Shown here: in pieces, positions 1 through 64,000 of the stretch
Layout of the letters: each line of letters begins with the position of its first letter
Position numbering within the stretch: position 1 is the stretch's first letter
Source of the DNA: Methylacidiphilum caldifontis
GTDB lineage: Bacteria; Verrucomicrobiota; Verrucomicrobiia; Methylacidiphilales; CAMAQI01
Assembly (NCBI GenBank): GCA_945877805.1
Contig: CAMCSM010000004.1
Span: forward strand, 1,582-65,581
DNA length: 64,000 nucleotides
Direction: 5' to 3'
The notes under the pieces: model-generated
Databases searched by the model: none
The model's input: only the letters and a program-made list of their open reading frames with translations
What the model was told of the DNA's origin: nothing
Position numbers and translations under genes: made by a program

Positions 1-682
1 TGACGGTTTCGATATTGTCGAATTCCATCGAGGGAGACATCGAGACATTGGCCTCTTTAAAAATCTTATCAATCGCTTTGCGGGTCGGGATATCCGGTTC
101 AAAGCCGATAAATTTCTGATGGGAAATCGCATCGAGAGTGACCTCTTTATGGGAGGCTAAAGGATTTTGGGGATGGCAAATCAGGATTAGGTGATCTTTA
201 AGAAAAGGCTCAATTTTGAGGTTTTTTTTCTGAACCGGGAAGGCGACTAAGCCGATGTCACGGGTTCCATCGAGCACATCGTCATAGACTTGATTCGAGC
301 GGCGATATTCGACATGGACGTGGACATTCGGATATTCCTTCAGAAAAACCTTGAGATAGGGGGGGAGCTCGTGAAGTCCGATACTGTAAACCGTTGCGAG
401 CCGGATTGTCCCTGAAACGACATTACGCATTTCGGAGATTTGATGTTGGAGCTTATCGTAGGCGTAAATGATCTCTTTGCTCGTGGCATAAAGAATGTGT
501 CCTTCACGAGTTAAGGAAAAACGTTTACTGCTTCGCTCAATGAGAGGGGTATGAAATTTCTCTTCAAGACTTCGGATTTGTTGACTGACTGCCGATTGAG
601 TGACAAAATTAAGCTGTGCCGCTTTACTAAAGCTTTCAGTGTCGACGAGGTCACGAAAAACTTTAAAGGATTCAACTTGCAT
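1..682 (-). CDS. LysR-family transcriptional regulator (C-terminal end runs off window)
   Basis: Minus-strand ATG at 680-682. My translation MQVESFKVFRDLVDTESFSKAAQLNFVTQSAVSQQIRSLEEKFHTPLIERSSKRFSLTREG is the canonical LysR winged HTH. The frame is open to the window edge, so it is absent from the ORF track. Confidence 0.85.
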   Translation of the reverse strand, partial: MQVESFKVFRDLVDTESFSKAAQLNFVTQSAVSQQIRSLEEKFHTPLIERSSKRFSLTREGHILYATSKEIIYAYDKLQHQISEMRNVVSGTIRLATVYSIGLHELPPYLKVFLKEYPNVHVHVEYRRSNQVYDDVLDGTRDIGLVAFPVQKKNLKIEPFLKDHLILICHPQNPLASHKEVTLDAISHQKFIGFEPDIPTRKAIDKIFKEANVSMSPSMEFDNIETV

Positions 683-736
683 ATCCTTTACAATAAGCAA
701 ACCTAATGAATATTCAAGGGAAATGATTAATTACTT

Positions 737-1450
737 ATGACAATTGAGAGTCGATATCGAGAGATTCAAGGGAGGATTCAGCGCTCTTGCGAGAAAAGTA
801 GGCGAGGAATTGAAGAGGTTTTGTTGATTGGGGTCACGAAGACTCATCCCCCAGAAACAGTAGAGGAGGGGCTTCGTTTAGGTATTTTGCATCTGGGTGA
901 AAACAAGGTTCAAGAGGCTCTTGCTAAAAAAAATGTGGTAGGAGAAAAAGGGATTTGGCATTTGATCGGGCATTTACAGGGGAATAAAGTAAAAAATGCG
1001 GTTCAAATTTTCGATCAGATCGATTCAGTGGATACATTGGCTCTCGCTCAGGAGATATCAAAACGTTGTGAGATGATCGGGAAAAGAATGACTGTTTTAA
1101 TGGAGGTCAACGTTTCTGGGGAGGGGAGTAAATTTGGGGTTAAACCGGAGCAGGCGGCACGATTAGCGGAGGAAATCAACCGATTGCCCGCTCTTGAATT
1201 GAGGGGATTGATGACGATGGCCCCCTTGATGGAGGATTCGACGAAGAGCCGTCCTTATTTTGCACAATTAAGAGAATTGAGGGATCGGATTCAGCAAGAG
1301 ACGGGGCTTCATCTCCCAGAGCTTTCGATGGGGATGAGTCAAGATTTTGAGGTCGCGATTGAAGAGGGGAGCACGATGATTCGTCTCGGAACGGTTTTAT
1401 TTGGAACAAGGCCGAAGCCGACAAGGGAGTTCTTCGAGGATTCGATTTAA
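737..1450 (+). CDS. yggS: YggS-family pyridoxal-phosphate homeostasis protein
   Basis: 237 aa. GVTKTHP, HLIGHLQGNKVK and MGMSQDFEVAIEEGSTMIRLGTVLFG match the YggS/PROSC alanine-racemase-fold family. Confidence 0.85.
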   Translation: MTIESRYREIQGRIQRSCEKSRRGIEEVLLIGVTKTHPPETVEEGLRLGILHLGENKVQEALAKKNVVGEKGIWHLIGHLQGNKVKNAVQIFDQIDSVDTLALAQEISKRCEMIGKRMTVLMEVNVSGEGSKFGVKPEQAARLAEEINRLPALELRGLMTMAPLMEDSTKSRPYFAQLRELRDRIQQETGLHLPELSMGMSQDFEVAIEEGSTMIRLGTVLFGTRPKPTREFFEDSI

Positions 1451-1533
1451 CCGCCAAGTTAAATTCAACCCCGACAAAGAGTACGGGGTAGGAATTCGCC
1501 AAGATTATAAGATTTTATTTAAACCGCTTATTT
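1449..1533. repeat. Intergenic repeat modules: ccgccaagtt word, ccccg/cgggg hairpin, tttaaaccgcttat word
   Basis: aaccgccaagttaaattcaa + ccccgacaaagagtacgggg + aggaattcgccaaga...tttaaaccgcttat. Related copies lie at 37396-37452, 51490-51525 (opposite strand) and 54203-54282. Confidence 0.75.
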
Positions 1534-1622
1534 TCCTTTTCTCCTTTTGGCGCTCTTTGCCTTTACCTTGGCGGTTAATCCCATTTCTTAGATGGTTTGT
1601 CTGGAACAACCGAGGGCTGTGA

Positions 1623-2570
1623 CTAGACCTTCGGAGGGGTCATCGTCAGCCAGCCGCTTTTGAAGTAATCTTCAATCCCTTTTTCTAAGGTATATTGCGG
1701 TTCCGTCTTGAGCTCTTTTTTGGTGGCGCTCAGATCGGCTTCCGTGTGGGGCTGGTAAAAGGGGTAGGGATTATCAAAGTAATCGGGAGTGATTTTTAAT
1801 TTCAAGACCTTATTGAGCGTTTCGATGATATCGTTAAAAGAACGAGGCTTTCCTGATCCGGCGTTGAAGACCCCAGATTTTTTCGCTTTCGTGAAACCGG
1901 CGATGGTGAATTCAACGATATCTTTCACATAAATGAAATCCCGTTTTTGTTCGCCATGCTTAAAGACTCTCGGGCGTTTCCCTGCGAGCATTTGATGGGC
2001 CAGCTGGTAGGTCATGCTCGCTGCCGATTTTTTATGGGTTTCGCGTGGTCCGTAGACATTAAAATAGCGAAGTCCGACAACCTTCTGGCGAGGGTATTCC
2101 CTGAGAAATTGAGCGGCTAGGTTTTCAAGCTGAACCTTAGAGAATCCATAGACATTGGCCGGCTTACGAGGATCGGAGAGACGATTGATTCCAGCCGCGA
2201 TCCCGTAGGTGGCAGCAGAAGAGGCATAAACGAGGGAGCTCTTCTTGCCGGCAATGAATTTGAGGATATTTCGTAGACTCTCGACATTATCGTAGGTCTG
2301 TTTGAACTGATCGTGTTCGGTGGTGTCGGTGATCGAACTTAAATGAAAAATCGCTTCAAAAGTGGTTTTCCCAAAAAGTTGTGAGAGGCAGATCTTTGAA
2401 AGATCATAGGAGAGGAAATCTCCTTTGAATCCTTCGAGATTACGAAAGTGTCCTGAGCGAAAATCATCAATGACGATCAGGTCGTGGGTCGGAAAACGTT
2501 CTTGTAATGTAAGGGCAAGGTTAGAACCAACAAAACCTGCTCCACCAGTGACGAGGATCTTTTTTGACAT
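1623..2570 (-). CDS. hldD: ADP-L-glycero-D-manno-heptose 6-epimerase
   Basis: N-terminal VTGGAGFVGSN Rossmann motif, then ASSAATYG and RYFNVYGPRE.HK...S, as in E. coli HldD/RfaD. 315 aa. Confidence 0.8.
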   Translation of the reverse strand: MSKKILVTGGAGFVGSNLALTLQERFPTHDLIVIDDFRSGHFRNLEGFKGDFLSYDLSKICLSQLFGKTTFEAIFHLSSITDTTEHDQFKQTYDNVESLRNILKFIAGKKSSLVYASSAATYGIAAGINRLSDPRKPANVYGFSKVQLENLAAQFLREYPRQKVVGLRYFNVYGPRETHKKSAASMTYQLAHQMLAGKRPRVFKHGEQKRDFIYVKDIVEFTIAGFTKAKKSGVFNAGSGKPRSFNDIIETLNKVLKLKITPDYFDNPYPFYQPHTEADLSATKKELKTEPQYTLEKGIEDYFKSGWLTMTPPKV

Positions 2571-2675
2571 TCGAGGAGATTAAAGAAAAAAAATAAAATT
2601 GAACAGAAATAACTATTTTCGGCACCCGCGTCCAAAACCGGAACAGATGAAGGGAAATACAAGGAGCTTGTTTGA

Positions 2676-2817
2676 GCCGCAAAAGAACGCAAAGAACACA
2701 AAAATGAAAAAATACAGCGATCTCTCTAATGAATGCAGGAATGCTTGAAAAAACAAAGGGAAATTATTTTCGTTTTTGCGTTCTTTGCGTTCTCTTGCGG
2801 CTAAATTCACTGTTTTT
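2676..2817. repeat. Inverted-arm element (29-bp arms, 68-bp spacer) whose right arm continues into module M1
   Basis: Left arm 2676-2704 gccgcaaaagaacgcaaagaacacaaaaa. Right arm 2773-2801 tttttgcgttctttgcgttctcttgcggc. They are complementary at 27/29 positions. 2773-2817 is the reverse complement of module M1 (27666-27710, 44414-44459). Confidence 0.8.
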
Positions 2818-2883
2818 AGATTCAAATGATCCAGGGATCTGATTATTATATTGATTTATTATGGGGGTGAGTATTATTGACCG

Positions 2884-4098
2884 ATGCTAGGATCGAAAAT
2901 TCCCTTAAATGAGTCCAAGCGTTTAGAGATGTTGACTCAATTTGAGATTATCGATTCCGATTTTGAAGAAAGCTATGATCAGATTGTCGAGCTCGCTTCG
3001 AAAATTTGTCAGACACCGATCGCCTTAATTAGTTTAATTGATGAAAAGCGCCAATGGTTTAAGGCCAAAGTCGGACTAGAGGTTCGGGAGACCCCTCGTG
3101 AGTTGGCCTTTTGTGGATATGCGGTTTATGAGTCGAGTTCCCTCATTGTTCAAGATACTTGGCTGGATGATCGATTTAAGAGTCATCCTTTAGTATTAGG
3201 AGATCCCAAGATTCGATTTTATGCCGGATTTCCGATTCAAGCGGAGAACGGGGTTACTTTAGGGACGGTCTGCGCAATTGATCGTGTTCCACGAGAACTA
3301 AGTACGGATCAGCTGCGCGCTTTAGAGATTTTAGCGAATCAAGTTGAGTCGTTACTACAGTTGCGAATCGCCTCTTTAAAGATTAAAAAGTATTTGCAAG
3401 AATTGGAAGAGGCGGCTCTTTTAAAAACAAAGTTTTTTTCTCTTATTTCCCATGATTTACGTTCTCCATTTAATGGGCTTCTTGGGTTTTCTAGTTTACT
3501 GAAGGAGGGAGCGGCTTCGATGAGTTCAGAAGCGATCGCTTTAATGGCGAATGATATTCACAGCACAGCTTCTGAAGCCTATGCTCTTTTAAATAATTTA
3601 TTAGAATGGTCGATGCTTGAGCGTGGGCTTATTCAGCCTGAGTACGTAGAGATTGAGTTAGGAGCGACGATTCGTAAAACGGAGATTCTTTATCGAGACT
3701 TACTGGCGCAAAAGAAAATTAAATTTACGGTTGATCCAAAAAGTTTTCTCGGATTGATGAAGACCGACGAAAGAATGTTAGAGACCATTCTTCGCAATTT
3801 GATCTCCAACGCGATTAAGTTTACTCCGTGTGAGGGACGGATTGATTGTTCTGTGATTCGAACAAATCAAGCCTACACGATTGAGGTTCGAGATTCAGGA
3901 GTGGGGATGAGCCAAGAGAAGGTCGCTAAGATTTTTTCTTCCTTTGCGATTTCCTCGACAGTAGGGACAGCGGGAGAGCGGGGCTCAGGTCTTGGACTGA
4001 ATATTTGTCATCAATTTATAGAACGGCTTAACGGAAAGATTGCGATTGAATCAGAGATTGGCAAGGGAACTGTTTTCCGAGTTGAAATTCCTGCGTAA
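2884..4098 (+). CDS. GAF-domain sensor histidine kinase
   Basis: N-terminal GAF-like region (CGYAV...FYAGFP...GTVCAIDR), HisKA H-box FFSLISHDLRSP, and HATPase N and G boxes (NLISNAIKFT, DSGVGM, GSGLGL). Confidence 0.85.
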   Translation: MLGSKIPLNESKRLEMLTQFEIIDSDFEESYDQIVELASKICQTPIALISLIDEKRQWFKAKVGLEVRETPRELAFCGYAVYESSSLIVQDTWLDDRFKSHPLVLGDPKIRFYAGFPIQAENGVTLGTVCAIDRVPRELSTDQLRALEILANQVESLLQLRIASLKIKKYLQELEEAALLKTKFFSLISHDLRSPFNGLLGFSSLLKEGAASMSSEAIALMANDIHSTASEAYALLNNLLEWSMLERGLIQPEYVEIELGATIRKTEILYRDLLAQKKIKFTVDPKSFLGLMKTDERMLETILRNLISNAIKFTPCEGRIDCSVIRTNQAYTIEVRDSGVGMSQEKVAKIFSSFAISSTVGTAGERGSGLGLNICHQFIERLNGKIAIESEIGKGTVFRVEIPA

Positions 4099-4166
4099 TT
4101 GAGACCGAAAAACTATTTCGGTGGAAATCACTTGTCAGAATTTATTATAAAATTAGATTAACGCTC

Positions 4167-6386
4167 GTGATTTTATTGAATCGTATTCGACTCTTATTTC
4201 TTGGGTGGAAACGATTTGCTGATTTGCTTCAAACCTGTTTTTTTATTCTCCTTGCATCACTGTTGATCTCACTCCTTGTCCAAGAGGTGATGTATCAACC
4301 GAGAGGGGGGGGAGGTCGGTCGACAGAGTTTTTTTATGGCATGGCTTTGGTCATGCTCTTTTTTTTAAATTACAAAAAGTTAACCGTTGCCCGCTGGGTC
4401 GCTTTAATTGCGATCGTATGGACGACTTTGCTTTGGTTTGATCTCTTGTTGCCGGGAGCGATTGATGGGCCGATAGGGATCTTGTCATTTAAATCGATAG
4501 GAGATGAGTCTCTTTGTCTTTCTGCTTTTTCCGCGATTTCTCTTTTTGGATTAGGGTATCCGTTTTTCTGGATGGGAAAAAGTCGGATTGGGCTCATGAT
4601 TATTGTCGGGCTCGGAGTCTCCTTAATCGGTTTTTTACTCTTGAGTAAGATCGTTGTTTTTGAGCGCACGATCGATTTTTCGCATTTCTTGAGTTTATGT
4701 GCGGCCTCATTATTTTTAATTATTTTTGGAGCGGTCATTTTAGTGAAAGGGATTCAAGATTGCCTCGATGAGGGGACAGGATATTGGCCCCAGATCCCCT
4801 ATGCCGCAGCCTCTGTGATGTTTCTTTTAACGACGGTATTGTGGTCGGCTTTCCATATTCATGAACAACAGATTTGGACGCGAGAAGTCGAATCCTATAC
4901 CGTAAAGATCGGAGATCGACTCGGGCAAAAATTTCATGATCTCAGCTTGGAACTCGAGAGATTTAATCGATGGACATTTTATCGAGAGGGGAAATTGGCT
5001 TTAGAATGGCAGAAAGAGGCCCGTATTTTTTTAGATCATGAAAAAGCGGTTTTTTTCATCGATTATTTTCCTCGGTCAAGTTTAGAGGGAAAGATGGAGA
5101 GATCAAAAGAAGGGAATTCTTTTAACAGAATTTCCTATCAACAAATCGATTCGGCGGCACAGAAATCGATGTTGAATCATTCTCCCTGGATGACTGATCC
5201 TTTTATTATTCAAGAGGGCAGGTATGGGATCGGTTTTGTTTCGGTCTCTCATTCGCCCGGTCAACCTATCTCTGGATTCTTAATGGGGGTCGAGTTTGAG
5301 CCGCTTTTTAACGATCTCATCGACAATGAGAATATACCGATCGATTTTCAGCTGAAGTGTGGGAGTTTGACTTTAAGAGACTTTGAGGAAAAGGGAAGTT
5401 TTACAGATAAGAATCAATTTATAACAGAGATTTATTTATATGGGACTCGTTTCACGATTCATGCTGTGCCGAAAAAACTTTTTTTTCAAAAGCGGGATCA
5501 GTATTTATCTTTTTGTTTTTTTGTGGCCGGTCTTTCGTTCTCGTTATTATTTGGAATTTTAATTGGTCTCTACATACATCTGCATCATGACTCTTTAGAG
5601 TTGCGTGAGATTAACGATCGGCTGGGATTTGAAATCGAAGAACGGCGGAGTGCAGAGAGAGAGGGGGATCAAAAGAATCGAGATTTAGAGACATTAATCT
5701 ACGTCGTTGCTCATGATTTGAGGGAGCCACTACGAGGAATTGAAAGCTTTTCTCGACTCATCTACGAGCGCTATTTGGATCGCTTGGATGAAAAGGGGCA
5801 GGATTTTTTACGCAGAATCGTCTTTTCCTCGATGCGCTTAGATCGACTCCTCGACGATATTGCGATGCTTTCTCGAGTCCAAAGAGCAGAACCTCCCACT
5901 GCGCCGATCCCAGGGAGAGAGCTCGTTATGGAGGCGTTGAGTCGGTTAGAGGCGGTTTCGAAGGCGAAGAATGCGAATATTTCCGTTGAAAGGGATATTC
6001 CCTCCCTCTGGGTGAATCGGACATGGGGAACACAGGCGATCTTTAATTTAATTGGCAATGCGTTGAAGTTTACGAATCCCCATCAAGAGCCGGAGATTTT
6101 AGTGAAAGCCTATCGGAGCGAAAATGGAGAGCAGGAGGGGGTTCAGATATTAGATCGAGGGCCAGGGGTGAAGGCGGAGCATGTGGAGAGGATATTCAAG
6201 CTTTTTCAACGGGCGGTTGGGAGGGATATTGAGGGGACGGGGGCGGGACTCGCCATTGTGAAACAGATTGCCGAGCGTCATGGGGGGACCGTTTATTATG
6301 AGAATCGTGAGGGAGGGGGAAGTTGTTTTACGCTGACTTTTGCAAAGAGAGATCGATCTGTGATTCCCGAAAGTGAGGAGGGATGA
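4167..6386 (+). CDS. Multi-pass membrane sensor histidine kinase
   Basis: About 200 aa of hydrophobic helices at the N-terminus, H-box VVAHDLREPLR, and HATPase motifs NLIGNALKFT, DRGPGV, GTGAGLAIV. GTG start. Confidence 0.85.
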   Translation: MILLNRIRLLFLGWKRFADLLQTCFFILLASLLISLLVQEVMYQPRGGGGRSTEFFYGMALVMLFFLNYKKLTVARWVALIAIVWTTLLWFDLLLPGAIDGPIGILSFKSIGDESLCLSAFSAISLFGLGYPFFWMGKSRIGLMIIVGLGVSLIGFLLLSKIVVFERTIDFSHFLSLCAASLFLIIFGAVILVKGIQDCLDEGTGYWPQIPYAAASVMFLLTTVLWSAFHIHEQQIWTREVESYTVKIGDRLGQKFHDLSLELERFNRWTFYREGKLALEWQKEARIFLDHEKAVFFIDYFPRSSLEGKMERSKEGNSFNRISYQQIDSAAQKSMLNHSPWMTDPFIIQEGRYGIGFVSVSHSPGQPISGFLMGVEFEPLFNDLIDNENIPIDFQLKCGSLTLRDFEEKGSFTDKNQFITEIYLYGTRFTIHAVPKKLFFQKRDQYLSFCFFVAGLSFSLLFGILIGLYIHLHHDSLELREINDRLGFEIEERRSAEREGDQKNRDLETLIYVVAHDLREPLRGIESFSRLIYERYLDRLDEKGQDFLRRIVFSSMRLDRLLDDIAMLSRVQRAEPPTAPIPGRELVMEALSRLEAVSKAKNANISVERDIPSLWVNRTWGTQAIFNLIGNALKFTNPHQEPEILVKAYRSENGEQEGVQILDRGPGVKAEHVERIFKLFQRAVGRDIEGTGAGLAIVKQIAERHGGTVYYENREGGGSCFTLTFAKRDRSVIPESEEG

Positions 6387-6793
6387 GAGAGGTGAAATTT
6401 TTAATGGTCGATGACCATGAGGATGATTCAATTCTTTTTCGGGAGATGTTGGATGACTCCGGTTTTGTTGGAGGGGTTGTCAGCGTGGGTGGAGCGAAGG
6501 AGGCGTGGGAGTATTTAGAGGGGTTGCGGAGGAACGGTTTACAGGAGGAGGTCGGGATTATTTTTTTAGATTTGAATATGCCGATGAAAAATGGATTTGA
6601 ATTTTTGGATGAGTTGATGTCCGATTTTGACTTCAAGAAAATCCCGGTGATTATGGTTTCGGGAAGCCGACGCGAGAGCGAAAAAGAGAGGGCTCTATCG
6701 AAAGGGGCGATCGCTTATATCTCGAAACCGATTACCTTTGAGCATATCGTCACAGCAATTCAGGGGCTATCGATGAAATGGTCGCTCTCCTAG
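6383..6793 (+). CDS. Single-domain response regulator (CheY-like receiver)
   Basis: MVDDHEDD acidic pocket, FLDLNMPMKNGFEFL phospho-acceptor Asp region, SKGAIAYISKP. The ATGA start overlaps the upstream kinase stop. Confidence 0.85.
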   Translation: MREVKFLMVDDHEDDSILFREMLDDSGFVGGVVSVGGAKEAWEYLEGLRRNGLQEEVGIIFLDLNMPMKNGFEFLDELMSDFDFKKIPVIMVSGSRRESEKERALSKGAIAYISKPITFEHIVTAIQGLSMKWSLS

Positions 6794-6916
6794 TGAAGTA
6801 TTCTTTAAAACCTTTCCTTTCGTGTAGCGCAAAACCCATTGGAGCAAGGCTACAAATAGTAAAAAAAGCTGAGCCATTATCGTTTGGTACAGGGGCCACA
6901 GAAAACACTTAACTTT

Positions 6917-6950
6917 ATAATGGACAAAATATAAGAATTTTGTCCATTAT
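6917..6950. repeat. Perfect 14-bp inverted repeat with a 6-nt centre
   Basis: ataatggacaaaat-ataaga-attttgtccattat. It sits 11 nt upstream of the point where the truncated ATPase frame opens. Confidence 0.9.
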
Positions 6951-6960
6951 GACGTAATGA

Positions 6961-7980
6961 CTAAATTCACTTCTTGCGGCCATTGACGAAATTTACGGTA
7001 ACCCCCTCCATATTCTCTTTGATGAAATTCAAAATTTCCCCAAGTGGGAGCTTCTGATTAATCGTCTCCAGCGTTCCGGTAAACACCTGCTGATTACTGG
7101 CAGTAACGCCAATTTGCTCAGCAGTGAGCTTGCAACTCATCTTACCGGGCGTCATCAATCTGTAATTTTGCTTCCCTTTTCATTTTCAGAAATTTTAACA
7201 TCAACTGGAAAACAAAATACTTCGGCCGAAACATCCGCCGTTTTTGACAAATTTTTAATGGAAGGCGGCTACCCTGAGCCACTGTTGCGAGGGGCTAATC
7301 GAGTCGATTATCTACGTGATTTAGTTCGTGCAACCTTGCTAAAGGATATCGTCCGACGTTATAAAATTCGCTCCAGTGCTGGACTTGAAGATGTTGCCCA
7401 TTACTTTTTTTCAAATGTAGCAAAGGAGTTCTCCTTTAGGACTGTCGCATCGGTGGCTAGAGTTTCCAGTCCGACAACGGCCGAAAAGTATACTCGAATG
7501 CTTTGTGAATCATTTTTGATTTTCACACTAAACCGACTTACATTTAAAGCCCGTGAAAGAACTGCAGCTAACAAAAAGGCTTATGCCATCGATCCTGCTC
7601 TTGCTGTTTGCCTTGGAACAAGACCCGGACAAGATTTAGACAGACTCGCTGAAAATGTAATTGCTATTGCTTTGTGGCGTCGACAGATGGCTGGTGAAAT
7701 CGATCTTTTTTTCTGGAAAAGTAAAGAACTTCACGAAGTTGATTTTGTAATTAAAGAAAGAGGGAAGATCTCTCAACTCATTCAAGTGTGCGTCGATTTG
7801 TCAGACCCTCATACCAGAACACGCGAATTTAGGGCTCTTGTAAAGGCCAGTGAGGAATTACGGTGCAACGAGTTAATTTGTTTAACGAGAGGTCAAAATG
7901 CTGTGGAAGATTTCACATGGAATGGAACAACGGTTCAGATTCGGGTCATTTCCATGGAAGACTGGTTACAGCAGATCTAA
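6961..7980 (+). pseudogene. 5'-truncated AAA ATPase with DUF4143 C-terminal domain
   Basis: The frame is open from 6961, after an in-frame TGA at 6958-6960. It reads ...ILFDEIQNFPKWELLINRLQRSGKHLLITGSNANLLSSELATHLTGRHQSVILLPFSFSE, which is the Walker B region onward. The roughly 100-aa Walker A portion is missing and no plausible start exists before the TTG at 7114. Confidence 0.7.
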
Positions 7981-8135
7981 TCCTTAAAAAATACAGTGCA
8001 TTTTTCCTGCTTTCCAGCCTTCCTGAGAGAATATTTTTATTCCGCCCTTATTTTCATAAACCGGAGTCGGAATGAGTTGATTCGATCTAAAAACAACTCG
8101 CCCCTCAAATGAACATTGGTTCCGGCTCGTCCGGT

Positions 8136-8360
8136 TTATGATTGGAGTTCGCGGATTTTGAGGAGCGCTTTTTCGTAGCTTTGGCGCTGCATAAAGTGAC
8201 GGAGTTCCGATTCGAGATCGTGGTGATATTTTTTTTGGAGCTCTGCCAAATTTTGAATCAACGGAAGAAGGGCTGGGGGATTGGGCTCTTTCTGAAGGGG
8301 GATGGCTTTGAAGTAGGACTCTAAAGCGGTGGCGAGTTCGTTTAAGATTTCTGAGTTCAT
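8136..8360 (-). CDS. Hypothetical small helical protein
   Basis: ORF-track frame 8136..8396. ATG at 8360 gives MNSEILNELATALESYFK... No motif recognised and no clear RBS. Confidence 0.4.
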   Translation of the reverse strand: MNSEILNELATALESYFKAIPLQKEPNPPALLPLIQNLAELQKKYHHDLESELRHFMQRQSYEKALLKIRELQS

Positions 8361-8683
8361 GGAACAGAGGATGGGGGATTTTTGACCCCTTTGCAATCCC
8401 CTCGGTTATGCTTCCTTCTGCGTTCAAATAAGCGACGACTTAAGGATAACAACAAAGCAAATTTCGCCAAGGAGATAAAATTCAATTTTAACCGTTTATC
8501 TTCACATATCGACATTCATCGAGGAATCTAAGCTTAAGATTTCACGTAAATAAACAGCAGAACTAGAAAAAACAAAACTTAGCTTATTTTTACTTAAAAA
8601 CAAGTAATATTATACAGTTATTATACAAGGGTATATCTTTATAATCAACGACTTACGACAATTTTTTACATTTCTTTGCTTGA

Positions 8684-8724
8684 CTGTTGGGGAGGAAAGT
8701 GGTTAAAAGTGGGGGATACTGGAG
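8684..8724 (+). promoter_or_regulatory. Putative MraZ operator: GTGG-type direct repeats phased at 10 bp
   Basis: aaaGTGG at 8696-8702 and again at 8706-8712, exactly 10 bp apart. Degenerate boxes ttGGGG (8687-8692) and acTGG (8718-8722) sit in the same phase. The array is 24-60 bp upstream of the mraZ ATG. TTGACT at 8680-8685 could be a -35 element. Confidence 0.45.
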
Positions 8725-8747
8725 AATAGTCCACAAAAAAAGAGAAT

Positions 8748-9173
8748 ATGGCCACAGGATACCAAGGAAATTTTGAGCGCTCCTTTGATCAAAAGGGACG
8801 GATGACCGTCCCTTCGGATTGGCGGACGATTGCGCATGAAAAAAGATTGAGCGTGATTCCTTTTAAAGGTCATGTTCGGGTTTATCCGCAGACATGGGTT
8901 GATGCTCAGCAGGAAAAGCTGAGTGGATTAAAGATGAGCGATCCGAAGGTCAAGGCATGGGGAGATCTCCAGAGTATTAGTCAAGCCGCGGAGGCGGATG
9001 ACCAGGGGCGTCTCATGATTCGCAATGAGTTGCGTGAGGTTTCGGTATTGTCAGGCAATTTATTACTTTTGGGAAAAGGAAGTCATTTTGAGATCTGGAC
9101 TCTCGAGGAAGGGCGCAAGCAGCTCCCTGCGAAGACGACATTTGAGGATGTCGCGGGAGTTTTGGATCTATAG
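8748..9173 (+). CDS. mraZ: Transcriptional regulator MraZ
   Basis: The N-terminus FERSFDQKGRMTVPSDWR and a second half-repeat DDQGRLMIRNELRE are the duplicated MraZ/SpoVT-AbrB motifs. It is the first gene of the dcw cluster. Confidence 0.9.
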   Translation: MATGYQGNFERSFDQKGRMTVPSDWRTIAHEKRLSVIPFKGHVRVYPQTWVDAQQEKLSGLKMSDPKVKAWGDLQSISQAAEADDQGRLMIRNELREVSVLSGNLLLLGKGSHFEIWTLEEGRKQLPAKTTFEDVAGVLDL

Positions 9174-9275
9174 AAAATATTATGCGAGCAAGAAACTGGA
9201 TCCAAATTCGACTGAAAATGAATCAGCGGGTTTGTCCTCTCCACGGTTTCAAAGCGCGCGTATGGAGTCAGTGCC

Positions 9276-10244
9276 GTGAATCCAAAGCCCGTACATCATC
9301 CGGTTTTGCTGGAGGCGTTTTTGGACGCCGTCCAGCCGAAGTCCGGTGAACGATGGATCGATGGGACTTTTGGGCGCGGTGGCCATACGACAGCGCTGTT
9401 GGAGCGAGGGGTGAAAGTCTTAGCGCTTGACCAAGATGCGGAGGCAGAGGCCGCTGCGGTTTTGGTGAAGGAACGTTGGGGGGAGTCGTTTCATTTCTTC
9501 CGAGAAAATTTTCGGGAGATGAAGCGGGTGAGTGAATCGATGGGATGGGAGAAGGTGGAGGGGATTCTTTTGGATCTCGGGGTTTCTTCTCCGCAGTTCG
9601 ATCAGGCGGAACGGGGGTTTAGTTTTCGGATGGAGGGACCTTTGGATATGCGGATGGATATGCGCCAGTTTTTGACTGCCGCGCGAATCATTTCCGGAGA
9701 GTCAGAGGAGGGGCTGAGTCGGATTTTTTGGGAGCTCGGTGAGGATCGGGATTCGCGAAAGATCGCTCGGGCGATTGTGAAGGCTCGGGAGGTGACTCCG
9801 ATTGAAACGACGACGCAATTGGCAGAGTTGGTCTCGGCAACAGTGCCGTGGCGGAAGGCGAAAGGGATTCATCCGGCGACGCAGGTTTTTCAAGCACTGC
9901 GTTTGAAGGTGAATGAGGAGATTGCGGTGTTGGAGGAGGTTTTGCCGGAGGGAACTGCCTTGTTATCGGAGGAGGGGCGGTTTGCGGTGATCAGTTTTCA
10001 TTCGGGTGAGGACAAGCGAGTGAAGCGTTTTTTTCAACGGCACGCTGCGGCGGAGTTGGAGAATCCGAGAAATGGGTGGCTGGAGCCGAATCCAGAGCGT
10101 TGGTATGGGCGGGTGAAGCGATTTTTGCCGGAAGAAGCGGAAATACAGCTCAATCCGAGATCGCGAAGTGCGCGACTTCGGGTGGCCTGGAAAAGTTTAA
10201 AGGAAGAAAAAAAGAGGAAATATTATGAGCCGAAATCGAGTTAA
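9276..10244 (+). CDS. rsmH: 16S rRNA (cytosine1402-N4)-methyltransferase
   Basis: HHPVLL...DGTFGRGGHT...LLDLGVSSPQFD...RGFSF...ISFHSGEDKRVK...NPRSRSARLR are RsmH/MraW hallmark motifs. GTG start. Confidence 0.9.
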   Translation: MNPKPVHHPVLLEAFLDAVQPKSGERWIDGTFGRGGHTTALLERGVKVLALDQDAEAEAAAVLVKERWGESFHFFRENFREMKRVSESMGWEKVEGILLDLGVSSPQFDQAERGFSFRMEGPLDMRMDMRQFLTAARIISGESEEGLSRIFWELGEDRDSRKIARAIVKAREVTPIETTTQLAELVSATVPWRKAKGIHPATQVFQALRLKVNEEIAVLEEVLPEGTALLSEEGRFAVISFHSGEDKRVKRFFQRHAAAELENPRNGWLEPNPERWYGRVKRFLPEEAEIQLNPRSRSARLRVAWKSLKEEKKRKYYEPKSS

Positions 10245-10578
10245 AAGCAGTCAATCACTTCATTGGGCGACCGTGCTTTTTTGGGTCGTGCTGGTGGGGA
10301 TGATCGCCTCGCTCGGAGTCAGTTATCTTGTGTTGAAGAATCGGATTATTCGGATTGCTGAAGAATCGCGAAAACAGGAGGTGGAGTTGATGAGATGGAA
10401 GGATCGTAATGCTCAGTTGCAAGCGGCGATTCAAACACTTCGTTCTCCGAAGGAGTTAGAGAAAAAAATTTCTGGGATGGGATTAGTGCGGGTATCGGAG
10501 TTGCAATGGATTCGGATGGATAATACGCCGGAGACCAAATTAGTTCGTGGGATGAATTTTGACGGAAGGGAGCCATAA
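10225..10578 (+). CDS. ftsL: FtsL-like cell-division protein
   Basis: 117 aa with a single TM helix (ATVLFWVVLVGMIASLGVSYLVL) followed by a coiled-coil-like segment. It occupies the rsmH-ftsI position typical of ftsL. Confidence 0.65.
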   Translation: MSRNRVKSSQSLHWATVLFWVVLVGMIASLGVSYLVLKNRIIRIAEESRKQEVELMRWKDRNAQLQAAIQTLRSPKELEKKISGMGLVRVSELQWIRMDNTPETKLVRGMNFDGREP

Positions 10579-10582
10579 TCCC

Positions 10583-12286
10583 ATGTCTTTGCGCAACCGA
10601 GCATTAATATTGACCTGCTGTTTAGCCCTTGGCTTTACGATCGTCTCGCTCCGGCTTGTGCAGATTCAGATTATGGATGGAGATCGATTCCATCAGGAAG
10701 CGATTCGAAATCATTTTGAGCGGGTCGAGGTGGCGCCGACTCGGGGGATGATTTTGGATTCGCATGGGACTATTTTAGCGAAGACGCATGTCGTTTATGA
10801 TGTTCGATTGGATGGGAAAGAGCTCAAGAGGCCTGAGCAGGATTTACCTTTAATTTCGAAGATCTTAGAGATTCCGTTGTCACAATTAAAAGAGGTCTAT
10901 TCCCCTACGAAACGTTTTGAGCTTTTGAAGACGAATCTTACGGAGGAGACGGTCTCGGCACTGAAGGATTTAAAATTAAAATCCCTTATTTTTGAGCGGA
11001 AGGCGATCCGTGCTTATCCGAATGGAGAGCATGCGAGTCATGCGATCGGATTTGTGGATCAGCAATGTTCAGGGGTTATGGGGATTGAGCGGTTGATGAA
11101 TAAAGAGCTCAAGGGGATTTCGGGGGAGCGCTGGATTGAACGGGATGTTCGTAAGCGAGAGATTGCGGCCTATCGACGTAAAGATGTGCGTTCCGTGGAT
11201 GGGATGAACGTTCAGTTGACTTTGGATTTGGGGATTCAACATGTGGTTGAGGAGTCGATTAGTCGCGTCATGGAGAAGACCAAAGCAAATGCGGTTTACT
11301 CGATTGTGATGCGGCCGAAGACGGGAGAGATTTTAGCGATGGCAAGTCGGCCGAACTTTGACCCGAATCAAGGAGGGGCGAAAGAGTTGAGTCAGTTGCG
11401 GAATCGTTGTTTGACGGATGTCGTTGAGCCGGGGTCGACCTTTAAGATTGTGACCTTAGCCGGAGTTTTGCAAGAGGGGTTGATGTCGCTGAATACGCAG
11501 ATTTTCTGTGAGAACGGAACTTTTTACTATGGAGGCAAATTACTTCATGATGATGAGGCGAATGGGGTTTTAACCGTTGAGGAGGTGTTGGCGCGTTCGA
11601 GTAATATTGGATTTTGTAAGATGGGATTGGCGCTGGGGGATGAACGACTTTATACCTACGCAAAGCAGTTTGGATTTGGAGCGGTCACCGGAATGATGAC
11701 GGGACAGGGGGAGAGTGCTGGAATTTTAAATCCGTTGCATCGCTGGACGAAGGTTTCGATTTCACGGATTCCGATGGGACATGAAATTGGGGTGACGCCG
11801 ATTCAAATGGTGAGCGCTTATAGTGCGATTGCGAATGGGGGAAGGCTGATGGAGCCGCGGTTGATCCGTTCGATTTCAGATAATCAAGGCAGAGTCCTTC
11901 GAGCCTTTCCTCCGCATGTGATTCGTCAGGTGATTCAGGAAAAGACAGCGAATCTTGTTTCTGAGGCATTGACGCGTGTCTTGTCTTCTGAGGGAACAGG
12001 AAAGCGTGCGAATGTTCCCGGTTTTACCGTTGCGGGAAAAACAGGGACGGCGCAGAAAGTGATTAATGGGGCATATTCTAAAGAAAAATATTTAGCCTCA
12101 TTTGTCGGTTATATGCCTCAGGAAAATCCGGAATTTGTTATTTTGGTGATGGTGGATGAGCCGAAGGGGCGTGAGTATCACGGCGGACAAGTGGCGGCTC
12201 CTGCTTTTTCAGAGATGGCGGCCCAGATTGCTCAGTCGCTTAATTTAGTTCCTAAAAGTGCTCCAGCAACAAAGGCGGCGCTATGA
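10583..12286 (+). CDS. ftsI: Peptidoglycan D,D-transpeptidase FtsI (PBP3-type)
   Basis: N-terminal TM helix, PBP dimerisation region, and transpeptidase motifs STFK (GSTFKIV), SSN and KTGT(AQK). I chose the ATG at 10583 because it lies just after the ftsL stop. Confidence 0.9.
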   Translation: MSLRNRALILTCCLALGFTIVSLRLVQIQIMDGDRFHQEAIRNHFERVEVAPTRGMILDSHGTILAKTHVVYDVRLDGKELKRPEQDLPLISKILEIPLSQLKEVYSPTKRFELLKTNLTEETVSALKDLKLKSLIFERKAIRAYPNGEHASHAIGFVDQQCSGVMGIERLMNKELKGISGERWIERDVRKREIAAYRRKDVRSVDGMNVQLTLDLGIQHVVEESISRVMEKTKANAVYSIVMRPKTGEILAMASRPNFDPNQGGAKELSQLRNRCLTDVVEPGSTFKIVTLAGVLQEGLMSLNTQIFCENGTFYYGGKLLHDDEANGVLTVEEVLARSSNIGFCKMGLALGDERLYTYAKQFGFGAVTGMMTGQGESAGILNPLHRWTKVSISRIPMGHEIGVTPIQMVSAYSAIANGGRLMEPRLIRSISDNQGRVLRAFPPHVIRQVIQEKTANLVSEALTRVLSSEGTGKRANVPGFTVAGKTGTAQKVINGAYSKEKYLASFVGYMPQENPEFVILVMVDEPKGREYHGGQVAAPAFSEMAAQIAQSLNLVPKSAPATKAAL

Positions 12287-13752
12287 AGCAATCGCAACTT
12301 CACTCTTTATTTCCTGAAGCGATTTTTAAAGGAGAGCTGCACGGAGAGATCCGGGGCTTGAGCTATGACTCGCGTCGTGTCCGATCAGGAGATCTCTTTT
12401 TTGCGTGGAAAGGGGATAAATCGGATGGGCATCAATATTTGCTTCAAGCGATCGAAAAAGGGGCGGTGGGGGTTGTCGTGGAGAAGATTTCTGCAGCGTT
12501 ACCTCCGCAGTTTTTACAAATTGAGGTCAAACGGGTGCGTGAAAGCCTTGCTCGGGTTGCCTCGGTTTTTCATCACGATCCGAGTCAGAAATTGGCGTTG
12601 ATTGGAGTGACCGGAACGAATGGAAAGACGACCACGGCTTATTTAACGAAACATCTTCTTCAATCGAGCGGATGGAATTCTGGGCTGATCGGAACGATCC
12701 GTTATGAAATTGGCGACCGTATCATTCCTTCGACGCGAACGACTCCCGAAGGATCGGATTTGCAGGATCTGTTTTCTCAGATGGTGAAAGAGGGGGCACG
12801 GGCCTCGGTGATGGAGGTCTCCTCTCATGCGTTAGATCAAGGACGTGTGGCGGGAACGAAGTTTCAAGTCGTTGTTTATACAAATCTCACTCAAGATCAT
12901 CTTGATTATCATGGATCGATGGAGAGTTATTTTCAGGCGAAACTGAGTCTATTTACGGGATTGGAATCCGGATCGAGTGCGGTGATCAATTTGGATGATC
13001 CGCGGGCGATGAAAGTGATCGAATCGCTTCCTGCGAATGTGACTCCGATTACCGTGAGTGTTGAGGAGCATCCCGAAGCGACGCTTTTGGCGCGCAAGGT
13101 CGTTTGTCATACGGGCGGAACAGAGTTTGAGTTAGTCTATCAAGGGGCCACTTTTGCGATTTCAACTCCTTTGATCGGGATGTTCAATGTGGCCAATACG
13201 CTTTGTGCGATGGCCGCTGTTTTAGCTTTAGGGATTTCAACAGAAACGATGATCGATCATTTGCAGACCATTCCTCAAGTTCCCGGTCGTTTGGAAAAAA
13301 TCATGCGTCAGGATGGATTAACGGCGGTGGTTGATTATGCGCATACGGAAGATGCGTTGAGAAAAACGCTGATGACCCTTCGGGATTTGAATCCAAGAAA
13401 ATTAGTCGTGGTGATTGGATGTGGGGGGAATCGTGATGCCTCGAAGCGTCCGAAGATGGCGCGTGCGGCGGTAGAGCTTGCGGATCTTGCTATTTTTACA
13501 TCCGATAATCCTCGCAATGAATCGGCCGCTACGATTTTAGATCATATGGAGGCGGGGGTGATGGGGGCGAGGAACTATCTTAAAATTGAAGATCGAAAAT
13601 CAGCCATTTTAAAGGCTTTAAATGAAGCACAGTCGAGCGATCTCGTTTGTATTGCCGGTAAAGGACATGAGGTGACGCAGGAGATTGGAGGACGATATCT
13701 GGCCTTTGATGACTGCGAAGTGGTTCGTGAGTGTATGGGGGTTCTTGTATGA
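12283..13752 (+). CDS. murE: UDP-MurNAc-L-Ala-D-Glu:meso-DAP ligase
   Basis: [12 protein letters not shown]-loop, Mur-ligase middle and C-terminal domains, and a DNPR motif (TSDNPRNE) typical of DAP-adding MurE. Confidence 0.9.
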   Translation: MKQSQLHSLFPEAIFKGELHGEIRGLSYDSRRVRSGDLFFAWKGDKSDGHQYLLQAIEKGAVGVVVEKISAALPPQFLQIEVKRVRESLARVASVFHHDPSQKLALIGVTGTNGKTTTAYLTKHLLQSSGWNSGLIGTIRYEIGDRIIPSTRTTPEGSDLQDLFSQMVKEGARASVMEVSSHALDQGRVAGTKFQVVVYTNLTQDHLDYHGSMESYFQAKLSLFTGLESGSSAVINLDDPRAMKVIESLPANVTPITVSVEEHPEATLLARKVVCHTGGTEFELVYQGATFAISTPLIGMFNVANTLCAMAAVLALGISTETMIDHLQTIPQVPGRLEKIMRQDGLTAVVDYAHTEDALRKTLMTLRDLNPRKLVVVIGCGGNRDASKRPKMARAAVELADLAIFTSDNPRNESAATILDHMEAGVMGARNYLKIEDRKSAILKALNEAQSSDLVCIAGKGHEVTQEIGGRYLAFDDCEVVRECMGVLV

Positions 13753-15131
13753 GAGAGGTCACCGTTCGTGATTTAGCCGAGGCAATGGGGGGAACCGTTC
13801 TTCGGGGAAGTGGATCGATTTCACGACTTCATACCGATACGCGGACGATTCGTGCAGGAGATTGTTTCGTTGCTTTGTCTGGAGAGCATTTTGATGGGCA
13901 TCAGTATGTGATCGCAAGCGCTCAGGGGGGGGCTGTTGCGGCCGTCGTTGCAAAGGTACCTGAAGGGGAATTACCTGAGTCGTTTGGATTGATTCTGGTG
14001 GAGGATCCGCTGCAAGCGTTGCAGCGTTATGCCCATTTTTATCGCAAAAGTCTTCAGGTTCGTGTCGTCGGAATCACGGGGAGCAGTGGGAAGACGAGTA
14101 CGAAAGAATTTATCAAAGCGGTGCTTTCACAGAAGTTTAAGACTGGGGCGACTGTTGCAAATTTAAATAATCATATTGGGGTTCCGTTAACGCTTTTATC
14201 TTTGGAGCCAGAAACGGAGTGGGCGGTCGTGGAGATGGGGATGAATCACCCTGGGGAAATTGAGCCGTTAGCAAGGATGAGTGCCCCTGATTTTGGGGTG
14301 ATCACTCGGGTGGGTCAGGCGCATATCGAAAATTTTAAAAATATTCAAGGGATTGCTCAGGAGAAGTCGGAGTTGTTACGGGCATTGAAATCGACTGGAA
14401 AAGCCTTTATTCCCGCAGAGGATTGCTTTTGTTCTTATCTCAGTGGACGTACAGAGGCTCCGATTGTTTATGTCGGAGAGTCGAACTCCTCTCGTTGGAA
14501 AGCAAAAGAGATTCAAGTGACGGCACAAGGGTTGGAGTTTTTGCTGGAGCATAACGGAAGCTCTATTGCGGTTCGACTTCCCCTTTGGAATCGAGTGATG
14601 ATTCAAAACGCTCTTTTAGCTGCCGCGGTGGGATTTGAGGCAGGGGTTTCCTTGGAGCAAATTGCGATGGGGCTTCAACAGGTTGAACTGCCGGGACAAC
14701 GGATGAAGGTTTATCGTCAAGATGGAGCGATCTGGATTAATGATGCTTACAATGCGAATCCGGAGTCAATGGAGTCCGCAGTGAATACATTAATGGAAAT
14801 TCCATTTGATGGGGTGCGCGTTGCGGTGTTGGGGAGCATGGGAGAGCTTGGGGGACAGGCTGAGATGTTGCATCGGGAGATCGGCTCTTATGCGGCACGC
14901 CATGGAGTGAGTCAGGTCGTTGCCGTAGGTCCGATGGCTGATTTGATTGCTGAAGGGGTCCGTCTGGTAACTGACTCAAAGACGGAGGTTCTCACGGCTT
15001 TGGATGCTGCGGAGTCGATTGAAATTTTAGAACGCTCCGATCTCAAGCGAGCGGTGTTGGTGAAGGGGTCTCGATTTATGAAGCTCGAAAAAGTTGTTGA
15101 GCATTTCACGGGACAAGGGGGGGGGCACTAA
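13749..15131 (+). CDS. murF: UDP-MurNAc-tripeptide:D-Ala-D-Ala ligase
   Basis: GITGSSGKTSTKE P-loop, NNHIGVPLTLL and DAYNANP motifs. The ATGA start overlaps the murE stop. Confidence 0.9.
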   Translation: MREVTVRDLAEAMGGTVLRGSGSISRLHTDTRTIRAGDCFVALSGEHFDGHQYVIASAQGGAVAAVVAKVPEGELPESFGLILVEDPLQALQRYAHFYRKSLQVRVVGITGSSGKTSTKEFIKAVLSQKFKTGATVANLNNHIGVPLTLLSLEPETEWAVVEMGMNHPGEIEPLARMSAPDFGVITRVGQAHIENFKNIQGIAQEKSELLRALKSTGKAFIPAEDCFCSYLSGRTEAPIVYVGESNSSRWKAKEIQVTAQGLEFLLEHNGSSIAVRLPLWNRVMIQNALLAAAVGFEAGVSLEQIAMGLQQVELPGQRMKVYRQDGAIWINDAYNANPESMESAVNTLMEIPFDGVRVAVLGSMGELGGQAEMLHREIGSYAARHGVSQVVAVGPMADLIAEGVRLVTDSKTEVLTALDAAESIEILERSDLKRAVLVKGSRFMKLEKVVEHFTGQGGGH

Positions 15132-15132
15132 T

Positions 15133-16233
15133 ATGTTTTATTATCTTCATCAATGGGCGAGCGATCTCGGATTTTTGAACGTCTTTCGGTATGTGACCTT
15201 TCGTGCGATTGGGGCGGCATTAACCGCATTAATTCTTTGTTTGTGGCTAGGGCCAATGACGATTCGCTTGCTCACGCGTTTGAAATTAGGCCAGCCGTTA
15301 CGAGGGAAAGAGGAGGTGCATAAACTTGCGGATCTTCATAGTGCTAAAAAAGGGACTCCGACGATGGGAGGGCTGCTCATTTTATTGTCGGTGACCGTAT
15401 CGACATTGCTTTGGGCACGCCTCGATCAAACGGTACTTTGGCTTGCGCTGATCGGAATGCTTCTTTTAGGGATGGTCGGATTTGCGGATGACTATTTGAA
15501 GGTTGCCAAGAAAAAGTCAGATGGAATTCCTGGTCGAATTAAATTGGCTGGTCAGTTTCTCGTTGCCGTTGGGGTTGCGGCTGTATTAATGGGAAGTCCG
15601 ATTCATCGCGACTCTTGCGAAATGATTTTTGTCCCCTTTATGAAGAGCCCTCTGCTTACCCAGATTGGCTGGTGGGTGATTCCTTTCTTTGCGATCGTCG
15701 TGATGGGGACCTCCAATGCAGTAAATTTGACCGATGGTTTAGATGGGTTGGCCGCAGGGTGTACCGTGAGTGTGATGTTGGTCTTTGCAGTCTTTTCTTA
15801 TCTTTCGGGGCATCTCGATCATGCAAAGTATCTCTATCTTCCGCATACCCCAGGCGCAGGGGAGCTCGCTGTTTTTTGTGCGGCGATGGCGGGGGCCGCG
15901 CTTGGATTTCTTTGGTATAATTGTCATCCGGCGCAAGTGTTCATGGGAGATACGGGCTCACTTGCGATTGGGGGAGGACTTGGCGTTGTCGCCATTTGTA
16001 TTAACCAAGAGTTACTTTTGATCATTGCCGGCGGGGTTTTTGTGATGGAGGCCGGATCGGTGTTGCTGCAGGTCGCCTCCTTTAAACTGACCGGGAAACG
16101 AATCTTTGCGATGGCGCCGATCCATCATCATTTTGAACTTAAGGGTTGGAAAGAGACAATGGTCGTGACCCGTTTCTGGATCTTGAGTTTCCTTTTTGCG
16201 GTGATTGCAATTTCAACACTGAAATTAAGATAA
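15133..16233 (+). CDS. mraY: Phospho-MurNAc-pentapeptide translocase
   Basis: Polytopic membrane protein with KKGTPTMGG, NAVNLTDGLDGLA, MGDTGSLAIGG and APIHHHFE motifs. The ATG at 15133 lies directly after the murF stop. Confidence 0.92.
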   Translation: MFYYLHQWASDLGFLNVFRYVTFRAIGAALTALILCLWLGPMTIRLLTRLKLGQPLRGKEEVHKLADLHSAKKGTPTMGGLLILLSVTVSTLLWARLDQTVLWLALIGMLLLGMVGFADDYLKVAKKKSDGIPGRIKLAGQFLVAVGVAAVLMGSPIHRDSCEMIFVPFMKSPLLTQIGWWVIPFFAIVVMGTSNAVNLTDGLDGLAAGCTVSVMLVFAVFSYLSGHLDHAKYLYLPHTPGAGELAVFCAAMAGAALGFLWYNCHPAQVFMGDTGSLAIGGGLGVVAICINQELLLIIAGGVFVMEAGSVLLQVASFKLTGKRIFAMAPIHHHFELKGWKETMVVTRFWILSFLFAVIAISTLKLR

Positions 16234-16234
16234 C

Positions 16235-17563
16235 ATGAATATACAAGGTCAACATCTTCTGATTTTGGGGCTCGGCGTGAGCGGCTTTGCGGCCGCCCGT
16301 CTTGCTCGTGAACTTGGAGCTCATGTGACGGTGTGTGATGAAGCGATGCGTCCGACGATTCGCGATAAAGGTCTGACGCTCGAAAAAGAGGGGATCACGA
16401 TTCATTTAGGGGGCAATTTAATAATGCCCGCTTGTGACCTTGTGATCGTGAGTCCGGGGATTGATTTACAGTCCGATTTTGCAAAGAGTGTGATTCCTTT
16501 AGGAGTTCCTATCATTGGGGAGTTAGAGTTTGCCTCCTCTTTCTGTAAGCTCCCGATGATTGCGATTACAGGAACGAATGGAAAGACGACGACGACGGAG
16601 TTAATTTCTGCGGCTCTGATCAAGGCAGGCAAAAAAACGGAGGCCGTCGGCAATATCGGGAAAGCCCTTTCGATTGTGGCAAAGAATTCATGCGACTTTG
16701 ATTGCTTAGTGATTGAGGTGAGCTCTTTTCAGTTGGAGACGATTCGAGAGTTTTCTCCGCATATTGCGTTGCATTTGAACTTAACTCCCGATCACTTGGA
16801 TCGTTACGAATCGATGAGTGATTACGGTCGCGCCAAAGAGCGTATTTTTGAGAATCAGAAATCGAGCGACTTTGCGGTGGTCAATTCAAATTTAAGCCTT
16901 CAACCCTTTAAGGCTAAAAAGATAACTTTTAGTGGGGTTGATTCAAAAGCTGATTATCGATTTGAAAATGGAGTCCTCTTCGCTGGTTCTGAGCGCCTCA
17001 TGAGCATGAGTGAATCGCAGCTTCTGGGGATGCATAATGTGGAGAATATTTTAGCCACGCTTGCGACTACCGATCTGATGGGGGCCGATCGCAAGTTAGT
17101 TATTGAATCGATTTGTGAGTATCGTCCTAAAGCGCATCGATGCGAGAGGGTGGGAGAGTTTGAGGGAGTTCTTTATATCAATGATTCCAAAGGGACGAAT
17201 GCCGATGCCGTTGAAAAGGCCTTAAGTTCTTTGAGTCGTCCTGTGATTTTGATCGCGGGAGGAAAAGATAAGGGGCTTTCCTTTACTGAATTGCGCACGC
17301 CGATTTCTCAAAAAGTGAAACATGCGGTTCTCATCGGCGAGACACAAGATCAAATTGCTCGTGAATGGGATCAAGTGGTTCCGCTAGAAAAAGCGGCTTC
17401 GCTTCGTGAGGCCGTGGAGCTCGCTCGTCGTGCCGCGAGTCATGGCGATATTATTTTACTTTCCCCTGGATGTTCGAGTTTCGACATGTTTCGAAGCTAC
17501 GAAGATCGAGGAGATCAATTTCGTCAAGAGGTCTTGGCGATTCATCAATCCAAACAAACCTAA
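16235..17563 (+). CDS. murD: UDP-MurNAc-L-Ala:D-Glu ligase
   Basis: N-terminal Rossmann-like GLGVSG, the [11 protein letters not shown]-loop and Mur-ligase C-terminal motifs. Confidence 0.9.
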
Positions 17564-17580
17564 CCGACTGGAGTAAATAT

Positions 17581-18438
17581 ATGGAAAACGAAAATCAACA
17601 ACAACAAGGTTCGTCCAATGGTGGCGGACTCAAACTGATGACGGTCTTTATCGTCGTCCTTGCCCTTCACGTTCTCGTCATTGGTGGCGTGAGCGCTTAC
17701 AGCCTTCTTAAGGGGAACACAGAGCCCGTGGCTCTTGAGGAAAACAATGCAGAAAAACAAGAGGCAACCCCGGCAGCCGCAGAGACCCCTGCATTAGAAA
17801 CAACGGCGCCTGTCGTGGCTGAAAATAGTGGAACCTCATCGGTGATCGCCCCAGAAGCGACTCCGACAGTGGCTCCTGTGATCACCTCACCTGAGCATTC
17901 TCTCACAACAGCGCCGATTGCTTCGGCTCCTGTCGTGGAGGCAGCTCCTAAACATGAGATGAGCTCGAATTCGAGTTATCATGTCGTTAAGGGAGATACC
18001 TTGAGCAAAATTGCTCGAATGCACGGAATGAAAGTTGCGGATCTCAAGGCCTTAAATGGAATGAAATCTGACAATCTAAAGATTGGACAGGAAATGAAAG
18101 TCCAAAGCGGAAACGCAGTGGTTTCCTCTCCTGTTGCTTCGAGTGTTAAGAGCGAGGTTGCTAGTTCAACTCCCGCTCCTGTTGCTGCAAAAGCGACGAC
18201 GACCGCAAGTTATGTCGTTGGAAAGGGAGATACATTAACCAAGATTGCAAAGCAATATAACACCACTCCTTCCGCAATTATGGCAGCAAACAAGCTTGCC
18301 GATGCGCGTAAATTAAAGATTGGAATGAAACTAAGCATCCCTTCGCAAACACGTCAGCAAGTCAGTGAGCAACAAGTGCCGGCTTCGACTTTGGAGAAAT
18401 CCTCAGGAACAAGCGCTGATTTTGCGATGGCAAAATAA
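17581..18438 (+). CDS. Bitopic membrane protein with two C-terminal LysM domains
   Basis: The ATG at 17581 is preceded by GGAG. The protein has a TM helix ([22 protein letters not shown]), an Ala/Pro/Thr-rich linker and two LysM repeats ([17 protein letters not shown]...LKIGQEMKV and [17 protein letters not shown]...[10 protein letters not shown]). Confidence 0.8.
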
Positions 18439-18516
18439 TTTTTTCGAAGAAAAAATTATGAATTTATGAAAACACTATTTCTTAAGACTTTGAAAATTTA
18501 AAATAGCAAAAAAATT

Positions 18517-19665
18517 ATGATACAACGGAATGTAGGATATCTTCTGCTGGTGATGACGCTTGCGCTCATCTCCGTGGGAGTGATCATGCTGTTGAGCACG
18601 AGTGGCCGTCTGGCCATGGATGTTCATGCGGATCTCTACGCTCCGTTGCGCAAACAGATGGTTTGGCTCCTTTTGGGCTCGATCGTTTGCATCGCTGTCT
18701 CTCGTTTGGATTATCATTGGATCTTGCAGCACTCTTGGATCTGGGTTGCTTCATCAGCGTTGTTGATGGTGATGTGCCTCGTTCCTCATATTGGCAAAAA
18801 AGCCAAAGGAGCGGCTCGCTGGATCGAGGTCGGTGGGTTTACGCTCCAACCGTCTGAACTCGGGAAGGTTGCTTTTATCTGTTTTCTTGCCTGGTGGCTG
18901 GGACAGAATCAAAGGCGCATTCACGAGTTCGGGCGGGGGGTAGCGGTTCCTGTTGCGGTGTTCGGACTTTTTGCGGTCATCCTTGCGAAATTTCAACATG
19001 ATTTAGGATATACCGTTTTGATGGGAACGATCCTTTTCAGTATGTTGGTGTGTGCCGGAATTCGTTGGTATTATTTGGCGCCGATTCCCTTTTTGGGGAT
19101 TGGCGGGATCCTTGGAATTGCTTGGCTGATGCCGGAACGTCAAGGACGTCTGCTCGCTTTTATGGATATTGAGAAATATAAGCAAGGGGATGGCTGGCAA
19201 GTTTATCAAGCTTTAGTGGCTTTAGGATCAGGGGGAACAGAGGGGTTGGGATTGGGGAATAGCCGCCAAAAAATGTTTTGGCTTCCGGAAGCGCATACCG
19301 ATTTTGTTTTCCCGATTTTAGGCGAGGAACTCGGAGTCTGGGTGGCGCTTTTAGTCGTATTTTGTTTTTTAATCATGACTCTTTGTAGCGGATGGATCTC
19401 GATGAATGCTCCCGATGCGACGGGGGTATTACTGGGGATCGGAATCAGTACCCTTTTTGCCGTTCAATCTCTGATGAATTTATCGGTTGTCACAGGACTG
19501 ATGCCGAACAAAGGAGTTCCGTTGCCCTTTATTAGTTATGGGGGCTCCAGTTTGATGATGTGGATGGTGTGCATTGGAATTCTTTTTAATTTACAAAGAC
19601 AAGGGGTCCATGAATCGGATCAACGTGCTCCAGTAACCGTTAAAAAGGCAACGATTCGATTATGA
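18517..19665 (+). CDS. ftsW: SEDS-family peptidoglycan polymerase FtsW
   Basis: Ten-TM SEDS pattern with LQPSELGK, PEAHTDFVF and GVPLPFISYGGSS motifs. It sits between murD and murG in the dcw cluster. Confidence 0.9.
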   Translation: MIQRNVGYLLLVMTLALISVGVIMLLSTSGRLAMDVHADLYAPLRKQMVWLLLGSIVCIAVSRLDYHWILQHSWIWVASSALLMVMCLVPHIGKKAKGAARWIEVGGFTLQPSELGKVAFICFLAWWLGQNQRRIHEFGRGVAVPVAVFGLFAVILAKFQHDLGYTVLMGTILFSMLVCAGIRWYYLAPIPFLGIGGILGIAWLMPERQGRLLAFMDIEKYKQGDGWQVYQALVALGSGGTEGLGLGNSRQKMFWLPEAHTDFVFPILGEELGVWVALLVVFCFLIMTLCSGWISMNAPDATGVLLGIGISTLFAVQSLMNLSVVTGLMPNKGVPLPFISYGGSSLMMWMVCIGILFNLQRQGVHESDQRAPVTVKKATIRL

Positions 19666-20756
19666 AAGCTCTTCGTGTTGCGATTGCTTGTGGGGGAACG
19701 GGGGGGCATTTATTTCCGGGGATTGCGATTGCGCAAACGCTGCATCAACGTGGACATGAGGTCATGCTTTTAGTCTCTGCAAAACAGATTGATGCCGTGG
19801 CCCTGAAGGACTATCCAGAATTTCGAGCCGAGGTTATTCCGGGAATGGGATGGACCGGAATCAATCCACAAGCGATCCGATTTCTTTATAAAATTCTACA
19901 GGCCAGAGGGGTCTGCCGCGGGTTATTTAAAAGCTTTAAACCGGATGCAGTTCTGGGGATGGGAGGCTTTACGAGCGCCGTTCCCTTGCTGGTCGGAAGA
20001 CGGATGAAAAAGGCAACCTATCTTCATGAATCGAATGCCATTCCGGGCCGTGTCACAAAGCTTCTTGCTAAACAGGTCTCTCGGGTATTTCTCGGTTTTG
20101 ATGCCTGTGACTCTTACTTAGAAGAGGCCAATACTGTGGTGACCGGAACTCCTTTGAGAAAAGATCTCATCAAAATTCATCGTGACGAGGCCTTGGCTCA
20201 GCTCGGACTGAATCCCCATTTAAAAACTATTTTAGTGATGGGGGGAAGCCAAGGAGCCCGCGGAGTCAATGAAATGGTTTTGAAGTCGATCCCCCTTTGG
20301 GAACGGGAAAAAGATCAGTGGCAATTCATTCATCTTACGGGAGAGATGGATGCGACGATTGTCGATATTAACTATCGTCGCTGTCGTTTAAATGCCTATG
20401 TCAAAGCCTTTTCAACGAATATGGGGCTCTTATTAAGTGCCTCGGATTTAGTGATCAGCCGCTCCGGAGCGAGCAGTTTAACCGAGATTTCAGCTTTTGG
20501 ATTGCCGAGTATCTTAATTCCTTTTCCTGCGGCGATCGATGATCATCAGACCTTAAATGCTCGGGTTTTCTCGATGGTCGGAGCGGCTTACTTAGAGCCT
20601 CAATCGAAGCTCACTCCCCAAGGATTAGATCAAAAAGTATCGGAAATTTTACATCAAAGCGAGCATCTGGAATCGATGAAAGTTGCGGCGCATTCGCTCT
20701 TTGTCCCTGATGCGGCAGAGCGGATTGCCCTTGAAATCGAGAGGGGGGCCGCATGA
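19662..20756 (+). CDS. murG: UDP-GlcNAc:lipid I GlcNAc transferase
   Basis: GGTGGHLFPGIAIA N-terminal motif and the C-terminal GGSQGA...SRSGASSLTE pattern. Confidence 0.9.
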   Translation: MKALRVAIACGGTGGHLFPGIAIAQTLHQRGHEVMLLVSAKQIDAVALKDYPEFRAEVIPGMGWTGINPQAIRFLYKILQARGVCRGLFKSFKPDAVLGMGGFTSAVPLLVGRRMKKATYLHESNAIPGRVTKLLAKQVSRVFLGFDACDSYLEEANTVVTGTPLRKDLIKIHRDEALAQLGLNPHLKTILVMGGSQGARGVNEMVLKSIPLWEREKDQWQFIHLTGEMDATIVDINYRRCRLNAYVKAFSTNMGLLLSASDLVISRSGASSLTEISAFGLPSILIPFPAAIDDHQTLNARVFSMVGAAYLEPQSKLTPQGLDQKVSEILHQSEHLESMKVAAHSLFVPDAAERIALEIERGAA

Positions 20757-23035
20757 CCACGATTCGTGAGATTCTCGCTTTGGGGCAGGCACGGATTCAT
20801 CTCTTAGGAGTTGCGGGGAGTGGGATGAGTGGGCTTGCGCGGATCCTGCTTCAGATGGGGTACCAAGTTTCCGGCTCCGATCTTCAACGTTCCCGTGGAA
20901 TCGAAAAGTTAATTGATATGGGATTAAAGTTTTCTCAAGGACATGAGAAAGATGAACTCGATTCCGTGAATCTTGTGGTCTATTCCTCTGCGATTCGAGA
21001 GGATAACCCCGTTCGTCGTCAAGCGGGCGAGCGAGCGATTGCGTGCGTTCGGCGTGCTGCATGTCTAGCGGTTTTATCGGAGCAAAAGCAACCGTTAGTC
21101 GTTGCGGGAATGCATGGAAAAACAACGACCTCCTCGATGCTTGCTTATGTTTTGCGTTCTGCGGGATGGCGTTGCGCTCATTATATTGGCGCTGAAATTC
21201 CGATTCTCGGGGAAAGTGCTTCGATTGATGATGGAGAGCATTTTGTGATTGAGGCGGATGAAAGCGATGGGACGATCACGCTCTTTAAACCAAAGCATTC
21301 GTTACTCCTGAATATTGAAGAGGAGCATCTCGATCATTACGGGAATTTAGAGGCGATTTTGAAAACATTTCGGGAGTTCATTTCGAATACCACGGGAAAA
21401 GTCGTTTATTGTGCCGATGATAAAAATACCTTATTGCTGTGTTCACATCATCCGACGGCTGTCAGTTACGGCTTTGGAAGTCAGTCGGATTACCGGGCGA
21501 TCGAGGTCCGTAGTCAAAATTTCTCCTCGCAATTTCAAATTCAAAATCGCGGACAAATTTTAGGAACCATTGTTCTTCAAATTCCCGGAATGCAAAATAT
21601 CAGCAATGCCCTCGGGGTAGTTGCGCTTGCGACGGAGCTGGGGGTTCCTTTCGATTCCATTACCCAGGCGCTCCAGGAGTTTCGAGGGGCGACTCGACGA
21701 TTTGAAGTCAAGTTTAGGAATCCAGAGTTTATGATCGTTGATGATTACGCCCATCATCCGACAGAGATTAAAGCGACCCTCGCTGCGGCAAAGGCCGGAG
21801 GATGGAATCGTGTGATCGCTTTATTTCAGCCGCATCGTTACACACGAACACAGCTTTTATTTGATGAATTCGTGAACGCCTTTCAAGATGCTGATTTAGT
21901 TTTTATTACCGATATCTATGCTGCGAGCGAAGTTCCGATTGAGAACGTCAACGGAAAAGGTTTGGCAGAGGCAATTTCAAAATTAGGAAAGGCAGAAAAA
22001 GTAGCGTTTGAGTCGAATCTTCAAACATTACGGAAACGGGTTTCGCGTGAGATGCAACCGGGAGATCTTCTGTTAACGCTCGGAGCAGGAAACATCCATC
22101 AAGTGGCTCTCTCCCTCGCTCAAGAGTTAAATTGGTTTAGCGAGATGAGGAAGCTCATCAGCTCCGATTCTAGATTGCTGCGTCAAGAGCCGATGAGCAA
22201 GCATACTTCCATGAGAATTGGCGGTCCGGCACAGTTTTGGTTTGAACCGGCGAATGAGCCGGATCTTGTTTCCGTTGTTCGTTATGCCTATGAGCATTCG
22301 ATTCCCTTAATGGTCATTGGGCGGGGGTCAAATCTTCTTGTTCGTGATGGCGGGATCTCGGGAATTTGTGTTCATTTAGGTCACCCTTATTTTAGCGAAA
22401 TCAAAGTTGAAGGAGAGAATTTGAGAGTGGGTGCCGGGGCTCGGTTAAAGGCGATTACCACAGAGGCGCGTCGTGCTCAGATCGGGGGACTGGAGTATCT
22501 TGAGGGAATTCCCGGGAATCTTGGCGGGGCCCTTCGGATGAATGCCGGAGCGATGCAGGGATGGACTTTGGATAATATTGTTGAGGTAAAGATGCTCGAT
22601 CTCCAAGGGAATTGGCATCATCAGTCACGTCAAGAGATCGAAGTGGCCTATCGCTCTGTTCCGCTATTTAAAACCCATATTGCGGTGAGTGCTTTGGTGA
22701 GTGGAAAGGGGTCGACCTCAGAAGCAATTGAGGAACGATTAAAGCAGTTTAGCACCAAACGATGGGATTCTCAACCAGCTGCCCCGAGTGCCGGCTGCAT
22801 TTTTAAAAATCCAGCGGAATCGCCGGCGGGGAAAATTGTCGATGAACTCGGATTAAAAAATCGGCATGTGGGTAAGGCACGAGTTTCAGAGGTTCATGGA
22901 AATTTTATCGTCAATGATGGGGGGGCCACAGCTTGCGAAGTTCTTCAGTTAATTTCTGAAATTCAGGCAACGGTTAAATCCCAACGTCAGATTCAATTAG
23001 AAACAGAGGTTGTCATTTTGGGAGAGGATTTATGA
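20753..23035 (+). CDS. murC: Fused UDP-MurNAc:L-Ala ligase (MurC, N-terminal) and UDP-N-acetylenolpyruvoylglucosamine reductase (MurB, C-terminal)
   Basis: Single 760-aa frame. Residues 1 to about 465 carry MurC motifs (GVAGSGMSGLA, GMHGKTTTSSM, DDYAHHPTEI). Residues from about 475 carry MurB motifs (HTSMRIGGPA, IGRGSNLLVRDGG, GCIFKNP). Confidence 0.9.
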   Translation: MTTIREILALGQARIHLLGVAGSGMSGLARILLQMGYQVSGSDLQRSRGIEKLIDMGLKFSQGHEKDELDSVNLVVYSSAIREDNPVRRQAGERAIACVRRAACLAVLSEQKQPLVVAGMHGKTTTSSMLAYVLRSAGWRCAHYIGAEIPILGESASIDDGEHFVIEADESDGTITLFKPKHSLLLNIEEEHLDHYGNLEAILKTFREFISNTTGKVVYCADDKNTLLLCSHHPTAVSYGFGSQSDYRAIEVRSQNFSSQFQIQNRGQILGTIVLQIPGMQNISNALGVVALATELGVPFDSITQALQEFRGATRRFEVKFRNPEFMIVDDYAHHPTEIKATLAAAKAGGWNRVIALFQPHRYTRTQLLFDEFVNAFQDADLVFITDIYAASEVPIENVNGKGLAEAISKLGKAEKVAFESNLQTLRKRVSREMQPGDLLLTLGAGNIHQVALSLAQELNWFSEMRKLISSDSRLLRQEPMSKHTSMRIGGPAQFWFEPANEPDLVSVVRYAYEHSIPLMVIGRGSNLLVRDGGISGICVHLGHPYFSEIKVEGENLRVGAGARLKAITTEARRAQIGGLEYLEGIPGNLGGALRMNAGAMQGWTLDNIVEVKMLDLQGNWHHQSRQEIEVAYRSVPLFKTHIAVSALVSGKGSTSEAIEERLKQFSTKRWDSQPAAPSAGCIFKNPAESPAGKIVDELGLKNRHVGKARVSEVHGNFIVNDGGATACEVLQLISEIQATVKSQRQIQLETEVVILGEDL

Positions 23036-23934
23036 GTTTGAAAAAAATCGCCGTATTTAAAGGGGGTCCTTCTAAAGAGCGTGAGGTTTCATTGCGGACC
23101 GGGAGCGCTATTGCGGAGGCCTTGCGTACGAAGGGATATGAGGTTGAAGAGGTTGATATCACGGGGCCTGATTTTAAGATTCCTGAAGCGACCGAATTTA
23201 TTTTTATTGCTCTGCATGGAACGTTCGGTGAAGACGGGCAGATTCAACGGCTTTTAGATCAACGAGGGATTCGTTATACCGGCTGTGGAGCCCATGCAAG
23301 TGCCTTGGCCTTTGATAAAGAAAAAAGTAAAGAGTGCTTCAAGATTTACCAAGTGCCGACGCCTGCAGGAGAGTCTTTAAGAGAGGGAGAAAAGACCACG
23401 CTTAATGTCCCATTAGTTTTCAAGCCTGCGTGTGAAGGATCCAGTATTGGATTAGAGATGGTTCATCGTGTCGAGGATATTGAGCCAGCCTTTCGTCGCG
23501 CCTGTCAGCATGGAACGATCATCCTTGCGGAAAAAATGATCCAAGGACGGGAGTTAACCGTGGGGATTTTAGAAGGAGAAGCCCTTCCGGTTGTTGAGAT
23601 TCGACCAAAGACAGGAACCTACGATTATCAAACCAAATATACCGCTGGCTCTTCCGAATATAGTTGCCCTGCCGCTCTTTCAGAAAAGACAACAAAGGCA
23701 GTTCAAGAGTCGGCGCGTAAAGCCTATGAGGCACTGGGGTGTGAGGTTTATGCCCGAGTCGATGTTTTAATTGATGCAGAGGAGAATCCTTGGGTGCTCG
23801 AAGTGAATACGATTCCGGGGATGACCTCGACAAGCCTTCTTCCGAAAGCAGCCAAAGCGGCGGGAATGGAATTTCCTGAATTATGCGAAAAGATTCTTTT
23901 ATTTAGCGAACAAAAATATCGGAGAAATCTATGA
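23032..23934 (+). CDS. ddl: D-alanine-D-alanine ligase
   Basis: ATP-grasp fold with HGTFGEDGQIQ, SSIG and ARVDV...EVNTIPGMT motifs. Confidence 0.9.
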   Translation: MSLKKIAVFKGGPSKEREVSLRTGSAIAEALRTKGYEVEEVDITGPDFKIPEATEFIFIALHGTFGEDGQIQRLLDQRGIRYTGCGAHASALAFDKEKSKECFKIYQVPTPAGESLREGEKTTLNVPLVFKPACEGSSIGLEMVHRVEDIEPAFRRACQHGTIILAEKMIQGRELTVGILEGEALPVVEIRPKTGTYDYQTKYTAGSSEYSCPAALSEKTTKAVQESARKAYEALGCEVYARVDVLIDAEENPWVLEVNTIPGMTSTSLLPKAAKAAGMEFPELCEKILLFSEQKYRRNL

Positions 23935-24797
23935 AAAGAACCCTTTTTGAAACCCCTAAACGTCGAGATGTTCATACCCTTTATTCAGAAACAAAAAAAA
24001 TGCACTTTCAGAAAAAGTTGCGTCAAGGATCGATCTGGGTTGTCGCTGCCATTCTCGTATTTGCTGTTTTGGGATGGCTGACGCATTGGGGGGTTCAAAA
24101 AGTGGTTCGTCATTTTGTGATGGATAACCCCCGGTATAATTTGACGGAAATTGAGGTCGAGCTTCAAGGATCACTCCAAAAACGAGATATTATTCGAGCC
24201 GCCAAAATTGAAACCGGCATGGGGCTCATGAAGATCGATCTTCGGCAAGTGCAATTGGATATCGAAAAGATGCCCTATGTCTCTGAAGCTCGAGTCATTC
24301 GACATCTCCCCAATAAGATCATGATAAGTGTTAAAGAGCGAGTTCCGATGGTTCGTTGGACCTATGCCGGAACCTCCACGCATATGAGAGAGGTTTTTAC
24401 GATTGACCGTGATGGCGTGCTGATTCGCTCGCGCTCCAATGAGCAGCAAAATCTTCCTGAGATTATCGGATTTAAATTATCGGATCCTGAGCCGGGCCAA
24501 AAGATTGAAAACAGAGAGGTTTTGGCCGCCGTTCAACTTCTTAAATATTTAGAGCGCACCGCACTCCGAGGGCTGATGAGTGTCCGATCAATCGATGTTT
24601 CTGCTCCCTATTGTTTACATGTTGTTTCAGGAGAGGGAATGGTCGCTCAATTTCGAACAACGGTGATTGATCAACAGTTAGAACGACTTGCCAAAGTCAT
24701 TGAGATTTCACGACAAAAAGAGAACCCCATTGCAACGATCGATCTGACCTTAGATCGAAATGTTCCCGTCACATTCATCAATCGCGGAGAAATTTAA
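23931..24797 (+). CDS. ftsQ: Cell-division protein FtsQ
   Basis: N-terminal TM helix followed by a POTRA-like region (YNLTEIEV...G). It occupies the ddl-ftsA position. Confidence 0.75.
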   Translation: MKRTLFETPKRRDVHTLYSETKKMHFQKKLRQGSIWVVAAILVFAVLGWLTHWGVQKVVRHFVMDNPRYNLTEIEVELQGSLQKRDIIRAAKIETGMGLMKIDLRQVQLDIEKMPYVSEARVIRHLPNKIMISVKERVPMVRWTYAGTSTHMREVFTIDRDGVLIRSRSNEQQNLPEIIGFKLSDPEPGQKIENREVLAAVQLLKYLERTALRGLMSVRSIDVSAPYCLHVVSGEGMVAQFRTTVIDQQLERLAKVIEISRQKENPIATIDLTLDRNVPVTFINRGEI

Positions 24798-24821
24798 ATA
24801 GAGTCGAAAAAGGAGGGCATT

Positions 24822-26051
24822 ATGTTCTGGAAAAAAGAGAGAAATATCGTAGTCGCAGCAGAAATTGGAAGTTGTAAGGTCGCGGTGGCGGTCTCAGAAC
24901 TTCGTGAAGATGGATCGCTGTTTTTAATGGCGGTCGGGGAAGCCCCTTCAGGAAAGGTTCGTAAATGTGAGATCACCGACTTTCAAACTTCTCAAGATTG
25001 TCTCAAGGATGCACTTCGTGATGCTGAAGAGAAAACCGATGTTGCCATTCAAGAGCTCTATCTCGCGCTCAGTGGGGCGCATATTCGCTCCGTGAATACG
25101 CGCGTTTCGACTTCGATCGATAATGAGGGTGATGAAGTTCGCGAGTTCGATATCGAAGTCCTTCGTCAAAAGGCTCAAGATTACGCGGCCCCGGCAGAGG
25201 CGGTTTTACTTCATGATTTACTGCGTCATTACTATCTCGACGATGGATCAACGGTTCCCAACCCGGTAGGGATCTCTTCAAAGAAAGTCTTTGCCGATTA
25301 TCATCTCGTTTATGGAATGGCGACTCGACTCCAAACCACCTTGCGTTGTGTGAAAGATCTTTCGATTGATGTTCCGGGCTATGCCCTGAGCTCTTATGCA
25401 ACCGCTCAATCGGTTTTAACGCATGCGCAGAAGCAGGTGGGTTCAATCGTCATTAACTGTGGTGGGGGAGTCACGGACTACATTGCCTACGAACGCGGGG
25501 CAGTGGTTCATACCGGGGTCTTAGGAGTGGGGGGAGAGCATCTGACCAGCGATCTCTCGATTGGTCTTAAAATCTCTTTTGCAAAAGCGGAGGAGCTCAA
25601 GCGTAAGGAAGGCTCTGTTTATTTTGATCCTTCTTTAGAAAATGAAATTGCGATTCGCGATTTGAATTTTAGTGATCGGCATATCTATCGGGAGTCGATG
25701 GTGACGATCTTGGGGGCACGACAAGAGGAGATGTTTAAAATTATCCTTGAAGAGCTATCGGAGCAGGCATTCTGGTCAGAGTTTAGTGGGACCATTTATT
25801 TAACAGGGGGCGCCTCACAAATGAGAGGCCTGCTCGATTTGGCCCGAGAAATTTTTTCACATCCCGTAGAAATGGCAAAACAGAAGCCGATGGAGGGAGA
25901 TCAATCTTATTTAAACCGCCCTGATCTCGCAACGGTATTTGGGCTGCTGCAATATGCCCGTTCAGATCAAATGTATAATCCTCCCGTTCGCGGTTGGAAT
26001 CGAATGCAGCAATCGTTTCGAAAAGTTCTCAGTGTTCTTAAACTTTTGTAA
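24822..26051 (+). CDS. ftsA: Cell-division protein FtsA
   Basis: Actin/HSP70-fold motifs (VAAEIGSCKV, INCGGGVTDY, YLTGGASQMRGL) and a C-terminal amphipathic tail. It lies immediately upstream of ftsZ. Confidence 0.9.
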   Translation: MFWKKERNIVVAAEIGSCKVAVAVSELREDGSLFLMAVGEAPSGKVRKCEITDFQTSQDCLKDALRDAEEKTDVAIQELYLALSGAHIRSVNTRVSTSIDNEGDEVREFDIEVLRQKAQDYAAPAEAVLLHDLLRHYYLDDGSTVPNPVGISSKKVFADYHLVYGMATRLQTTLRCVKDLSIDVPGYALSSYATAQSVLTHAQKQVGSIVINCGGGVTDYIAYERGAVVHTGVLGVGGEHLTSDLSIGLKISFAKAEELKRKEGSVYFDPSLENEIAIRDLNFSDRHIYRESMVTILGARQEEMFKIILEELSEQAFWSEFSGTIYLTGGASQMRGLLDLAREIFSHPVEMAKQKPMEGDQSYLNRPDLATVFGLLQYARSDQMYNPPVRGWNRMQQSFRKVLSVLKLL

Positions 26052-26069
26052 GTGAAAAAAGGAGCCCCT

Positions 26070-27485
26070 ATGATCGACCTATGTGGAAAACATGATAAAG
26101 ATAATAAGAGAGCAAATGCCAAAGCCCGTTTTCGCGTTTTGGGATTAGGGCGTGGTGGAATTTCAGTTTTAGATCGATTGGTTCTCGGGGGACTCGATCA
26201 TTTGGATATGGTCGCTCTTGATACCGATGAGCAAACTTTATTAACGACCGTCCTTCAACGGCGGCTTTTGTTAGGGGAAAAAATTGCTGGGGGATTAGGT
26301 TGTTGGGGGGATGCGCAGCGGGGATATGAAATTGCTCAAGCAGAACAAGAGTCTTTAAAGCTGATTTTGGATGATTGCGATTACCTTTTAATTTCAGTTA
26401 GCTTTGGCGGTGGGACGGGGGGAGGAATTCTTCCTAAGATCCTCGAAATGGCCCAAGCGGAAAGAGTTCAGACCGTAGTCTTTGGGACCCTGCCTTACGC
26501 TTGCGAAGGAGAGAATCGTGTGGCCCTTTCGCTTGAGCAACTCCACCAGGCCCGAAATTTTGCGGATTGTGTTTTGACCTCATCTCATGAGCGACTGACT
26601 CCTTATTTTACTCGAGAGGCCAATCATCGCAAGGGGTATGAGTGGATGCACCAAATTGAGTCAAAGGTCATTTATAGTATTTTGATGCTCCTTGAGCAGC
26701 CAGGGCTTTTTCCGTTAAGTTTTGCGGACTTGAGAAGCTTATATGGAAGACTTCAAGGAAGTCTGAATAGCGAAAACTGTCTCATCGGTTATGCCGAAGG
26801 AACTCTTGGCGTTGAAAATGAGGCGTTACTCGACGATCTTTTAGAGGGACCTCTTTTAGCTGGAGAAGATGTTTGGCGAGAAATGGATCATGCCCTTCTT
26901 TCGGTGAGCGGAGGAAAAGAGCTCTCGGTTCTTGAAATTCAAGAGATTATGAGTCAAATTCAAAATCGTTTTGGCCGACCGCTTCCGGTTGCGGTCAGTG
27001 CGCATTTTGAAGGCCCTCAAGATGGTAAAATTCGTTTAACGTTGATGTTGGCAAAAACTGTTGAAACCGAAATTCCAGCACTGGTTCAAGAGCGGAAGCC
27101 GTCGATTTCGATTCCAGAAAAACGAGAGGTTGTATCGGCTCGAAGTGAAGAGTTTGAGCCCGTGATCATTCTTGAAATGCCAGAACAATTTGATGAGGCC
27201 CCTCCTTTCGTTCATTCCCCTCAGGTGCCGGTCCAAGCCGAACTCGGTCAATCGATCTCTATCGCAGAGGAATTAACCACTCCCGATTTTGCCTTTGAGA
27301 TGGGGGAAGTGCCAGAGGCTGCTGGAAAGAGTCGAAAGTCGAAGCCGAGAAAGGTCAAGCAAGAGGAGCTTTCCTTAGAGACTCCGAACCGTGGACGATT
27401 TGAGAAGGCCTCCGAAACCTTTTGGAAAGGGGAGAATCTCGATCAACCGACCTTCAAACGACGCTGCTTGTACGTTCGACTCTAA
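26070..27485 (+). CDS. ftsZ: FtsZ, divergent in its GTP-contact loops
   Basis: The ATG at 26070 lies 4 nt after AAGGAG. Tubulin/FtsZ signature GGGTGGG, LDTDEQTL (NTDAQAL-like), LPYACEGENR (KPFxFEG-like), SFADLRSL, and a C-terminal NLDQPTFKRR peptide resembling the FtsA-binding tail. Confidence 0.85.
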   Translation: MIDLCGKHDKDNKRANAKARFRVLGLGRGGISVLDRLVLGGLDHLDMVALDTDEQTLLTTVLQRRLLLGEKIAGGLGCWGDAQRGYEIAQAEQESLKLILDDCDYLLISVSFGGGTGGGILPKILEMAQAERVQTVVFGTLPYACEGENRVALSLEQLHQARNFADCVLTSSHERLTPYFTREANHRKGYEWMHQIESKVIYSILMLLEQPGLFPLSFADLRSLYGRLQGSLNSENCLIGYAEGTLGVENEALLDDLLEGPLLAGEDVWREMDHALLSVSGGKELSVLEIQEIMSQIQNRFGRPLPVAVSAHFEGPQDGKIRLTLMLAKTVETEIPALVQERKPSISIPEKREVVSARSEEFEPVIILEMPEQFDEAPPFVHSPQVPVQAELGQSISIAEELTTPDFAFEMGEVPEAAGKSRKSKPRKVKQEELSLETPNRGRFEKASETFWKGENLDQPTFKRRCLYVRL

Positions 27486-27509
27486 TTCCATTTCTTGGAT
27501 TGGACTAAA

Positions 27510-27657
27510 CCTAGATTCGGCAGTTGAAATGGAGGGGCAGTGGCTCACTGCCTTCCCCGTAGCCCGAGGCACAGGGCCTGTGCCCCTCCAAATAGGACTC
27601 ACCCTTTGGGTGAAGGCTAATGGAGAGGTAAATGTGACTTCAACTGCCGAATTTAGG
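27510..27657. repeat. 148-bp element with 19-bp terminal inverted repeats that carries the 59-nt two-hairpin module M2
   Basis: The TIRs cctagattcggcagttgaa (27510-27528) and ttcaactgccgaatttagg (27639-27657) are complementary at 18/19 positions. M2 lies at 27531-27589. A second, inverted M2 copy is at 56391-56449. Confidence 0.85.
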
Positions 27658-27665
27658 CTAAATCT

Positions 27666-27710
27666 AAAAACAATGAATTTAGCCACAGAGAACGCAAAGA
27701 ACTCAAAAAT
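27666..27710 (+). repeat. Module M1 (aaaaacaRtgaatttagccacagagaacgcaRagaactcaaaaat)
   Basis: Near-identical to 44414-44459 on the same strand and to 2773-2817 on the opposite strand. Confidence 0.85.
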
Positions 27711-27932
27711 TTTGGTTCCTTCCCGTTTGAAAGGGAAAGGGATAATTGCGGAAAAATTGCACGTTCACCTTTTGTGGTTAAATGGATTACCGCTAGGTTA
27801 ATAAGTTACAGAGCGTGTCACGGACTGCACTAGGCACATTCAGTAGGGTAAACTTTTTATTTATATCGCTCGTTTTTATTTAACCGATCGTCTATTTTTA
27901 ATTTTGCTCGATCTGATTAGTTTCTTGTGTTT

Positions 27933-29948
27933 ATGAAAAAATTATCGAAAGAAAAGAAACCTCAAAGGCGTGAGATATTGGCGGGAGATCCGCGGGAACT
28001 CCAAGGCCAAGGGATGTATCAAGACCTTTTTCAACTCGCTCCCGTGGGGTATTGCACGCTCACCGTGGAGGGACTCATCCTTGAAGCGAATCTCACGATC
28101 ACCACTCTTTTGGGGGTTCCTAAGAGTAAACTTGTGAATTGTCCCTTCAGCTCCTTTATCCTCAAAGCGAATCAGGACGTTTTCTATCTGAATAAGGATC
28201 GACTTTTTAAAACAGGTAAATCTCAATCGTTCGATCTGCAAATAGTTCAAAATGAGGGAACCTCTTTCTGGGCGAATCTCGTGATCGCCCTCAAAAATAT
28301 TAACGAAAGATCGTTGATTTACCTGACCTTGACTAATGTCGAGGACAGAAAACAAATGGAGTTGACGCTGGCATTCACCGCGGAACAGCTTGCGCGAACT
28401 GGAAGAATCGCCAAAATTGGAGGGTGGCATCTTGATCTTCAAACCAAGAATCTTTTCTGGTCAGAAGAGACCTGTCGTATTCATGAAGTCGATCCCCCCG
28501 TCGCCCCAAGATTAGAAGAGGCGATCGGTTTTTATGCTCCTGAAGCCCAAGAGACCATCAGGGATCTCGTACAGGCTGGAATCGATCACGGAACCGATTG
28601 GGATGTGGAGTTGCCACTGATTACGGCGAACGGGCGTCGGATTTGGGTGCGCGCGCAAGGCTCTGCAGTGATGAAAGAGGGAAAAGTTGTGGAGCTTTTG
28701 GGGACTTTTCAGGATATTACGGAGCGCAGGACATTGGAAACCCAACTCCGACAAGCACAGAAAATGGAGACGATCGGTCGACTGGCGGGGGGAATCGCGC
28801 ATGATTTTAATAATATGCTCACCGTGATTCTCGGTCATGTGGAAATGGCTTTGCCTTCCTTGGCTCCCTCCGATCCCATTCATGGAGCATTTTTGGAGAT
28901 CGGACAAGCAGCAGAGCGCTCGGCAGAGCTCACCCGCCAATTGCTCGCATTTTCGCGTCAACAAATCGTAGCCCCTAAGGTCCTCTCATTGAACAATTTC
29001 GTGAATGAGACGATCCAAATGGTGAAGCGTCTCATTGGACCGAATATCACGCTGATTTGGAATCCTGCGGAGGATCTCAAGCTCGTAAAAATCGACCCGA
29101 GTCAAGTCCACCAGATCATCACCAATCTTTGCGTCAATGCCCGTGATGCGATCTCCGAGAACGGAACCATTACGATCGAAACCGGAAATCATCAAGTGAC
29201 CCCAAGCAAATTTGAAGGATCTATGGACTTGCCGCTTGGGGACTATGTGAGATTGAGCGTGCGCGATGATGGCTGTGGGATGAGCCCTGAAATCTGTGCT
29301 CACATTTTTGAGCCCTTTTATACAACAAAAGAGGTCAACAGTGGTACTGGTCTCGGTCTTGCGATGGTCTATGGGATTGTCAAACAAAACGACGGGAGCA
29401 TTCGCGTTTCGAGTCGACTCGGAGAAGGGACAACTTTCCAGATTGATCTCCCTGCCTATGACGGTGCGATGGATCCGTCGCTCCCAGAAGCAGAATCGAA
29501 AGTAAAATTTCAAGGGAGGGAGACCCTCCTGATCATCGAAGATGAATTATTGCTTCTCGATATGACCCAGCGAATGCTGGAGTCGAAAGGATACACCGTC
29601 CTCACCGCGAGCTCCCCTTCTGAGGCCCTTCGGGTGGTCGAGGTGCATGGGGAAAAAATAGATCTCCTCCTCACCGACGTCCAGATGCCTGAAATGAATG
29701 GTTGCGAGTTCTCTAAGCTTCTTCAATCCCGTTACCCCCATCTCTGCTCTCTTTTTATGTCTGGCTTCACCGCCAAAGGCTTGACGCTCGATTGGACGCT
29801 GAATGAGGGAATCGAGTTTATCGAAAAACCGTTTACGATCAATGGATTGTCGGAAAAAGTTCGTCAAATCTTAGATCAATCGACGAAATCAGAGGAGTCT
29901 AAAAAAACGGTTCCTTCCCATTTCCGGGGGAATAAAGAAATCTCTTAG
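27933..29948 (+). CDS. Hybrid sensor histidine kinase (PAS-PAS-HisKA-HATPase-receiver)
   Basis: Two PAS-like regions, H-box IAHDFNNMLTVILG, HATPase motifs (NLCVNARDA, DDGCGM, GTGLGLAMV), and a C-terminal receiver (LLIIEDE...LLLTDVQMPEMNG...IEKPF). Confidence 0.88.
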   Translation: MKKLSKEKKPQRREILAGDPRELQGQGMYQDLFQLAPVGYCTLTVEGLILEANLTITTLLGVPKSKLVNCPFSSFILKANQDVFYLNKDRLFKTGKSQSFDLQIVQNEGTSFWANLVIALKNINERSLIYLTLTNVEDRKQMELTLAFTAEQLARTGRIAKIGGWHLDLQTKNLFWSEETCRIHEVDPPVAPRLEEAIGFYAPEAQETIRDLVQAGIDHGTDWDVELPLITANGRRIWVRAQGSAVMKEGKVVELLGTFQDITERRTLETQLRQAQKMETIGRLAGGIAHDFNNMLTVILGHVEMALPSLAPSDPIHGAFLEIGQAAERSAELTRQLLAFSRQQIVAPKVLSLNNFVNETIQMVKRLIGPNITLIWNPAEDLKLVKIDPSQVHQIITNLCVNARDAISENGTITIETGNHQVTPSKFEGSMDLPLGDYVRLSVRDDGCGMSPEICAHIFEPFYTTKEVNSGTGLGLAMVYGIVKQNDGSIRVSSRLGEGTTFQIDLPAYDGAMDPSLPEAESKVKFQGRETLLIIEDELLLLDMTQRMLESKGYTVLTASSPSEALRVVEVHGEKIDLLLTDVQMPEMNGCEFSKLLQSRYPHLCSLFMSGFTAKGLTLDWTLNEGIEFIEKPFTINGLSEKVRQILDQSTKSEESKKTVPSHFRGNKEIS

Positions 29949-29969
29949 GAATGCAGGAATGCATGAAAA

Positions 29970-30015
29970 TTAACCGCAAAAGGCTCGGGAACCGAAAAGC
30001 TATTCTTCGCTGGAA
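29970..30015 (+). repeat. Module M3 (ttaaccRcaaaaggYtcgggaaccgaaaagctattcttcgctRgaa)
   Basis: 43/46 identical to 63757-63802. Both copies begin about 20 nt after a plus-strand stop codon. Confidence 0.85.
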
Positions 30016-30027
30016 CCCGAAATGTTT

Positions 30028-31602
30028 TCAGTATTTGAGATCTTGAATGAGATAAAATTCGATACTATCCGTTAGGGCGAGCCAAGAGGCATCAATGATA
30101 TTGTCGGAGACCCCAACGGTATTCCATGTCTGGGCTCCGTTGCTCGACTCAATGAGCACTCGTGTCTTTGCGGCGGTTCCGGCATTCGAGTTTAAGATGC
30201 GAACTTTATAATCGGTAAGACGGATCTCCGCAATTTTCGGATAAAATTTAACCAATGCGGCTCGTAGCGCAGCATCAAGGGCATTCACCGGCCCATCCCC
30301 CTCAGAAACAGTATAAATGGTTTCACCGTTGATCTGGATCTTTACCGTCGCTTCACAGGCATCAAAAGGATGTTCTGATTTACGTCGGAAAGAAACATGA
30401 TACTCGATGAGTTCAAAAAAGGCTTTCTTATTTTGTAACGCTTTACGAATCAGCAATTCAAAAGAGGCATCGGCCGCCTCAAATTCGTAGCCTTTATTTT
30501 CGAGATCCTTCACTTGATCCAAGATCATTTTGGTCTCGGGGGCTTTTTCATCTAAATCGATCTTAAGCTCACGGGCCTTCAGCATCACGTTGGTACGACC
30601 CGAGAGTTCTCCGATGAGAATCCGCTGCGTATTTCCGACAAGCTCGGGAGTAATATGCTCGTAACTGGTCGAGGTTTTATTGATCGCATTGACGTGCGTT
30701 CCTCCTTTGTGGGCAAAAGCGGCAGCTCCGACAAAGGGGGCCCGGATATTATGACGCTGGTTGGCGATCTCATCAACATAAAGCGAAAGTTCGCGAAGCT
30801 TCTGGAGACACTCTGAAGTGAGGAGAGAGTAGCCCATCTTCAATTGAAGATTCGGAATGATGGAGATCAGATTACAATTTCCGACGCGCTCTCCAAATCC
30901 GTTGATCGTCCCTTGGACTTGTAACGCCCCTTCTTGAACTGCCGCGAGCGCATTGGCGACACCACAGCCACTATCATCATGAGTATGAATTCCTAATTTT
31001 GTCGGAACTAAAGGAATTAAAAAACGAACAATTTCAGAAATTTGAGTGGGGAGAGTTCCTCCATTCGTATCACAAAGAACGACATAGTCGGCTCCCGCTT
31101 GGGCCGCGGCCTGGAGGCATTGAGTCGCATACTCCGGAGAGTTCTTAAAGCCATCGAAAGCATGCTCGGCATCATAAATCACTTCGCGCCCGTGGGATTT
31201 AAGAAAACGAACCGTATCCGCGATCATCGCCAGATTTTCTTCAGGGGTTGTTCTCAAGACCTCCGTGACATGAAGAAGCCACGTCTTGCCGTAGATCGTG
31301 ACGACCGGAGTTTCAGACTCAAGAAGAAGCCTCACTTGCAGATCCTCCTCAACCTTGATCCCTGCCTTGCGAGTACTTCCGAAGGCAGCCAATTTTGCGG
31401 TCTTAAGCTTTAACGATTTTGCGTGCTGAAAGAATTCGATATCTTTGGGATTCGATCCCGGCCATCCCCCTTCAATATAATGCACCCCAAAAAGATCGAG
31501 ACGTTCTGCAATTCGAATCTTGTCTGCCAACGATAAATTGATTCCCTCTCCCTGCGTTCCATCTCGCAGGGTCGTATCGTAGATCGTGACCGGTTTTTGC
31601 AT
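30028..31602 (-). CDS. cimA: (R)-citramalate synthase / LeuA-family aldolase
   Basis: IYDTTLRDGTQGEGINLSLADKIRIAERLD..YIEGGWPGSNPKD, HTHDDSGCGVANALAAV, and a C-terminal LeuA-dimer-type regulatory domain. Length of 524 aa and the N-terminal pattern fit CimA-type enzymes. Confidence 0.75.
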   Translation of the reverse strand: MQKPVTIYDTTLRDGTQGEGINLSLADKIRIAERLDLFGVHYIEGGWPGSNPKDIEFFQHAKSLKLKTAKLAAFGSTRKAGIKVEEDLQVRLLLESETPVVTIYGKTWLLHVTEVLRTTPEENLAMIADTVRFLKSHGREVIYDAEHAFDGFKNSPEYATQCLQAAAQAGADYVVLCDTNGGTLPTQISEIVRFLIPLVPTKLGIHTHDDSGCGVANALAAVQEGALQVQGTINGFGERVGNCNLISIIPNLQLKMGYSLLTSECLQKLRELSLYVDEIANQRHNIRAPFVGAAAFAHKGGTHVNAINKTSTSYEHITPELVGNTQRILIGELSGRTNVMLKARELKIDLDEKAPETKMILDQVKDLENKGYEFEAADASFELLIRKALQNKKAFFELIEYHVSFRRKSEHPFDACEATVKIQINGETIYTVSEGDGPVNALDAALRAALVKFYPKIAEIRLTDYKVRILNSNAGTAAKTRVLIESSNGAQTWNTVGVSDNIIDASWLALTDSIEFYLIQDLKY

Positions 31603-31790
31603 AAGAGGAGGAGAAATAGCCGATTTTCCTTAAAAGACAAGGATTCCAAAGTATCAGGCTACTCGGCTAACAGGCTATCAAGCTTCCCTTCTTCCCCATT
31701 AGCCTCAAAAGCAGAATCGTTTTTGACAGGGCGATAGAAATCTATTTAACGGGCTTGCAAAATCGGTGCGATGGCTCAAAGTTTAATGCT

Positions 31791-32195
31791 ATGTCAGAAA
31801 TCTCTGAGTACACACGTCACGGTTCAGCAACCATTACCCCTCGCGTCTTAAAAGATTTGATGCACAAACTCCCGCTTTTAAAGGCGGAGTTTACACAGAT
31901 CCATGCCCCTAAGTTCCCTCATCTCGTCGATCAATTGGAGTTCTTAGCGGATGTCGTGGAGGATGTCATGGAAGATGCTTATCTCGATCTTCCTTACGAA
32001 GCGTTGGCCATGGCCTCTTTCGCTTTGATTTATGTTCATAAACAAATGGATCTCATTCCAGATAGCGTTCCCGTTTGGGGGCTTTTGGATGACTCGCTAG
32101 TTGTTCGCTCGGTTCTCTTGGAGCATGAACAGGACTTTAAAGCTTACGCAGCAATTCTTGGCTTTGATTGGTCGAGGGTTACTACTAAAGCGTAA
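31791..32195 (+). CDS. DUF1232 (YkvA-like) protein
   Basis: DLIPDSVPVWGLLDDSLVVRSVL matches the DUF1232 core motif. ATG at 31791. Confidence 0.6.
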   Translation: MSEISEYTRHGSATITPRVLKDLMHKLPLLKAEFTQIHAPKFPHLVDQLEFLADVVEDVMEDAYLDLPYEALAMASFALIYVHKQMDLIPDSVPVWGLLDDSLVVRSVLLEHEQDFKAYAAILGFDWSRVTTKA

Positions 32196-32210
32196 GCCTT
32201 TCTTAACTCA

Positions 32211-32831
32211 ATGAACACCCGCTTGGGCTCTTTTCCCTACGAAGCCCGTTTTCTCTACCTCGATAATCTTTTTGATCGTATTGAATGGCAGGGGCTATTT
32301 CAAAATGAACAGCCCGTTCATATTGACCTCGGTGCTGGGGATGGCGGTTATACCGCCGCAATGGCTCAGAAACATCCTGGGATCAACTTTCTTGCGGTCG
32401 AACGACTCAAAGGAAGGGCGATCAAGATTGCTAAAAAATCGGTTCGTTTCCATTGTCCAAATCTTCGCGTGATTCGTTTAGAGTCGGCTTATCTGATTCG
32501 CTGGCTCATCAAACCGGCCTCGATCGAGGCGGTTCACCTCTTATTTCCCGATCCGTGGCCGAAGCGAAAGCAACAAAAATTCCGTCTGCTTCAACCGGAG
32601 TTTGTGGTCGATCTCGTGAAAGCGATTAAACCGGGAGGTTATTTTCATTTTGCAACTGATCATGAAGAGTATTTTGAAATTGGCACCTTAGCCGTTGATC
32701 AAAATCCCAATTTCGAACGGGTCGAAAGTTCTCCTTGGGGAGAACTTCCCCAGACCGATTTCGAAAAGCAATGGGTTTCTCAGGGGAAAAAAATCGGCAG
32801 AGCTTTTTGGAGACGACGAGATAAGGAATAA
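32211..32831 (+). CDS. trmB: tRNA (guanine46-N7)-methyltransferase
   Basis: DLGAGDGGYTAAMA SAM-binding motif and LFPDPWPKRKQQKFRL, the TrmB signature. Confidence 0.88.
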   Translation: MNTRLGSFPYEARFLYLDNLFDRIEWQGLFQNEQPVHIDLGAGDGGYTAAMAQKHPGINFLAVERLKGRAIKIAKKSVRFHCPNLRVIRLESAYLIRWLIKPASIEAVHLLFPDPWPKRKQQKFRLLQPEFVVDLVKAIKPGGYFHFATDHEEYFEIGTLAVDQNPNFERVESSPWGELPQTDFEKQWVSQGKKIGRAFWRRRDKE

Positions 32832-32937
32832 AACCCAGAATTTTTGTATTCTGCGAAGCAAATTTCGTAGGTGGGGATTGACTTTCCGATGTCATGCTCT
32901 AGCAAAAAATCATTAATTTTAACAGGAAGTAGAAAAT

Positions 32938-34083
32938 ATGAGTGCAACGCCCGCTGTTTATAACCGTAATAATCCGTTTATGGCCTCGATTAAAGAGAAT
33001 CGTCTTCTCAATAAGGCCGGTTCGGAAAAGGATACTCGACATATCGTTGTCGATACCGCCGGCCAGGTTCCCTATCATGTCGGAGATTCGCTGGGGGTGA
33101 TTCCTCGTAATGTTCCGGCTGTGGTTGCAGATTTAATCGGCAAATTAAAGCTCGATCCGGAGACCCCGGTTCCTGCGGCGAATAATACTACGGTCACTCT
33201 GAAGGAGGCGTTGTCTTCTCAGTATATTTTGAATCGGGCGAGTAAGAAGTTCGTGAAGGGGATTGTGGAAAAGATTCCTGCCGGGGCTAAGAAGGAGGAG
33301 ATCACGGCGTTGATCGCCAATGAGCCAGCTTTGGATGAATATGTTTTTTCGAGAGATTATGTCGATGTCTTGAATGAGTGCGCAGGGGTGGAGTTGAGTG
33401 CGGTGGAGCTTTTAGGATTGGTGAATAAGGTCGCTCCTCGACTTTATTCGATCGCTTCTTCTTCAGTGGTTTATCCGAATGAGGTTCATTTGACCGTTGC
33501 TGTGGTGAAGTATGAGAGTCACGGTCGTCCGAAGATGGGGATCGCCTCTGGATATCTCGGCTATCATTCGGAGTCTGTTTTGACCCCTGTTTATACTCAG
33601 CCGACCCGTCATTTCCATTTGCCGCCGTTGGATAAGAATATCATTATGGTGGGACCGGGAACGGGGATTGCACCGTTTCGTGCCTTTTTGCAGGAACGCA
33701 AGGCGACAGGGGCAACCGGGAAGAACTGGCTTTATTTTGGAGATCAACGTCGTGCGACCGATTATTTGTACGAAGAGGAGCTGGAAGGGGCGGTCAAAGA
33801 GGGCTCGCTGCATCAGCTTGATTTGGCCTTCTCACGGGATCAGGCCGAGAAGATCTACGTCCAGACTCGGATGATGGAAAAGAGTGCTGAGATGTGGAAA
33901 TGGATTCAAGAGGGGGCTTATTTCTACGTCTGTGGAGATGCCAAGAGAATGGCGAGGGATGTGCATCAGGCGTTAATTGATATCGCCAAGAAAGAGGGGG
34001 GACTCTCTCAAGAGGCTGCGGAAGCCTATATCAATGTGACCTTTACGAAAGAGGAGAAACGTTATCTCAAGGACGTTTATTAA
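32938..34083 (+). CDS. CysJ-like FAD/NADPH oxidoreductase (FNR-type module only, no flavodoxin domain)
   Basis: RLYSIASS (FAD-binding RxYS), GPGTGIAPFRAF (NADPH-binding), YFYVCGDAKRMARDV and the terminal YLKDVY, as in sulfite reductase flavoprotein and CPR C-terminal halves. At 381 aa it is too short to include the FMN domain. Confidence 0.8.
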   Translation: MSATPAVYNRNNPFMASIKENRLLNKAGSEKDTRHIVVDTAGQVPYHVGDSLGVIPRNVPAVVADLIGKLKLDPETPVPAANNTTVTLKEALSSQYILNRASKKFVKGIVEKIPAGAKKEEITALIANEPALDEYVFSRDYVDVLNECAGVELSAVELLGLVNKVAPRLYSIASSSVVYPNEVHLTVAVVKYESHGRPKMGIASGYLGYHSESVLTPVYTQPTRHFHLPPLDKNIIMVGPGTGIAPFRAFLQERKATGATGKNWLYFGDQRRATDYLYEEELEGAVKEGSLHQLDLAFSRDQAEKIYVQTRMMEKSAEMWKWIQEGAYFYVCGDAKRMARDVHQALIDIAKKEGGLSQEAAEAYINVTFTKEEKRYLKDVY

Positions 34084-34172
34084 GAAATAATCAGGGAAGC
34101 CCGGTTTCCTTTTGAAAAAAGTGATATTTTTTACTTTACCTTCAAAATGAACTGGCTAGCAAAGGAATCCTT

Positions 34173-34328
34173 ATGGCACTTCATAGCAGTCTTCGTAGTT
34201 CATCGACAACCTCCGCAAAACGGAACGTTTTAAAACGTTTCGAACGCGTTGAATTGATCAAAAAGCGTGGTCAATGGAAAGAGGATATGAAAGTAATTGG
34301 TCTTCCGAAAACAAAGCCGGAAGCTTAA
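34173..34328 (+). CDS. Small basic protein, 51 aa (below the ORF-track length cut-off)
   Basis: AAAGGAA RBS at 34161-34167, then ATG at 34173. It encodes MALHSSLRSSSTTSAKRNVLKRFERVELIKKRGQWKEDMKVIGLPKTKPEA. From memory this resembles the conserved 'small basic protein' family seen in PVC bacteria. A strong terminator follows. Confidence 0.6.
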   Translation: MALHSSLRSSSTTSAKRNVLKRFERVELIKKRGQWKEDMKVIGLPKTKPEA

Positions 34329-34358
34329 TTTTTTTCCTCTTCATTAAAAATCAATTTC

Positions 34359-34406
34359 GATAGGATCTTCTCCTCGCTTTTTGAGGAAAAGATCCTATCT
34401 CTTTTC
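34359..34406 (+). terminator. Rho-independent terminator
   Basis: 17-bp stem gataggatcttctcctc / gaggaaaagatcctatc with one mismatch, a 7-nt loop, then the T-rich tract tcttttc. Confidence 0.8.
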
Positions 34407-34407
34407 T

Positions 34408-35106
34408 GTGAGAATTAACCAATTTTTAGCCCGTGCAGGGTACGGCTCTCGGCGCGCTTGTGAAGAACTTGTCGCCCAAGGGGCGGTCATGATTAATGGC
34501 GAGATCATTCAAGTCCTTGCGACGCAGGTGAATCCAGGGGACAAGGTGAAGGTCAATGGCTGTCACGTTGCGGTGAGTGATCAAACGATCACGGTGGCGA
34601 TGAATAAGCCGAAGAGTTATGTGTGTACGATGGATGATCCTCAAGATCGCCGTCGGATTTATGATTTATTGCCGAGCGATTTTCCTCGGGTGGTTTCGAT
34701 TGGGCGTTTGGATTATGACAGTGAGGGATTGATTCTCCTGACGAGCGATGGGGATCTTGCAAATGAATTGACGCATCCGAGCTCTAAAGTTCCGAAGACT
34801 TATGAAGTGGTGTTGGACCGTGATTTTGATTTTGAACTCTCTCCCCGTTTGAAGAAAGGGATTAATGTAGAGGGGAAAAGAGCGCGGATGGAGTCGATCC
34901 ATCGGATTGGACCGAAACAGTTACGGGTCGTTTTGACTCAGGGAATTAAGCGTCAAATTCGCTGGATGTTTTTTAAAGTTGGATACAAAGTGAAGAACCT
35001 GAAGCGGGTCCAGATTGGTAAATTCGAACTGGGTCGAATTCCGCTTGGAAAATGCAAAGTTTTGACACCTGAGGAGATCCAACAATGTCGAAGTCGAATG
35101 GCGTAA
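34408..35106 (+). CDS. Pseudouridine synthase, RsuA/RluB family (S4 domain plus catalytic domain)
   Basis: VRINQFLARAGYGSRRACEELV is the S4 domain and GRLDYDSEGLILLT is the catalytic-Asp motif. I moved the start to the in-frame GTG at 34408 because the track's TTG at 34381 lies inside the terminator hairpin. Confidence 0.85.
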   Translation: MRINQFLARAGYGSRRACEELVAQGAVMINGEIIQVLATQVNPGDKVKVNGCHVAVSDQTITVAMNKPKSYVCTMDDPQDRRRIYDLLPSDFPRVVSIGRLDYDSEGLILLTSDGDLANELTHPSSKVPKTYEVVLDRDFDFELSPRLKKGINVEGKRARMESIHRIGPKQLRVVLTQGIKRQIRWMFFKVGYKVKNLKRVQIGKFELGRIPLGKCKVLTPEEIQQCRSRMA

Positions 35107-36509
35107 AGAAGCGGGCAACAAAAGTTGCGAAAACTCAGTCTCAATCTCTTTGGGGGGGGCGTTTTGCCGAAAACCCTGCGGAGTTGCTTCAAAAATATTC
35201 TGAATCGGTCTCCTTTGATTGGCGTTTATATCGTCATGATATTCGCGGAAGTATTGCCCATGCGCGGATGTTGCAGAAGATTAAGGTTTTAACGGCTGGG
35301 GAATTTAAGGCGATTGAGGCGGGGCTGCTTCAGATTGAGAAAGAGATCTCTGAAGGAAAGTTTGTTTGGTGTGTCGATCGTGAAGATGTTCATATGAATA
35401 TCGAGGCGACCTTAACGAGCCGAGTCCCTGCGGGAGCAAAGTTACATACCGCTCGTAGTCGCAATGATCAGGTGGCGACCGATGTCCGTCTTTGGGTGCG
35501 AGATCAGATTTCTCAGAATCTTCATGCGATTCGATTTCTGCAAAAAACTTTAGTGGCTTGGGGGCAAAAGGATCTTCAGGTGATTATTCCTGGATTTACC
35601 CATCTTCAACGGGCCCAACCGGTTTTATTGGCGCATCACTTATTGGCTTATGTCGAAATGCTCGATCGGGATGCGGGACGATTGATCGATGCGCAGAAGC
35701 GGATGAATTTTCTTCCGTTGGGGAGCGGTGCGATTGCGGGGAGTACGATTGCCTTGGATCGGGAGTTTGTGGCGCAGCAGTTAGGATTTGAGGGGATCAC
35801 GCGAAATTCGATGGATGCGGTGAGTGATCGCGATTTTGTCGTTGAGTATTTGAGTGCCGTGGCACTGTGTGGGGTTCATCTTTCACGGCTTTCTGAGGAT
35901 TTGATCCTTTGGTCGAGTGCGGAGTTTGGATGGATTCGACTTTCGGATGCCTTTACCACGGGATCGAGTTTGATGCCGCAAAAAAAGAATCCGGATGTAG
36001 CCGAGCTTTGTCGTGGGAAGTCGGGGCGATTGATTGGAAATCTCGTCTCCCTTTTAGTTCTTCTGAAGGGATTGCCGATGACTTATAATCGCGATCTCCA
36101 AGAGGATAAGGAGCGGCTTTTTGATTCTGCGGATACCTTGCAGATGAGTTTAGAGATCATGGCCGCGATGCTCCAGCAGGTGGAGGTTCATGGGGCGAAG
36201 TGCCGTGAGGCGGCCTCGGATCCGTTGCTTTTAGCGACCGACCTTGCCGATTATTTAGTCAATAAAGGGGTTCCTTTTCGTCATGCTCATGAAATCGTCG
36301 GCAGAGCGGTGGCCTTGGCAGAGAAGCTTAAGGTTCCGTTGAATCAACTTGAAATGGCGGAGTGGAAGAATTTGAGTCCTCATTTTGGATCGGATATTCA
36401 AAACGTTTTTCAATTAGAGAACGCATTGAAGCGTCGTCCGATGGTCGGAGCCCCAAATCCAAAAAGAGTCGAGCAAGAGATTCAGCGCTGGAATAAACGT
36501 TTATCGTAA
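35085..36509 (+). CDS. argH: Argininosuccinate lyase
   Basis: LWGGRF, TARSRNDQVATD, GFTHLQRAQP and GSSLMPQKKNPD (the fumarate-lyase signature). Confidence 0.92.
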   Translation: MSKSNGVKKRATKVAKTQSQSLWGGRFAENPAELLQKYSESVSFDWRLYRHDIRGSIAHARMLQKIKVLTAGEFKAIEAGLLQIEKEISEGKFVWCVDREDVHMNIEATLTSRVPAGAKLHTARSRNDQVATDVRLWVRDQISQNLHAIRFLQKTLVAWGQKDLQVIIPGFTHLQRAQPVLLAHHLLAYVEMLDRDAGRLIDAQKRMNFLPLGSGAIAGSTIALDREFVAQQLGFEGITRNSMDAVSDRDFVVEYLSAVALCGVHLSRLSEDLILWSSAEFGWIRLSDAFTTGSSLMPQKKNPDVAELCRGKSGRLIGNLVSLLVLLKGLPMTYNRDLQEDKERLFDSADTLQMSLEIMAAMLQQVEVHGAKCREAASDPLLLATDLADYLVNKGVPFRHAHEIVGRAVALAEKLKVPLNQLEMAEWKNLSPHFGSDIQNVFQLENALKRRPMVGAPNPKRVEQEIQRWNKRLS

Positions 36510-36551
36510 GCGGAGTTGAAAAATCAGGATGCTCTTTCAGAGGATAAAAGA

Positions 36552-37382
36552 ATGAACCCTTGGTTTTCCTCCTTTGATTGTCTTGCTCCTGGAGATCAAA
36601 AATCGAGAGAGTTTGAGGGAGATGGAGTTGCGGTCACCTCGATTGAGTCATCGGATCATCCGTTGTTTGAACGGGCTTTTGCTGCCCTTTGGAGAGAGTT
36701 CGGAGAGAAGGCGGAGATTGAGCAGAGGTCGGTAATTCAGTCACGATTTGAATGGCAGGGGAGGCCGTTGAGTTCTGGGGCTCGCTATTTTTATCAACTT
36801 TTATGGATTGAAAAAGAGGGGGTTCCTTTAGGGGTGCGCGATCACACCGTGATCACTCATTCGGATCATCATCGGGTTATTGTTCATCTTTCTCATAATC
36901 TTCTTTTTCCTGTGTCGCGTCGAACGGGCTTGGCGGGGTGGATGAGGGCTTGGCCGTTGGTGTTTGCGAAGCGTTGTCAAAAGGAGTGGGGGATTGATCT
37001 TCCGATCACGTTGGTGGCAGAGATGGAGCCGATACAAATCGATAGTCCTGAACGATTGCCCCGATTGATCTCTGTTGAAAGAGCTGGTTTTTTGAAGATT
37101 GGTGAGTGGAATTATTTGCAGCCGGATTTTCGAGATCCTGCGGCGATTGATTCCTTAGGAGGGTCCGTTCCGTTGGAGATGAGTCTGGTGATTCGTCGAG
37201 TGGGAGAGGAGGGGATTGAGATGATTTCAGGGGAGGAACTTCACGGGTTAGCGAGGGGTCTCTATCGGATGTATGGGAGGGGTTTTCGAGAGCAGGAGAT
37301 GAGAGGCCCTTGGGAAAGAGAGGGAGCGATTGAGGGCCAGAAGGGTTATCCGCTTGTGAAACCGACTTTCTCCTCGCGCTGA
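36552..37382 (+). CDS. Hypothetical protein, possibly GNAT-like
   Basis: No confident family match. FPVSRRTGLAGWMRAW loosely resembles GNAT motif A (R-x-x-G-x-A). The start is ambiguous between the TTG at 36516 and the ATG at 36552. Confidence 0.45.
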   Translation: MNPWFSSFDCLAPGDQKSREFEGDGVAVTSIESSDHPLFERAFAALWREFGEKAEIEQRSVIQSRFEWQGRPLSSGARYFYQLLWIEKEGVPLGVRDHTVITHSDHHRVIVHLSHNLLFPVSRRTGLAGWMRAWPLVFAKRCQKEWGIDLPITLVAEMEPIQIDSPERLPRLISVERAGFLKIGEWNYLQPDFRDPAAIDSLGGSVPLEMSLVIRRVGEEGIEMISGEELHGLARGLYRMYGRGFREQEMRGPWEREGAIEGQKGYPLVKPTFSSR

Positions 37383-37395
37383 GAAAGAAGGGTTG

Positions 37396-37884
37396 AACCG
37401 CCAAGTTAAAGACAAAGTTCGCCAAGGTTATAAAATTCTATTTAAACCGCTTATCTTTACTCATTAAAAGGAGTCTCACACTAAAACACAAAGGAAAAGG
37501 CATTCAAAACCAGGTTTAACCTAAAAAAAGCAGTTGGAACCACGGATATCACGGATCACACGGATTTCCAATAATTTAGGGAAATTTGCACGTTCACCTT
37601 TTGGGTGAAGAGAAAAACGGAGATTAATTCTCATAAACTCCTCCATCCGTGGTATCTGTGTTATCCGTGGTTAAATGGATTGCCGAATTTAGGTTTAACC
37701 GCGGATGAACACGGATTTAAAACTTGGCGAATTTTGTCTTTAACTTGGCGGTTAAACATCTCTTTCGCCGCGTCGCTGCGCGAGGCACTCCTCTGTATTT
37801 TGAATGCCTTTTCCTTTGTGACTTTGTGCCTTGGTGTGAGACAGGTATTCAATGTCTTTAAGCTGCGTTAACTGCGGATTAATC
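37396..37884. repeat. About 490-bp gap built entirely of repeat modules, in interleaved inverted order A-B-C / C'-A'-B'
   Basis: A at 37396-37429 is complementary to A' at 37721-37756. B at 37473-37509 is complementary to B' at 37797-37842. C at 37538-37565 is complementary to C' at 37645-37672. Module D (gcgcgaggcactcctctg) lies at 37757-37800. Confidence 0.8.
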
Positions 37885-39030
37885 AAAGAGACGTCGCAGC
37901 TGCCAACGTAGGAGGGAGGTATGATGGGAGACGAAACCGGAAGCGATGAGGGCGATTCCGGCAGCGAGTTGGATAAATCGGGATTCCGTCCATCCGGGAG
38001 TGGGATCGAGGTGAAAGAGATCAGCGGTAAAGACGAGGATGACGACAATCACCCCTGAGCCTATGACCAGAAGTCTCATGACGATCAAGAGAGTGATTTG
38101 GGCGGGGGAAAGAACTTTGAGCCCCATCATTTTATAAGACCATCGACTGAAAAGTTGATTTTGAAGAAAGATCCCAGCGAGAACGAGCAGGAGTCCAGCG
38201 ATGAATTGACATCGTCGAGGCCAACCCCAACCGGGAGTGGGATCGAGACCCAGGAGATCGGCCCCTCCGACAAGGAACATGGTGAGCAATCCGGAGATAA
38301 GAAGAACTGCACGTGTAAACCAAGTGACAACGGCGCGAATCTTTTTTAAGGCCATGCGACCGAATTTTTTCATCAGCCAAATATGAATCGATCGGTCATA
38401 GAGAAGATAGCCAGCGAGAAGAAGTGTGAGTCCTGAGATAAATTGCATTTTTCGGGTATAACCCCAACCGGGAGTCGGATCGATTCCAAGCCAATCGGCA
38501 GCAAGAACAAGAAAAGTGCAGACGATCCCGACAGCGGCAAAGAGGACGCGAGTAAAAATTAAGATAGAGAAAGAGATAGCCCTCCAAAATTCAACACCAC
38601 AGCGACGGGTGATCGATTTCTGAATATTATCGCGCCACCAGTAAATCCAGAGCGTCATCAGCGCAAGCCCAAAAGAAAAAAGGACTCCTTCAATGGGTGA
38701 GGAGAGGTGTTTCGGGTGAGTTGAAGAGAGAAGGAGTTTCAAAAAAAGGAAGAGAGAGAGGATCATTCCAGAAAAAACAGAGGAACGGATTGTGAGATGA
38801 ATATTGAGGAGTAAAGGGGAAAGGAGTCGCGGAAAACCGGTCTGGAGAAAAATTCGTTTCATTTTCCATGAGCCGAGAATGATCGCTTGAACCACGCCGA
38901 TAGAGCCCAGGAGTTGAAGAGCGGTCGCGAGGAATAATTGCGAGGCAGGGGTTCGAAGACTCAGAATCATTGCCCCGATCCCACTGAGAAGGCTGAGGAG
39001 TCGAAAAAGGGTTAAGATTCTATTTCCCAT
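37879..39030 (-). CDS. Polytopic membrane protein with three tandem 79-aa repeats (motif DPTPGW)
   Basis: DPTPGW occurs at residues 184, 263 and 342, exactly 79 aa apart. Each occurrence is flanked by hydrophobic helices (ADWLGIDPTPGWGY.., ADLLGLDPTPGWGW.., ADLFHLDPTPGWTE..). Confidence 0.7.
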   Translation of the reverse strand: MGNRILTLFRLLSLLSGIGAMILSLRTPASQLFLATALQLLGSIGVVQAIILGSWKMKRIFLQTGFPRLLSPLLLNIHLTIRSSVFSGMILSLFLFLKLLLSSTHPKHLSSPIEGVLFSFGLALMTLWIYWWRDNIQKSITRRCGVEFWRAISFSILIFTRVLFAAVGIVCTFLVLAADWLGIDPTPGWGYTRKMQFISGLTLLLAGYLLYDRSIHIWLMKKFGRMALKKIRAVVTWFTRAVLLISGLLTMFLVGGADLLGLDPTPGWGWPRRCQFIAGLLLVLAGIFLQNQLFSRWSYKMMGLKVLSPAQITLLIVMRLLVIGSGVIVVILVFTADLFHLDPTPGWTESRFIQLAAGIALIASGFVSHHTSLLRWQLRRLFD

Positions 39031-39042
39031 AACGACTTAAAA

Positions 39043-39690
39043 CTATTGAGAGGAGGCTGCGGTTGCGAAACTCTCTTCACGAAGAACCTCAATACGGCCC
39101 GTGAGGGAGCTGATTCGAATAATCGCTTTTTGCGGTTTAGTTCCGAGACTTTGGACCCCACATTGAATCCCCCGTCCGATTTTTTTAACGCTATTCAAAG
39201 AGGCTTCTCCTTGGGGTGAGAATTGAATCATTGACTCAAATTGAACCTCTTTTCCCGCAACATTGCGAGTGATCCCTAAAGGGGTTCCTTCAGAGAGGAG
39301 GGAGAAATCTTCGATTTGAGGAATAAACTCTTCATTCAATTTCATGTTTTTAATGATCAGCGGTTTTGCGGTCGGTGTCCAAGTGGAATCATCGTCGCTA
39401 TTTATTTTTTCCTCGCTCGCGGAGGCATCTCCGGTGTAGGTCAGGGAAAGGATCACGAGATCCTGGTCATCCATGGCAATTAAAAGACGAATTAGGTTAC
39501 GGGTCGAGAGCGATTGAGCCTGAGCGAGTTCCAAAGCTCCTGAGAGTTGACTCAGACCTTTTGAGAACTCTTGAGAGCCCTGTCCTGAAAAGGCTTTCAT
39601 TCCGATTCCCATGAGAATCGACATAATTGCTAAAACAACGAGAATTTCGACGAGTGAAAAAGCTCTTTTACTTCGGGGGTAGGGAGTCAT
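39043..39690 (-). CDS. Prepilin-type N-terminal cleavage/methylation domain protein (pseudopilin-like)
   Basis: MTPYPRSKRAFSLVEILVVLAIMSILMGIG is a type IV pilin-like leader plus hydrophobic helix. ATG at 39690. The stop lies 12 nt upstream of the repeat membrane protein. Confidence 0.75.
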   Translation of the reverse strand: MTPYPRSKRAFSLVEILVVLAIMSILMGIGMKAFSGQGSQEFSKGLSQLSGALELAQAQSLSTRNLIRLLIAMDDQDLVILSLTYTGDASASEEKINSDDDSTWTPTAKPLIIKNMKLNEEFIPQIEDFSLLSEGTPLGITRNVAGKEVQFESMIQFSPQGEASLNSVKKIGRGIQCGVQSLGTKPQKAIIRISSLTGRIEVLREESFATAASSQ

Positions 39691-39886
39691 GGTCTCTATT
39701 CTTCCAAACCTCCGAGGAAGAGACAAGCGTTAAGTAAAGGGGAAGGAGACCCGTGTGTCGGACTAAAAAGTTAGGTAATTAACGCGACGTCCTGATTTGT
39801 CCAACGCCTAGGTTGAGTTGTTCTCTGGTATTGAAGGATTTTACGCAAGAATGGATCGTTATTTGAGGGATTAATTTTAGAGGAGA

Positions 39887-41047
39887 TCAGAGCTTTCGGA
39901 GGGATTCCAAAAGACGCATTCCGATGAGGTCGATCATTTCATCATCGGAGTTGGAGAGAAGGGTGACGCTTAGGGGAAGATCTTCCCAGAATCCGACAAA
40001 AGAGCGAAATCCTCCAGCTCCTCCATTTTTCCAAATGATCGTTCCAAAGCGATGCTGACTTTTGTACCAACCGAGTCCGAGTTCTAAGCCCTCTTTCTGT
40101 TTACTTGAAGATTTTAAGGTCAGATGAGTCGCATTCGGAAAAGGAGTACGATCGGGATAGGTCATGGCATTCATATATTTTAAGAGATCGGGAAGAGTGC
40201 TGCTGAGTCCCCCTGCAGCATTAAAAGCGTAGAGAGGGAGCCTGAAGGTCGGTTTTCCATTGCGATGAGGCTGGGCGATGAGATAGGGAGGGGCGGGGGA
40301 GCCTTCACTTCCAAAGAGCATCGATTGAAGGCCGAGGGGATTGAGGATCTCAGAACGAAGAAGCGTGGAATAAGGGCGGCCTCGAAAGCGAGAGAGCGAT
40401 TCTCCGAGGGCGGCAAAGCCGTAGTTCGAGTATTGATACAATCCGATTTTATCCGGTTGGATTGCTGAAAGAGAGTTCCAGAGGGAGTCACTGGAATAAT
40501 GCTCGAACGGATTTTCTCCCTTCTCCTCGGTGGGAAAATTGAGAGGCATTTTAGGGAATCCGGCGGTGTGGGTGGCGAGGTCGATAAGTCGGATCGATTT
40601 CAAATTTAACGGGGTGGAGGAGCCGAGGATTTGATGGAGAAGAGGATCGGGAGGGATCTGTTTTTGATCGATCATCCGGGCGAGCCAAAGTCCGGTAAAG
40701 GTTTGGGTGACGGCACCGATTTCAAAGAGTGTGTTTTCATCGATTTTTCGACCTTTTTCGTCGGCGATTCCGAAGTAGAAGGGGAAGGAGTTCACTCCAT
40801 AAGTGATTCCGATCGCAAGGCCTGGATTTTTTCCGTTTTGATGAAAAACGGTGAAGAGGGGGAGGAGATCGTCCGATTCAATTTTTTGAATGGCGATTTT
40901 TGAAATGGTTTTGAAGGCCTCATTGAGTTGGGAGGCGGTCTTCATCTCCTCTTTTTGATCGATCTGCACGCGAAACATGTAAAAGAGCGTAAAAACGCTG
41001 CCTCCTAGGATCAGGGCATAAATCAAAAAGGAGAGGGCTTTCTTCAT
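39887..41047 (-). CDS. Beta-lactamase/serine-hydrolase-fold protein with a substituted active-site motif
   Basis: Signal or anchor MKKALSFLIYALILGGSVF. LFEIGAVTQTFTG stands where the family normally has LFEIGSxxKxFT. The YSN (LYQYSNYGF) and WKNGGAGGF motifs are present. Confidence 0.7.
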   Translation of the reverse strand: MKKALSFLIYALILGGSVFTLFYMFRVQIDQKEEMKTASQLNEAFKTISKIAIQKIESDDLLPLFTVFHQNGKNPGLAIGITYGVNSFPFYFGIADEKGRKIDENTLFEIGAVTQTFTGLWLARMIDQKQIPPDPLLHQILGSSTPLNLKSIRLIDLATHTAGFPKMPLNFPTEEKGENPFEHYSSDSLWNSLSAIQPDKIGLYQYSNYGFAALGESLSRFRGRPYSTLLRSEILNPLGLQSMLFGSEGSPAPPYLIAQPHRNGKPTFRLPLYAFNAAGGLSSTLPDLLKYMNAMTYPDRTPFPNATHLTLKSSSKQKEGLELGLGWYKSQHRFGTIIWKNGGAGGFRSFVGFWEDLPLSVTLLSNSDDEMIDLIGMRLLESLRKL

Positions 41048-41050
41048 GGA

Positions 41051-41665
41051 TTAAAAGAGAGAGAGGAGTCCTCGTATTAGGGAGAGAACGAGATGGGTCG
41101 ATAAATTGAGTGCAAATTGAAGGGGAGGGAGATTGATGCAGACTAAGATAATCAGAATCCACCACGGTCCGATGCGTTGCTCTAAGGAGTCCGGGAGTTT
41201 AAAAATTGTTTTGCAGAGAGTCCATCCATCCATCGGAGGAAAAGGGAGGAGATTAAAGAATCCGAGGAAGACTGCAAATTGGGCAAACTTTTCAGCCAGG
41301 ATAAGAAGTTCGTGTCCTGCAGGAAGAGCCACCGTGGCAAGCAAAAGCACGATAAAAGCGAGAAGAAAATTGGCGACGGGGCCGGCGAGCGCGACGAGAA
41401 TATCATCGCGTCGTGGATGTTGAAATTGATAGCGATCGACGGGGACAGTTTTTCCAAATCCGAGAGGGGTTCCGCCAAAGCTCACGTTGATGATCGGCAA
41501 GATGACGGAGCCGAAAAGATCGATATGAGAGATCGGATTGAGATTCATTCGGCCTTGATCCTTGGCGGTGTCATCGCCACAGCGATGAGCCATCCATGCG
41601 TGGGCATATTCATGGAGGGTAATGATCGGAAAGAGCATTAAAAGATAAGGTAGTTTTTCGAGCAT
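41051..41665 (-). CDS. M50-family (site-2 protease-like) membrane metalloprotease
   Basis: HEYAHAW (HExxH) in the first TM helix, NLNPISHIDLFGS, and the LLPFPPMDG motif. Confidence 0.8.
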   Translation of the reverse strand: MLEKLPYLLMLFPIITLHEYAHAWMAHRCGDDTAKDQGRMNLNPISHIDLFGSVILPIINVSFGGTPLGFGKTVPVDRYQFQHPRRDDILVALAGPVANFLLAFIVLLLATVALPAGHELLILAEKFAQFAVFLGFFNLLPFPPMDGWTLCKTIFKLPDSLEQRIGPWWILIILVCINLPPLQFALNLSTHLVLSLIRGLLSLF

Positions 41666-41714
41666 AGAGGTTTGACCTTGAGCAGTTCCACTGACAAAGT
41701 GTTGTTACCTATTT

Positions 41715-43055
41715 ATGACAAATACGCAAATTCGCAAGTGGCTTTTATTGCTCCTTTGTTTTTTGATTCCACTTTCCGCAACTCCTGTCGTGGAGTTGGG
41801 GATTGATACCTTGGTTAAATTTAAGTTTAAGGGGCTGGAGGGAAAGCGGGTCGGTTTGTTAACGAATCAAACTGGGGTAAATTCGCGCGGGGTCAGTACG
41901 ATTGATATTCTTAGAAATGCCAAGGAGGTCAATTTGGTGGCCCTCTATTCTCCGGAGCATGGGCTTTATGGGGCAGAATTGGCGGGAGATGCGGTCAGTG
42001 ACACGAAGGATGTTCGTACAGGGCTTCCGGTTTATTCACTGCATGGAGCGACTCGTAAGCCGACCCCAGCAATGATGAAGGGGATTGATGTGCTTCTTTA
42101 CGATTTGCAAGATATTGGATGTCGGAGTTACACATACATTAGTACGATGGGATTAGCGATGGAGGCGGCGGGGGAGGCGGGAGTGGCGTTTTATGTCTTG
42201 GATCGTCCGAATCCATTAGGGGGGAATCGCGTTGAGGGAATGCCTCTGGATCCTGCCTTTCGTTCATTTGTGGGGCAGTGGAACATTCCGTACGTTTACG
42301 GGCTGACTCCTGGGGAACTGGCGCAGATGATTGTTAAAGAGAAATGGATTACAAAAGCACCGAAGCTTGTGATCGTCCCGATGGGAGGATGGAATCGGGA
42401 GATGGTCTGGTCGGAGACAGGGTTGGTTTGGGTTCCGACCTCTCCGCATATTCCGATGGCGGAAAGCTGCTTTCACTATGTGATTACCGGGCTGATTGGA
42501 GAGCTTGCTTTAGTGAGTACCGGAGTCGGTTATACGCAGCCGTTTATGTTAATCGGACATCCCTCCTTTAATTCCTTTGAATGGGCAGATCGATTGAATG
42601 GGAAAAGGCTTTCAGGGGTCACTTTTCGTCCTGCTTTTTATAAACCGTTTTACGGGAGCTTAAAAGGTCAGATGTGTCAGGGAGTTCAGATGCATTTTTG
42701 GGATTTTTCAAAGGCAAATTTAATGCAGATTTCAATGAATTTAATGCAGGAGATTCGAGCGCGATTTGGGCCGACGATATACCAAGGCATTGTCGCCGAT
42801 AAGATTTCGCTTTATGATAAAGTCTGTGGCGGGAACTCCCTTCGCAATCATTTTACAAAGGGGGGGAGCGCTCAGGAAATTATGGCAACATGGGAGCCCT
42901 CCTTGCAGGCCTTTCGCGAGCTTCGTAAAAAATATTTGATTTATCCGCTTCCCATCGCATCCTCCCTTCCAACGACAGGAACGGAGAGGAGTCTCTCGAA
43001 TCCTGTGAGTAAAACTCCGATCCCTCCGAAGCCCCAGAAAAAGGAAAAACCGTGA
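41715..43055 (+). CDS. DUF1343 protein (NamZ-type exo-beta-N-acetylmuramidase family)
   Basis: GKRVGLLTNQTGVNS, LYSPEHGLYG, TGLPVYSLHG, GIDVLLYDLQDIGCRSYTYISTM and VLDRPNPLGG match the DUF1343 family. A signal peptide is present. Confidence 0.8.
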   Translation: MTNTQIRKWLLLLLCFLIPLSATPVVELGIDTLVKFKFKGLEGKRVGLLTNQTGVNSRGVSTIDILRNAKEVNLVALYSPEHGLYGAELAGDAVSDTKDVRTGLPVYSLHGATRKPTPAMMKGIDVLLYDLQDIGCRSYTYISTMGLAMEAAGEAGVAFYVLDRPNPLGGNRVEGMPLDPAFRSFVGQWNIPYVYGLTPGELAQMIVKEKWITKAPKLVIVPMGGWNREMVWSETGLVWVPTSPHIPMAESCFHYVITGLIGELALVSTGVGYTQPFMLIGHPSFNSFEWADRLNGKRLSGVTFRPAFYKPFYGSLKGQMCQGVQMHFWDFSKANLMQISMNLMQEIRARFGPTIYQGIVADKISLYDKVCGGNSLRNHFTKGGSAQEIMATWEPSLQAFRELRKKYLIYPLPIASSLPTTGTERSLSNPVSKTPIPPKPQKKEKP

Positions 43056-43414
43056 TACAAGTAGTTTTTAATGAAGCGAGCTCAACCGATCTCACCGTGC
43101 TTCCGAAGCTGACGCAGCTCGAAATTGTGAGCGAGTTCCAAAGTTTAGTTCAAAATCTCGATCAGTTGGATCCGGATCGATTTGGGCGACTGACCCGTGA
43201 GGGACAGGAGCTTTACCGTTTTCGAACCAAAGAGTATCGAATCTATTTTGAAAAAACCGGGGATGGGGTCAAAATTCACCGAATTATCAACAAGAACTCT
43301 TTGAAAGACTTTCTTTTCCGGTCAAATTTGCCGACGGTTGAGGATGAAGAGTTACAGAAAAATCCGGCCTTCTGGGAGTTAATCGATCAGAAGAAGCCAA
43401 ATAAAACCGCATGA
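43052..43414 (+). CDS. RelE/ParE-fold-like small protein (tentative)
   Basis: LYRFRTKEYRIYFEKTGDGVKIHRIINKN resembles the RelE/ParE core pattern (xRxRxGdYRiiY...v.i..i.hR). Its GTGA start overlaps the upstream stop and its stop overlaps the downstream ATGA. Confidence 0.45.
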   Translation: MIQVVFNEASSTDLTVLPKLTQLEIVSEFQSLVQNLDQLDPDRFGRLTREGQELYRFRTKEYRIYFEKTGDGVKIHRIINKNSLKDFLFRSNLPTVEDEELQKNPAFWELIDQKKPNKTA

Positions 43415-44409
43415 GTCGTCGACGAACGAGTCCAATTGATCGAATTCGATCGAATTGGGGCCGTCTCTGGGGAGAGCCGATTGGATGGGTCTGGCTCTCT
43501 GCCTTTTTGCTTCATCTGGTCGCGCTTTTTTGCGTTCAAGATTTTGTGCTATTCAAAGGGATGAGCGCGCACGAGCATGGGCTCTTTATTGTTCAAAGCA
43601 TGCGGTTTCCTACAGTAGAGAAGAGCCCTATCAATTTAAATCCCCCTCGGGAGGTTGAGATTTCAACCGAGATCGTTCCTTCAAATCAAAAAATCAATAC
43701 CACGGCACCGGAGAAGAAAAAGGAGGAGGGTAAAATGGTGGAGGTTCCTCAATGGAACCCGCTCGCAAAGTTATCGGGACCGGCTCCAAATCCAGACTCA
43801 AAAGAGGAGGGAGAGGTGACAACGGGGGTTCCGGGAGTGAAGATTTGGGAGTTGAAGAGTGCGGTTAAAAAAGTCATTTTTTTAATCGATGTTTCAGGGA
43901 CGATGTGGAATGAGATTGAGGGAAAGTGCGGCTTTGAAATCGCTCAAGAGGAGGTGATTCGTTCGATCAAATGGATGCCTCCAGAGATGGTTTTTAATGT
44001 GATCTATTATTCCGATGCCACTTCGATGATGTCACCGACACTTGTTTCGGCGACAGCGGAAAATAAAGAGTTGGCGCGACGCTTTTTAAGGCAGAAGCCG
44101 ATGTTGAGTGGTGCGACCGATTTTTTTAAGGGGATTAAGGCGGCGTTTGAGCAGCGTCCAGAGGCGATTTTTATTTTTACCGACGGGGAGATGGATCTTC
44201 CCCGATGGAAAATTCCAAGTCTTATGGATTCGTTAAAGGAACGAGCGGGGGTCTCAATTCCTGTTTTTGGGGTCGGGTTTTTTTACGAGAAAAATCAGGA
44301 GTCGTTAGATGTTTTACAGAAGATCTGCTTTACAACGGGGGGAGATTTTAAGCTCTATTTTTACTATTCAGCTCCTGTTAAAACGGAGAAAAAACGAAAT
44401 CCACCTTAA
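43411..44409 (+). CDS. Membrane-anchored von Willebrand factor type A domain protein
   Basis: N-terminal TM helix (IGWVWLSAFLLHLVALFCV). C-terminal vWA domain with a MIDAS-like motif, VIFLIDVSGTM...FTDGE. Confidence 0.7.
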   Translation: MSRRRTSPIDRIRSNWGRLWGEPIGWVWLSAFLLHLVALFCVQDFVLFKGMSAHEHGLFIVQSMRFPTVEKSPINLNPPREVEISTEIVPSNQKINTTAPEKKKEEGKMVEVPQWNPLAKLSGPAPNPDSKEEGEVTTGVPGVKIWELKSAVKKVIFLIDVSGTMWNEIEGKCGFEIAQEEVIRSIKWMPPEMVFNVIYYSDATSMMSPTLVSATAENKELARRFLRQKPMLSGATDFFKGIKAAFEQRPEAIFIFTDGEMDLPRWKIPSLMDSLKERAGVSIPVFGVGFFYEKNQESLDVLQKICFTTGGDFKLYFYYSAPVKTEKKRNPP

Positions 44410-44413
44410 ATAA

Positions 44414-44459
44414 AAAAACAGTGAATTTAGCCACAGAGAACGCAGAGAACTCAAAAATG
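44414..44459 (+). repeat. Module M1
   Basis: aaaaacagtgaatttagccacagagaacgcagagaactcaaaaatg. It starts 5 nt after the vWA gene stop and matches 27666-27710. Confidence 0.85.
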
Positions 44460-44530
44460 AAAACGGAGGAGATTCCTCTCTCAAATACGCATAGACGTCA
44501 ACCTAAGGATAACAAACCAAATACAATTTT

Positions 44531-44660
44531 TACCGCAGGGTAAACGGAGGGCAGCAGAGGAAAATTCAATTTACTATTTATTTAAAAACCAACATACCTG
44601 CCTTTTTTCCCAATTAAAAATAATCATAACCTCCGTTGTCCTCCGTTTACCCAGCGGTGA
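44531..44660. repeat. Inverted-arm element (about 30-bp arms, 69-bp AT-rich spacer)
   Basis: taccgcagggtaaacggagggcagcagagg (44531-44560) against cctccgttgtcctccgtttacccagcggtga (44630-44660). They are complementary apart from 4 mismatches and 1 indel. Confidence 0.75.
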
Positions 44661-44676
44661 AACTGTCTTTCTCTGC

Positions 44677-44710
44677 GTCTCTGCGCGAGGCACTCCCCTG
44701 AATTTGAAAT
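44677..44710 (+). repeat. Module D (ctctgcgtctctgcgcgaggcactccYctg)
   Basis: Related copies at 37757-37800 and 45789-45836. Partial copies at 51526-51545 and 54566-54614. Confidence 0.8.
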
Positions 44711-44785
44711 TAATTTAGGCTATTCAGCTATTAGGCTATCCCGCGCCCCTTGACGACTCCCCCTCTTCTCTCCCACGGAGAGAAA

Positions 44786-45079
44786 ATGAATCTTTCCAAT
44801 AAACTCTATCATCTTTTTGAAAGTCCTAAGCTTTTTGGCTCTTTAAAAGAGGAGGGCCGAGAGCTCGGAGGGAATTTGCCTATGATCGCACCTCTTCTCT
44901 CGACCGTTCCCAAAAAAAGAGCGCCGCGAAAAAAATCAGCACCTCGAAAAAAGAAAACGGAGGGGCATTGCTGCTGTTCACTTCCGGATCTACCCGAGAA
45001 GAACCTAAAATCGGATCCCTTTGAGATTAAAAGATCTCAAAAATTACAAATAAACATCAATAAAGAGGAAAATATATGA
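44786..45079 (+). CDS. Hypothetical protein (Lys/Arg-rich centre, CCC motif)
   Basis: GGAGA lies 5 nt upstream of the ATG at 44786. The protein contains KKRAPRKKSAPRKKK and GHCCCSLPDLP. No family recognised. The stop overlaps the next start (ATGA). Confidence 0.55.
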   Translation: MNLSNKLYHLFESPKLFGSLKEEGRELGGNLPMIAPLLSTVPKKRAPRKKSAPRKKKTEGHCCCSLPDLPEKNLKSDPFEIKRSQKLQININKEENI

Positions 45080-45543
45080 GTAAAACGCAAATAGCGATTC
45101 AGGGAGGGCTCATGATGGAGGCGATCGAAATGGTGGGTAAGGCGACCACATTAAGCGCTTCTGAAATGGAGGCCGAAAAGAAGGAAAAACTAGGGAACGC
45201 AATCGATCATGCGATCCATGGCGGTACACGAGAAAAAACTGCGGCAACTCTCGATGGAATCCGTCAAGGATTCGGTCTTTCGATTGCGAATGGAGTCGAA
45301 AGAGCCCATGAGGCACTGGCGACCGTTCGTCACGATGCCATGGAGAGTAAGGCCTATGCGATCGCAAAAGGAGTGGTGAATGTCCCCGCGCAAATCATGA
45401 GAGGGATGGTGGTGGATACCACCATGGATGTGGCTCAGATTGCGGGGAGTAAAATCGCAAGCTCGCTTCCCGATCTTCCGACTCACACCAAAGAGATCCG
45501 TTCTAAAGAGATCCACGATCGTCCCCCCTCGCGGGAGCGCTAA
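45076..45543 (+). CDS. Hypothetical protein (Ala/Gly-rich, probably helical)
   Basis: 155-aa ORF translationally coupled to the upstream ORF and followed by a terminator. No motif recognised. Confidence 0.55.
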   Translation: MSKTQIAIQGGLMMEAIEMVGKATTLSASEMEAEKKEKLGNAIDHAIHGGTREKTAATLDGIRQGFGLSIANGVERAHEALATVRHDAMESKAYAIAKGVVNVPAQIMRGMVVDTTMDVAQIAGSKIASSLPDLPTHTKEIRSKEIHDRPPSRER

Positions 45544-45550
45544 GGCAGTC

Positions 45551-45590
45551 AACGGAGGGAGACCTTTCGGCTCTTCCTCCGTTCGGTTTT
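45551..45590 (+). terminator. Rho-independent terminator
   Basis: aacggagggagacc-tttc-ggctcttcctccgtt stem-loop followed by cggtttt. It lies 8 nt after the stop. Confidence 0.75.
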
Positions 45591-45737
45591 GGATAGCGTT
45601 TGGGCCTGCAATAAGTCGAGAAGGAGAAAGAGAGGCTAATCGGCTGATCCACCTTCGTCCCGTACTGCGGGACTACGGCGGACTAAGCGTAGACTGTGGG
45701 GTTGATGGGGTGGTGAGGGGTGGTAAGAAGGCTACTA

Positions 45738-45972
45738 ATTAAAAGGAGTCTCACATCAAGACGCTAAAACACAAAGTTCGATTTAAAACTCTCTGCGTCT
45801 CAGCGGCTCCGCGCGAGGCACTCCTCTGTATTTTTTATCATTTTCTTAAGTTTACGCCTATGGGTATTTGCGGGACGGCTCTCCCCTGTTTTGAATGGCT
45901 TTAAATCCGTGTTTATCCGTGGTTAAAAATGCCTTTAAATTCGTGCTCATTCGTGTCCATTGGTGGTTAAAA
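45738..45972. repeat. Run of repeat modules (B in reverse, D, and cacggat/attcgtg words)
   Basis: attaaaaggagtctcaca... (as at 37463-37509), ctctctgcgtctcagcggctccgcgcgaggcactcctctg, and aaatccgtgtttatccgtggttaaaaatgcctttaaattcgtgctcattcgtgtccattggtggttaaaaat. Confidence 0.75.
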
Positions 45973-46048
45973 ATCGTTTTAAATTGTGTTGATCTGCGGT
46001 AATTCACTTTTTCAGGAGATTTGACGAAGGACAAAGGAGCGATAGGGT

Positions 46049-46294
46049 GTGCCGATGAAACTTCAGCAAGATCAGCTCTACAAAAAGGGCGAGGAATATA
46101 TTCGCATCGTTAAACTCGAGCGTTTAATCGTCGATTATAAAATTATTAAAGACCTCCAAACCCGAGATGGAATTCATCTCCGGATTAAGAAAAAAGAGTT
46201 TTGCCGTTTTATTAAAGAGGCTATTTTAGTCACTCCCGAGGAACAAAAAGCGATTCTTAAAAGCTTTCCCGAACATCCTGGAGAAACATTTTAA
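46049..46294 (+). CDS. Hypothetical small protein
   Basis: AAGGAG lies 9 nt upstream of the GTG at 46049, and an ATG follows at 46055. Lys-rich, 79-81 aa. No family recognised. Confidence 0.5.
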   Translation: MPMKLQQDQLYKKGEEYIRIVKLERLIVDYKIIKDLQTRDGIHLRIKKKEFCRFIKEAILVTPEEQKAILKSFPEHPGETF

Positions 46295-46341
46295 TCCGAT
46301 CATTAACCTCAAAAGAGAAACCTCTAAAAATAAAGAACCTT

Positions 46342-47505
46342 ATGAATTCGGAATGGAAACCCCCTGAAATCCCTAAGAACGAATCAAGCTCCTCTTCCTC
46401 TGGAACTCCTGATGGTCGAGCCGTTCAACCCCCTCACGGCCTCAGCTCCTATTTGAATCCGACGATTGCCTTGATCGTCGGTGTCGCTTTGATTGTGATG
46501 ACGGTTCTTTATTTTTTTATCAACCAAGATCATTCCGGAAAAACGAGCGATTGGGCTCGTCATGGAAAGGCAAATGTCATCGCCTCCCTTGAGGAGCCAT
46601 TGCCTTGGTGGAGCTCTTTTGGGAAACCGGATGCAGCAAAGATTAAGAAATTAGTCGAAAAAAATGGGATCAAGGTTCGTAAGTTGATCGCAGTTGGAAA
46701 AGAAAAGAGTGAAGAGGGGGTTCTCTGGACTTACCAGATTCAAATTCGGGTCAATCAAACCTTGATCCAACCGCAAATGGAGCCGTTCGATACTCAAAGC
46801 GATCTGAAGTTTATCTCCTCGCAGTTAAAGTTGAATGAGAAATTGCCAACGGGGATGGTTTTTACCAGTCAGCCCAAATCCTCGATGCCCAAGGATGAGA
46901 TTGTCATCATGGAGTATAAAATTTTAGTTTCAGAAGAGGAGACCTTGATTTCGGAAAATCCATTTGATCTTTTTCTCACTCAAGAGGAGTGGAAAAGTGG
47001 GATGGAGCGTCAAAGTCAACGGATCACTTCTCTCAACGCGCAAGCCGAACTTATTAAACTCGATGCCAAAAAATGGGGAGAGGCTGAGCTTGCGAAAGTT
47101 CCCTATCCTTCAAAGCCAAATATGTCGGCAGAAAAATGGCGTGGAAATGCTGGAACCGGAGAGCCAACGAAATCGGTGACACGCGTTGGAAGCGGCGCCG
47201 CATTAGGGGCAGGGATCGGAGCACTCGCGGGAAAGACTGAGGGGGGGCTTATTGGAGCCTTAGCAGGAGCCGTAGCGGGAGGGGTTTATGATGCGGTTTC
47301 GAAGTCGACCGATCGTAAAAAGTTTGAAGCAGAGGAGAAATCGAGAGTTTCGGCAAATCGTCGCGAATATGAAAATGAGGTTTCTCTTTATAACCGTCGG
47401 AAAAAAGAGGTCGAGACAGCAACCGCTGAATACTATCGAACAAAATTACTCCAGCTTGTTCAAACCCCTCTTTCTGATTCTGCCGTAGAATTTCCCTTAA
47501 AGTAG
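46342..47505 (+). CDS. Hypothetical bitopic membrane protein with a glycine-zipper segment
   Basis: Ser-rich N-terminus, TM helix (IALIVGVALIVMTVLYFFI), a domain of about 200 aa, then GSGAALGAGIGALAGKTEGGLIGALAGAVAGGVYD (glycine-zipper-like) and a charged tail. Confidence 0.6.
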   Translation: MNSEWKPPEIPKNESSSSSSGTPDGRAVQPPHGLSSYLNPTIALIVGVALIVMTVLYFFINQDHSGKTSDWARHGKANVIASLEEPLPWWSSFGKPDAAKIKKLVEKNGIKVRKLIAVGKEKSEEGVLWTYQIQIRVNQTLIQPQMEPFDTQSDLKFISSQLKLNEKLPTGMVFTSQPKSSMPKDEIVIMEYKILVSEEETLISENPFDLFLTQEEWKSGMERQSQRITSLNAQAELIKLDAKKWGEAELAKVPYPSKPNMSAEKWRGNAGTGEPTKSVTRVGSGAALGAGIGALAGKTEGGLIGALAGAVAGGVYDAVSKSTDRKKFEAEEKSRVSANRREYENEVSLYNRRKKEVETATAEYYRTKLLQLVQTPLSDSAVEFPLK

Positions 47506-47515
47506 ATTCCGTTCT

Positions 47516-48586
47516 ATGACCGAAAAATACGACGTTATTGTGGTAGGGGCTGGCCCTGCGGGATCGATGGCGTCGTTGATTCTGGCGCGTGCAGGAAAAA
47601 AAGTGCTCCTTCTCGATAAAGCCAGTTTTCCTCGTCATAAAGTTTGCGGAGACTGCTTAAATCCGAGAATTTGGGCTCTCTGGAAGAAATACGGTTTAGT
47701 CGATTCCTTTAAAACCCTCCCTCAAACGGCCCTTGAGGGGCTGCGAATTGAGCACGATCAAGAGACGCTGCTTCGCCGTAATTTTGAGAGCCTCAAAGAA
47801 TCGTACATCTCGATCGATCGCGAGATCTTTGATGCTTGGCTCGTACAAGAGGCGATTAAATCGGGAGTCGTATTCATTCATGAGACCCGTGTTCAGACCG
47901 TTCACTTCTCCGGAAAAGTCGAGACCTCAGCCGGAGATTTTCAAGGGGATTGGATTTTAGGGGCTGATGGACGTAATTCAGTGGTCTCCCGTAATGCAGG
48001 ATTGATGGCTCCCCTTCAAAACTGCTGTCGTGTTGGATGGCAAGCCCATCTGGAACTTGAAAATTTAGATTCCGATCTTCATCTCCGATTTTTTAGTGAG
48101 GGCTATAGTGGGTTGAGTCGGATTCATGATCAAAAAGCAAATCTTTGGATGGTTCTCGATTCCAAGGTCTCTGGAATTCCTCAAAAAATTGCGAACCGCT
48201 ACTTTCCGAATCTTCCGGCTCTTGTTTGGCATAGTATCACCCCTGTTACTCGAAAGCCCTCAGTCTTGGGGAAGGGAAAGATCTGGTTGATTGGTGATGC
48301 GGCACGGGTTGTCGAACCGTTTACGGGAGAGGGGGTTTACTTCGCTCTGCTCAGTGCTGAATTGGCGGTTAAATCGATTTTAAATGTAAAGCGAGCCGAA
48401 GAGGTCTCTGGGGCTCTTTTGAACTACCAGAGAGAGCACGAGCTCCTCTGTCACTCCCAAATTCGCCCGGGGTTCATCCTTCGCTGGCTTCTCCGAAGCC
48501 CCGAAAGAGCCTATCGTTGGATCCCATTGCTTCGCTATTTTCCAGGGCCCGTCAGTCGAATCATCAATCGACTCATTGGAATTTAA
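47516..48586 (+). CDS. FAD-dependent oxidoreductase (geranylgeranyl-reductase-like family)
   Basis: YDVIVVGAGPAGSMASLILARAGKKVLLLDK dinucleotide-binding motif, HKVCGDCL, and a GDAARVVEPFTGEG C-terminal FAD motif. Confidence 0.8.
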   Translation: MTEKYDVIVVGAGPAGSMASLILARAGKKVLLLDKASFPRHKVCGDCLNPRIWALWKKYGLVDSFKTLPQTALEGLRIEHDQETLLRRNFESLKESYISIDREIFDAWLVQEAIKSGVVFIHETRVQTVHFSGKVETSAGDFQGDWILGADGRNSVVSRNAGLMAPLQNCCRVGWQAHLELENLDSDLHLRFFSEGYSGLSRIHDQKANLWMVLDSKVSGIPQKIANRYFPNLPALVWHSITPVTRKPSVLGKGKIWLIGDAARVVEPFTGEGVYFALLSAELAVKSILNVKRAEEVSGALLNYQREHELLCHSQIRPGFILRWLLRSPERAYRWIPLLRYFPGPVSRIINRLIGI

Positions 48587-48732
48587 TCACTTATTCTCGC
48601 TCCTCTCGGAAGCCGGGATAGCTGAATAGCTTGATAGCGAGTAAGCCGGATAGCTTAAATCCATTTAAAATGCAGGGGAAATTCTAATCCGCAGATGACG
48701 CAGATTTTCCTGCATTCCTTAAAGAAAAATGT

Positions 48733-48831
48733 CTTTTCCTTTGTGACTTCGTGTCTTCGTGTGAGACGGGTATTCAATGTCTTCAATCAGTGTAAATTAG
48801 CGAAAATTAGCGGTTCAAATTCTTTGCCTTT
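48733..48831 (+). repeat. Module B, 99 bp
   Basis: cttttcctttgtgacttcgtgtcttcgtgtgagacgggtattcaatgtcttcaatcagtgtaaattagcgaaaattagcggttcaaattctttgccttt. It is 92/99 identical to 54450-54548. The first half is shared with 37808-37857. Confidence 0.88.
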
Positions 48832-48838
48832 TTCTCTT

Positions 48839-50122
48839 TTAGAATAGCGAATTCATGAAATTAAAGAGGGGATTTCGAATGCTATTCCAAACATTGTGGG
48901 CATAAGGGAGGATCGCAATCGCAATCCCTGTCATCAGAACATTCGCCAGAGCCACGGGAAGAAAGACCTTCCAGCCGATATTCATCAATTGATCGTAACG
49001 AAAACGGGGAACCGTCCAACGAATCCAGATAAAGAAGAAAAGGAAGGCAAAAAGTTTCGCAAGAAAGACTCCCACTTGAACCGGGATGAACCACCACGGA
49101 TGATTCTGACCAGCGAACCAATCGACCAAGAGGCTAAACCAAGCGGGGGTTTCGAGTTGACAAAAGCTTAAGAAATTTTGAATAAATCCAAGCGGAAGAC
49201 TCCATCCTCCGAAGAAAAGGGTGACCATCACTCCCGAGGTGACGATCATCGCTGCATACTCCCCAAGGAAGAATAAGGCAAATTTCATCGAGGAGTATTC
49301 GGTATGATAACCCCCAATCAGCTCCGTTTCGCTCTCAGGAAGATCAAAGGGGGCGCGATTCGTTTCGGCAAAGGAGGAGATCAAAAAGATCACGAAGGAG
49401 AGAAGCATGAAGGGGAGAAGAAAGAAACTATCGAAGCACCAATTCGCAGACATGAACGGGAAAACGATCCATCCATGCAGAATCTGCTGCGTAATGATTT
49501 GGGAGAAATTTAAGGTCCCGAGAACCATGAAAAGAGGAATAATGGAGAGCCCCATCGAGATTTCGTAGGAGATCATTTGCGCACTAGAGCGGATCCCTCC
49601 GAGGAACGGATACTTGGAGTTTGAGGACCATCCAGCTAAAACGATTCCGTAAACCGAGAGCGAGGCAAAGGCGAAAACGAAAAGGACACCGATATCGATA
49701 TCGGCAATCACCCCGGGGGAGGGGATCGTCAGATTCAAGAACGGAATATAAATATCCTGAATACTCGCGAAGGGAATTACCGCGAGGGTGATCAAAGCGG
49801 GGCAAACGGCAAGGGCCGGAGCAATCGTAAAGTAGAGTTTGTTGACGTGACCAGGAGTAAACTCCTCCTTGAAGATGAACTTGGCGCTATCACAAATCGG
49901 CTGAAGCAGTCCAAAAGGGCCGACCCGGTTCGGCCCGACTCGATCTTGGATGAGTGCGCTCACCCGTCTTTCCGCCATTACGGTATAAGAGACAATTCCC
50001 AGAACAACCCCGATGACGGCAGCGGTTTTGAGAATCGAACTCACGACGAAAATCGTCGGATCAAATTGAGCGAGTAAACCGATAAATGAGAAAAGGCCTA
50101 GGTCCATACAAGAGACATTCAA
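48839..50122 (-). CDS. nuoH: NADH-quinone oxidoreductase subunit H (ND1 homologue)
   Basis: AERRVSALIQDRVGPNRVGPFGLLQPICDSAKFIFKEEF and ETNRAPFDLPESETELIGGYHTEYS are NuoH signatures. TTG start at 50122 (AAGGGGG upstream), or ATG at 50107. Confidence 0.88.
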   Translation of the reverse strand: MNVSCMDLGLFSFIGLLAQFDPTIFVVSSILKTAAVIGVVLGIVSYTVMAERRVSALIQDRVGPNRVGPFGLLQPICDSAKFIFKEEFTPGHVNKLYFTIAPALAVCPALITLAVIPFASIQDIYIPFLNLTIPSPGVIADIDIGVLFVFAFASLSVYGIVLAGWSSNSKYPFLGGIRSSAQMISYEISMGLSIIPLFMVLGTLNFSQIITQQILHGWIVFPFMSANWCFDSFFLLPFMLLSFVIFLISSFAETNRAPFDLPESETELIGGYHTEYSSMKFALFFLGEYAAMIVTSGVMVTLFFGGWSLPLGFIQNFLSFCQLETPAWFSLLVDWFAGQNHPWWFIPVQVGVFLAKLFAFLFFFIWIRWTVPRFRYDQLMNIGWKVFLPVALANVLMTGIAIAILPYAHNVWNSIRNPLFNFMNSLF

Positions 50123-50200
50123 AAGAACCCCCTTGAAAAAACAACATAAAAACTAAAAAAGATTTACGAGGAGGATTCCTTTGCTAGACCCTCCTTTGTT

Positions 50201-50617
50201 GTGAAGTCTCGTTCTTTTCATTTTGGAGTGGTGATTAGTGAATATCACCGTGAATATACCGAACCGATGTTAGATTCGGTTCAGGAGGTCCTCTCTGCCT
50301 ACGATCTCACTGTGGTTTGGGTTCCCGGGGCTTTCGAAATCCCTTTACAAGTCCAGCGACTAGCCGAATCCGGGCATTACGACGCCGTGATCGCCTTAGG
50401 ATTGATCTGGCAAGGGGCAACGCTTCATAATACCGAGATTTTAAGAGCCGTGACCGATTCGTTGATGCGGATTGGCTTAGATTGTGATCTTCCCGTGATT
50501 CACGAGGTGCTTTCCGTGAAAACAGCCAAACAGGCTCGTGAGCGGTGCCAAGGAAAAATGAATCGAGGCCGCGAAGCGGCTTTAGCCGCCCTTTCAGTGG
50601 CCCGATTGAAAGGGTAA
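50201..50617 (+). CDS. ribH: 6,7-dimethyl-8-ribityllumazine synthase
   Basis: FGVVISEYHREYTEPML, VPGAFEIPL and ALGLIWQGAT.HNTEI fit RibH. GTG start. Confidence 0.8.
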   Translation: MKSRSFHFGVVISEYHREYTEPMLDSVQEVLSAYDLTVVWVPGAFEIPLQVQRLAESGHYDAVIALGLIWQGATLHNTEILRAVTDSLMRIGLDCDLPVIHEVLSVKTAKQARERCQGKMNRGREAALAALSVARLKG

Positions 50618-50629
50618 TGAGGGAATTTT

Positions 50630-51064
50630 ATGGGAATGCGTCGCGATGCTCGAGAGAAGGTAGTTCAATTTCTGTATTATAAGGAGTCAGTTCCGAGTTA
50701 TACCTTGGAGGCTGCTTTGAACTTTTTTTGGCAATCCCAAGAGGTACGTCAGGATGTCTTTAAATTTGCCTCACGTCTGATTCAAGGAGTCTTGGAAAAA
50801 CAAAAAGAGATCGATCTTAAAATCGAACCGATCTCCAAGCATTGGGACTTTGATCGTATCGCTCCGATTGATCGCAATATCCTACGCCTAGCCTTCTATG
50901 AAATGCTCTTTTGCGACGATATCCCCCCTGTGGTGACCATCAATGAGGCGATCGAAATTGCGAAGAAATTCAGCACCGAAGAATCGGGAAAATTTGTCAA
51001 TGGATTCCTCGATGTTCTCCGCAAAGACCTCCCTCGTCCTGCCCGCCAATCGGCAGGCAAGTAA
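50630..51064 (+). CDS. nusB: Transcription antitermination factor NusB
   Basis: RRDAREKVVQFLY, DRIAPIDRNILRLAFYEM, PPVVTINEAIEIAKKF and KFVNGFLD. The ribH-nusB pairing is conserved. Confidence 0.88.
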   Translation: MGMRRDAREKVVQFLYYKESVPSYTLEAALNFFWQSQEVRQDVFKFASRLIQGVLEKQKEIDLKIEPISKHWDFDRIAPIDRNILRLAFYEMLFCDDIPPVVTINEAIEIAKKFSTEESGKFVNGFLDVLRKDLPRPARQSAGK

Positions 51065-51103
51065 GAGATCGGGAGTAAAGAGGAATCAATTTAAAGGCAT
51101 TTT

Positions 51104-51366
51104 TCTCACACGAAGCCGCTAAGGACACGAAGTGGAAAATTGCAACGACACACTGAGGTGATTCACTCTGTTTCCTCCTGCGTCGGAAAACACCTTCTGA
51201 GAATCTCTCCCGTTTCTTTGAAAAAAGGATTTTCAAAAACGATCGATCTTCTCCTCAGGGGCTCGGCTTCGCCTCTCCTGGAATCAACCTCGGGGTCTCC
51301 TTGTCTAATTCATAAAAAAAGGGGAAGGAGGTATTTAACTTCGTGTCGTTGTGCCTTCGCGTGAGA
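51104..51366. repeat. Inverted pair of B-type words flanking about 200 bp
   Basis: tctcacacgaagccgctaaggacacgaagt (51104-51133) against acttcgtgtcgttgtgccttcgcgtgaga (51338-51366). About 22/30 positions are complementary. Confidence 0.6.
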
Positions 51367-51489
51367 TAATGTTTTTAGGATACTGTTTGTTAAGTTGACG
51401 CCTATGCGCACCAGCGGAAGAAGAGGTTGCATCCCCGAAAAAGGATCAGTGCAGATCAGTGAAGATAAGCGGTTAAAAATGACTCTAAA

Positions 51490-51545
51490 AACTTGGCGAA
51501 TTTTGAATTTAACTTGGCGGTTAAGCCTCTCTTTCTCTGCGTCTG
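51490..51545 (+). repeat. Modules A' and D (truncated)
   Basis: aacttggcgaattttgaatttaacttggcggttaag is 33/36 identical to 37721-37756. It is followed by cctctctttctctgcgtctg. Confidence 0.85.
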
Positions 51546-51579
51546 AAATACCTTCTCTTGACGAATCTAGTTTTAAATT

Positions 51580-51641
51580 TGCTCTCGGAGTGACTCGAAC
51601 ACTCGACCCACCCCGAAAGAATTCGGGGTTGCTCTTTCCTA
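51580..51641 (-). pseudogene. tRNA-Arg-derived 3' fragment (part of the D arm, an altered anticodon arm, T arm, acceptor 3' strand)
   Basis: 51581-51610 is identical (30/30) to 51914-51943 of the intact tRNA. Similarity resumes at agagcaac on the far side of a replaced anticodon arm (accccgaattctttcggggt, 20 nt instead of 17). There is no 5' acceptor strand or D-stem 5' half. Confidence 0.75.
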
Positions 51642-51943
51642 ATCTTTCTTTTCCAGATAATATTGAATCAACTTGGGATTCTTTTTTGCTTTTAAATATC
51701 GCTCTAAATCTCTCGCTTCTTTAAGGTTTTTACATTCACGAGTAACAACCACAGACAATGGCCGTCCAATCCGTTTACTACTTGGACACGATCCATGTTG
51801 GTGATGGTCGAGACGACGTTGAAAATTATCAGTCGATCCTAAATAGTGTCGCCCTGTTGTCCCTTGAAGTAAATAAACGCAAATCACCTCAATCCTTTTC
51901 TTTTTTAAAATCTGCTCTCGGAGTGACTCGAACACTCGACCCA
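51581..51943 (-). mobile_element. Candidate GIY-YIG cassette bounded by 30-bp direct repeats derived from the tRNA 3' end
   Basis: The direct repeats gctctcggagtgactcgaacactcgaccca at 51581-51610 and 51914-51943 bracket the GIY-YIG ORF. No integrase or transposase is present. Confidence 0.4.
51639..51887 (-). CDS. GIY-YIG nuclease-superfamily small protein
   Basis: (V)ICVYLLQGTTGRHYLGSTDNFQRRLDHHQHG... is the GIY-YIG/URI core pattern. I chose the GTG at 51887 because AAGGA lies 5 nt upstream. The track's longer frame (to 51944) would begin inside the tRNA. Confidence 0.75.
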   Translation of the reverse strand: MICVYLLQGTTGRHYLGSTDNFQRRLDHHQHGSCPSSKRIGRPLSVVVTRECKNLKEARDLERYLKAKKNPKLIQYYLEKKD

Positions 51944-51986
51944 CGGATTAGAAATCCGTTGCTCTATCCAGCTGAGCTACGAGAGC
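51913..51986 (-). tRNA. tRNA-Arg (anticodon UCU)
   Basis: Manual cloverleaf: GCTCTCG-TA-GCTC-AGCTGGATA-GAGC-A-ACGGA-TTTCTAA-TCCGT-GGGTC-GAGTG-TTCGAGT-CACTC-CGAGAGC-A. All four stems are fully paired and CCA is not encoded. Confidence 0.93.
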
Positions 51987-52161
51987 TAATGATTGAATTT
52001 ACAATTAACAGATCCAAACCAGCAACGAAAGAAAAAAGAAAAGAGGGTTCAGCACAAACGTTGGTCAATTGAGGACTAAATAAAGCGGAGTTATTTACTT
52101 TTGAAAAATCTCTCGTGAAAGACCACTTTGACGAATCTCTTTTCCTGAAAAAACTCCCAAC

Positions 52162-52386
52162 TTAGGCATGAACTGCCTCAAAACGAGTGATAAAGACTTC
52201 TCCGTGGAGTCTTTGTTTAATCTCCTCCTTCGAGGCACATTCCAAAAAGAGTTCGACCGCTTCTTTTAAATTAGCGAGCGATTCCTCGACGCTTTCCCCC
52301 TGACTCGCCACGTCGAGCTCAGGACAAAGGGAGACATAGCCGTTATCCTCTTTTTCCAAAATGGCAGTGAATTGTGATTTGCTCAT
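52162..52386 (-). CDS. HicB-like antitoxin-fold protein (UPF0150-type)
   Basis: MSKSQFTAILEKEDNGYVSLCPELDVASQGESVEESLANLKEAVELFLE matches the HicB N-terminal domain pattern. No DNA-binding C-terminal domain and no adjacent hicA. Confidence 0.65.
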   Translation of the reverse strand: MSKSQFTAILEKEDNGYVSLCPELDVASQGESVEESLANLKEAVELFLECASKEEIKQRLHGEVFITRFEAVHA

Positions 52387-52559
52387 ATCTGATTTTGATC
52401 CTTCAAGTAGCATAAGTCACCTCTAAAAATATTCAATTGATTTATGATCCTCCTGCGGACTAATCATTCGAACTCATTAGCTCTCAATTAAGTAAGGTGC
52501 GCAAGTTGCTTTTGTCGGTCTCGCCATTGTCCACGGGGCATGGTGGAATTATTCAACGA

Positions 52560-52580
52560 TATTGTCATTTTATGACAATA
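52560..52580. promoter_or_regulatory. 21-bp AT-rich palindrome (9-3-9), candidate operator upstream of sufT
   Basis: tattgtcat-ttt-atgacaata, 46 bp upstream of the sufT ATG. Confidence 0.45.
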
Positions 52581-52625
52581 ATTCAGATCTTGTCAGAGCG
52601 ATGAGGTTGAATTAGGATCGGGGGT

Positions 52626-53171
52626 ATGTCCTCTCAAGATCTTCCTATTACTTTAAAGCGTGATGTCTCTGCGATTCAAATCCCTGCGGGGGTCGAAAAA
52701 CTTTTACTTTCCGGATCCCAAGTCCAAATGATGCAATCGTTGGGGGGGACCTTCACGGTCGTTGCCTTAGGGGAGTCGGGGCTCTATCGAATTCGAGGGG
52801 AGGATGCGGAGGCGCTCGGATTGGCAAAGCCAACGGAGGGGACTCCTTCGATTGAAGGTGAGGTCAATGAGGATCAGATTTGGGAGAAATTGAAGGGCTG
52901 TTACGATCCTGAGATTCCGGTCAATATTGTCGATTTAGGTCTGATTTATAGCTTGGAGATTCAACCGGTAGAGCAAGGGAAAAGAGTGGAGGTCAAGATG
53001 ACCTTAACCGCTCAAGGGTGCGGGATGGGGCCCTCGATTGCCGCTGATGCTCGCGAGAAGATTTTGACCCTTCCGGGGGTTGTTGAGGCTGAGGTGGAGG
53101 TCGTTTGGCAACCGGTTTGGAATCCGGCGATGATCTCTGCAGAGGGAAAAAAACGTCTCGGAATGGCGTAA
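52626..53171 (+). CDS. sufT: SufT-like Fe-S assembly protein (long form, DUF59/MIP18 C-terminal domain)
   Basis: The C-terminal half, CYDPEIPVNIVDLGLIY...VKMTLTAQGCGMGP...PGV..AEVEVVWQPVWNP, is the DUF59 pattern. The 181-aa length with an N-terminal extension fits long-form SufT. Confidence 0.65.
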   Translation: MSSQDLPITLKRDVSAIQIPAGVEKLLLSGSQVQMMQSLGGTFTVVALGESGLYRIRGEDAEALGLAKPTEGTPSIEGEVNEDQIWEKLKGCYDPEIPVNIVDLGLIYSLEIQPVEQGKRVEVKMTLTAQGCGMGPSIAADAREKILTLPGVVEAEVEVVWQPVWNPAMISAEGKKRLGMA

Positions 53172-53177
53172 CTTTTT

Positions 53178-54104
53178 ATGTCGAATCCGCTCGAACATTC
53201 GAAAGAGTGGGCGGCATGGGCCCCTGTTTCGGAGGGATGGAAGCCACTGCAAGGGCGATTTTATTCTGAGGGCTGGAGTATTGAATCTCACCAGTTTCAA
53301 AGTGCTCGCGAAATTAATTGGGCGGAGAGCTTTCATGGGAATGGCTTAGAGATCTGTTTTAATCTTTCCGGAATCGGGCGATTAAATGCGGGGAAGAGTG
53401 CCTTGGAGTTTTTACCGGGAACGGAGGGCTTTTATCGGGTCGATCCCGCCTCGATGCGAGGATCGAGAGTGGCTCAAGAGAATCATCATTTTGTAACGGT
53501 CGAGTTGACCTCAAATTATCTGAAAAAACATTTAGAACAGGAGATCGATCATCTTTATCCCGTCGTCCAAAAGGTCATGGAGGATAAAAAATCGACAGGG
53601 GAGCTTGGAATGACCCGTTCTTTGACGATGCCCCATCGTCTCCTCGCCTCCTCCTTGATGAATCCGCCGGTTCAAACCTCGGCACAGGGATTGTGGTACC
53701 AAGGAAAAGTTTTGGAGATTATCGCTGAGATTTTATATCTTCCCGTTCAAGAGGAGCTTTTTTGTGCCAGGCATAAGCGGGTCGCTCGGGATCGAGTGGA
53801 GGAGATGAAACGGTTATTAGAGTTGGATTTAGAGAATCCCCTTTCGTTAGAAGATTTAGGAAAAAAGATCGGCTGCAGTCCCTTTTATTTAAGCCGAACT
53901 TTTTCTCAGGAGACCGGAACGACGATGCCTCAGTATTTACGCTCTTTACGAATGGAAAAGGCGGCCGAATTCTTGCGAAGCGGAAAGTATAATGTCACCG
54001 AGGCGGCCCTTGCGGTGGGCTATAATAGTTTGAGTCATTTCAGTAAGGTTTTCAGTGAGGTTTTTGGAAAATGTCCCTGTGCCTTTCCTCTTAAACCGAA
54101 ATGA
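53178..54104 (+). CDS. AraC-family transcriptional regulator
   Basis: C-terminal double HTH: LSLEDLGKKIGCSPFYLSRTFSQETG...YLRSLRMEKAAEFL...NVTEAALAVGYNSLSHFSKVFSEVFG. Confidence 0.85.
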   Translation: MSNPLEHSKEWAAWAPVSEGWKPLQGRFYSEGWSIESHQFQSAREINWAESFHGNGLEICFNLSGIGRLNAGKSALEFLPGTEGFYRVDPASMRGSRVAQENHHFVTVELTSNYLKKHLEQEIDHLYPVVQKVMEDKKSTGELGMTRSLTMPHRLLASSLMNPPVQTSAQGLWYQGKVLEIIAEILYLPVQEELFCARHKRVARDRVEEMKRLLELDLENPLSLEDLGKKIGCSPFYLSRTFSQETGTTMPQYLRSLRMEKAAEFLRSGKYNVTEAALAVGYNSLSHFSKVFSEVFGKCPCAFPLKPK

Positions 54105-54202
54105 CTTTTAATCGCCAAAAGGATCGTGAAAACGATTAACCACTAACAGCGGAGCTGCTTGTAATTTTAGCTTGGAGGGTGGAAGAGGAGCAACATAAGT
54201 AC

Positions 54203-54282
54203 AACCCCGACAAAGAGTACTCCGACACTAAACTCGGAGCAGGCGGGGCAGGAATTCGCCAAGAATTTTAAACCACTTATCC
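54203..54282 (+). repeat. Copy of the 1467-1533 module carrying a 24-bp nested hairpin insertion
   Basis: aaccccgacaaagagtac[tccgacactaaactcggagcaggc]ggggcaggaattcgccaaga...tttaaaccacttat. The bracketed 24 bp are absent from the 1467-1533 copy. Confidence 0.8.
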
Positions 54283-54406
54283 TCACTTATTTTCACTAAT
54301 CCAAATCCTCAAAACAGTGAGAATTTCGATCTTGATCGAAATCAAAGCCATGAAACAAACGAATCTCGCAAACGCGTTTGTGAAGATCGTTTTTCTCATG
54401 ATTTTG

Positions 54407-54445
54407 GATTCGTTCCGGCAGCCGGACGAATCTTTACTGTTTTTA
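54407..54445 (+). terminator. Terminator-like hairpin with a T tract, about 300 bp from the nearest stop codon
   Basis: gattcgt(t)ccgg-ca-gccggacgaatc followed by tttactgttttta. Confidence 0.5.
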
Positions 54446-54449
54446 ATGC

Positions 54450-54548
54450 CTTTTCCTTTGTGACTTCGTGTCTTGGTGTGAGACGGGTATTTAATGTCTT
54501 CAATCAGTGTAAATTAGCGTCGATTAGCGGTTTCAATTCTTTGCCTTT
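54450..54548 (+). repeat. Module B, 99 bp
   Basis: 92/99 identical to 48733-48831. Confidence 0.88.
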
Positions 54549-54639
54549 AATCTGGCGTTTAATCCCTGCCTTTCCTCTGCGTTCCTCATCGCCCTCGGCG
54601 GTTTAAAAATGCCTTTAATGCCTTTTTCCCATCAGCCTG

Positions 54640-54790
54640 CTCGGATTGAGGCTAATTGACCGATGGACTGATTGGCTGTTGGGTTTAAACCGATCAGCCA
54701 AAAGTCACTTTGCGACTGTACAGCCCATTAGTCCATTAGCCTCTCTTCCTCTATCCGTGTTCATTCGTGTCCATCCGTGGTTAATTCGGT
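54640..54790 (+). repeat. Element R1, copy a (MITE-like palindromic core gaggctaat...attagcctc plus ccgtg-word tail)
   Basis: 54640-54748 is 109/109 identical to 56190-56298. The ends are imperfect inverted repeats: gaggctaattgaccgatggactgattggctgt against acagcccattagtccattagcctc. Confidence 0.9.
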
Positions 54791-54850
54791 ATTTTTCCTT
54801 TTTTCAATTGGCAGTTGTCAAAAGAATGTCTAATAACAACCCTTTCGCTT

Positions 54851-56068
54851 ATGGCCTTAATTGTACAAAAATATGGGGGAACCTCTGTTGGGAATCCAGA
54901 GAGGATCAAGAACGTTGCATCACGAGTCGCCGAATGGCGCGCTCGAGGGGATCAAGTCGTCGTCGTTGTTTCGGCGATGTCCGGAGTGACGGATGGATTG
55001 ATCAAATTGGCAAAAGAGGTATCCAGTGAACCGGCCGAACGGGAGATGGATATGCTTCTTTCGACCGGTGAGCAAACGACGATCGCGTTGACCGCCATGG
55101 CCCTGCAACAGATCGGAATACCGGCCGCTTCCCTGACGGGGGCTCAAGCAGGGATCGTGACCGATGGGGTCCACACACGGGCTCGGATCTCCAATATCAC
55201 TCCGAAACGAGTTCATGATCTTTTAAATGCCGGAAATGTCGTGATTGTCGCCGGATTTCAAGGACATACCGCAGAGGGGGCGATTACCACCTTAGGGCGA
55301 GGAGGATCAGATCTCACCGCCATCGCACTTGCGGCCGCGCTCAAGGCCGATCTTTGTCAGATTTATACCGATGTGGATGGCGTTTATACCGCCGATCCTC
55401 GACTTGTCCCCCACGCCTCGAAAATCGAGGAGATCTCGTATGATGAAATGCTGGAGTTAGCCAGTTTAGGGGCGAAGGTCATGCAGGCTCGCTCGGTGGA
55501 ATTTGCGAAGAAATTTAATGTCGTGTTTGAGGTAAGATCGAGTTTTAATAAAAATGCAGGAACGATTGTGAGAGAGGAGACAAAATCTATGGAAGAAGTC
55601 GTCGTACGAGGAGTGAGCTTGGAAAAGAATCAAGCGAAGGTAACGATTAATGGAGTTCCTGATCAACCGGGAGTCGCTGCCAAGATTTTTACTTTAATTG
55701 CCCAAGCCAATTTAAATATCGATATGATCGTTCAAAACGTTTCGATTCACGGAACCACCGATATTACCTTTACCTTAAACAAAGATGATTTAGCGAAGGC
55801 CCGCAAAACACTCGATCCTGTCGTCAAAGAGGTTAAAGCAAAGGAATTGATTGCACAAGAAGGGGTCTCCAAGCTTTCCGTTGTCGGAATTGGAATGCGT
55901 TCCCATAGCGGAGTCGCCTCGACCCTCTTCACCGCCTTAGCGAATGCGAAGATCAATGTTCAGATGATCTCGACCAGCGAAATTAAAATCTCGGTGATCA
56001 TCGACGAGGCCTCCGGCCCAGAGGCAACGAAGATCGTCCACGATGCCTTTCAGCTCGGAAAGAGTTAA
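54851..56068 (+). CDS. lysC: Aspartate kinase
   Basis: MALIVQKYGGTSVG, VVVVSAMSGVTD, RGGSD.TA..LAAAL and two C-terminal ACT domains. I prefer the ATG at 54851 because the track start at 54815 adds 12 atypical residues. Confidence 0.9.
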   Translation: MALIVQKYGGTSVGNPERIKNVASRVAEWRARGDQVVVVVSAMSGVTDGLIKLAKEVSSEPAEREMDMLLSTGEQTTIALTAMALQQIGIPAASLTGAQAGIVTDGVHTRARISNITPKRVHDLLNAGNVVIVAGFQGHTAEGAITTLGRGGSDLTAIALAAALKADLCQIYTDVDGVYTADPRLVPHASKIEEISYDEMLELASLGAKVMQARSVEFAKKFNVVFEVRSSFNKNAGTIVREETKSMEEVVVRGVSLEKNQAKVTINGVPDQPGVAAKIFTLIAQANLNIDMIVQNVSIHGTTDITFTLNKDDLAKARKTLDPVVKEVKAKELIAQEGVSKLSVVGIGMRSHSGVASTLFTALANAKINVQMISTSEIKISVIIDEASGPEATKIVHDAFQLGKS

Positions 56069-56160
56069 CTCAGATTCGTCATGAGAGATCGTTTCTCATG
56101 CAATACATTGAGTTAAACTTAAAACTCCTTAAACCACTTATCTACGCTCATTTTAGGAAG

Positions 56161-56186
56161 GCCGAATAGCCGAATAGCCGAATAGC
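56161..56186 (+). repeat. Tandem octamer (gccgaata) x3
   Basis: gccgaatagccgaatagccgaatagc, directly abutting R1 copy b. Related ATAGC words occur at 48612-48655, 44718-44742 and 31654-31682. Confidence 0.9.
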
Positions 56187-56189
56187 TCA

Positions 56190-56325
56190 CTCGGATTGAG
56201 GCTAATTGACCGATGGACTGATTGGCTGTTGGGTTTAAACCGATCAGCCAAAAGTCACTTTGCGACTGTACAGCCCATTAGTCCATTAGCCTCTCTTCTC
56301 CGCCTCTTCCTCTATCCGTGTTTAT
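56190..56325 (+). repeat. Element R1, copy b
   Basis: Identical to copy a over 109 bp, then carries an 11-bp insertion (tccgcctcttc) that the third copy shares with one mismatch (cccgcctcttc). Confidence 0.9.
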
Positions 56326-56365
56326 CCCATTTCTTGCATTGGGAATGGATATTCCTCACAAACGA

Positions 56366-56500
56366 TATCACCAAAATGGTGATAAAAAATGGAGGGGCAC
56401 AGGCTCTGTGCCTCATCGGACGGGGAAGGCAGTGGGCCACTGCCCCTCCAGTTCTAATGACGAATCTGGGTTTATCAGTGTCCATCCGTGGTTCCAACTG
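56366..56500. repeat. Second copy of the M2-bearing element (inverted relative to 27510-27657)
   Basis: M2 at 56391-56449. The flanking hairpin atcacc-aaaa-tggtgat corresponds to tcaccc-aaa-gggtga in copy 1. The flank cgaatctgggttta corresponds to cgaatctaggttta. It ends in atccgtggttccaactgcttttt, the reverse complement of 37525-37547. Confidence 0.8.
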
Positions 56501-56602
56501 CTTTTTCTGTTTTGAACGGGATCGACCTCGAATAGTCGAGTAAAAAGGGGAAATTTTCACTTTTTGACCCCCTTTTACAAAGTTTTGAAGAAAGTTCTCT
56601 AT

Positions 56603-56620
56603 TTGTCATGAAACTGTAAC
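56603..56620 (+). promoter_or_regulatory. Pho-box-like direct repeat
   Basis: TTGTCAT-GAAA-CTGTAAC against the E. coli-type consensus CTGTCAT-AWAW-CTGTCAY. It lies 84 bp upstream of the porin ATG, at the head of the porin-pstSCAB-phoU cluster. Confidence 0.5.
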
Positions 56621-56703
56621 AATCGGCTGCTTAGTTCTTGGTGCTTTCAAAGGGCTTTCTGATGAGAAGGGGATGAAGGCATATAAAAACAACAAGGAGA
56701 AAT

Positions 56704-58086
56704 ATGAAAAAAACATTTAAAAAGATGACCGCGTTGGCGGTAGCTTTTGCTGCGATGACCTTCGCGGCAGTCGCTCAAGATAGCGGGGCGCTCGTTGAAG
56801 CCCTCGTGAAGAAGGGAATTCTCTCGGATCAAGAAGCAGAAGAAATTCGCGCCGATTTGACCAAAGAATTCGGACAAACCCCTGCTGGAAAATTAAATTT
56901 GAACAGCGCGGTCACTCAATTGAAATTGTATGGCGATACTCGTGTTCGTTATACAACGGAAAGTTCCCGTACTAAAAACGGACATGAGCTGTCAACCCAA
57001 AATCGGGAGCAACTTCGTTACCGCGTCCGTTTAGGGGCAGAGTACTCCTTCGTTGATAACTTCAAAGCGGGAGTCGCATTCACAACAGGAACAGCAAATG
57101 ACTCTGGTAATTCCACTTTTGGAAACGGAACAGACGGAGCATTCGGTAAATCAAGTGCAAACGATGCGATCGTTGTTGATCTCGCTTACCTCCAATATGA
57201 CCCAGTCATGTTTGATTCAAGCGTGAAGACATCGCTTTTCGTTGGTCGTCATAAAAAGACCTTTGAACTCGACTGGATCAACTTTGATGGCGATATCAAT
57301 GTTGAAGGAGCTGGCGAAAAAGTCTCTTGGGAGTTGAACAAGAATTTCAACTTTGGATATAACGGAGGTCAGTACCTTTATGAAGATACCACCAATCAAG
57401 GGACGAACAACACCAATACAACTCGTCACGATACTTGGCTTTTGGTTAACCAAGTGGTTGCCGAATACAAGGTCAATAAAGATTTGAGCTTCAAAGTCTC
57501 TCCGATGATGATGGATATGGTGAACCAAACCAGCCCTGATTCTGGTGCTACTGGTGCGAGCACGACAATCGCTGGATATGGAAGCATTCTCTTTGTTCCT
57601 TTGGAAGCAAAGTTCAAACTTTGGAATACACAATTCCGTCCTTACTACATCTACAGTCACAACTTTGAGTCTGAAGAGGCTCTATTAGCAGCGCAATCGC
57701 TTCGCCGAGACAACGTCACTGTTGATCGTAATAACGCCGATCAAAGCGACAGTCACACCTTCGGATTCGAAGCCGGTGAGTTGAAGAAGAAAAAAGATTG
57801 GCAAGTGGGTCTCTATTATATCCACCGCGAAGCTTTTGCTTCTAATAACGACCTCGTCGATTCCGATTGGGCGCTTCAACGTTCGAACATGAAGGGCTAT
57901 GCTGTGAAGGCTGGTTATATGCTCACGGATAACGTTTCATTGAATGCGGCTTATCTGACCGGTGATACGCTTCAAGATCATATCTTCCCGAATAATGTTG
58001 TTGGCGGTGCAGCAAGCAACACAAATCAAATTGCAGATCGAAGCAGAGTTGAAGTATTTCAACTTGACGTGAATTGGAAATTCTAA
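56704..58086 (+). CDS. Outer-membrane porin, probably phosphate-selective (OprO/P-like) by context
   Basis: Signal peptide MKKTFKKMTALAVAFAAMTFAAVAQ, alternating beta-strand-like sequence, and a C-terminal ...LDVNWKF (terminal Phe). It lies directly upstream of pstS. Confidence 0.6.
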   Translation: MKKTFKKMTALAVAFAAMTFAAVAQDSGALVEALVKKGILSDQEAEEIRADLTKEFGQTPAGKLNLNSAVTQLKLYGDTRVRYTTESSRTKNGHELSTQNREQLRYRVRLGAEYSFVDNFKAGVAFTTGTANDSGNSTFGNGTDGAFGKSSANDAIVVDLAYLQYDPVMFDSSVKTSLFVGRHKKTFELDWINFDGDINVEGAGEKVSWELNKNFNFGYNGGQYLYEDTTNQGTNNTNTTRHDTWLLVNQVVAEYKVNKDLSFKVSPMMMDMVNQTSPDSGATGASTTIAGYGSILFVPLEAKFKLWNTQFRPYYIYSHNFESEEALLAAQSLRRDNVTVDRNNADQSDSHTFGFEAGELKKKKDWQVGLYYIHREAFASNNDLVDSDWALQRSNMKGYAVKAGYMLTDNVSLNAAYLTGDTLQDHIFPNNVVGGAASNTNQIADRSRVEVFQLDVNWKF

Positions 58087-58117
58087 TCAACGTTTGATTT
58101 AAAAAATCAATAAAAAA

Positions 58118-58145
58118 CCCCCGGTGAGCGGAAACTCACCGGGGG
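58118..58145. terminator. GC-rich 11-bp hairpin after the porin gene
   Basis: cccccggtgag-cggaaa-ctcaccggggg, flanked by A-runs on both sides. There is no U tract on the plus strand, so its terminator function is uncertain. Confidence 0.5.
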
Positions 58146-58237
58146 TCTAAAAAAACAAATGAATTGCTTTTGAACGAACAAAAACGATTCTGCTGTTTCA
58201 GTAAACAAAAATCAATCAAGGAATTGTTACATTTTTT

Positions 58238-59047
58238 ATGAAAAAACTTTTTACACTCTCATTGGCTGCTTTGATGACCCTTTCGTTCATCCAAGCTGAA
58301 AAATTGGTCATCAAAGGTTCTGACACTCTTGGAGCTAAACTCGTTCCTCAGCTCGCAGAGGCTTTCAAGGCTGCGAACCCTGGAACAACGTTCGAAATCG
58401 CTGCTGAAGGTTCAACCACCGGTATCGCTGCGATCACCGACGGAACTGCTGATATCGGGATGTCCTCCCGCCGTGCAAAGCCGACTGAAATGTCGGCTGC
58501 GACTGCAAAGGGCGTCAGCATGAAGCCGACGATCGTTTGTTATGATGGAATCGGAATTGTGGTCAATGCTGCTAGTCCTCTTAAAGGACTCACAAAGTCA
58601 CAAGTTGAAAAGATCTTCACTGGTGATGTAACGGATTGGAGTGCTGTTGGTGCTCCTGCTGGTGCAATCTCGATCTATACTCGTAATACCTCCTCTGGTA
58701 CTTATTCCGATTTCAAGGAATTAGCGATGAAGAAACGGGATTATGCAGGAAGTTCACAAAAGATGGCCGGTAACGAACAGATCGTTGCTGAAGTCTCCAA
58801 GAACAAAAACGGAATCGGTTATGTTGGCATGGCCTACATCAAAGAGGCAGGAATTAAAGTCCTTCCTGTCGATGGTGCGGTTCCTTCCAAAGCCTCTGTT
58901 TTAGGGAAATCCTATCCTTATGCTCGTCCAACTTTCTTCTACACCAACGGTGATGCCGCTGGTTTGGCTGCTAAGTTCATCGAATTCACGCACTCTGCTC
59001 CTGGGATGAAGATTACGGAGCAAGTCGGATTTGTTCCTGTCAAATAA
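58238..59047 (+). CDS. pstS: Phosphate ABC transporter substrate-binding protein
   Basis: Signal peptide, IKGSDTLG, GSTTGIAAITDGTADIGMSSR and YPYARPTFFY (PstS/PBP-like 2 family). Confidence 0.88.
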   Translation: MKKLFTLSLAALMTLSFIQAEKLVIKGSDTLGAKLVPQLAEAFKAANPGTTFEIAAEGSTTGIAAITDGTADIGMSSRRAKPTEMSAATAKGVSMKPTIVCYDGIGIVVNAASPLKGLTKSQVEKIFTGDVTDWSAVGAPAGAISIYTRNTSSGTYSDFKELAMKKRDYAGSSQKMAGNEQIVAEVSKNKNGIGYVGMAYIKEAGIKVLPVDGAVPSKASVLGKSYPYARPTFFYTNGDAAGLAAKFIEFTHSAPGMKITEQVGFVPVK

Positions 59048-59164
59048 TTTTCATTTTCGGGTGGTTTGTTTGAATTGATGGAGAACTCACTTCTCTTTTG
59101 ATGAGTGCAAGCCGCCTGAGAGAAAATGAAAATGCTTTAGAAGATCGTTATTTCTCCTGTTGTA

Positions 59165-59200
59165 AAAAAACCGGGCCGAGTCCAACCCTCGGCCGGTTTT
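59165..59200. terminator. Bidirectional-type rho-independent terminator after pstS
   Basis: aaaaaaa-ccgggccgag-tccaacc-ctcggccgg-tttt. Confidence 0.7.
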
Positions 59201-59442
59201 AGATCTTAAATAAAGTTCGGAGCAATCTATTAGAGAAGATAAAACAATATCTCTTAGGAAAGCAGGAAATCAGGAAAAGAGTCCCGATAAAAATAGGGAT
59301 ACGAAGACTTGGAAATTAAAATTGTTTTTTTCATGCTTTCCTGCATTCCTTAGAGATTTTGGCGTTTAAGTATTGTTATCTGTAAAAAATGGGGTTACTT
59401 CGGAGGGGGATTCGAGGAGTATAAACTCAAAGAGAAACTATT

Positions 59443-61047
59443 ATGCCGATTGAACAACCTACAGCTAAGAAGATGCCGGTGAATAAGATGCCGATAGCCG
59501 AAGCTTTGCGTACGGTGCAACGGCCTACGTTTTTGGGCATCACCTTTGATGATGCGATGCATTATTTTTTTCGCGGAAATGCAACGGTCTCGATCCTTGT
59601 TTTGTTTTTGATCGTTATCTTTTTATTTAAAGAGGGGGGCGGTTTTTTTAGTCAGAATGTTCAGAATTTGGAGATCTACCGTAAGGCCGGGCTTGAGTAT
59701 GTCGATATTGTTCGAACCCGAGTCGATAATCATCGGACCTTAGGACGTTTTTTAGGGGAACTACGCACGAAACAACTTAATCTTCTCCATGGCGATGAAA
59801 GTGCCCTAGCCGGTTATGATGCGGCCGTTGAGCGTTTTTCAGTAACGATTGATGAGTATCAAGGATTTGTCTCTGAGTATACTGAGGTCGCTACGGGGAT
59901 TAAGGAGAAGTTTAAAATTGGTTTGGACATGGAGGTGGCAAAGCAAAACTTCCAAAGAGAGGGAAAATTTGAGGAATCGGGGAAGATTGTAATCCCTGAA
60001 ATTGATTTTGCTACAGAAACTCAGATTTTTCGGGATTCGGTCCCACAAATCAAAGTTATCGACGAAAAGTTTCATACGGAAGTGAATGCCTCGCTGGAAT
60101 CTTTTCCTGCGATGCCCTCTGTCGAGTTACAGCCGCAACTGGAGAAGTTTAAAGAATTAGTAAAGCTTCATCAAGAGGATGTCCGGACGATGGAGAAGAG
60201 TTTAACGGAGTGGAATTGGCAAAAACCGATTCCTTGGTACGAAACATTCACCTCCTTTATTTTTGGACGGAATTGGTTAACGGCCAGTTTTTGGCAAGAT
60301 TGGTACGGGATCATTCCGTTATTTGTCGGCTCTTTGATTATTGCGATTTTGTCAATCGCGATAGCCGTTCCCTTCGCCATTGGTGCGGCGATCTATGTGA
60401 ATCAAGTCGCCACTCGACATGAACAAAATTTGATCAAGCCGTATATTGAGTTCGTTTCCGCGGTACCTTCGGTTGTTTGGGGTTTCTTTGGGATTGCAGT
60501 GGTTGGTCAGCTGATCCGTACCGTCTCAGAACTTGGTGTCGTCTCTTGGGTGCCTTTTTTTCCGATTGCAGAACGTTTGAATATTGCGACCGCTTCCTGT
60601 CTTTTGGCGATCATGGCGATTCCGACGATCTTTAGTCTTGCAGAGGATGCGATTCAAAATGTGCCAAATGCTTATACGGAGTCCTCCCTGGCTTTAGGAG
60701 CGACAAAATTTCAGACAATCTGGATTATTATGATTCCCTCCGCACTCTCTGGAATTGTTTCTGCGATCATTCTTGGGCTGGGACGAGTGATTGGTGAGAC
60801 GATGGTCGTGTTGCTTTGTTCGGGAGGTCGAATTCAAATTCCTGATTTTTCTAAGGGACTTGGAATTTTCTTCCAACCCGTGCATACGATGACCGGAATT
60901 ATTGCTCAAGAGATGGGGGAAGTGGCTAATGGAGCGATTCACTATCGGGCCTTGTTTATGGTCGGAATTGTCCTCTTTTTTATCTCACTCCTTTTGAACT
61001 ATGCGGCACAACAGGTCGTGAAACGCTATAAAATTTCGATCGGATAA
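59443..61047 (+). CDS. pstC: Phosphate ABC transporter permease PstC (long form with a large periplasmic loop)
   Basis: The C-terminal ~250 aa carry the PstC core (EDAIQNVPNAYTESSLALGATKFQTIWIIMIPSALSGI). The N-terminus has a TM helix and a loop of about 230 aa. Confidence 0.85.
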   Translation: MPIEQPTAKKMPVNKMPIAEALRTVQRPTFLGITFDDAMHYFFRGNATVSILVLFLIVIFLFKEGGGFFSQNVQNLEIYRKAGLEYVDIVRTRVDNHRTLGRFLGELRTKQLNLLHGDESALAGYDAAVERFSVTIDEYQGFVSEYTEVATGIKEKFKIGLDMEVAKQNFQREGKFEESGKIVIPEIDFATETQIFRDSVPQIKVIDEKFHTEVNASLESFPAMPSVELQPQLEKFKELVKLHQEDVRTMEKSLTEWNWQKPIPWYETFTSFIFGRNWLTASFWQDWYGIIPLFVGSLIIAILSIAIAVPFAIGAAIYVNQVATRHEQNLIKPYIEFVSAVPSVVWGFFGIAVVGQLIRTVSELGVVSWVPFFPIAERLNIATASCLLAIMAIPTIFSLAEDAIQNVPNAYTESSLALGATKFQTIWIIMIPSALSGIVSAIILGLGRVIGETMVVLLCSGGRIQIPDFSKGLGIFFQPVHTMTGIIAQEMGEVANGAIHYRALFMVGIVLFFISLLLNYAAQQVVKRYKISIG

Positions 61048-61058
61048 AGGAGTTTTTT

Positions 61059-62090
61059 ATGGAACATGCATTTTCAAATCGACCGACGAAGGCAAAAACG
61101 ACGCAGAATATCGCTTTCTGGATTATGAGATCGATGACCTACACGATTGTGATTCTCGCAACGCTGATTTTTGGGACGATTTTTATAAAAGGGGGGTCGA
61201 CTGTTTTTCAAACTTCATTTCCCTTTGTGAATACCACCTTTCTATTTAGCAAACCGGAAACCTTGCACGTTGTGACGAGTGATGGAAATAAATTGCAGAT
61301 GGGGGACAAAGAATGGCGAGCTTATAGCGAAAAAAATCCAGAGGCTGTCATTGAGGATCATAAGACCTATGTTTATTCAGCAGGCGGTATTTTTCCCTGT
61401 ATTGTCGGAACAGTTCTTCTTGTTTTAGGGTCGATGACGATTGCCTTAACTTTAGGGGTCATGAGTGCCATTTATTTAAGTGAGTACAGCAAACATGGAT
61501 TGTTTATTGAATGGGTTCGAATCTCGATTGCGAACCTTGCAGGGGTTCCTTCGATTGTTTTTGGTCTTTTCGGCTATGGAATCTTTGTGATCTTTTTCGG
61601 GTGGAATGTTTCCCTTTTATCGGGATGGTTTACCTTAGCCTTCATGGTCTTACCGGTGATTATCACCTCGAGTGAAGAGGCGATGCGAGCGGTTCCTAAG
61701 GGGTTTCGCGAAGGCTCCTTAGCTCTTGGGGCGACGAAGTGGCAGACGATCACCGGCAATGTCCTTCCTTATGCTATTCCTGGAATTTTGACCTCCTCTG
61801 TATTAAGTATTTCACGGGTTGCGGGGGAAACGGCACCGATCATGTTTACAGCTGCCTATGTGGTGCGCGATGAGCTCCCTTGGGAGGTGAGTAAGCTTTC
61901 CGATTTCTTTTTACAGGGAGTTCAGGCTCTTCCTTATCATATTTATGTGGTGAGTTCAAAAATTCCTCAGAACGAGTATACGGCTCGGGTTCAATGGGGA
62001 GGGGCTTTCGTTTTTCTAGTGGTCGTGTTAGCGATTGCGATGACCTCTGTCGTGATGCGGTCAAAAATGCGGCAAAAATACCGGTGGTAA
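61059..62090 (+). CDS. pstA: Phosphate ABC transporter permease PstA
   Basis: EEAMRAVPKGFREGSLALGATKWQTITGNVLPYAIPGILT (the EAA loop) and GETAPIMFTA. Confidence 0.88.
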   Translation: MEHAFSNRPTKAKTTQNIAFWIMRSMTYTIVILATLIFGTIFIKGGSTVFQTSFPFVNTTFLFSKPETLHVVTSDGNKLQMGDKEWRAYSEKNPEAVIEDHKTYVYSAGGIFPCIVGTVLLVLGSMTIALTLGVMSAIYLSEYSKHGLFIEWVRISIANLAGVPSIVFGLFGYGIFVIFFGWNVSLLSGWFTLAFMVLPVIITSSEEAMRAVPKGFREGSLALGATKWQTITGNVLPYAIPGILTSSVLSISRVAGETAPIMFTAAYVVRDELPWEVSKLSDFFLQGVQALPYHIYVVSSKIPQNEYTARVQWGGAFVFLVVVLAIAMTSVVMRSKMRQKYRW

Positions 62091-62093
62091 AAA

Positions 62094-62960
62094 ATGAGTA
62101 CAACACTCGAAAAATCTGCTAATCAAAAGAAGAAGGAGGAGGCCATGAGTATCAACTCGTTAATTAACCCCTCGATGGAGTCTATGATGACCGAAACAAA
62201 ACCGAAACCGATCATTGAGATCGATAATGTCGATTTTTACTATGGTGCCACCAAGGCGTTGCATGGCATTACCTTGAATATTGAACCGAAAAAAGTGACC
62301 GCTTTTATCGGGCCCTCGGGTTGCGGTAAATCGACATTGCTTCGTTGTATTAACCGGATGAATGACCTCGTCGATATTGCCCGAGTCGGGGCGGGTCAAT
62401 TTCGGATCAGCGGGGTCGATATTTATCATCCAAGCGTCGATGTGATTGAGCTTCGCAAACGAGTGGGAATGGTTTTTCAGAAGTCGAATCCTTTTCCAAA
62501 ATCGATCTACGAAAACATTGTTTACGGTCTGCGAATTCAAGGGATCAATGATAAAAAACGGCTCGATGAAGTGGTGGAGAAGAGTCTTCGCGGAGCAGCA
62601 CTTTGGGATGAGGTGAAAGATCGGCTTCATGATTCCGCCTTAGGGTTATCGGGAGGTCAGATGCAGCGGATTTGTATCGCTCGGGCGATTGCGGTCGATC
62701 CAGAGATCATTTTGATGGATGAGCCCTGTTCGGCATTGGATCCAATTGCGACCGCGAAAGTCGAGGAGTTGATCCACGAATTGAAAACGAAGTTTACGAT
62801 CGTGATCGTGACTCATAATATGCAACAAGCGGGACGCTGTTCCGATACGACCGCCTTTTTCTATCTTGGAAAGTTGATCGAAATTGGAAATACGGAGAAA
62901 ATCTTTACGAATCCAACGCAACAACAGACCGAGGATTACATCACCGGTCGATTTGGCTAA
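62094..62960 (+). CDS. pstB: Phosphate ABC transporter ATP-binding protein
   Basis: GPSGCGKST Walker [15 protein letters not shown] signature motif, [12 protein letters not shown] Walker B, and the PstB-typical tail [10 protein letters not shown]. Confidence 0.92.
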
Positions 62961-62990
62961 TTTTTAAAAGCGCAAAGCCGCTTTTAAAAA
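62961..62990. terminator. Perfect 12-bp AT-rich hairpin between pstB and phoU
   Basis: tttttaaaagcg-caaagc-cgcttttaaaaa, starting 1 nt after the pstB stop. It may act as an attenuator. Confidence 0.5.
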
Positions 62991-63062
62991 TGATTTAAGA
63001 GAGATGATCGTTGTCTTTTAAATGTGGGGAGAGAGTTTTTAAAATGAAGAAGAGGGAGTTCT

Positions 63063-63737
63063 ATGTCACAAGTATTTGAGCAGCAATTAAATCATATCCG
63101 CGAACAACTTTTAATGATGGCCAGTTTGGTGGAGAGAAATCTTCATCTCTCGATCAAGTGTCTCGTGGAACGTGATTCCGTCATGGCTTCGGTAGTGGAG
63201 TCGGAGGATAATGAGATCGATGCTTTAGAGGTTCACATCGATGAACTGATTGTGACTTATATGGCGACTCATGGAGCGATGGCCAAGGATTGTCGTTTCT
63301 TGATCGTCTCTTCGAAAATTGTAAGTAACTTAGAGCGGATGGCTGATCAAGCGGTTTCAATTGCTCGCCGTGCCAAAGATTTGAATTCCGAGACCCAGCT
63401 CAAACCGTTGATTGATCTTCCTCGGATGGGAATGATTGGAATTGAGATGTTAAAAGAGGGGATCGGGGCGCTCATTGAGAAGAATCCGGAGAAGGCTCAA
63501 GAGGTGATTCTTCGGGATAAATCGGTGGATGATATCAATCGCCAGCTGACCCGTGAGATGACGACCTATATGATTGAAGATCCGAAGAATATTACCCGTT
63601 GTTTGAATCTTCTTTTTGTCTCCCGCTCGATTGAGCGGATGGCCGATCACGCGAAGAATATCGCTGAAGAGGTCTACTATCTTTATCGCGCGAAGGATAT
63701 TCGCCATCAGAATAGCCTCAGCTCGACGATTTCGTAA
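63063..63737 (+). CDS. phoU: Phosphate signalling complex protein PhoU
   Basis: Two PhoU repeats with E(D)xxxD motifs (VESEDNEIDALE and LERMADQA; later RSIERMADHAKNIAEEV). Confidence 0.9.
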   Translation: MSQVFEQQLNHIREQLLMMASLVERNLHLSIKCLVERDSVMASVVESEDNEIDALEVHIDELIVTYMATHGAMAKDCRFLIVSSKIVSNLERMADQAVSIARRAKDLNSETQLKPLIDLPRMGMIGIEMLKEGIGALIEKNPEKAQEVILRDKSVDDINRQLTREMTTYMIEDPKNITRCLNLLFVSRSIERMADHAKNIAEEVYYLYRAKDIRHQNSLSSTIS

Positions 63738-63756
63738 TGATTCATTCAAAACCGTT

Positions 63757-63802
63757 TTAACCACAAAAGGTTCGGGAACCGAAAAGCTATTCTTCGCTAG
63801 AA
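63757..63802 (+). repeat. Module M3
   Basis: 43/46 identical to 29970-30015. It begins 20 nt after the phoU stop. Confidence 0.85.
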
Positions 63803-63926
63803 GCGGAAATAATTTTGGCTCGCTGGGAAAACCATTCGTGAAACGAAAAATAGGAAAACAGGGTCTGATTGTTTGGTGCGGGGGCATACGGGGGGCACAA
63901 CCAAATCGAAGATTTGTACGGGGGAG

Positions 63927-64000
63927 CAAATGGACACTGATGAACACGGATAGAGGAAGAGGCGGGGAAGAGAGGCTAATGGACTAATGGGCTGTACAGT
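63927..64000 (-). repeat. Element R1, copy c (inverted, truncated by the window end)
   Basis: The reverse complement reads actgtacagcccattagtccattagcctctcttccccgcctcttcctctatccgtgttcat..., matching copies a and b. It also has an 11-bp insertion like copy b's, differing at one base. Confidence 0.85.

Follow-up and report, generated by a model that had tools for sequence, protein, structure and literature searches.

The intergenic gap analysed here lies within a 64,000-nt stretch of genomic DNA from Methylacidiphilum caldifontis (the window), between a plus-strand gene at 36516-37382 and a minus-strand gene at 37879-39030. The two coding neighbours are convergent, and the gap between their ends spans 496 bp (37383-37878). 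As the first-pass annotation had suggested, it contains no plausible gene: none of its open reading frames matched Pfam, and the 8-10-nt period of its sequence is not a multiple of three, so that its stutters cannot hold a reading frame. Comparison of the gap with the window by blastn-short returned matches elsewhere for nearly all of 37377-37881, the exception being a stretch at approximately 37611-37644. The claim that the gap consists wholly of recurring modules is thus right for almost its entire length and wrong for part of the central loop, which is unique. Bases inside 12-mers found elsewhere in the window made up 66.7% of the gap, whereas 300 genic segments of equal length averaged 15.4% and did not exceed 34.1%. 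Window counts were six intergenic and no genic occurrences for GTGGTTAAA, and seven and none for ATTAGCCTC. Similarly, 19 of the 26 tandem arrays of period 8-10 were found in intergenic DNA, which represents 10.6% of the window.

The four module families A to D described previously were all recovered by window matches, and their recurrence in other intergenic regions bears out the idea of a shared stuttered vocabulary reused in both orientations. The exact A pattern TTGGCG-N15-TTGGCGGTT occurs at 1547, 37396 (minus strand), 37724 and 51493; allowing up to two mismatches, six matches were obtained against 0.14 expected from shuffles, and an additional A arm lies at 1446-1468. Copies of B are located at 37478-37510 (minus strand), 37798-37858, 45748-45776 (minus strand), 48728-48783 and 54445-54500, copies of C at 37538, 37645, 45905, 54751, 56464 and 63930, and copies of D at 37761, 44666 (84%) and 45794 (78%). 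Each module is indeed a stutter of a short word, with two to three tandem words of 8-10 nt. The suggested period of roughly one helical turn fits part of the words; the periods are mostly 8 or 10 nt, and a protein-binding role implied by helical-turn periodicity fits the common 8-nt period poorly.

Read from left to right, the gap starts with a D-like arm fragment (37377-37395, minus strand), whose inverted-repeat arm begins at 37377 and which overlaps the last codons and the stop of the upstream gene. Three further arms follow on the same strand. The left A arm (37392-37429) is composed of CGCCAAG words, is the reverse complement of cttggcg-N15-cttggcggtt, matches the A reference at 92% (38/39 nt) and pairs with 37720-37772. 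The S arm with its linker (37418-37465; ttcgccaagg...tttaaaccgcttatctttactcat) is 88% identical to the S reference and recurs at 1495-1534 (90%) and 8463-8502 (78%), with an inverted match at 51455-51492. The B arm (37466-37510; gtctcacactaaaacacaaaggaaaaggcattc) is a two-word version, by alignment one 8-nt word short of the other B copies, with inverted matches at 37798-37828 (90%), 54439-54471 (88%) and 48728-48754. An unstranded linker segment (37512-37537), of which 37525-37547 equals 56506-56484 (100% over 23 nt), leads to an intact C-type hairpin on the plus strand (37538-37675). This hairpin consists of a left arm with three CACGGAT words (37538-37565), a 79-nt loop, and a right arm (37645-37675) ending in GTGGTTAAA; its 28-nt arms are 86% complementary, and a period-9 array is found at 37541. 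The loop holds an inner mini-hairpin and a piece (37571-37603) that recurs at 27742-27774, and the RNA fold of the entire element reached -54 kcal/mol (z = -6.7).

To the right of the hairpin, unstranded linker fragments (37667-37693) are shared with the gap after ftsZ (37667-37685 with 27774-27792, 95%; 37681-37693 with 27645-27657), followed by a solo C-type arm on the minus strand (37694-37721; tttaaccgcggatgaacacggatttaaa) that is a 93% inverted match to 45900-45927. A string of this arm, ccgcggatgaacacggat, also adjoins a B hairpin in a metagenome locus with a GC content of 64% (L218). The remaining arms lie on the plus strand: the right A arm (37719-37757; cttggcg-N15-cttggcggttaaac, the pattern match at 37724), which together with the start of D is 89% identical to 51488-51543 over 56 nt; the D arm (37758-37805; ctctttcgccgcgtcgctgcgcgaggcactcc...); a three-word B arm with tail (37798-37858; cctttgtgactttgtgccttggtgtgagacaggtattcaatgtctt), 92% identical to 54440-54500 and 91% to 48728-48783, with a period-8 array at 37814; and a short S-like arm (37859-37884; gctgcgttaactgcggattaa). 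The reverse complement of the three-word B arm fits the cross-phylum pattern CTCACACNAAGNCACNAAGN{1,2}CACAAAG. The S-like arm overlaps the stop of the downstream gene, matches 48703-48685 with its positions 37863-37881 (89%), and, when B-S-A copies are aligned, stands where S would follow B.

The central C-type hairpin thereby has on either side a copy of a four-arm composite (B>S>A>D>B). The two copies are inverted and cyclically permuted, B-S-A-D being read on the minus strand to the left of the hairpin and A-D-B-S to its right. The module order had been described as interleaved rather than nested; this is correct, and the interleaved look results from the inversion and cyclic permutation of the composite copies. 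B-S-A recurs at 54445-54548 and 48728-48833, which share 92% identity across 104 nt, and also at 249-392 of the related contig L130, S-A-D at 51445-51541 matches the reverse complement of 37377-37461 (80% over 85 nt), and A-D-B is present at 37719-37858. The D-to-B junction is clear at 37758-37858 and was seen once more, weakly, at 54565-54625.

Taken as a whole, the gap is probably best explained as a pile of ORF-less, hairpin-forming intergenic repeat elements, which we name stutter-arm hairpins and of which the modules are the arms. The words follow a design of CRC plus 5-6 nt (CACAAAGG, CACGAAGC, CGCAAAGAA, CGCAGAGA, CACGGAT, CGCCAAG), and arms read in right-arm orientation end with GYGGTTAA or GTGTGAG. 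A three-word pattern of CRCNRAG-type words with period 8-10 was matched by the window B arms at 37814, 48739 and 54456, by an arm at 51109 and by the D arm at 45791; the C, A and H1 arms have the same design with other words. Inverted arm pairs are found in the window at 37538/37645, 2672/2767, 44528/44630 and 59249/59328, and the inverted termini have arms of 26-33 nt that are 79-93% complementary. Folded as single-stranded DNA, the gap reached -95.6 kcal/mol compared to -54.7 +/- 4.4 for shuffles (z = -9.2), and single elements gave z values of -4.9 to -9.6. Solo arms and same-orientation arm arrays occur as well, neither of which is able to form hairpins, and not only words but also arms and whole hairpins can be arrayed in tandem (L222, L251). 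Word number varies by whole words, as between the two B arms of the gap, and one arm has five words in L265 and at least seven in L268, two contigs that encode an identical protein. These changes in word number probably arise by replication slippage.

Several other roles were considered for this DNA. At gathering score, Rfam 15 detected only tRNA in the window, and the gap gave nothing at E<=1; the same search in twenty hairpin-bearing loci likewise returned tRNA only. One terminator-like site was found in 37200-38050, outside the modules, with 0.8 expected, and promoters above chance were not detected in the gap. A replication origin with DnaA boxes (TTATCCGTG resembling TTATCCACA) was discarded, given that cumulative GC skew climbs with almost no reversal across the window and that the words are present in many gaps. 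A DNA uptake sequence, as GCGGTTAA with its AT tract might suggest, was rejected because the motif is exclusively intergenic and part of longer modules, CsrA-type GGA decoys (CACGGAT, CAGGAAT) because these motifs pair inside stems and are found on either strand, and an integron attC core (GTTAAAC) because the information content of the motif is too low and a cassette structure is missing. A literature search on Verrucomicrobia repeats, GxxExxY, PF13366 and TIGR04256 returned nothing relevant and did not bring up the arm sequences; as far as it found, neither an Rfam entry nor a paper describes stutter-arm hairpins, in agreement with the initial statement that no described function was known for this kind of repeat.

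Comparison with close relatives revealed turnover of the elements. The orthologous position of the gap is a synteny breakpoint. In a relative with 92% nucleotide identity (L122), this position holds only 37 bp and the downstream gene is unrelated; homology stops at 37372, and the upstream gene ends in ..CSK* in the relative versus ..FSSR* here. B, C, S and A are present in this relative at other sites. Compared to L130, whose aspartate kinase is 97% identical, the spacer upstream of the aspartate kinase gene differs by four discrete indels of 48, 151, 33 and 253 nt. Two 109-nt copies flanking this gene, 100% identical except for an 11-nt stutter insertion that sets them apart, are absent from L130. 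The 151-nt palindromic element at 54279-54429 is bordered by 9-bp direct repeats (ATCCTCACT, ATCTTTACT) and is unrelated to B hairpins. In L131, which belongs to the same order and whose aspartate kinase is 86% identical, a D-type hairpin lies at about 6290-6400. Together, these data show that the elements are dispersed DNA of a selfish type, whose gains and losses between close relatives involve discrete blocks.

The same kind of arm was also found far outside this lineage. A metagenome scan yielded B-type arms (CTCACACAAAGGCACAAAG...) at at least 120 loci with GC contents of 33-70%, and at least five bacterial phyla contain stutter arms of the same kind, word types B, C, D and H1 being found in several phyla. 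Named genomes of Terriglobia, Verrucomicrobiota and Micavibrio contain stutter-arm hairpins. Of the 134 metagenome arms listed, 79 were paired with an inverted arm, the spacer lengths peaking near 22-29 and 75-95 nt; B-type hairpins typically measure approximately 80-150 nt and lack target-site duplications. Other stutters accompany B arms: CACGGAT was counted 11 times, CACGAAT 20, CRCAGAG 20 and CGCAAAG 17, the counts in a random genome sample being 0, 3, 1 and 1, and control stutter patterns were not enriched. The random sample came from a genome-contig scan with TTGGCG-N15-TTGGCGGTT (15 specified bases), whose 119 matches were chance matches without module context and were reused as control. 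The S, GCAGGAA, GCCGAATA, CCATTAG and ATAGC words were not found outside the lineage, and would belong to the same system by their shared design and adjacency. Since finished isolate replicons carry arms, an assembly or contamination artefact is unlikely to account for the cross-genome matches.

One gene family was recurrently associated with the arms. Its product, a 125-aa PD-(D/E)XK nuclease termed GxxExxY (PF13366, TIGR04256), was identified by its match to TIGR04256. D69, E79 and K81 are invariant, and the predicted model (pLDDT 94) has the Cas4 protein SSO0001 as its best structural match. The family is very abundant, with at least 8000 candidates at E<=1e-10. In a survey of the PD-(D/E)XK superfamily its function is given as unknown, and the genes have been reported as horizontally transferred (PMC3424549). 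We examined 16 GxxExxY loci, of which 5 had been selected by arms and 11 regardless of repeats, the latter including 5 from finished isolate replicons. Stutter arms or hairpins were directly beside the gene in 15 of the 16. CRC-type arms adjoined the gene in 5/5 arm-selected loci and in 6/6 loci picked by protein only or by chance (L026, L254, L260, L265, L271, L272), and arms did so in 4/5 finished isolate replicons (Bacteroides finegoldii, Bernardetia, Gemmatirosa, Sphingomonas); in the exception, Prevotella nigrescens, the gene is bordered by another type of stutter, directly oriented. Two-word arms have a background density of 2.4 per 100 kb. In several loci the arms abut both start and stop codons of the gene, cassettes lie inside operons in the same orientation as their neighbours with arms abutting the ORF, and in L131 B hairpins are present on both sides of a GxxExxY gene at 11363-11740. 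GxxExxY genes are thus directly flanked or bracketed by arms. Among arm pairs 250-1400 nt apart in a limited sample of 726 kb, GxxExxY was the only recurrent enclosed ORF. About 4% of the arm-selected loci listed carry the gene, and tblastn of the 64-kb window did not detect one.

By analogy with REPIN-RAYT, we infer that the gap consists of ORF-less members of a selfish element population. Extending this analogy, we tentatively propose that stutter-arm hairpins and GxxExxY may constitute an undescribed cross-phylum selfish-element system, in which a minimal PD-(D/E)XK nuclease would replace the transposase and would propagate or maintain the hairpins by break-induced copying, the vocabulary of the window being its ORF-less population diversified into lineage-specific words. 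ORF-less hairpins would form the non-autonomous part of this population and members carrying the nuclease gene its ORF-bearing part, as REPINs relate to RAYTs. Spread could start with breaks that the nuclease induces at an arm or close by and continue with homology-directed copying from arm to arm, without classical transposition, which would explain the missing target-site duplications, the clustering of arm next to arm and the same-orientation arrays. Gene and arms are linked by correlation: the genes might instead prefer hairpins that already exist as insertion sites, or the hairpins might act for the gene as signals of RNA processing or termination.

It is unlikely, in our judgement, that the hairpins are host-functional signals kept by selection rather than by selfish spread, be it as bidirectional terminators, RNase III sites, mRNA stabilisers as proposed for REP, or protein-binding arrays. 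They are very stable, the gap between the convergent genes is otherwise without recognisable terminators, and conservation of B cores is approximately 90% between genomes that share 73% DNA identity in their aspartate kinase genes, all of which such a role would readily accommodate. The co-oriented operonic cassettes with arms abutting the ORF point the same way and recall the intervening sequences of rRNA, in which RNase III cuts the stems. However, arms with a called gene on each side showed no preference for gene ends, divergent spacers holding 20 of them, convergent ones 9 and tandem ones 44, on a spacer background of 15.7, 17.9 and 50.3 kb, respectively, without enrichment in convergent spacers. 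Their positions are not kept between close relatives, terminator-like sites in the gap do not exceed chance, and arm mismatches lack a clear one-strand, G-U-compatible bias in a test that is itself biased by arm selection. Moreover, solo arms and same-orientation arrays cannot act through a hairpin.

Derivation from DDE transposons, i.e. the hairpins being MITEs, appears improbable. Terminal inverted arms, an element size of 80-150 nt and presence/absence differences between relatives are what MITEs would show, and the 151-nt palindromic element with its 9-bp flanking repeats behaves in this way. Around 34 complete B hairpins, however, no target-site duplications were found, the longest shared flank string being distributed as in shuffled pairings. 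Furthermore, no transposase gene was found between arms, GxxExxY being the only recurrent bracketed ORF of the limited sample, and same-orientation arm arrays and changes in word number are atypical of MITE termini.

Mobilisation of the modules as REP/BIME repeats (REPINs) by a RAYT, an HUH tyrosine transposase encoded elsewhere in the genome, seems very improbable. Their mosaic clusters in two orientations do resemble BIMEs, their inverted units with spacer resemble REPINs, and REPINs are likewise reported to lack target-site duplications (PMC3116915, PMC2817692). Yet the arms are direct stutters and not the imperfect palindromes of 20-40 nt that define REPs, they start with CTCACAC or TTAACCRC instead of the GTAG/CGTC heads given for REP superfamilies (PMC3733652), and the gene they flank encodes a PD-(D/E)XK nuclease in place of a Y1 transposase. 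Equally hard to credit is neutral, microsatellite-like debris without element identity, produced by slippage in intergenic DNA free of constraint and by occasional segmental duplication, which the first-pass annotation had named as the alternative: whole-word variation, the 11-nt stutter insertion and the multi-level tandem arrays would suit it, but cross-genome recurrence already contradicts it, long modules are repeated at numerous loci, 85-100% identical and in a fixed, non-random order, and at other sites in sister genomes, and part of the same words, unlike control stutters, is found across phyla in inverted pairs beside one gene family.

Under the stutter-arm hairpin interpretation, the steady association of gene and hairpin suggests a substrate for GxxExxY, which makes its function testable with simple nuclease assays. 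The elements also matter for genome analysis. They mark synteny breakpoints, can rewrite gene termini, as for the upstream gene at 36516-37382, and may give rise to spurious small ORFs. Contigs bearing them are often very short or end near them, consistent with repeats interrupting metagenome assemblies.

Stutter-arm hairpins share features with several known systems. The STRRs of heterocystous cyanobacteria are likewise tandem short words that are exclusively intergenic and dispersed in the genome; they are heptamer arrays without inverted-arm hairpins, whereas the period here is 8-10 nt with 2-7 copies, and no gene family is known to be bracketed by STRRs in the way that arms bracket GxxExxY. 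The intervening sequences of 23S rRNA carry a small ORF in the loop of a long stem made by the inverted repeats on its two sides, comparable to the arm-GxxExxY-arm arrangement. In contrast to these, stutter-arm elements reside in intergenic spacers and operon junctions rather than rRNA helices, carry a different ORF family, and are mostly ORF-less. Correia elements (CREE/NEMIS) of Neisseria and other bacterial MITEs are similarly intergenic, approximately 100-150 bp long with inverted termini of 26-30 nt, present in many copies, some at rearrangement points, and capable of forming long RNA hairpins. The elements described here differ by the lack of a TA or other target-site duplication, by internally stuttered termini of variable word number, and by the absence of a related transposase-bearing insertion sequence from the limited sample. 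A further parallel in organisation is REPIN-RAYT, with which they share intergenic repeats whose inverted pairs and spacer form hairpins, mosaic clusters in both orientations without target-site duplications, and, at the GxxExxY loci, a gene flanked by the very repeats that are dispersed in the genome. Differences are the arms of tandem 8-10-nt words in place of palindromic REP units, without a GTAG/CGTC head and common in sequence to several phyla, and the flanked gene, a 125-aa GxxExxY nuclease instead of an HUH Y1 transposase. RAYTs are described as single-copy and vertically inherited, versus the horizontally transferred GxxExxY genes (PMC3424549). If the repeats are non-autonomous partners of this gene, they would represent a second, mechanistically different long-lived association of repeats and enzyme in bacterial genomes.

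The gene-free interval at 37383-37878 (hereafter the gap) is flanked by convergent genes: a 288-aa gene on the + strand, downstream of argH, and a 383-aa gene on the - strand (37879-39030). The latter is membrane-protein-like, gives no match in Pfam and contains three internal repeats at 37990-38514 with a spacing of 237 nt (79 aa). The window, part of a bacterial chromosome, has ~46% GC and carries a cell-division and cell-wall gene cluster with ftsA and ftsZ among its members. The stretch 25085-46509 matches a metagenome contig (ENA ERZ27280245) at 100% identity, and the nearest named homologues of the aspartate kinase belong to Verrucomicrobia bacterium Tous-C9LFEB (80%), Candidatus Methylacidiphilales MAGs (78%) and Verrucomicrobium sp. 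GAS474 (76%), which places the source among uncultured Verrucomicrobiota.

The first-pass annotation had proposed that intergenic DNA draws on a shared vocabulary of stuttered 8-10-nt words, and this vocabulary proved real. Every module coordinate was recovered, and the pattern for module A, TTGGCG-N15-TTGGCGGTT, gave four exact matches in the window and six with up to two mismatches (0.14 expected). By blastn-short, almost all bases of 37377-37881 have copies elsewhere in the window, the exception being part of the central loop. Of the gap bases, 66.7% fall within 12-mers present elsewhere in the window, compared to a mean of 15.4% (maximum 34.1%) for 300 genic segments of the same length. 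Tandem arrays of period 8-10 were intergenic in 19 of 26 cases, for an intergenic share of the window of 10.6%. The module words are intergenic-specific within the window, GTGGTTAAA occurring six times and ATTAGCCTC seven times between genes and neither within them.

The modules of the gap are the arms of hairpin elements. Three inverted arm pairs were identified: A/A' (37377-37429 and 37720-37772; 53 nt, 85% complementary), B/B' (37479-37509 and 37798-37828; 31 nt, 90%) and C/C' (37538-37565 and 37645-37672; 28 nt, 86%). In single-stranded DNA form, its folding energy was -95.6 kcal/mol for the whole gap versus -54.7 +/- 4.4 for shuffles (z = -9.2). Inverted pairs built from different words occupy other gaps of the window (2672/2767, 44528/44630, 27500/27639 and 59249/59328), with fold z-scores from -4.9 to -8.3. 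When the reading direction places GYG at the end of each word, arms terminate in GYGGTTAA or GTGTGAG(A/G)C; in the opposite direction, the words are CRC plus 5-6 nt. The gap is an accumulation of dispersed repeats that form hairpins and have stuttered arms.

The arm order had been described as interleaved. A and B do interleave, yet the arrangement is regular, with arms recurring in the order B, S, A, D (S being a further arm type). B-S-A is found at 54445-54548 and 48728-48833 (92% over 104 nt) and also in the relative L130; S-A-D lies at 51445-51541, matching the reverse complement of 37377-37461, and A-D-B at 37719-37858. The left half of the gap reads B-S-A-D(fragment) on the minus strand and the right half A-D-B-S(like), so that a single composite is present twice, in opposite orientations and differing cyclic phase, with an intact C hairpin and a lone C-type arm between the copies. 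For the D-to-B junction there is one clear case and a second, weak case at 54565-54625. Same-orientation arm arrays are also known from unrelated metagenome contigs: L251 has right arms only, repeated with a 32-nt period, and whole hairpins recur at a 92-nt period in L222 and L251.

These repeats turn over quickly between close relatives. Collinearity with a relative of 92% nucleotide identity (L121-L124) extends over window 32863-37372; beyond this point the relative's spacer measures 37 bp and its downstream gene is unrelated, and in a relative of 82% identity the genes overlap at this site; the gap is therefore a synteny breakpoint. The last codons and stop codon of the upstream gene come from the repeat (..FSSR* in the window, ..CSK* in L122). 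Those same relatives have B, C and S-A modules, together with a palindromic element of 150 nt, at different sites, and in L127 (82% identity) an S-A pair at 1650-1730 has diverged in sequence but kept its stutter. Upstream of the aspartate kinase gene, four discrete indels (48, 151, 33 and 253 nt) separate the window from L130 (protein 97% identical); B arms differ in length by whole 8-nt words. The gap-orthologous spacer of a relative of 75% identity (L128) holds a tmRNA gene (6734-7089, -; tag ANEELALAA) and, at ~7230-7330, a stutter hairpin of another word type, H1.

Other repeat elements occur in the window. Direct repeats of 109 nt (54640-54748 and 56190-56298; 100% identical) lie on either side of the aspartate kinase gene, and an inverted third copy (63939-64000) runs past the window end. 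Both direct repeats are absent from L130, an 11-nt stutter insertion (tccgcctcttc) distinguishes the copies, and the repeat looks like a recently active element. A palindromic element of ~151 nt (54279-54429), with 9-bp direct repeats on either side (ATCCTCACT and ATCTTTACT), sits inside an S arm; missing from L130 and at another locus in L122 (339-472), it behaves like a true MITE, in contrast to the stutter hairpins. A GC-rich inverted repeat pair of 85 nt (27506-27590 / 56390-56474; 86% identical; GGAGGGGCA...TGCCCCTCC) forms a long stem interrupted by internal bulges (z = -3.6) and has no match in Rfam. A 46-nt duplicate of the 3' part of tRNA-Arg(TCT) (51913-51986, -), 91% identical and 333 nt away (51566-51611 / 51899-51944), may be a relic attachment site left by an integrated element.

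Part of the vocabulary is common to several phyla. In L131, whose kinase is 86% identical (73% at the DNA level), five spacers contain clean hairpins, 110-130 nt long, made of B-type words, and one spacer contains a D-type hairpin. Scanning metagenomes for B arms (CTCACACNAAGNCACNAAGN{1,2}CACAAAG) yielded at least 120 loci (726 kb, GC 33-70%); among the matches listed, 79 of 134 arms had an inverted partner and arm-pair spacers clustered at ~22-29 and ~75-95 nt. Arm density per 100 kb was 7.8 in the window, 9.1 in its relatives and 0.5 in a chance sample of 119 named genomes, where three-word arms occurred in one Terriglobia, one Verrucomicrobiota and one Micavibrio genome, with hairpin ends AACCRC...GYGGTT as in the window's arms. 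B-arm loci were enriched in CACGGAT, CACGAAT, CRCAGAG and CGCAAAG stutters (11, 20, 20 and 17 versus 0, 3, 1 and 1 in the comparison sample); by this count, none of the window's remaining words was found outside its own lineage.

Several of these loci have features of their own. A B-hairpin subfamily on contigs of GC 57-69% (L138, L139, L145, L171, L181, L203, L230) shares flanking sequence, GGCGAAGCCCGCAACCCAATTCAAT preceding the hairpin and AAACAACTTGTTTTTTAT following it, suggesting that the conserved unit is larger. IMG/VR contigs (L280-L291), which may be true phage genomes or host flanks, gave 13 B-arm matches in 12 stretches. Another Verrucomicrobiota MAG (L272) uses an intergenic vocabulary of its own (CAAGTTTC/CAGGTTTC and CTGCTTT stutters; gaps 869-926, 1122-1255, 5216-5457, 6286-6531 and 7360-7738), and C/S-type arms with the end GGTTAAAAATG resembling window 56463-56493.

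This cross-phylum part of the vocabulary is physically tied to genes for GxxExxY (TIGR04256/PF13366), a small PD-(D/E)XK nuclease family and the one recurrent family when ORFs adjoining arms were clustered. CRC-type arms adjoin the gene in 5/5 arm-selected loci, in the one chance-fetched locus (L026, 1/1; bracketed by 28-nt arms, 93% complementary), in 5/5 homologues chosen solely on the protein (from Planctomycetota, Verrucomicrobiota and other groups) and in 4/5 finished isolate replicons. Arms bracket the gene in Bacteroides finegoldii and Bernardetia, Gemmatirosa has a hairpin downstream and Sphingomonas an arm upstream; in Prevotella nigrescens a different stutter lies beside it in direct orientation. 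Arms often directly abut start and stop codons. In the protein, D69, E79 and K81 are invariant, and a confident structure model (pLDDT 94) most closely resembles Cas4 and other PD-(D/E)XK nucleases. A survey of the superfamily lists the function of GxxExxY as unknown and notes multiple transfers (PMC3424549). The 64-kb window itself has no GxxExxY gene.

GxxExxY genes lie within conserved gene pairs in the orientation of their neighbours (L254 1201-1578, L265 1201-1581, L275 492-920, L278 504-878), arms filling the remaining few tens of bases per side. Sites include PSD1-DUF1501 (two PVC-group lineages, Planctomycetota/Verrucomicrobiota), fabD-fabG (Sphingomonas parapaucimobilis) and downstream of radA (Bacteroides finegoldii). 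L265 and L268 encode an identical protein (gene 1201-1581) with five versus at least seven upstream CACAAAGC words and five versus three words downstream; in L268 a run of N marks an assembly gap at the upstream repeat.

The ORF-less hairpins may be non-autonomous partners of GxxExxY cassettes, spreading through breaks induced by a putative action of the nuclease on the arms, followed by copying between arms; word number would change through slippage. The chief alternatives are that GxxExxY genes may merely target hairpins already there and that the hairpins may act as signals for RNA processing or stabilisation. Rfam holds no family matching the hairpins, and none of the papers searched contains the arm sequences.

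Arms with a called gene on both sides lay in 20 divergent, 9 convergent and 44 tandem spacers, near the background share of each type, and we therefore rejected a terminator-specific role. Nor are these classical MITEs, since none of 34 complete hairpins had a target-site duplication. Identity with REPs was likewise rejected because a stutter arm on its own is no palindrome and, whereas REPs carry GTAG or CGTC heads, has neither.

Follow-up and report, generated by a model that had tools for sequence, protein, structure and literature searches.

Integrase-mediated integration at a tRNA gene classically leaves the 3' end of that gene directly repeated on both sides of the insert. In fungal mitochondria, a mobile endonuclease ORF reportedly inserts at the 3' end of a gene, as in Allomyces atp6, and brings a replacement copy of that end, the displaced end becoming a downstream fragment. 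The structure-specific nuclease Slx1 cleaves branched DNA and DNA stem-loops, and for the UPF0213 proteins we know of no described link to tRNA-flanked cassettes. In the tRNA gene cluster of phage T4, SegB is a free-standing GIY-YIG homing endonuclease, and its target is a 27-bp site containing a TpsiC stem-loop motif (PMC2330249). Here we describe a GIY-YIG gene beside a tRNA-Arg gene that represents the minimal form of a previously undescribed family of cassettes widespread in Verrucomicrobiota; Rfam and the searchable literature yielded no description of the cassette.

ARAGORN found one tRNA gene in the window (the whole 64-kb stretch of DNA analysed), a tRNA-Arg(tct) on the minus strand at 51913-51986. 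This functional tRNA-Arg(UCU) is 74 nt long without an encoded CCA and also matched Rfam RF00005 (69.7 bits, E 1.5e-14); a simple scan showed no sigma-70 promoter upstream of it. On the same strand it is followed by a spacer of 25 nt (51888-51912), in which an SD-like AAGGA lies 5 nt upstream of a GTG start codon, and then by a stand-alone GIY-YIG gene of 82 aa with a TAG stop codon (51639-51887). The initial annotation had described this order of an intact tRNA-Arg(UCU) and a GIY-YIG ORF on the minus strand, and ARAGORN, Rfam and Pfam bore it out.

Downstream of the gene lies a fragment of the same tRNA. Its first part is a remnant of the D loop and the 3' strand of the D stem (GGAAAGAGCAA, approximately tRNA positions 18-27; 51629-51639, minus strand), which shares the last base of the ORF's stop codon, contains AGAGCAA at 51635-51629 and matches the tRNA's GGATAGAGCAAC at 11 of 12 positions. 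Next comes a hairpin, CCCCGAA-TTCT-TTCGGGG (CCCCGAATTCTTTCGGGG, 51611-51628), replacing tRNA positions 28-42; with A27 and T43 retained beside it, the stem reaches 8 bp. The pattern scan detected this hairpin once in the window against 0.06 occurrences expected by chance. The last part is a copy of tRNA-Arg positions 43-73, comprising the variable loop, T arm, acceptor 3' strand and discriminator (51580-51610, minus strand; 31/31 identical to 51913-51943). It is followed by a trailer (51544-51579, minus strand), delimited by blastn against a metagenomic contig described below, and the first 14 nt of this trailer repeat, in diverged form, the trailer of the tRNA, that is, the first 14 nt of the spacer (gattttaaaaaaga). 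The repeat search gave a direct repeat of 46 nt with 91% identity (51566-51611 versus 51899-51944) and a 31-nt exact core. The exact repeat noted earlier (51581-51610 and 51914-51943) falls within it and extends by one base to the discriminator A (51580 and 51913), then imperfectly for 14 nt into the trailer; the similarity that had been seen to continue into the 3' flank and the D arm corresponds to this trailer match and to the AGAGCAA remnant.

The fragment had neither a paired acceptor stem nor a cloverleaf with an anticodon loop; Rfam gave no match to it at E≤10 and ARAGORN made no call. The initial annotation was also right that it lacks the acceptor 5' strand: a second acceptor 5' strand with D arm was absent from the window at up to 3 mismatches, and the ORF sequence held no complement to the acceptor 3' strand. 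We rejected a split or permuted tRNA because searches of the window at up to 3 mismatches and of the ORF sequence gave no hidden acceptor 5' strand. RNA folding of the region yielded local hairpins only (z = -2.5). We also considered whether a hicA remnant flanks the module in duplicate, and rejected this because the similarity of 52143-52100 to 51573-51530 was weak and had no Pfam support. The ENA copy of the window's contig stops inside the GIY-YIG ORF.

Analysis of the ORF upheld its assignment to the GIY-YIG nucleases, with a match to Pfam PF01541 (E 2.5e-11, 44.2 bits, cutoff 22.6). The catalytic residues Y5, Y15, G17, R25, H29, E62 and N70 were all present (alignment A1); Y5, Y15, G17, R25 and H29 were invariant in this alignment, E62 and K69 were at least 90% conserved, and N70 lay within KKNP. 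The AlphaFold model (pLDDT 93.7) contained three strands plus helices, and the top Foldseek matches to it were all GIY-YIG domains, the nearest solved relatives being UPF0213, Slx1 and UvrC-N. The exact protein had no match on record. Its homologues were 75-90 aa long after translated tRNA artefacts had been removed, and a median dN/dS of 0.12 indicated purifying selection on the ORF. To judge from its sequence, the window ORF is a real, intact GIY-YIG gene.

In profile comparisons the protein matched UPF0213 (E 5e-12 and 1e-8), Slx1 (1.8e-4) and I-TevI (0.14); TIGR01453 scored 18.4 bits, below its cutoff of 56. No C-terminal DNA-binding domain of the I-TevI/Seg type was found in the 82 aa, nor a C-terminal zinc finger of the Slx1 type, as the protein ends at residue 82. 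Profiles and predicted fold place it with the UPF0213/Slx1 nucleases and not with the I-TevI-type homing enzymes. The initial annotation had proposed a homing-type nuclease; because the protein is short, carries no DNA-binding domain and stands nearer to UPF0213/Slx1, the term "homing endonuclease" expresses an analogy here and not membership.

We fetched 74 loci (72 from genomes and 2 from metagenomes), nearly all of them from Verrucomicrobiota. In 56 of the 74, a tRNA ended 5-25 nt before the ORF. The partner is Arg-UCU in the window and Met-CAU, Lys-UUU or Lys-CUU elsewhere, and all of these tRNAs decode ANN codons. The cassette measures about 330 bp and was found with the same hairpin and ORF in more than 60 species. 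The stop codon in homologues was usually the TAG of TAGAGCAG, and the gene ended inside a partial copy of the same tRNA (positions ~13-76), so that direct repeats of about 45 nt delimit the unit, each containing the variable loop, the T arm and the acceptor 3' strand, followed by 8-14 nt of trailer. Over the equivalent 29 nt at 50 other loci, identity between the fragment and the local tRNA averaged 96.4% and was complete at 32 of the 50. The tRNA of the fragment's own locus was its best match in 47 of 49 cases, the tRNAs of other loci being only 86-87% identical. Tandem and decayed units were present at L006, L021, L022, L025 and L032; at least 10 ORFs were frameshifted or truncated, and the one at L092 had no start codon. 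Several genomes carried two loci at different tRNAs (L013/L069, L037/L061 and L034/L064). One cassette, L051, lay in a MAG labelled Chthoniobacter flavus. Among 152 family representatives, at least 14 had N- or C-terminal "extensions" that were translated tRNA or hairpin DNA.

No integrase was found in or near the cassettes inspected, and the GIY-YIG gene was the sole ORF between the repeats, in agreement with the initial annotation. A degraded integrase-mediated island would leave the tRNA 3' end directly repeated around an insert, with the tRNA as attL, the 3'-end repeat as attR and the cargo deleted down to one ORF. We consider this origin very improbable, since independent decay is not expected to produce an identical 330-bp unit with hairpin and ORF in more than 60 species, and since a repeat that starts within the D arm and includes a hairpin foreign to tRNAs does not resemble att sites. 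A phage origin was also rejected: a motif scan of viral contigs returned 0 matches, and the PHROG and PADLOC searches gave insignificant matches.

The hairpin had the conserved form CCCCGAA-N4-TTCGGGG in place of tRNA positions 28-42. The same stem occurred in 106 instances at 61 loci; after the ORF it was exact at about 45 loci and present as variants at further ones. Its loop was variable, most often AGCT, and tolerated inserts of 27 nt, while the stem was invariant apart from compensatory variants; three stem pairs showed compensatory changes. These changes argue that the hairpin is under structural constraint. Rfam searches with the hairpin units gave sub-threshold YrlA noise alone. The initial annotation had read the stem-loop as a replaced anticodon arm that still contained TTCT. 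The hairpin does stand in place of the arm, but TTCT is no relic of the anticodon, as the loop varies in homologues, and a conserved, element-specific hairpin at at least 61 loci and four tRNA types contradicts a local remodelling.

ORF-less units, consisting of the acceptor 5' strand, D arm and hairpin, often lay upstream of the tRNA. They were present in about 24 of 56 scored loci (~40%) and absent from the window and about 29 loci. These arrays of 1-6 hairpin units lie downstream of a promoter and upstream of the gene, and are thus probably transcribed; the promoter, TTGACA-17-TTCAAT, was conserved upstream of the first unit, and there was no space for a separate ORF promoter. Extra hairpins occurred at ectopic "CAG" sites in L036 and inside the T arm in L020. 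Inversion of the tRNA module through the palindromic hairpins was rejected, because inverted loci had no upstream hairpin and the inversion was also found in empty alleles.

Such arrays raise the possibility of a module that works at the RNA level. The nuclease would then act on tRNA or pre-tRNA, for example in the anticodon loop or in processing of ANN-decoding tRNAs, and the pseudo-tRNA pieces, carrying a tetraloop hairpin that it could not cleave, would mimic its substrate and bind or titrate the enzyme, as in a type III toxin-antitoxin system or an autoregulatory loop. The exact exchange of positions 28-42 with the 27-43 pair kept makes structural sense as a replacement of the anticodon arm and would suit this explanation, as would the restriction of partners to ANN decoders (CAU, UUU, CUU and UCU), the probable transcription of the 1-6-unit arrays, the compensatory stem changes, and the strong purifying selection on the ORF together with its long-term residence. 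We nevertheless regard it as unlikely. Neither type of unit folds into the shape of a tRNA, the 3' units lacking the acceptor 5' strand and the 5' units the T arm and acceptor 3' strand, and the ORF offers the unpaired acceptor 3' strand no complement. That this strand tracks the local tRNA exactly is better explained at the DNA level, the upstream array is missing from the window and the other loci noted above, and the empty and filled alleles and the copy in another context, both described below, would be left unexplained. To our knowledge, no RNA-cleaving GIY-YIG enzyme has been characterised. A connection with tRNA does exist among related proteins, in that GIY-YIG domains of the bacterial Slx1 cluster have been found fused to a TrmH-like tRNA methyltransferase (PMC1564403), a point in favour of the RNA-level explanation.

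Presence and absence of the cassette were polymorphic at the tRNA-Met locus of relatives. The empty loci L086 and L087 (16 contigs in all) contained the promoter and a plain tRNA-Met, and shared flanking genes with the filled loci L084, L092 and L096. When empty and filled alleles were compared by blastn, the left flank, promoter, acceptor 5' strand and D arm ran into the first hairpin unit, and the variable loop, T arm, acceptor 3' strand and right flank resumed at the last fragment. The ORF and fragment behave as an insertion/deletion unit beside the tRNA gene. This is the integration with a duplicated tRNA 3' end that the initial annotation had offered as one option, and the empty sites it had proposed to look for in relatives exist; they hold a single tRNA, which disfavours its other option, in which one member of a tandem pair of tRNA genes was invaded. 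At the window locus, relatives anchored by NusB (92%, 83% and 76% identity) lost synteny exactly at the nusB stop codon, which makes the region next to nusB variable, in line with the integration hotspot that had been suspected; they supplied no empty site for the tRNA-Arg locus. A metagenome scan with a 30-mer of the tRNA-Arg 3' part recovered one contig only, L083, which was not an empty site. Positions 405-724 of L083 were 98.4% identical to window positions 51544-51863 over 320 nt (blastn), with similarity ending at 51544; its cassette had unrelated flanks and was cut by an IS.

The cassette at the tRNA-Met locus was syntenic in at least 36 species-level genomes. Mean identity there was 72% for the ORF, 79% for DapL and 61.5% for unk231, values by which the ORF is as conserved as the neighbouring host genes. 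An old arrangement, syntenic in dozens of Chthoniobacterales species and with its ORF under purifying selection, does not look like the outcome of a recent invasion; pairwise identities gave a mixed result on horizontal versus vertical history. An ancient, universal and syntenic arrangement without empty sites had been named in advance as the observation that would speak against insertion. The arrangement did prove old and syntenic across dozens of species, yet empty sites exist.

Synteny of this kind, host-like conservation of the ORF, the dN/dS value and the sharing of the tRNA promoter are what would be expected of a resident accessory gene, a repair-type or structure-specific nuclease fixed downstream of a tRNA. 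The tRNA copy and hairpin would in that case form only the 3' end of its mRNA (a stabiliser, terminator or processing signal), gene conversion would keep the repeats alike, and the empty sites would have arisen by simple loss. The strong GC stem, which in the window scores terminator-like on the opposite strand, could serve such a role, although no T run follows the hairpin in the sense direction. More difficult to reconcile with a resident gene are the recurrence of one architecture at four different tRNAs with a locally matched fragment each time, the 98%-identical cassette in an unrelated context and the occurrence of two loci per genome. Tandem units, many decayed copies and the extra hairpins of L036 and L020 point to an active duplicative process. 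On balance, a resident gene seems to us a rather poor prospect.

The reading that we favour, with a confidence that goes about halfway, is a selfish insertion/deletion cassette that rides tRNA genes by means of tRNA-derived repeats and leaves the tRNA intact. It would persist and spread by homologous recombination on its tRNA-derived arms, either by being copied into an empty tRNA locus in a homing-like manner or as a small circle that integrates and excises through the 31-45-nt repeat. The ORF would be expressed from the tRNA promoter as a 3' trailer of the pre-tRNA, and the nuclease would make the initiating break or nick. The hairpin may be the structure recognised by a small, domain-less, Slx1-like nuclease, and the cutting of stem-loop DNA by Slx1 would suit such recognition; or it may be a substitution through which the duplicated copy no longer contains the target, the anticodon arm. 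We propose that the repeats recombine with each other and that this accounts for the tandem ORF-fragment units, for the precise loss that leaves empty sites, and for a fragment that co-evolves with the tRNA of its locus.

Several observations weigh against a selfish cassette. The tRNA beside the cassette and the tRNA in empty alleles have the same anticodon arm; a nuclease aimed at this arm would therefore cut at its own locus too, which leaves classical donor immunity unexplained. Long syntenic residence fits vertical inheritance or a host-useful function equally well, simple integration after a tRNA does not predict units of the 5' type, and the protein's grouping with UPF0213/Slx1, without a DNA-binding domain, also speaks against this reading.

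A bolder proposal, which we put forward tentatively and think rather less than probable, is a new minimal class of element in which a nuclease of about 80 aa of the Slx1/UPF0213 type and an 18-bp palindromic hairpin take the place of integrase and att, or in which transcribed hairpin pseudo-tRNA mimics control a tRNA-directed nuclease. If the former is true, the element enters, duplicates around and leaves ANN-decoding tRNA genes with one tRNA copy always intact. Either version would provide the first biological context for the large, uncharacterised UPF0213 family, and would suggest the hairpin, tRNA-gene DNA or tRNA-like RNA as a substrate for stand-alone UPF0213/Slx1-type proteins. If self-propagating, the cassette would be among the smallest known elements with a protein gene (~330 bp) and would represent a new integrase-free parasitism of tRNA genes through tRNA homology arms and a hairpin. 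In practical terms, cassette loci break assemblies and mislead gene callers.

Compared with known systems, the cassette resembles integrase islands and tycheposon-like elements in its position on the 3' side of a tRNA, in its bounds of repeated tRNA 3' part and in the intact tRNA. It differs from them in having no tyrosine or serine recombinase, in its size of only about 330 bp, and in a repeat that reaches the D arm and is interrupted by the hairpin. Type III toxin-antitoxin systems (ToxIN-like) share with about 40% of the loci a series of short, structured tandem repeats that precedes a small nuclease gene within the same transcription unit. In the cassette, however, the array is optional and its repeats are tRNA-derived, the window having no upstream unit at all; the nuclease has a GIY-YIG fold and is not a ToxN/Abi-type RNase, and a functional tRNA, not a terminator, stands between array and gene.

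SegB and the cassette both place a GIY-YIG gene among tRNA genes and vary in presence between relatives, and the transfer of SegB together with flanking tRNA DNA is a further likeness. SegB, however, is a long, two-domain protein of the I-TevI/Seg clade, whereas the protein here has 82 aa and a catalytic domain only; SegB loci have neither the partial tRNA duplication nor the hairpin, both of which the cassette has, and the host is a phage in the one case and a bacterial chromosome in the other. The mobile ORFs of fungal mitochondria share with the cassette a free-standing endonuclease ORF between an intact target and a duplicated 3' piece, with the host gene functional. The cassette differs in its target, a bacterial tRNA gene, in the conserved foreign hairpin within the duplicated piece, and in an ORF that is not fused to the upstream gene. 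For the protein itself, the UPF0213/bacterial Slx1 cluster (BH0048, 1zg2; EF2693, 1ywl; and eukaryotic Slx1) provided the best sequence and fold matches. Eukaryotic Slx1 has a C-terminal zinc finger and the partner Slx4, both absent from the protein here, whereas the bacterial members are, like it, single-domain proteins, of about 80-100 aa.

The tRNA gene, GIY-YIG ORF and tRNA-derived 3' fragment described in the initial annotation are all present on the minus strand of the window. ARAGORN called a tRNA-Arg(tct) at 51913-51986, the sole tRNA in the window, which scored 69.7 bits with the Rfam tRNA model. After a spacer of 25 nt, with AAGGA ahead of a GTG start codon, lies an ORF of 82 aa (51887-51639) that ends in TAG and whose proposed GIY-YIG identity was borne out by the Pfam profile (E = 2.5e-11). 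The TAG overlaps GGAAAGAGCAA, which agrees at 11 of 12 positions with the tRNA's D loop and D stem 3' strand. Right after this D-arm remnant, a pattern search of the window located the hairpin CCCCGAA-TTCT-TTCGGGG (51628-51611; one match against 0.06 expected), and the 31 nt 3' of it exactly matched positions 43-73 of the tRNA. The initial 14 nt of the tRNA trailer then recur in diverged form, and the repeat in full (tRNA 3' part and trailer) measures 46 nt at 91% identity. Neither ARAGORN nor Rfam called a tRNA in the fragment; the whole window holds no acceptor 5' strand for it and no hairpin units of the type found upstream of the tRNA at other loci.

Three further observations concern the surroundings. 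On the plus strand (51610-51629), the hairpin and the TGCTCTTTCC that follows it score as intrinsic-terminator-like and face the convergent nusB transcription unit. In a second, independent assembly of this organism, the contig that matches window 46630-51720 (a contig end of ENA ERZ27280245) stops within the GIY-YIG ORF; the probable reason is that short-read assembly broke at the tRNA repeat. The 83-aa ORF upstream of the tRNA (52162-52413, minus strand) had been regarded as an orphan hicB-like gene; only sub-threshold matches to HicB-like/UPF0150 antitoxins were obtained (E 4e-4 to 0.01), and no HicA partner was detectable.

A word-index search returned only two homologues of the ORF, at 53% identity, with the same anatomy around a different tRNA. 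The order in locus L001 is tRNA-Met(CAU), 10 nt, ORF, TAGAGCAG, CCCCGAAagccTTCGGGG and the tRNA-Met 3' part. Exhaustive HMMER searching gave 484 relatives, mostly of 75-135 aa, and a genome scan yielded 72 loci, nearly all in Verrucomicrobiota MAGs (Chthoniobacterales/Udaeobacter, Pedosphaera and Opitutae). A tRNA ended 5-25 nt ahead of the start codon in 56 of 74 loci, and a decayed unit lay between tRNA and ORF in 11 others. The partner was tRNA-Met(CAU) in the majority, Lys(UUU), Lys(CUU) once, and Arg(UCU) in the window; every tRNA found adjoining the cassette was an ANN decoder. The tRNA-ORF-fragment arrangement is a family trait and no accident of the window locus. The partner called tRNA-Met may be Ile2(CAU): it has G1-C72, its A31 and G39 are mismatched, and its likeness to tRNA-Ile2(CAU) is as close as that to elongator Met. 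One locus (L032, 2920-3438) is rearranged into a decayed hairpin pseudo-tRNA, ORF, full tRNA-Lys(UUU), 34 nt and hairpin fragment; here the ORF precedes the functional tRNA, and no D-arm TAG is fused to it.

The hairpin replaces exactly tRNA positions 28-42, and the flanking positions 27 and 43 keep the local bases (A..T in the window and G..T at other loci). Across 61 loci there were 106 instances of the stem CCCCGAA/TTCGGGG, whose loop varied; the commonest loop, AGCT, creates a perfect 18-bp palindrome and was found in 33 of the 57 units downstream of ORFs. Compensatory variants included CCCCGAC/GTCGGGG in the Opitutae clade, CCCCGAT/ATCGGGG, CTCCGAA/TTCGGAG and CCCCGC/GCGGGG, and RNAalifold identified three stem pairs changed on both sides. 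The loops tolerate 27-nt inserts (L002 and L036), and base pairing between GAGCAG of the D-arm remnant and TTGGTC of the variable loop would extend the hairpin to ~12 bp. The hairpin was restricted to cassette modules, had no Rfam family and gave 0 matches in the viral contigs scanned. Ectopic copies were observed after each "CAG" of a pseudo-tRNA in L036 (2690-2800; acceptor position 5, D loop and position 27) and, as the variant CTCCGAATGCTTTCGGAG, within the T arm of a fragment in L020 (1895-1925). The hairpin seems able to spread within a locus.

Identity of the 29 nt after the hairpin to the local tRNA averaged 96.4% and was complete in 32 of 50 loci. The best-matching tRNA was that of the same locus in 47 of 49 cases, whereas identity to the tRNAs of other loci was 86-87%; therefore, the fragment co-evolves with the neighbouring tRNA. 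In ~24 of 56 scorable loci, the functional tRNA was also preceded by one to six ORF-less units in tandem (period, ~89 nt), each comprising acceptor 5' strand, D arm, hairpin, variable loop and a T arm that breaks off or degenerates at differing points. Because the first unit immediately follows a conserved TTGACA-17-TTCAAT promoter, these units are probably transcribed ahead of the tRNA.

The full set of GIY-YIG catalytic residues is conserved in the ORF product, and its AlphaFold model is confident (pLDDT 93.7). The nearest solved relatives by profile E value were the UPF0213 proteins BH0048 (5e-12) and EF2693 (1e-8), followed by weaker matches to Slx1 (1.8e-4), the UvrC N-terminal domain (1.7e-3) and, at only 0.14, I-TevI; no DNA-binding domain was found in the product. 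Among tRNA-Met-type loci, the median dN/dS was 0.12 and the mean ORF identity was 72%, between those of two neighbours, DapL (79%) and an unknown protein (61.5%). ORF clusters follow largely tRNA type and taxon, and at least 10 copies were frameshifted, truncated or without a start codon. Many apparent N- or C-terminal extensions of relatives are translated tRNA or hairpin DNA (e.g., "..RAAPKAFGVGREFDSP.."), with translated hairpin in at least 14 of 152 family representatives; database entries with spurious extensions include P0009, P0011, P0012, P0015, P0018, P0019, P0021, P0025, P0027, P0028 and P0034, among others. The cassette-encoded nuclease is under selection and apparently active.

One tRNA-Met locus was represented by 36 loci with common flanking genes: dapL, a sigma-like gene and a 231-255-aa unknown gene on one side, and MaoC and an AMP-binding gene on the other. 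By DapL-anchored look-ups, empty alleles were found here: L086 (and 4 similar contigs) and L087 (and 10) carry the promoter and a plain tRNA-Met with neither ORF nor hairpin, and L084, L092 and L096 are filled. On the left, the flank, promoter, acceptor 5' strand and D arm of the empty allele were colinear with the first hairpin unit; on the right, the variable loop, T arm, acceptor 3' strand and flank were colinear with the last fragment. By this colinearity, the filled allele is formally a resident tRNA interrupted at the anticodon arm, and the insert has a hairpin at both ends and carries an intact tRNA copy and the ORF. From this allele, recombination between the acceptor 5' strand and D arm repeats can generate the minimal form that the window has. 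It is equally describable as insertion after the tRNA with a ~45-nt duplication.

The ~170-bp promoter and tRNA-Met segment lies in opposite orientations in L086 (6649-6816) and L087 (6649-6828). Their flanks are 99.7% and 98% identical and their DapL proteins identical, and on sequence they look like two alleles within one species; the promoter spacers have diverged and the first codons of the adjacent MaoC differ. Each of the two orientations is also found in many species, whether the cassette is present or not (26 loci in group A, 10 in group B).

A marine contig, L083, carries a second copy of the window's cassette (98.4% identity over 320 nt to 51544-51863) between unrelated flanks, and the nusB-side synteny of the window with relatives ends at the nusB stop codon. 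In L083, an IS end replaces the first ~8 ORF codons including the GIY motif (827-2305, minus strand, and 724-766); the IS encodes a 492-aa transposase-like protein. A stretch of 41 nt in the otherwise unrelated flank (266-306) is 90% identical to window 39832-39872 and is possibly a dispersed repeat of the lineage.

The cassette is a distinct unit that recurs, has direct repeats at its boundaries and is inserted or deleted at tRNA genes with the tRNA preserved; tandem amplification, decay and loss can all occur. We infer a selfish cassette that would move or persist via homologous recombination through its tRNA-derived arms, at a break made by the nuclease; the hairpin may be the structure that the nuclease recognizes, or may stand in for the target and so remove it from the duplicated arm. 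This model is weakest on donor immunity, which it leaves unexplained: the anticodon arm of the functional tRNA next to the cassette is the same as in the empty alleles. Long syntenic residence and purifying selection fit a host-useful or RNA-level role equally well. In the latter, the hairpin units would be tRNA mimics for a tRNA-directed nuclease. This is favoured by the exact structural substitution of the anticodon arm, the restriction of partners to ANN decoders and a report that bacterial Slx1-type domains occur fused to a tRNA methyltransferase (PMC1564403); against it, a tRNA-like fold is impossible for either unit type, and we consider this role unlikely.

Full-text literature searches returned no description of the tRNA-ORF-hairpin-fragment arrangement. 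The closest known system is SegB of phage T4, a GIY-YIG homing endonuclease encoded by a free-standing gene within a tRNA cluster, with a site that includes the T-arm motif (PMC2330249). The two differ in the clade and domain build of the protein, in the host, and in the anatomy of repeat and hairpin. Integrase-type tRNA islands have a similar direct repeat, but the cassette lacks a recombinase. The cassette would belong among selfish nuclease cassettes at tRNA genes, with a real chance that its hairpin and minimal-nuclease logic represent a new mechanism.

Follow-up and report, generated by a model that had tools for sequence, protein, structure and literature searches.

Bacterial MITEs, such as Correia/NEMIS of Neisseria, Nezha of cyanobacteria and RUP of Streptococcus pneumoniae, are non-coding elements of approximately 100 to 150 bp with terminal inverted repeats that form a long hairpin, and are scattered between genes at unrelated loci, with their presence varying among close relatives. 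The STRR heptamer arrays of cyanobacteria and the mosaic elements of Nostoc consist of intergenic tandem words of 7 to 10 nt, which occur in nested or adjacent families and turn over rapidly between relatives. The BOX elements of pneumococci are likewise modular, incorporating a variable number of internal units (modules of 45–59 bp), can adopt a stable secondary structure and are located near genes. The REP, REPIN and BIME sequences of E. coli and Pseudomonas, which are mobilised by RAYT transposases, combine extragenic palindromes with short motifs in mosaic blocks, and the REP/REPIN palindromes carry a GTAG or CGTC tag at one end (PMC3733652). The 64-kb window analysed here (the whole stretch of DNA) derives from an uncultured freshwater verrucomicrobial lineage, the nearest named relatives of which are labelled Methylacidiphilales, and includes several copies of a palindromic repeat, R1. 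Literature searches turned up no account of repeats like these from the group, and R1 is most reasonably regarded as a new MITE/REP-like repeat family.

Two blocks in the window (54640-54748 and 56190-56298) are identical at 109/109 positions, with a start-to-start spacing of 1550 bp, and the sole real gene between them is lysC (54851-56068, + strand), which encodes an aspartate kinase of 405 aa with AA_kinase and ACT domains, the homologues of which are named aspartate kinase. The similarity extends to 54764 and 56325, respectively, once a single 11-bp gap is allowed. R1 copy a (54640-54752, + strand; core 54648-54743; nhmmer score of 132 bits) precedes the lysC ATG by approximately 100 nt and contains a single 11-nt unit of the CCTCTTCC type, while copy b (56190-56326, + strand; core 56198-56293), situated 121 nt past the lysC stop codon, has a second 11-nt unit in the form of an additional TCCGCCTCTTC. 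The corresponding sequence in copy c is CCCGCCTCTTC. This third copy is inverted (63927-64000, - strand), lies approximately 190 nt downstream of phoU and is truncated by the end of the window, but is present as a whole in the independent metagenome contig L002 (L002:12136-12281, 97.9 % match to 56326-56181), which stops just beyond it. The 23-mer arm of the repeat was found three times, against 0.00 expected by chance, and all the sequence-level claims made for the repeat in the original prediction were confirmed on checking.

The R1 core comprises 96 nt (GAGGCTAAT...ATTAGCCTC), with the ends GGCTAAT and ATTAGCC, and reaches about 126–137 nt when the tails are included. An outer stem and two short inner hairpins can be distinguished, one of these hairpins containing the perfect palindrome GGTTTAAACC, and the arms that enclose the hairpins are arrays of degenerate 8-nt units (CCNNNTAG, complement CTANNNGG). 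The imperfect terminal inverted repeats that had been proposed correspond to 23-nt arms (GAGGCTAATTGACCGATGGACTG and CAGCCCATTAGTCCATTAGCCTC) which are 83 % complementary when ungapped, or match at 22/24 positions (by eye) when an 8-nt gap, equivalent to one octamer unit, is introduced. Folding into a long hairpin, as had also been anticipated, is predicted at -48 to -51 kcal/mol (z = -5.7 and -6.3 versus shuffled sequences). Arms and flanks show a significant 8-nt periodicity (lag-8 identity of 0.60; 0/2000 shuffles), and the number of units differs among copies, which vary by an 8-nt indel in the arm, three to four flanking octamers and one versus two 11-nt units. Two ORFs beginning within R1 (54646-55029 and 56196-56543) showed no Pfam match and were rejected as genes, leaving R1 a small element without coding capacity.

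At least ten short repeat families, R1 among them, form mosaic intergenic regions here, and 15.8 % of the intergenic bases, compared with 0.8 % of the coding bases, have a repeat within the window. Octamer arrays, 11-nt units, ATCCGTG decamers and a second palindromic repeat, R2, adjoin R1 in a combination that differs for each copy. A perfect octamer array (GCCGAATA x3.2; 56161-56189, + strand; identified with TRF) abuts copy b and its 8-nt period carries on into the R1 arms, and arrays of this kind also adjoin copy c and the copy on contig L011. The ATCCGTG-type decamer module found downstream of copy a (54753-54782, + strand) also trails R1 in copy c, in copy b, where it is interrupted, and in the Phi MAG copy, and occurs without R1 at 45905, 45949, 37538 and 37645. 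R2 (56364-56476, + strand), with an outer stem of TGGAGGGG/CCCCTCCA around two GC hairpins, lies next to or within the tail of copy b, with a second R2 inverted at 27506-27613. A GTTTATC target-site duplication around the R2 in the copy b tail was considered and rejected, since AATCTRGGTTTA forms part of the R2 end in both R2 copies. Pieces of R1 were also found. A solo GAGGCTAAT (45632-45640, + strand) occupies the position orthologous to a full R1 in the sister-species MAG (L001:2392-2520), with the remainder of the element replaced in the window by approximately 260 bp of other repeat modules, while the fragment at 31650-31706 (- strand), in which GAGGCTAATGG is followed by an octamer array (CTTGATAG CCTGTTAG CCGAGTAG CCTGATAC), is made from R1-type units.

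Five independent R1 copies could be distinguished, in four unrelated contexts and three lineages. Copies a and b lie to either side of lysC and copy c follows phoU; the copy of the sister-species MAG (L001) separates two hypothetical genes, and that of a JGI lake metagenome (L011:989-1100) immediately precedes a Bro-N gene. All five are intergenic and between operons, and the copies beside phoU, the hypothetical genes and the Bro-N gene show that R1 is not specific to lysC. A degenerate 23-nt pattern covering both arms recovered one locus among the genome contigs (L001) and none among the metagenome contigs, although this pattern is too strict for diverged copies and gives no copy number; the one sister genome searched gave a single exact arm match. 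The central 20-mer of R1 was found in one JGI contig among the metagenome contigs (L011) and had no match in viral contigs. No further copy was detected with an nhmmer R1 profile over 210 kb of collected sequence, and blastn of R1 against plasmid and phage collections gave no match. Across the three lineages, the genomes of which differ by approximately 7 %, the central hairpin region has remained nearly unchanged; this conservation could reflect function rather than youth.

Compared with the known systems, R1 has the form of a MITE, being a small, non-coding hairpin with inverted ends, found as multiple dispersed copies at several unrelated loci and variable in its presence among close relatives, so that the description as MITE-like given to it originally is fair as far as form is concerned. 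It differs from MITEs in that no target-site duplication is definable for single copies: directly outside the arms there is no duplication, and the flanks are common to the copies, with the homology fading as the ends grade into variable unit arrays. With no clean target-site duplication, strict membership of the MITE class is unproven. Furthermore, no cognate IS or transposase is known for R1, few copies have been found so far, and the 64-kb window encodes no transposase, RAYT or integrase. The two inverted arms around a spacer are reminiscent of REPINs, as are possible roles at mRNA 3' ends, and R1 is BIME-like in that its palindromes occur together with further short motifs whose arrangement varies. 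The 96-nt R1 cores, however, when read for the REP tag, contain neither GTAG/CTAC nor CGTC/GACG; their arms are 8-nt tandem units rather than the 20–40-bp self-palindromes of REPs, the window contains no gene for RAYT, the IS200/IS605-like Y1 transposase that REP/REPIN repeats flank, and the copy number appears much lower. Short tandem words, adjoining families and rapid turnover are shared with the cyanobacterial STRR arrays and Nostoc elements, from which R1 differs in phylum, unit length and sequence, and in that its arrays serve as the paired arms of a discrete palindrome. The modularity, variable unit number, potential for stable structure and proximity to genes also recall BOX, but there is no sequence similarity and the R1 units are only 8 and 11 nt. 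Integron attC core sites take the form RYYYAAC ... GTTRRRY, with the cassettes in one orientation and intI nearby. An attC site or cassette was rejected for R1, the ends of which lack the AAC/GTT triplet, with copy c inverted and no integrase in the window.

At the orthologous lysC loci of the sister species (L003 and L012), which share 93.5–93.8 % nucleotide identity over lysC and 97 % amino acid identity in its product, both R1 copies are missing. Upstream of lysC, alignment with L003, and likewise L012, delimits a 253-bp block (54544-54797, + strand), consisting of a left module, R1 copy a and the decamer module, which is absent from the sister species. It is bordered by TTTGCCTTT and TTTTCCTTT, with TTTGTCTTT at the empty site in the sister. 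These borders form an imperfect 9-nt repeat, the only direct repeat seen, and enclose the composite block, and could equally reflect a microhomology-mediated deletion in the sister lineage, so that the change may have gone in either direction. Synteny with the sister species breaks 11 bp after the lysC stop codon and copy b consequently has no counterpart there. The presence of R1 thus differs at orthologous sites, being empty at the sister lysC and replaced at window position 45632. The more distant lysC loci (L004-L010) also lack R1, and those with 86–88 % amino acid identity have upstream spacers of 30–50 bp.

The window differs from the near-identical strain L002 at only 2 of 12,197 positions. 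At one of these (54707, + strand), the window has A, which is the base in copy b, while G is found in L002, in copy c, in the Phi MAG copy and in L011. The same position is the sole site separating copies a and b within L002, where the blocks match at only 108/109 positions as opposed to 109/109 in the window. By our own arithmetic, the coincidence of an L002 SNP with the site that distinguishes a from b has a chance expectation of approximately 1e-4. The A at 54707 is a gene-conversion footprint, whereby copy a was made identical to copy b. The suggestion that the direct repeats could support recombinational loss or amplification of lysC thus holds in part: recombination between the copies is supported indirectly, in that one of the two SNPs relative to L002 equalises a and b, but no lysC deletion or amplification variant was seen, with only one other contig carrying this lysC.

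Taken together, R1 is probably a lineage-specific family of small, non-coding, palindromic interspersed repeats, the copies of which are gained, lost or replaced and kept near-identical by conversion, with its position on both sides of lysC being incidental. Copies would be gained, lost or replaced in intergenic DNA, and we infer that they spread through transposition in trans by some enzyme and/or recombination at microhomologies, and that they serve no host function. Slippage would alter the number of 8-nt and 11-nt units, and gene conversion would keep the copies within one genome nearly identical. The two copies would then sit on either side of lysC only by virtue of the long intergenic regions there, both of which accept repeats. 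Against this reading stand the lack of a clean target-site duplication around single copies, the lack of a transposase, RAYT or integrase gene in the 64-kb window, the conservation of the central hairpin and the clustering of the three copies of the window within 9.4 kb, with none in the other 54 kb, a mildly non-random distribution (p of approximately 0.06, by estimate).

Several other explanations can be weighed against this family of interspersed repeats. The original prediction offered copies a and b as 5' and 3' RNA elements controlling lysC, for example as a riboswitch, attenuator or 3' stabiliser. The strong predicted fold, the placement of both copies on the lysC strand at about 100 nt before the start and 121 nt past the stop, and the lack of any other terminator-like site on the + strand after lysC are all consistent with this. 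Rfam searches, however, returned only a tRNA for the whole window at the gathering threshold and, at E values up to 5 for 54050-56750, only two noise matches, both outside R1, with no lysine riboswitch among them. A terminator and promoter scan gave nothing at R1, with none of the six terminator-like sites of the latter region located there, and the R1 stem is followed by CTCTTCCTCT without the U-run that follows the GC-rich hairpin of an intrinsic terminator. RNAalifold found 0/40 predicted R1 pairs changed on both sides, a count of low power as only four distinct sequences were available, and several outer-stem pairs are broken in the L011 copy. Furthermore, a lysC with 97 % amino acid identity does without both copies, the relatives at 86–88 % have upstream spacers of only 30–50 bp, and R1 also occurs beside unrelated genes and in inverted orientation. 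A promoter-like TTGGCA-17-TAATAA (by eye; not called by the consensus scan) lies downstream of the insertion point and, if real, would place copy a outside the lysC transcript. RNA control of lysC is thus very improbable, and a tie between R1 and the control of this gene is not supported, with nothing linking the two. A more general role, in which R1 is a domesticated REP/BIME-like RNA or DNA element acting as a 3' mRNA stabiliser, as a U-tract-independent barrier between operons or as an array bound by some nucleoid or regulatory protein that recognises the octamer units and the GGTTTAAACC palindrome, fits the intergenic location of all five copies between operons, the near-invariance of the central hairpin in three lineages despite the genome difference, the regular 8-nt arrays of the arms and the existence of such roles for E. 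coli REPs (PMC3733652). It is nevertheless rather unlikely, given the lack of compensatory changes and of a U-run after the hairpin, the variable presence of R1 at orthologous sites of close relatives and its apparently low copy number, while the conservation can be explained by youth together with gene conversion.

The inverted copies b and c may alternatively delimit a translocated block of 7.7 kb (porin, pstSCAB and phoU), in the manner of composite transposon ends or recombination breakpoints, with the copies flanking lysC being by-products. They bracket porin to phoU exactly, and where sister synteny ends after lysC, signal peptidase I is found rather than porin-pst. The block is a conserved unit, which a more distant relative carries at an unrelated locus, and no close orthologue of the porin was found for the sister MAG in a protein search. 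The missing porin could, however, be due to MAG incompleteness, the pst block of the relative has no R1, and the contigs with a candidate signal peptidase I orthologue of the window lineage (P0241, 93–94 % identity to that of the sister) are only 1.2 kb in length. An 89 % signal peptidase I orthologue in another species (L013 and L014) has no R1 upstream. Gene order around lysC is, moreover, poorly conserved throughout the clade, so that rearrangement needs no R1, and such a translocation is improbable, more so than a domesticated element. About as unlikely as the latter is that R1 and its companion modules constitute an active lineage-specific mobile system of word arrays, moved by an as yet unrecognised enzyme with specificity for the 8-nt arrays. 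Such a system would remodel intergenic DNA and bring about rearrangements on the scale of operons; the porin-pstSCAB-phoU block placed between the inverted b and c right after lysC would then serve as an example. It is least likely of all that the repeats, or the identity of a and b, are an artefact of assembly or polishing. Reads mis-mapped during polishing could have homogenised the copies and created the A at 54707, the sole L002 difference inside copy a, but L002, from an independent short-read metagenome assembly made with k=141, which exceeds the repeat length, contains all three copies in the same order and with the same flanks across 12.2 kb, and diverged R1 copies are present in two other lineages.

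The interspersed repeat family described here reveals no new mode of lysC regulation. Rather, it adds an uncharacterised repeat family with octamer-array arms to a phylum from which few descriptions of interspersed repeats are available, and the 109-bp direct repeats 1.5 kb apart provide a small, well-defined case of concerted evolution in a natural population. Repeats of the R1 type create long, fast-changing intergenic regions that may be mistaken for regulatory RNAs. R1 and its companion repeats also break short-read assemblies of this lineage, with contigs L002, L003 and L012 all ending at or beside such repeats.

The aspartate kinase gene lysC (true start at ATG 54851, MALIVQKYGGTSVG..., stop at 56068) is enclosed, as originally noted, by two direct copies of the palindromic repeat R1, with positions 54640-54748 (copy a) and 56190-56298 (copy b) identical over 109 nt and the similarity extending to 54764 and 56325, respectively, once one 11-nt gap is allowed. 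The inverted third copy (copy c) starts at 63927 and is truncated by the window end. It is completed in an independent metagenome contig of a near-identical strain (L002; ENA ERZ27280245), which corresponds to window positions 51804-64000 with two mismatches, continues 85 nt past the window and ends just after copy c. A 23-nt R1 arm occurs three times, compared to 0.00 occurrences expected by chance, and the sequence-level observation is correct. One of the two differences from L002 (2/12,197 positions) falls within copy a, at 54707, where a G is present in L002, copy c, the copy in the sister-species MAG and the copy in a JGI lake-metagenome contig (L011), and an A in the window. This A is the copy b state in both strains, and the site is the sole position separating copies a and b in L002. 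The chance of a random substitution at that site, in either copy, giving the base of the other copy is ~5e-5 per SNP by our arithmetic. The simplest reading is b to a gene conversion in the window lineage, with homogenisation during assembly polishing as the alternative source of the A. This footprint thus indicates that copies a and b interact by homologous recombination, the mechanistic premise of the proposed recombinational deletion or amplification of lysC; no such variant was seen in the single other contig with this lysC.

R1 has a conserved core of 96 nt (GAGGCTAAT...ATTAGCCTC), predicted to fold into an outer stem around two hairpins, the first (TTGGCTG...CAGCCAA) holding a perfect palindrome (GGTTTAAACC) at its tip and the second consisting of GTCGC-TTT-GCGAC. 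On both strands, the folding energy lies between -48 and -51 kcal/mol (z = -5.7 and -6.3). The arms are arrays of degenerate 8-nt units (CTAATTGA, CCGATGGA and CTGATTGG on the left; CCCATTAG and TCCATTAG on the right), and this period extends into the left flanks of copy b (CCGAATAG, three times) and of the L011 copy (CCTAATAG, CCTAGTAG, CCTGTAAG and CCTGATCG), with a lag-8 self-identity of 0.43-0.60 that was matched by 0-2 of 2000 shuffles. The 8-bp indel previously noted between the arms is therefore one such unit. The 11-bp insertion reported in copy b corresponds to an CCTCTTCC-type unit of 11 nt being present twice; besides copy b, this second unit is found in copy c, in the R1 of the sister MAG and in L011, and its absence from copy a is the exception. 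An ATCCGTG-type decamer module, which is also found alone elsewhere, usually occurs on the right side of R1. Given this module and the unit arrays in the flank, the ends of R1 are gradual rather than sharp.

The degenerate arm pattern was found at one locus (L001) among 185,579 species-representative genomes, the genome in question being a MAG from a lake that bears the name 'Methylacidiphilum sp. Phi' in its deposit (GCA_945860255.1). The orthologue of L001 in the window is 44670-50495 (~92.5 % nucleotide identity), and L001 includes a complete R1 (93 % identity) with a hypothetical gene on each side. At the orthologous site in the window solely GAGGCTAAT is left (45632-45640), and the next ~260 bp are made up of further repeat modules, some of them placed elsewhere in L001. 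A 20-mer from the R1 centre matched one JGI lake-metagenome contig, L011, where the R1 copy (88-92 % identical) is located immediately upstream of a Bro-N gene. A profile search of 210 kb of window and related sequence revealed no further copies; an R1-unit fragment, GAGGCTAATGG joined to an octamer array, occurs on the minus strand at 31650-31706. No similar DNA was matched in plasmid, phage and viral collections. The signal peptidase I of the MAG shares just 44-47 % identity with its counterparts in named Methylacidiphilum species, and the LysC proteins closest to that of the MAG come from lake-metagenome Verrucomicrobia; the name given to the MAG on deposition probably misassigns it taxonomically.

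The sister-species lysC (on L003, from the same MAG, and L012) shares 97 % amino acid and 93.5-93.8 % nucleotide identity with that of the window, and its upstream region can be aligned apart from four large indels. Among them, the sister species lacks a 253-bp block (54544-54797) in which R1 copy a stands between a left module and a decamer module; this block is flanked by TTTGCCTTT and TTTTCCTTT in the window, with a single TTTGTCTTT at that spot in the sister. The block may have been inserted, with 9 nt imperfectly duplicated, or lost from the sister through a deletion at microhomologies. Another indel, at 54279-54429 in the same spacer, seems to have arisen by deletion in the sister, since L011 has the window's arrangement and, with such a deletion nearby, the 253-bp change may have occurred in either direction. 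Downstream, homology to the sister ends 11 nt past the stop codon, where signal peptidase I follows lysC in the sister and a porin-pstSCAB-phoU block in the window. No R1 was found at lysC in relatives with 86-88 % identical LysC, where the upstream spacers are 30-50 bp and the neighbours differ. As the sister and distant lysC loci are without R1, it is no conserved companion of lysC. In one such relative (L004; LysC 86 % identical), an inverted pair of a 31-nt module (11238-11268 and 11900-11930), also present at window 54452-54482, encloses a PDDEXK_3 gene directly downstream of lysC.

The suggestion that R1 forms 5' and 3' RNA elements controlling lysC also found no support. The single Rfam match at threshold across the window was a tRNA, and two noise matches at E up to 5 in 54050-56750 were both outside R1. 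A terminator scan made no call at R1, where the stem is followed by CTCTTCC with no T-run. Compensatory changes were observed in 0/40 predicted R1 pairs, which is weak negative evidence with four distinct sequences, and several outer-stem pairs are broken in the L011 copy. The lysC-centred interpretations are not supported; a generic function of the REP type, for instance in protecting the 3' ends of mRNAs or as unit arrays bound by a protein, is conceivable.

The window is ordinary chromosome, encoding two-component systems, leuA-like, argH, nuoH, ribH, nusB, lysC and pst genes, while gene order points to a dcw cell-division cluster with MraZ, its domain-scanned member, at the head. No transposase, RAYT or integrase was found in the 64 kb. 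Bases repeated elsewhere within the window make up 15.8 % of intergenic versus 0.8 % of coding sequence, in at least ten families, several of them palindromic like R1. The R2 family (56364-56476 and 27506-27613; opposite orientations, 81-86 % identical) shares the R1 architecture, with an outer stem (TGGAGGGG/CCCCTCCA) around two GC-rich hairpins (GGCACAG..CTGTGCC and GGCAGTG..CACTGCC); its sole Rfam match was noise (mir-939, E = 0.43). A 104-nt family occurs at 54445-54548, 48728-48831 and 37803-37906 (92 % between two copies). Upstream of lysC, the stretch 54430-54548 shares 98.6-100 % identity with the sister species, compared to 93.6 % for the lysC coding region, which suggests homogenisation or constraint of this copy. 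The "MITE-like" label fits R1 in form, and R1 is a candidate MITE for which no target-site duplication or partner transposase was found. The GTAG/CGTC REP families were ruled out, their tag being missing from the cores. R1 is best classed as a new family within a known type of element, the small palindromic interspersed repeats, and as one of a broader module set building mosaic, fast-changing intergenic regions, which may be likened to BIMEs and to cyanobacterial mosaic repeats. Of modest interest are the octamer-array arms, the conversion footprint at 54707 and, if true, a candidate relocation of the pst block, which the inverted copies b and c possibly bound.

Between two convergent genes, an intergenic region of 480 bp (37377-37860) consists almost entirely of modules paired in inverted orientation (37377-37429/37720-37772, 37479-37509/37798-37828 and 37538-37565/37645-37672), jointly forming a large composite near-palindrome, with its modules also occurring at 1495, 8463, 45733, 48728, 51455 and 54445. 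The ORF at 7114-7980 retains DUF4143, with the AAA_14 ATPase domain of its homologue in another species (L013/L014) absent, and may be a truncated gene. The ORF at 37879-39030 (minus strand) encodes a 383-aa protein that matched no Pfam family and has three tandem 237-nt (79-aa) repeats at 38174-38514 (~70 % identity); a neighbouring gene has a prepilin-type N-terminal methylation motif. Finally, the 3' end of tRNA-Arg(TCT) (51913-51986, minus strand) and its downstream bases are duplicated 333 bp away (51566-51611; 46 nt, 91 %). A small GIY-YIG nuclease ORF (51639-51944, minus strand; Pfam E = 7e-11) lies between the tRNA and the duplicate, and 51566-51986 has the appearance of a miniature element with a GIY-YIG gene that inserted at the 3' end of the tRNA.
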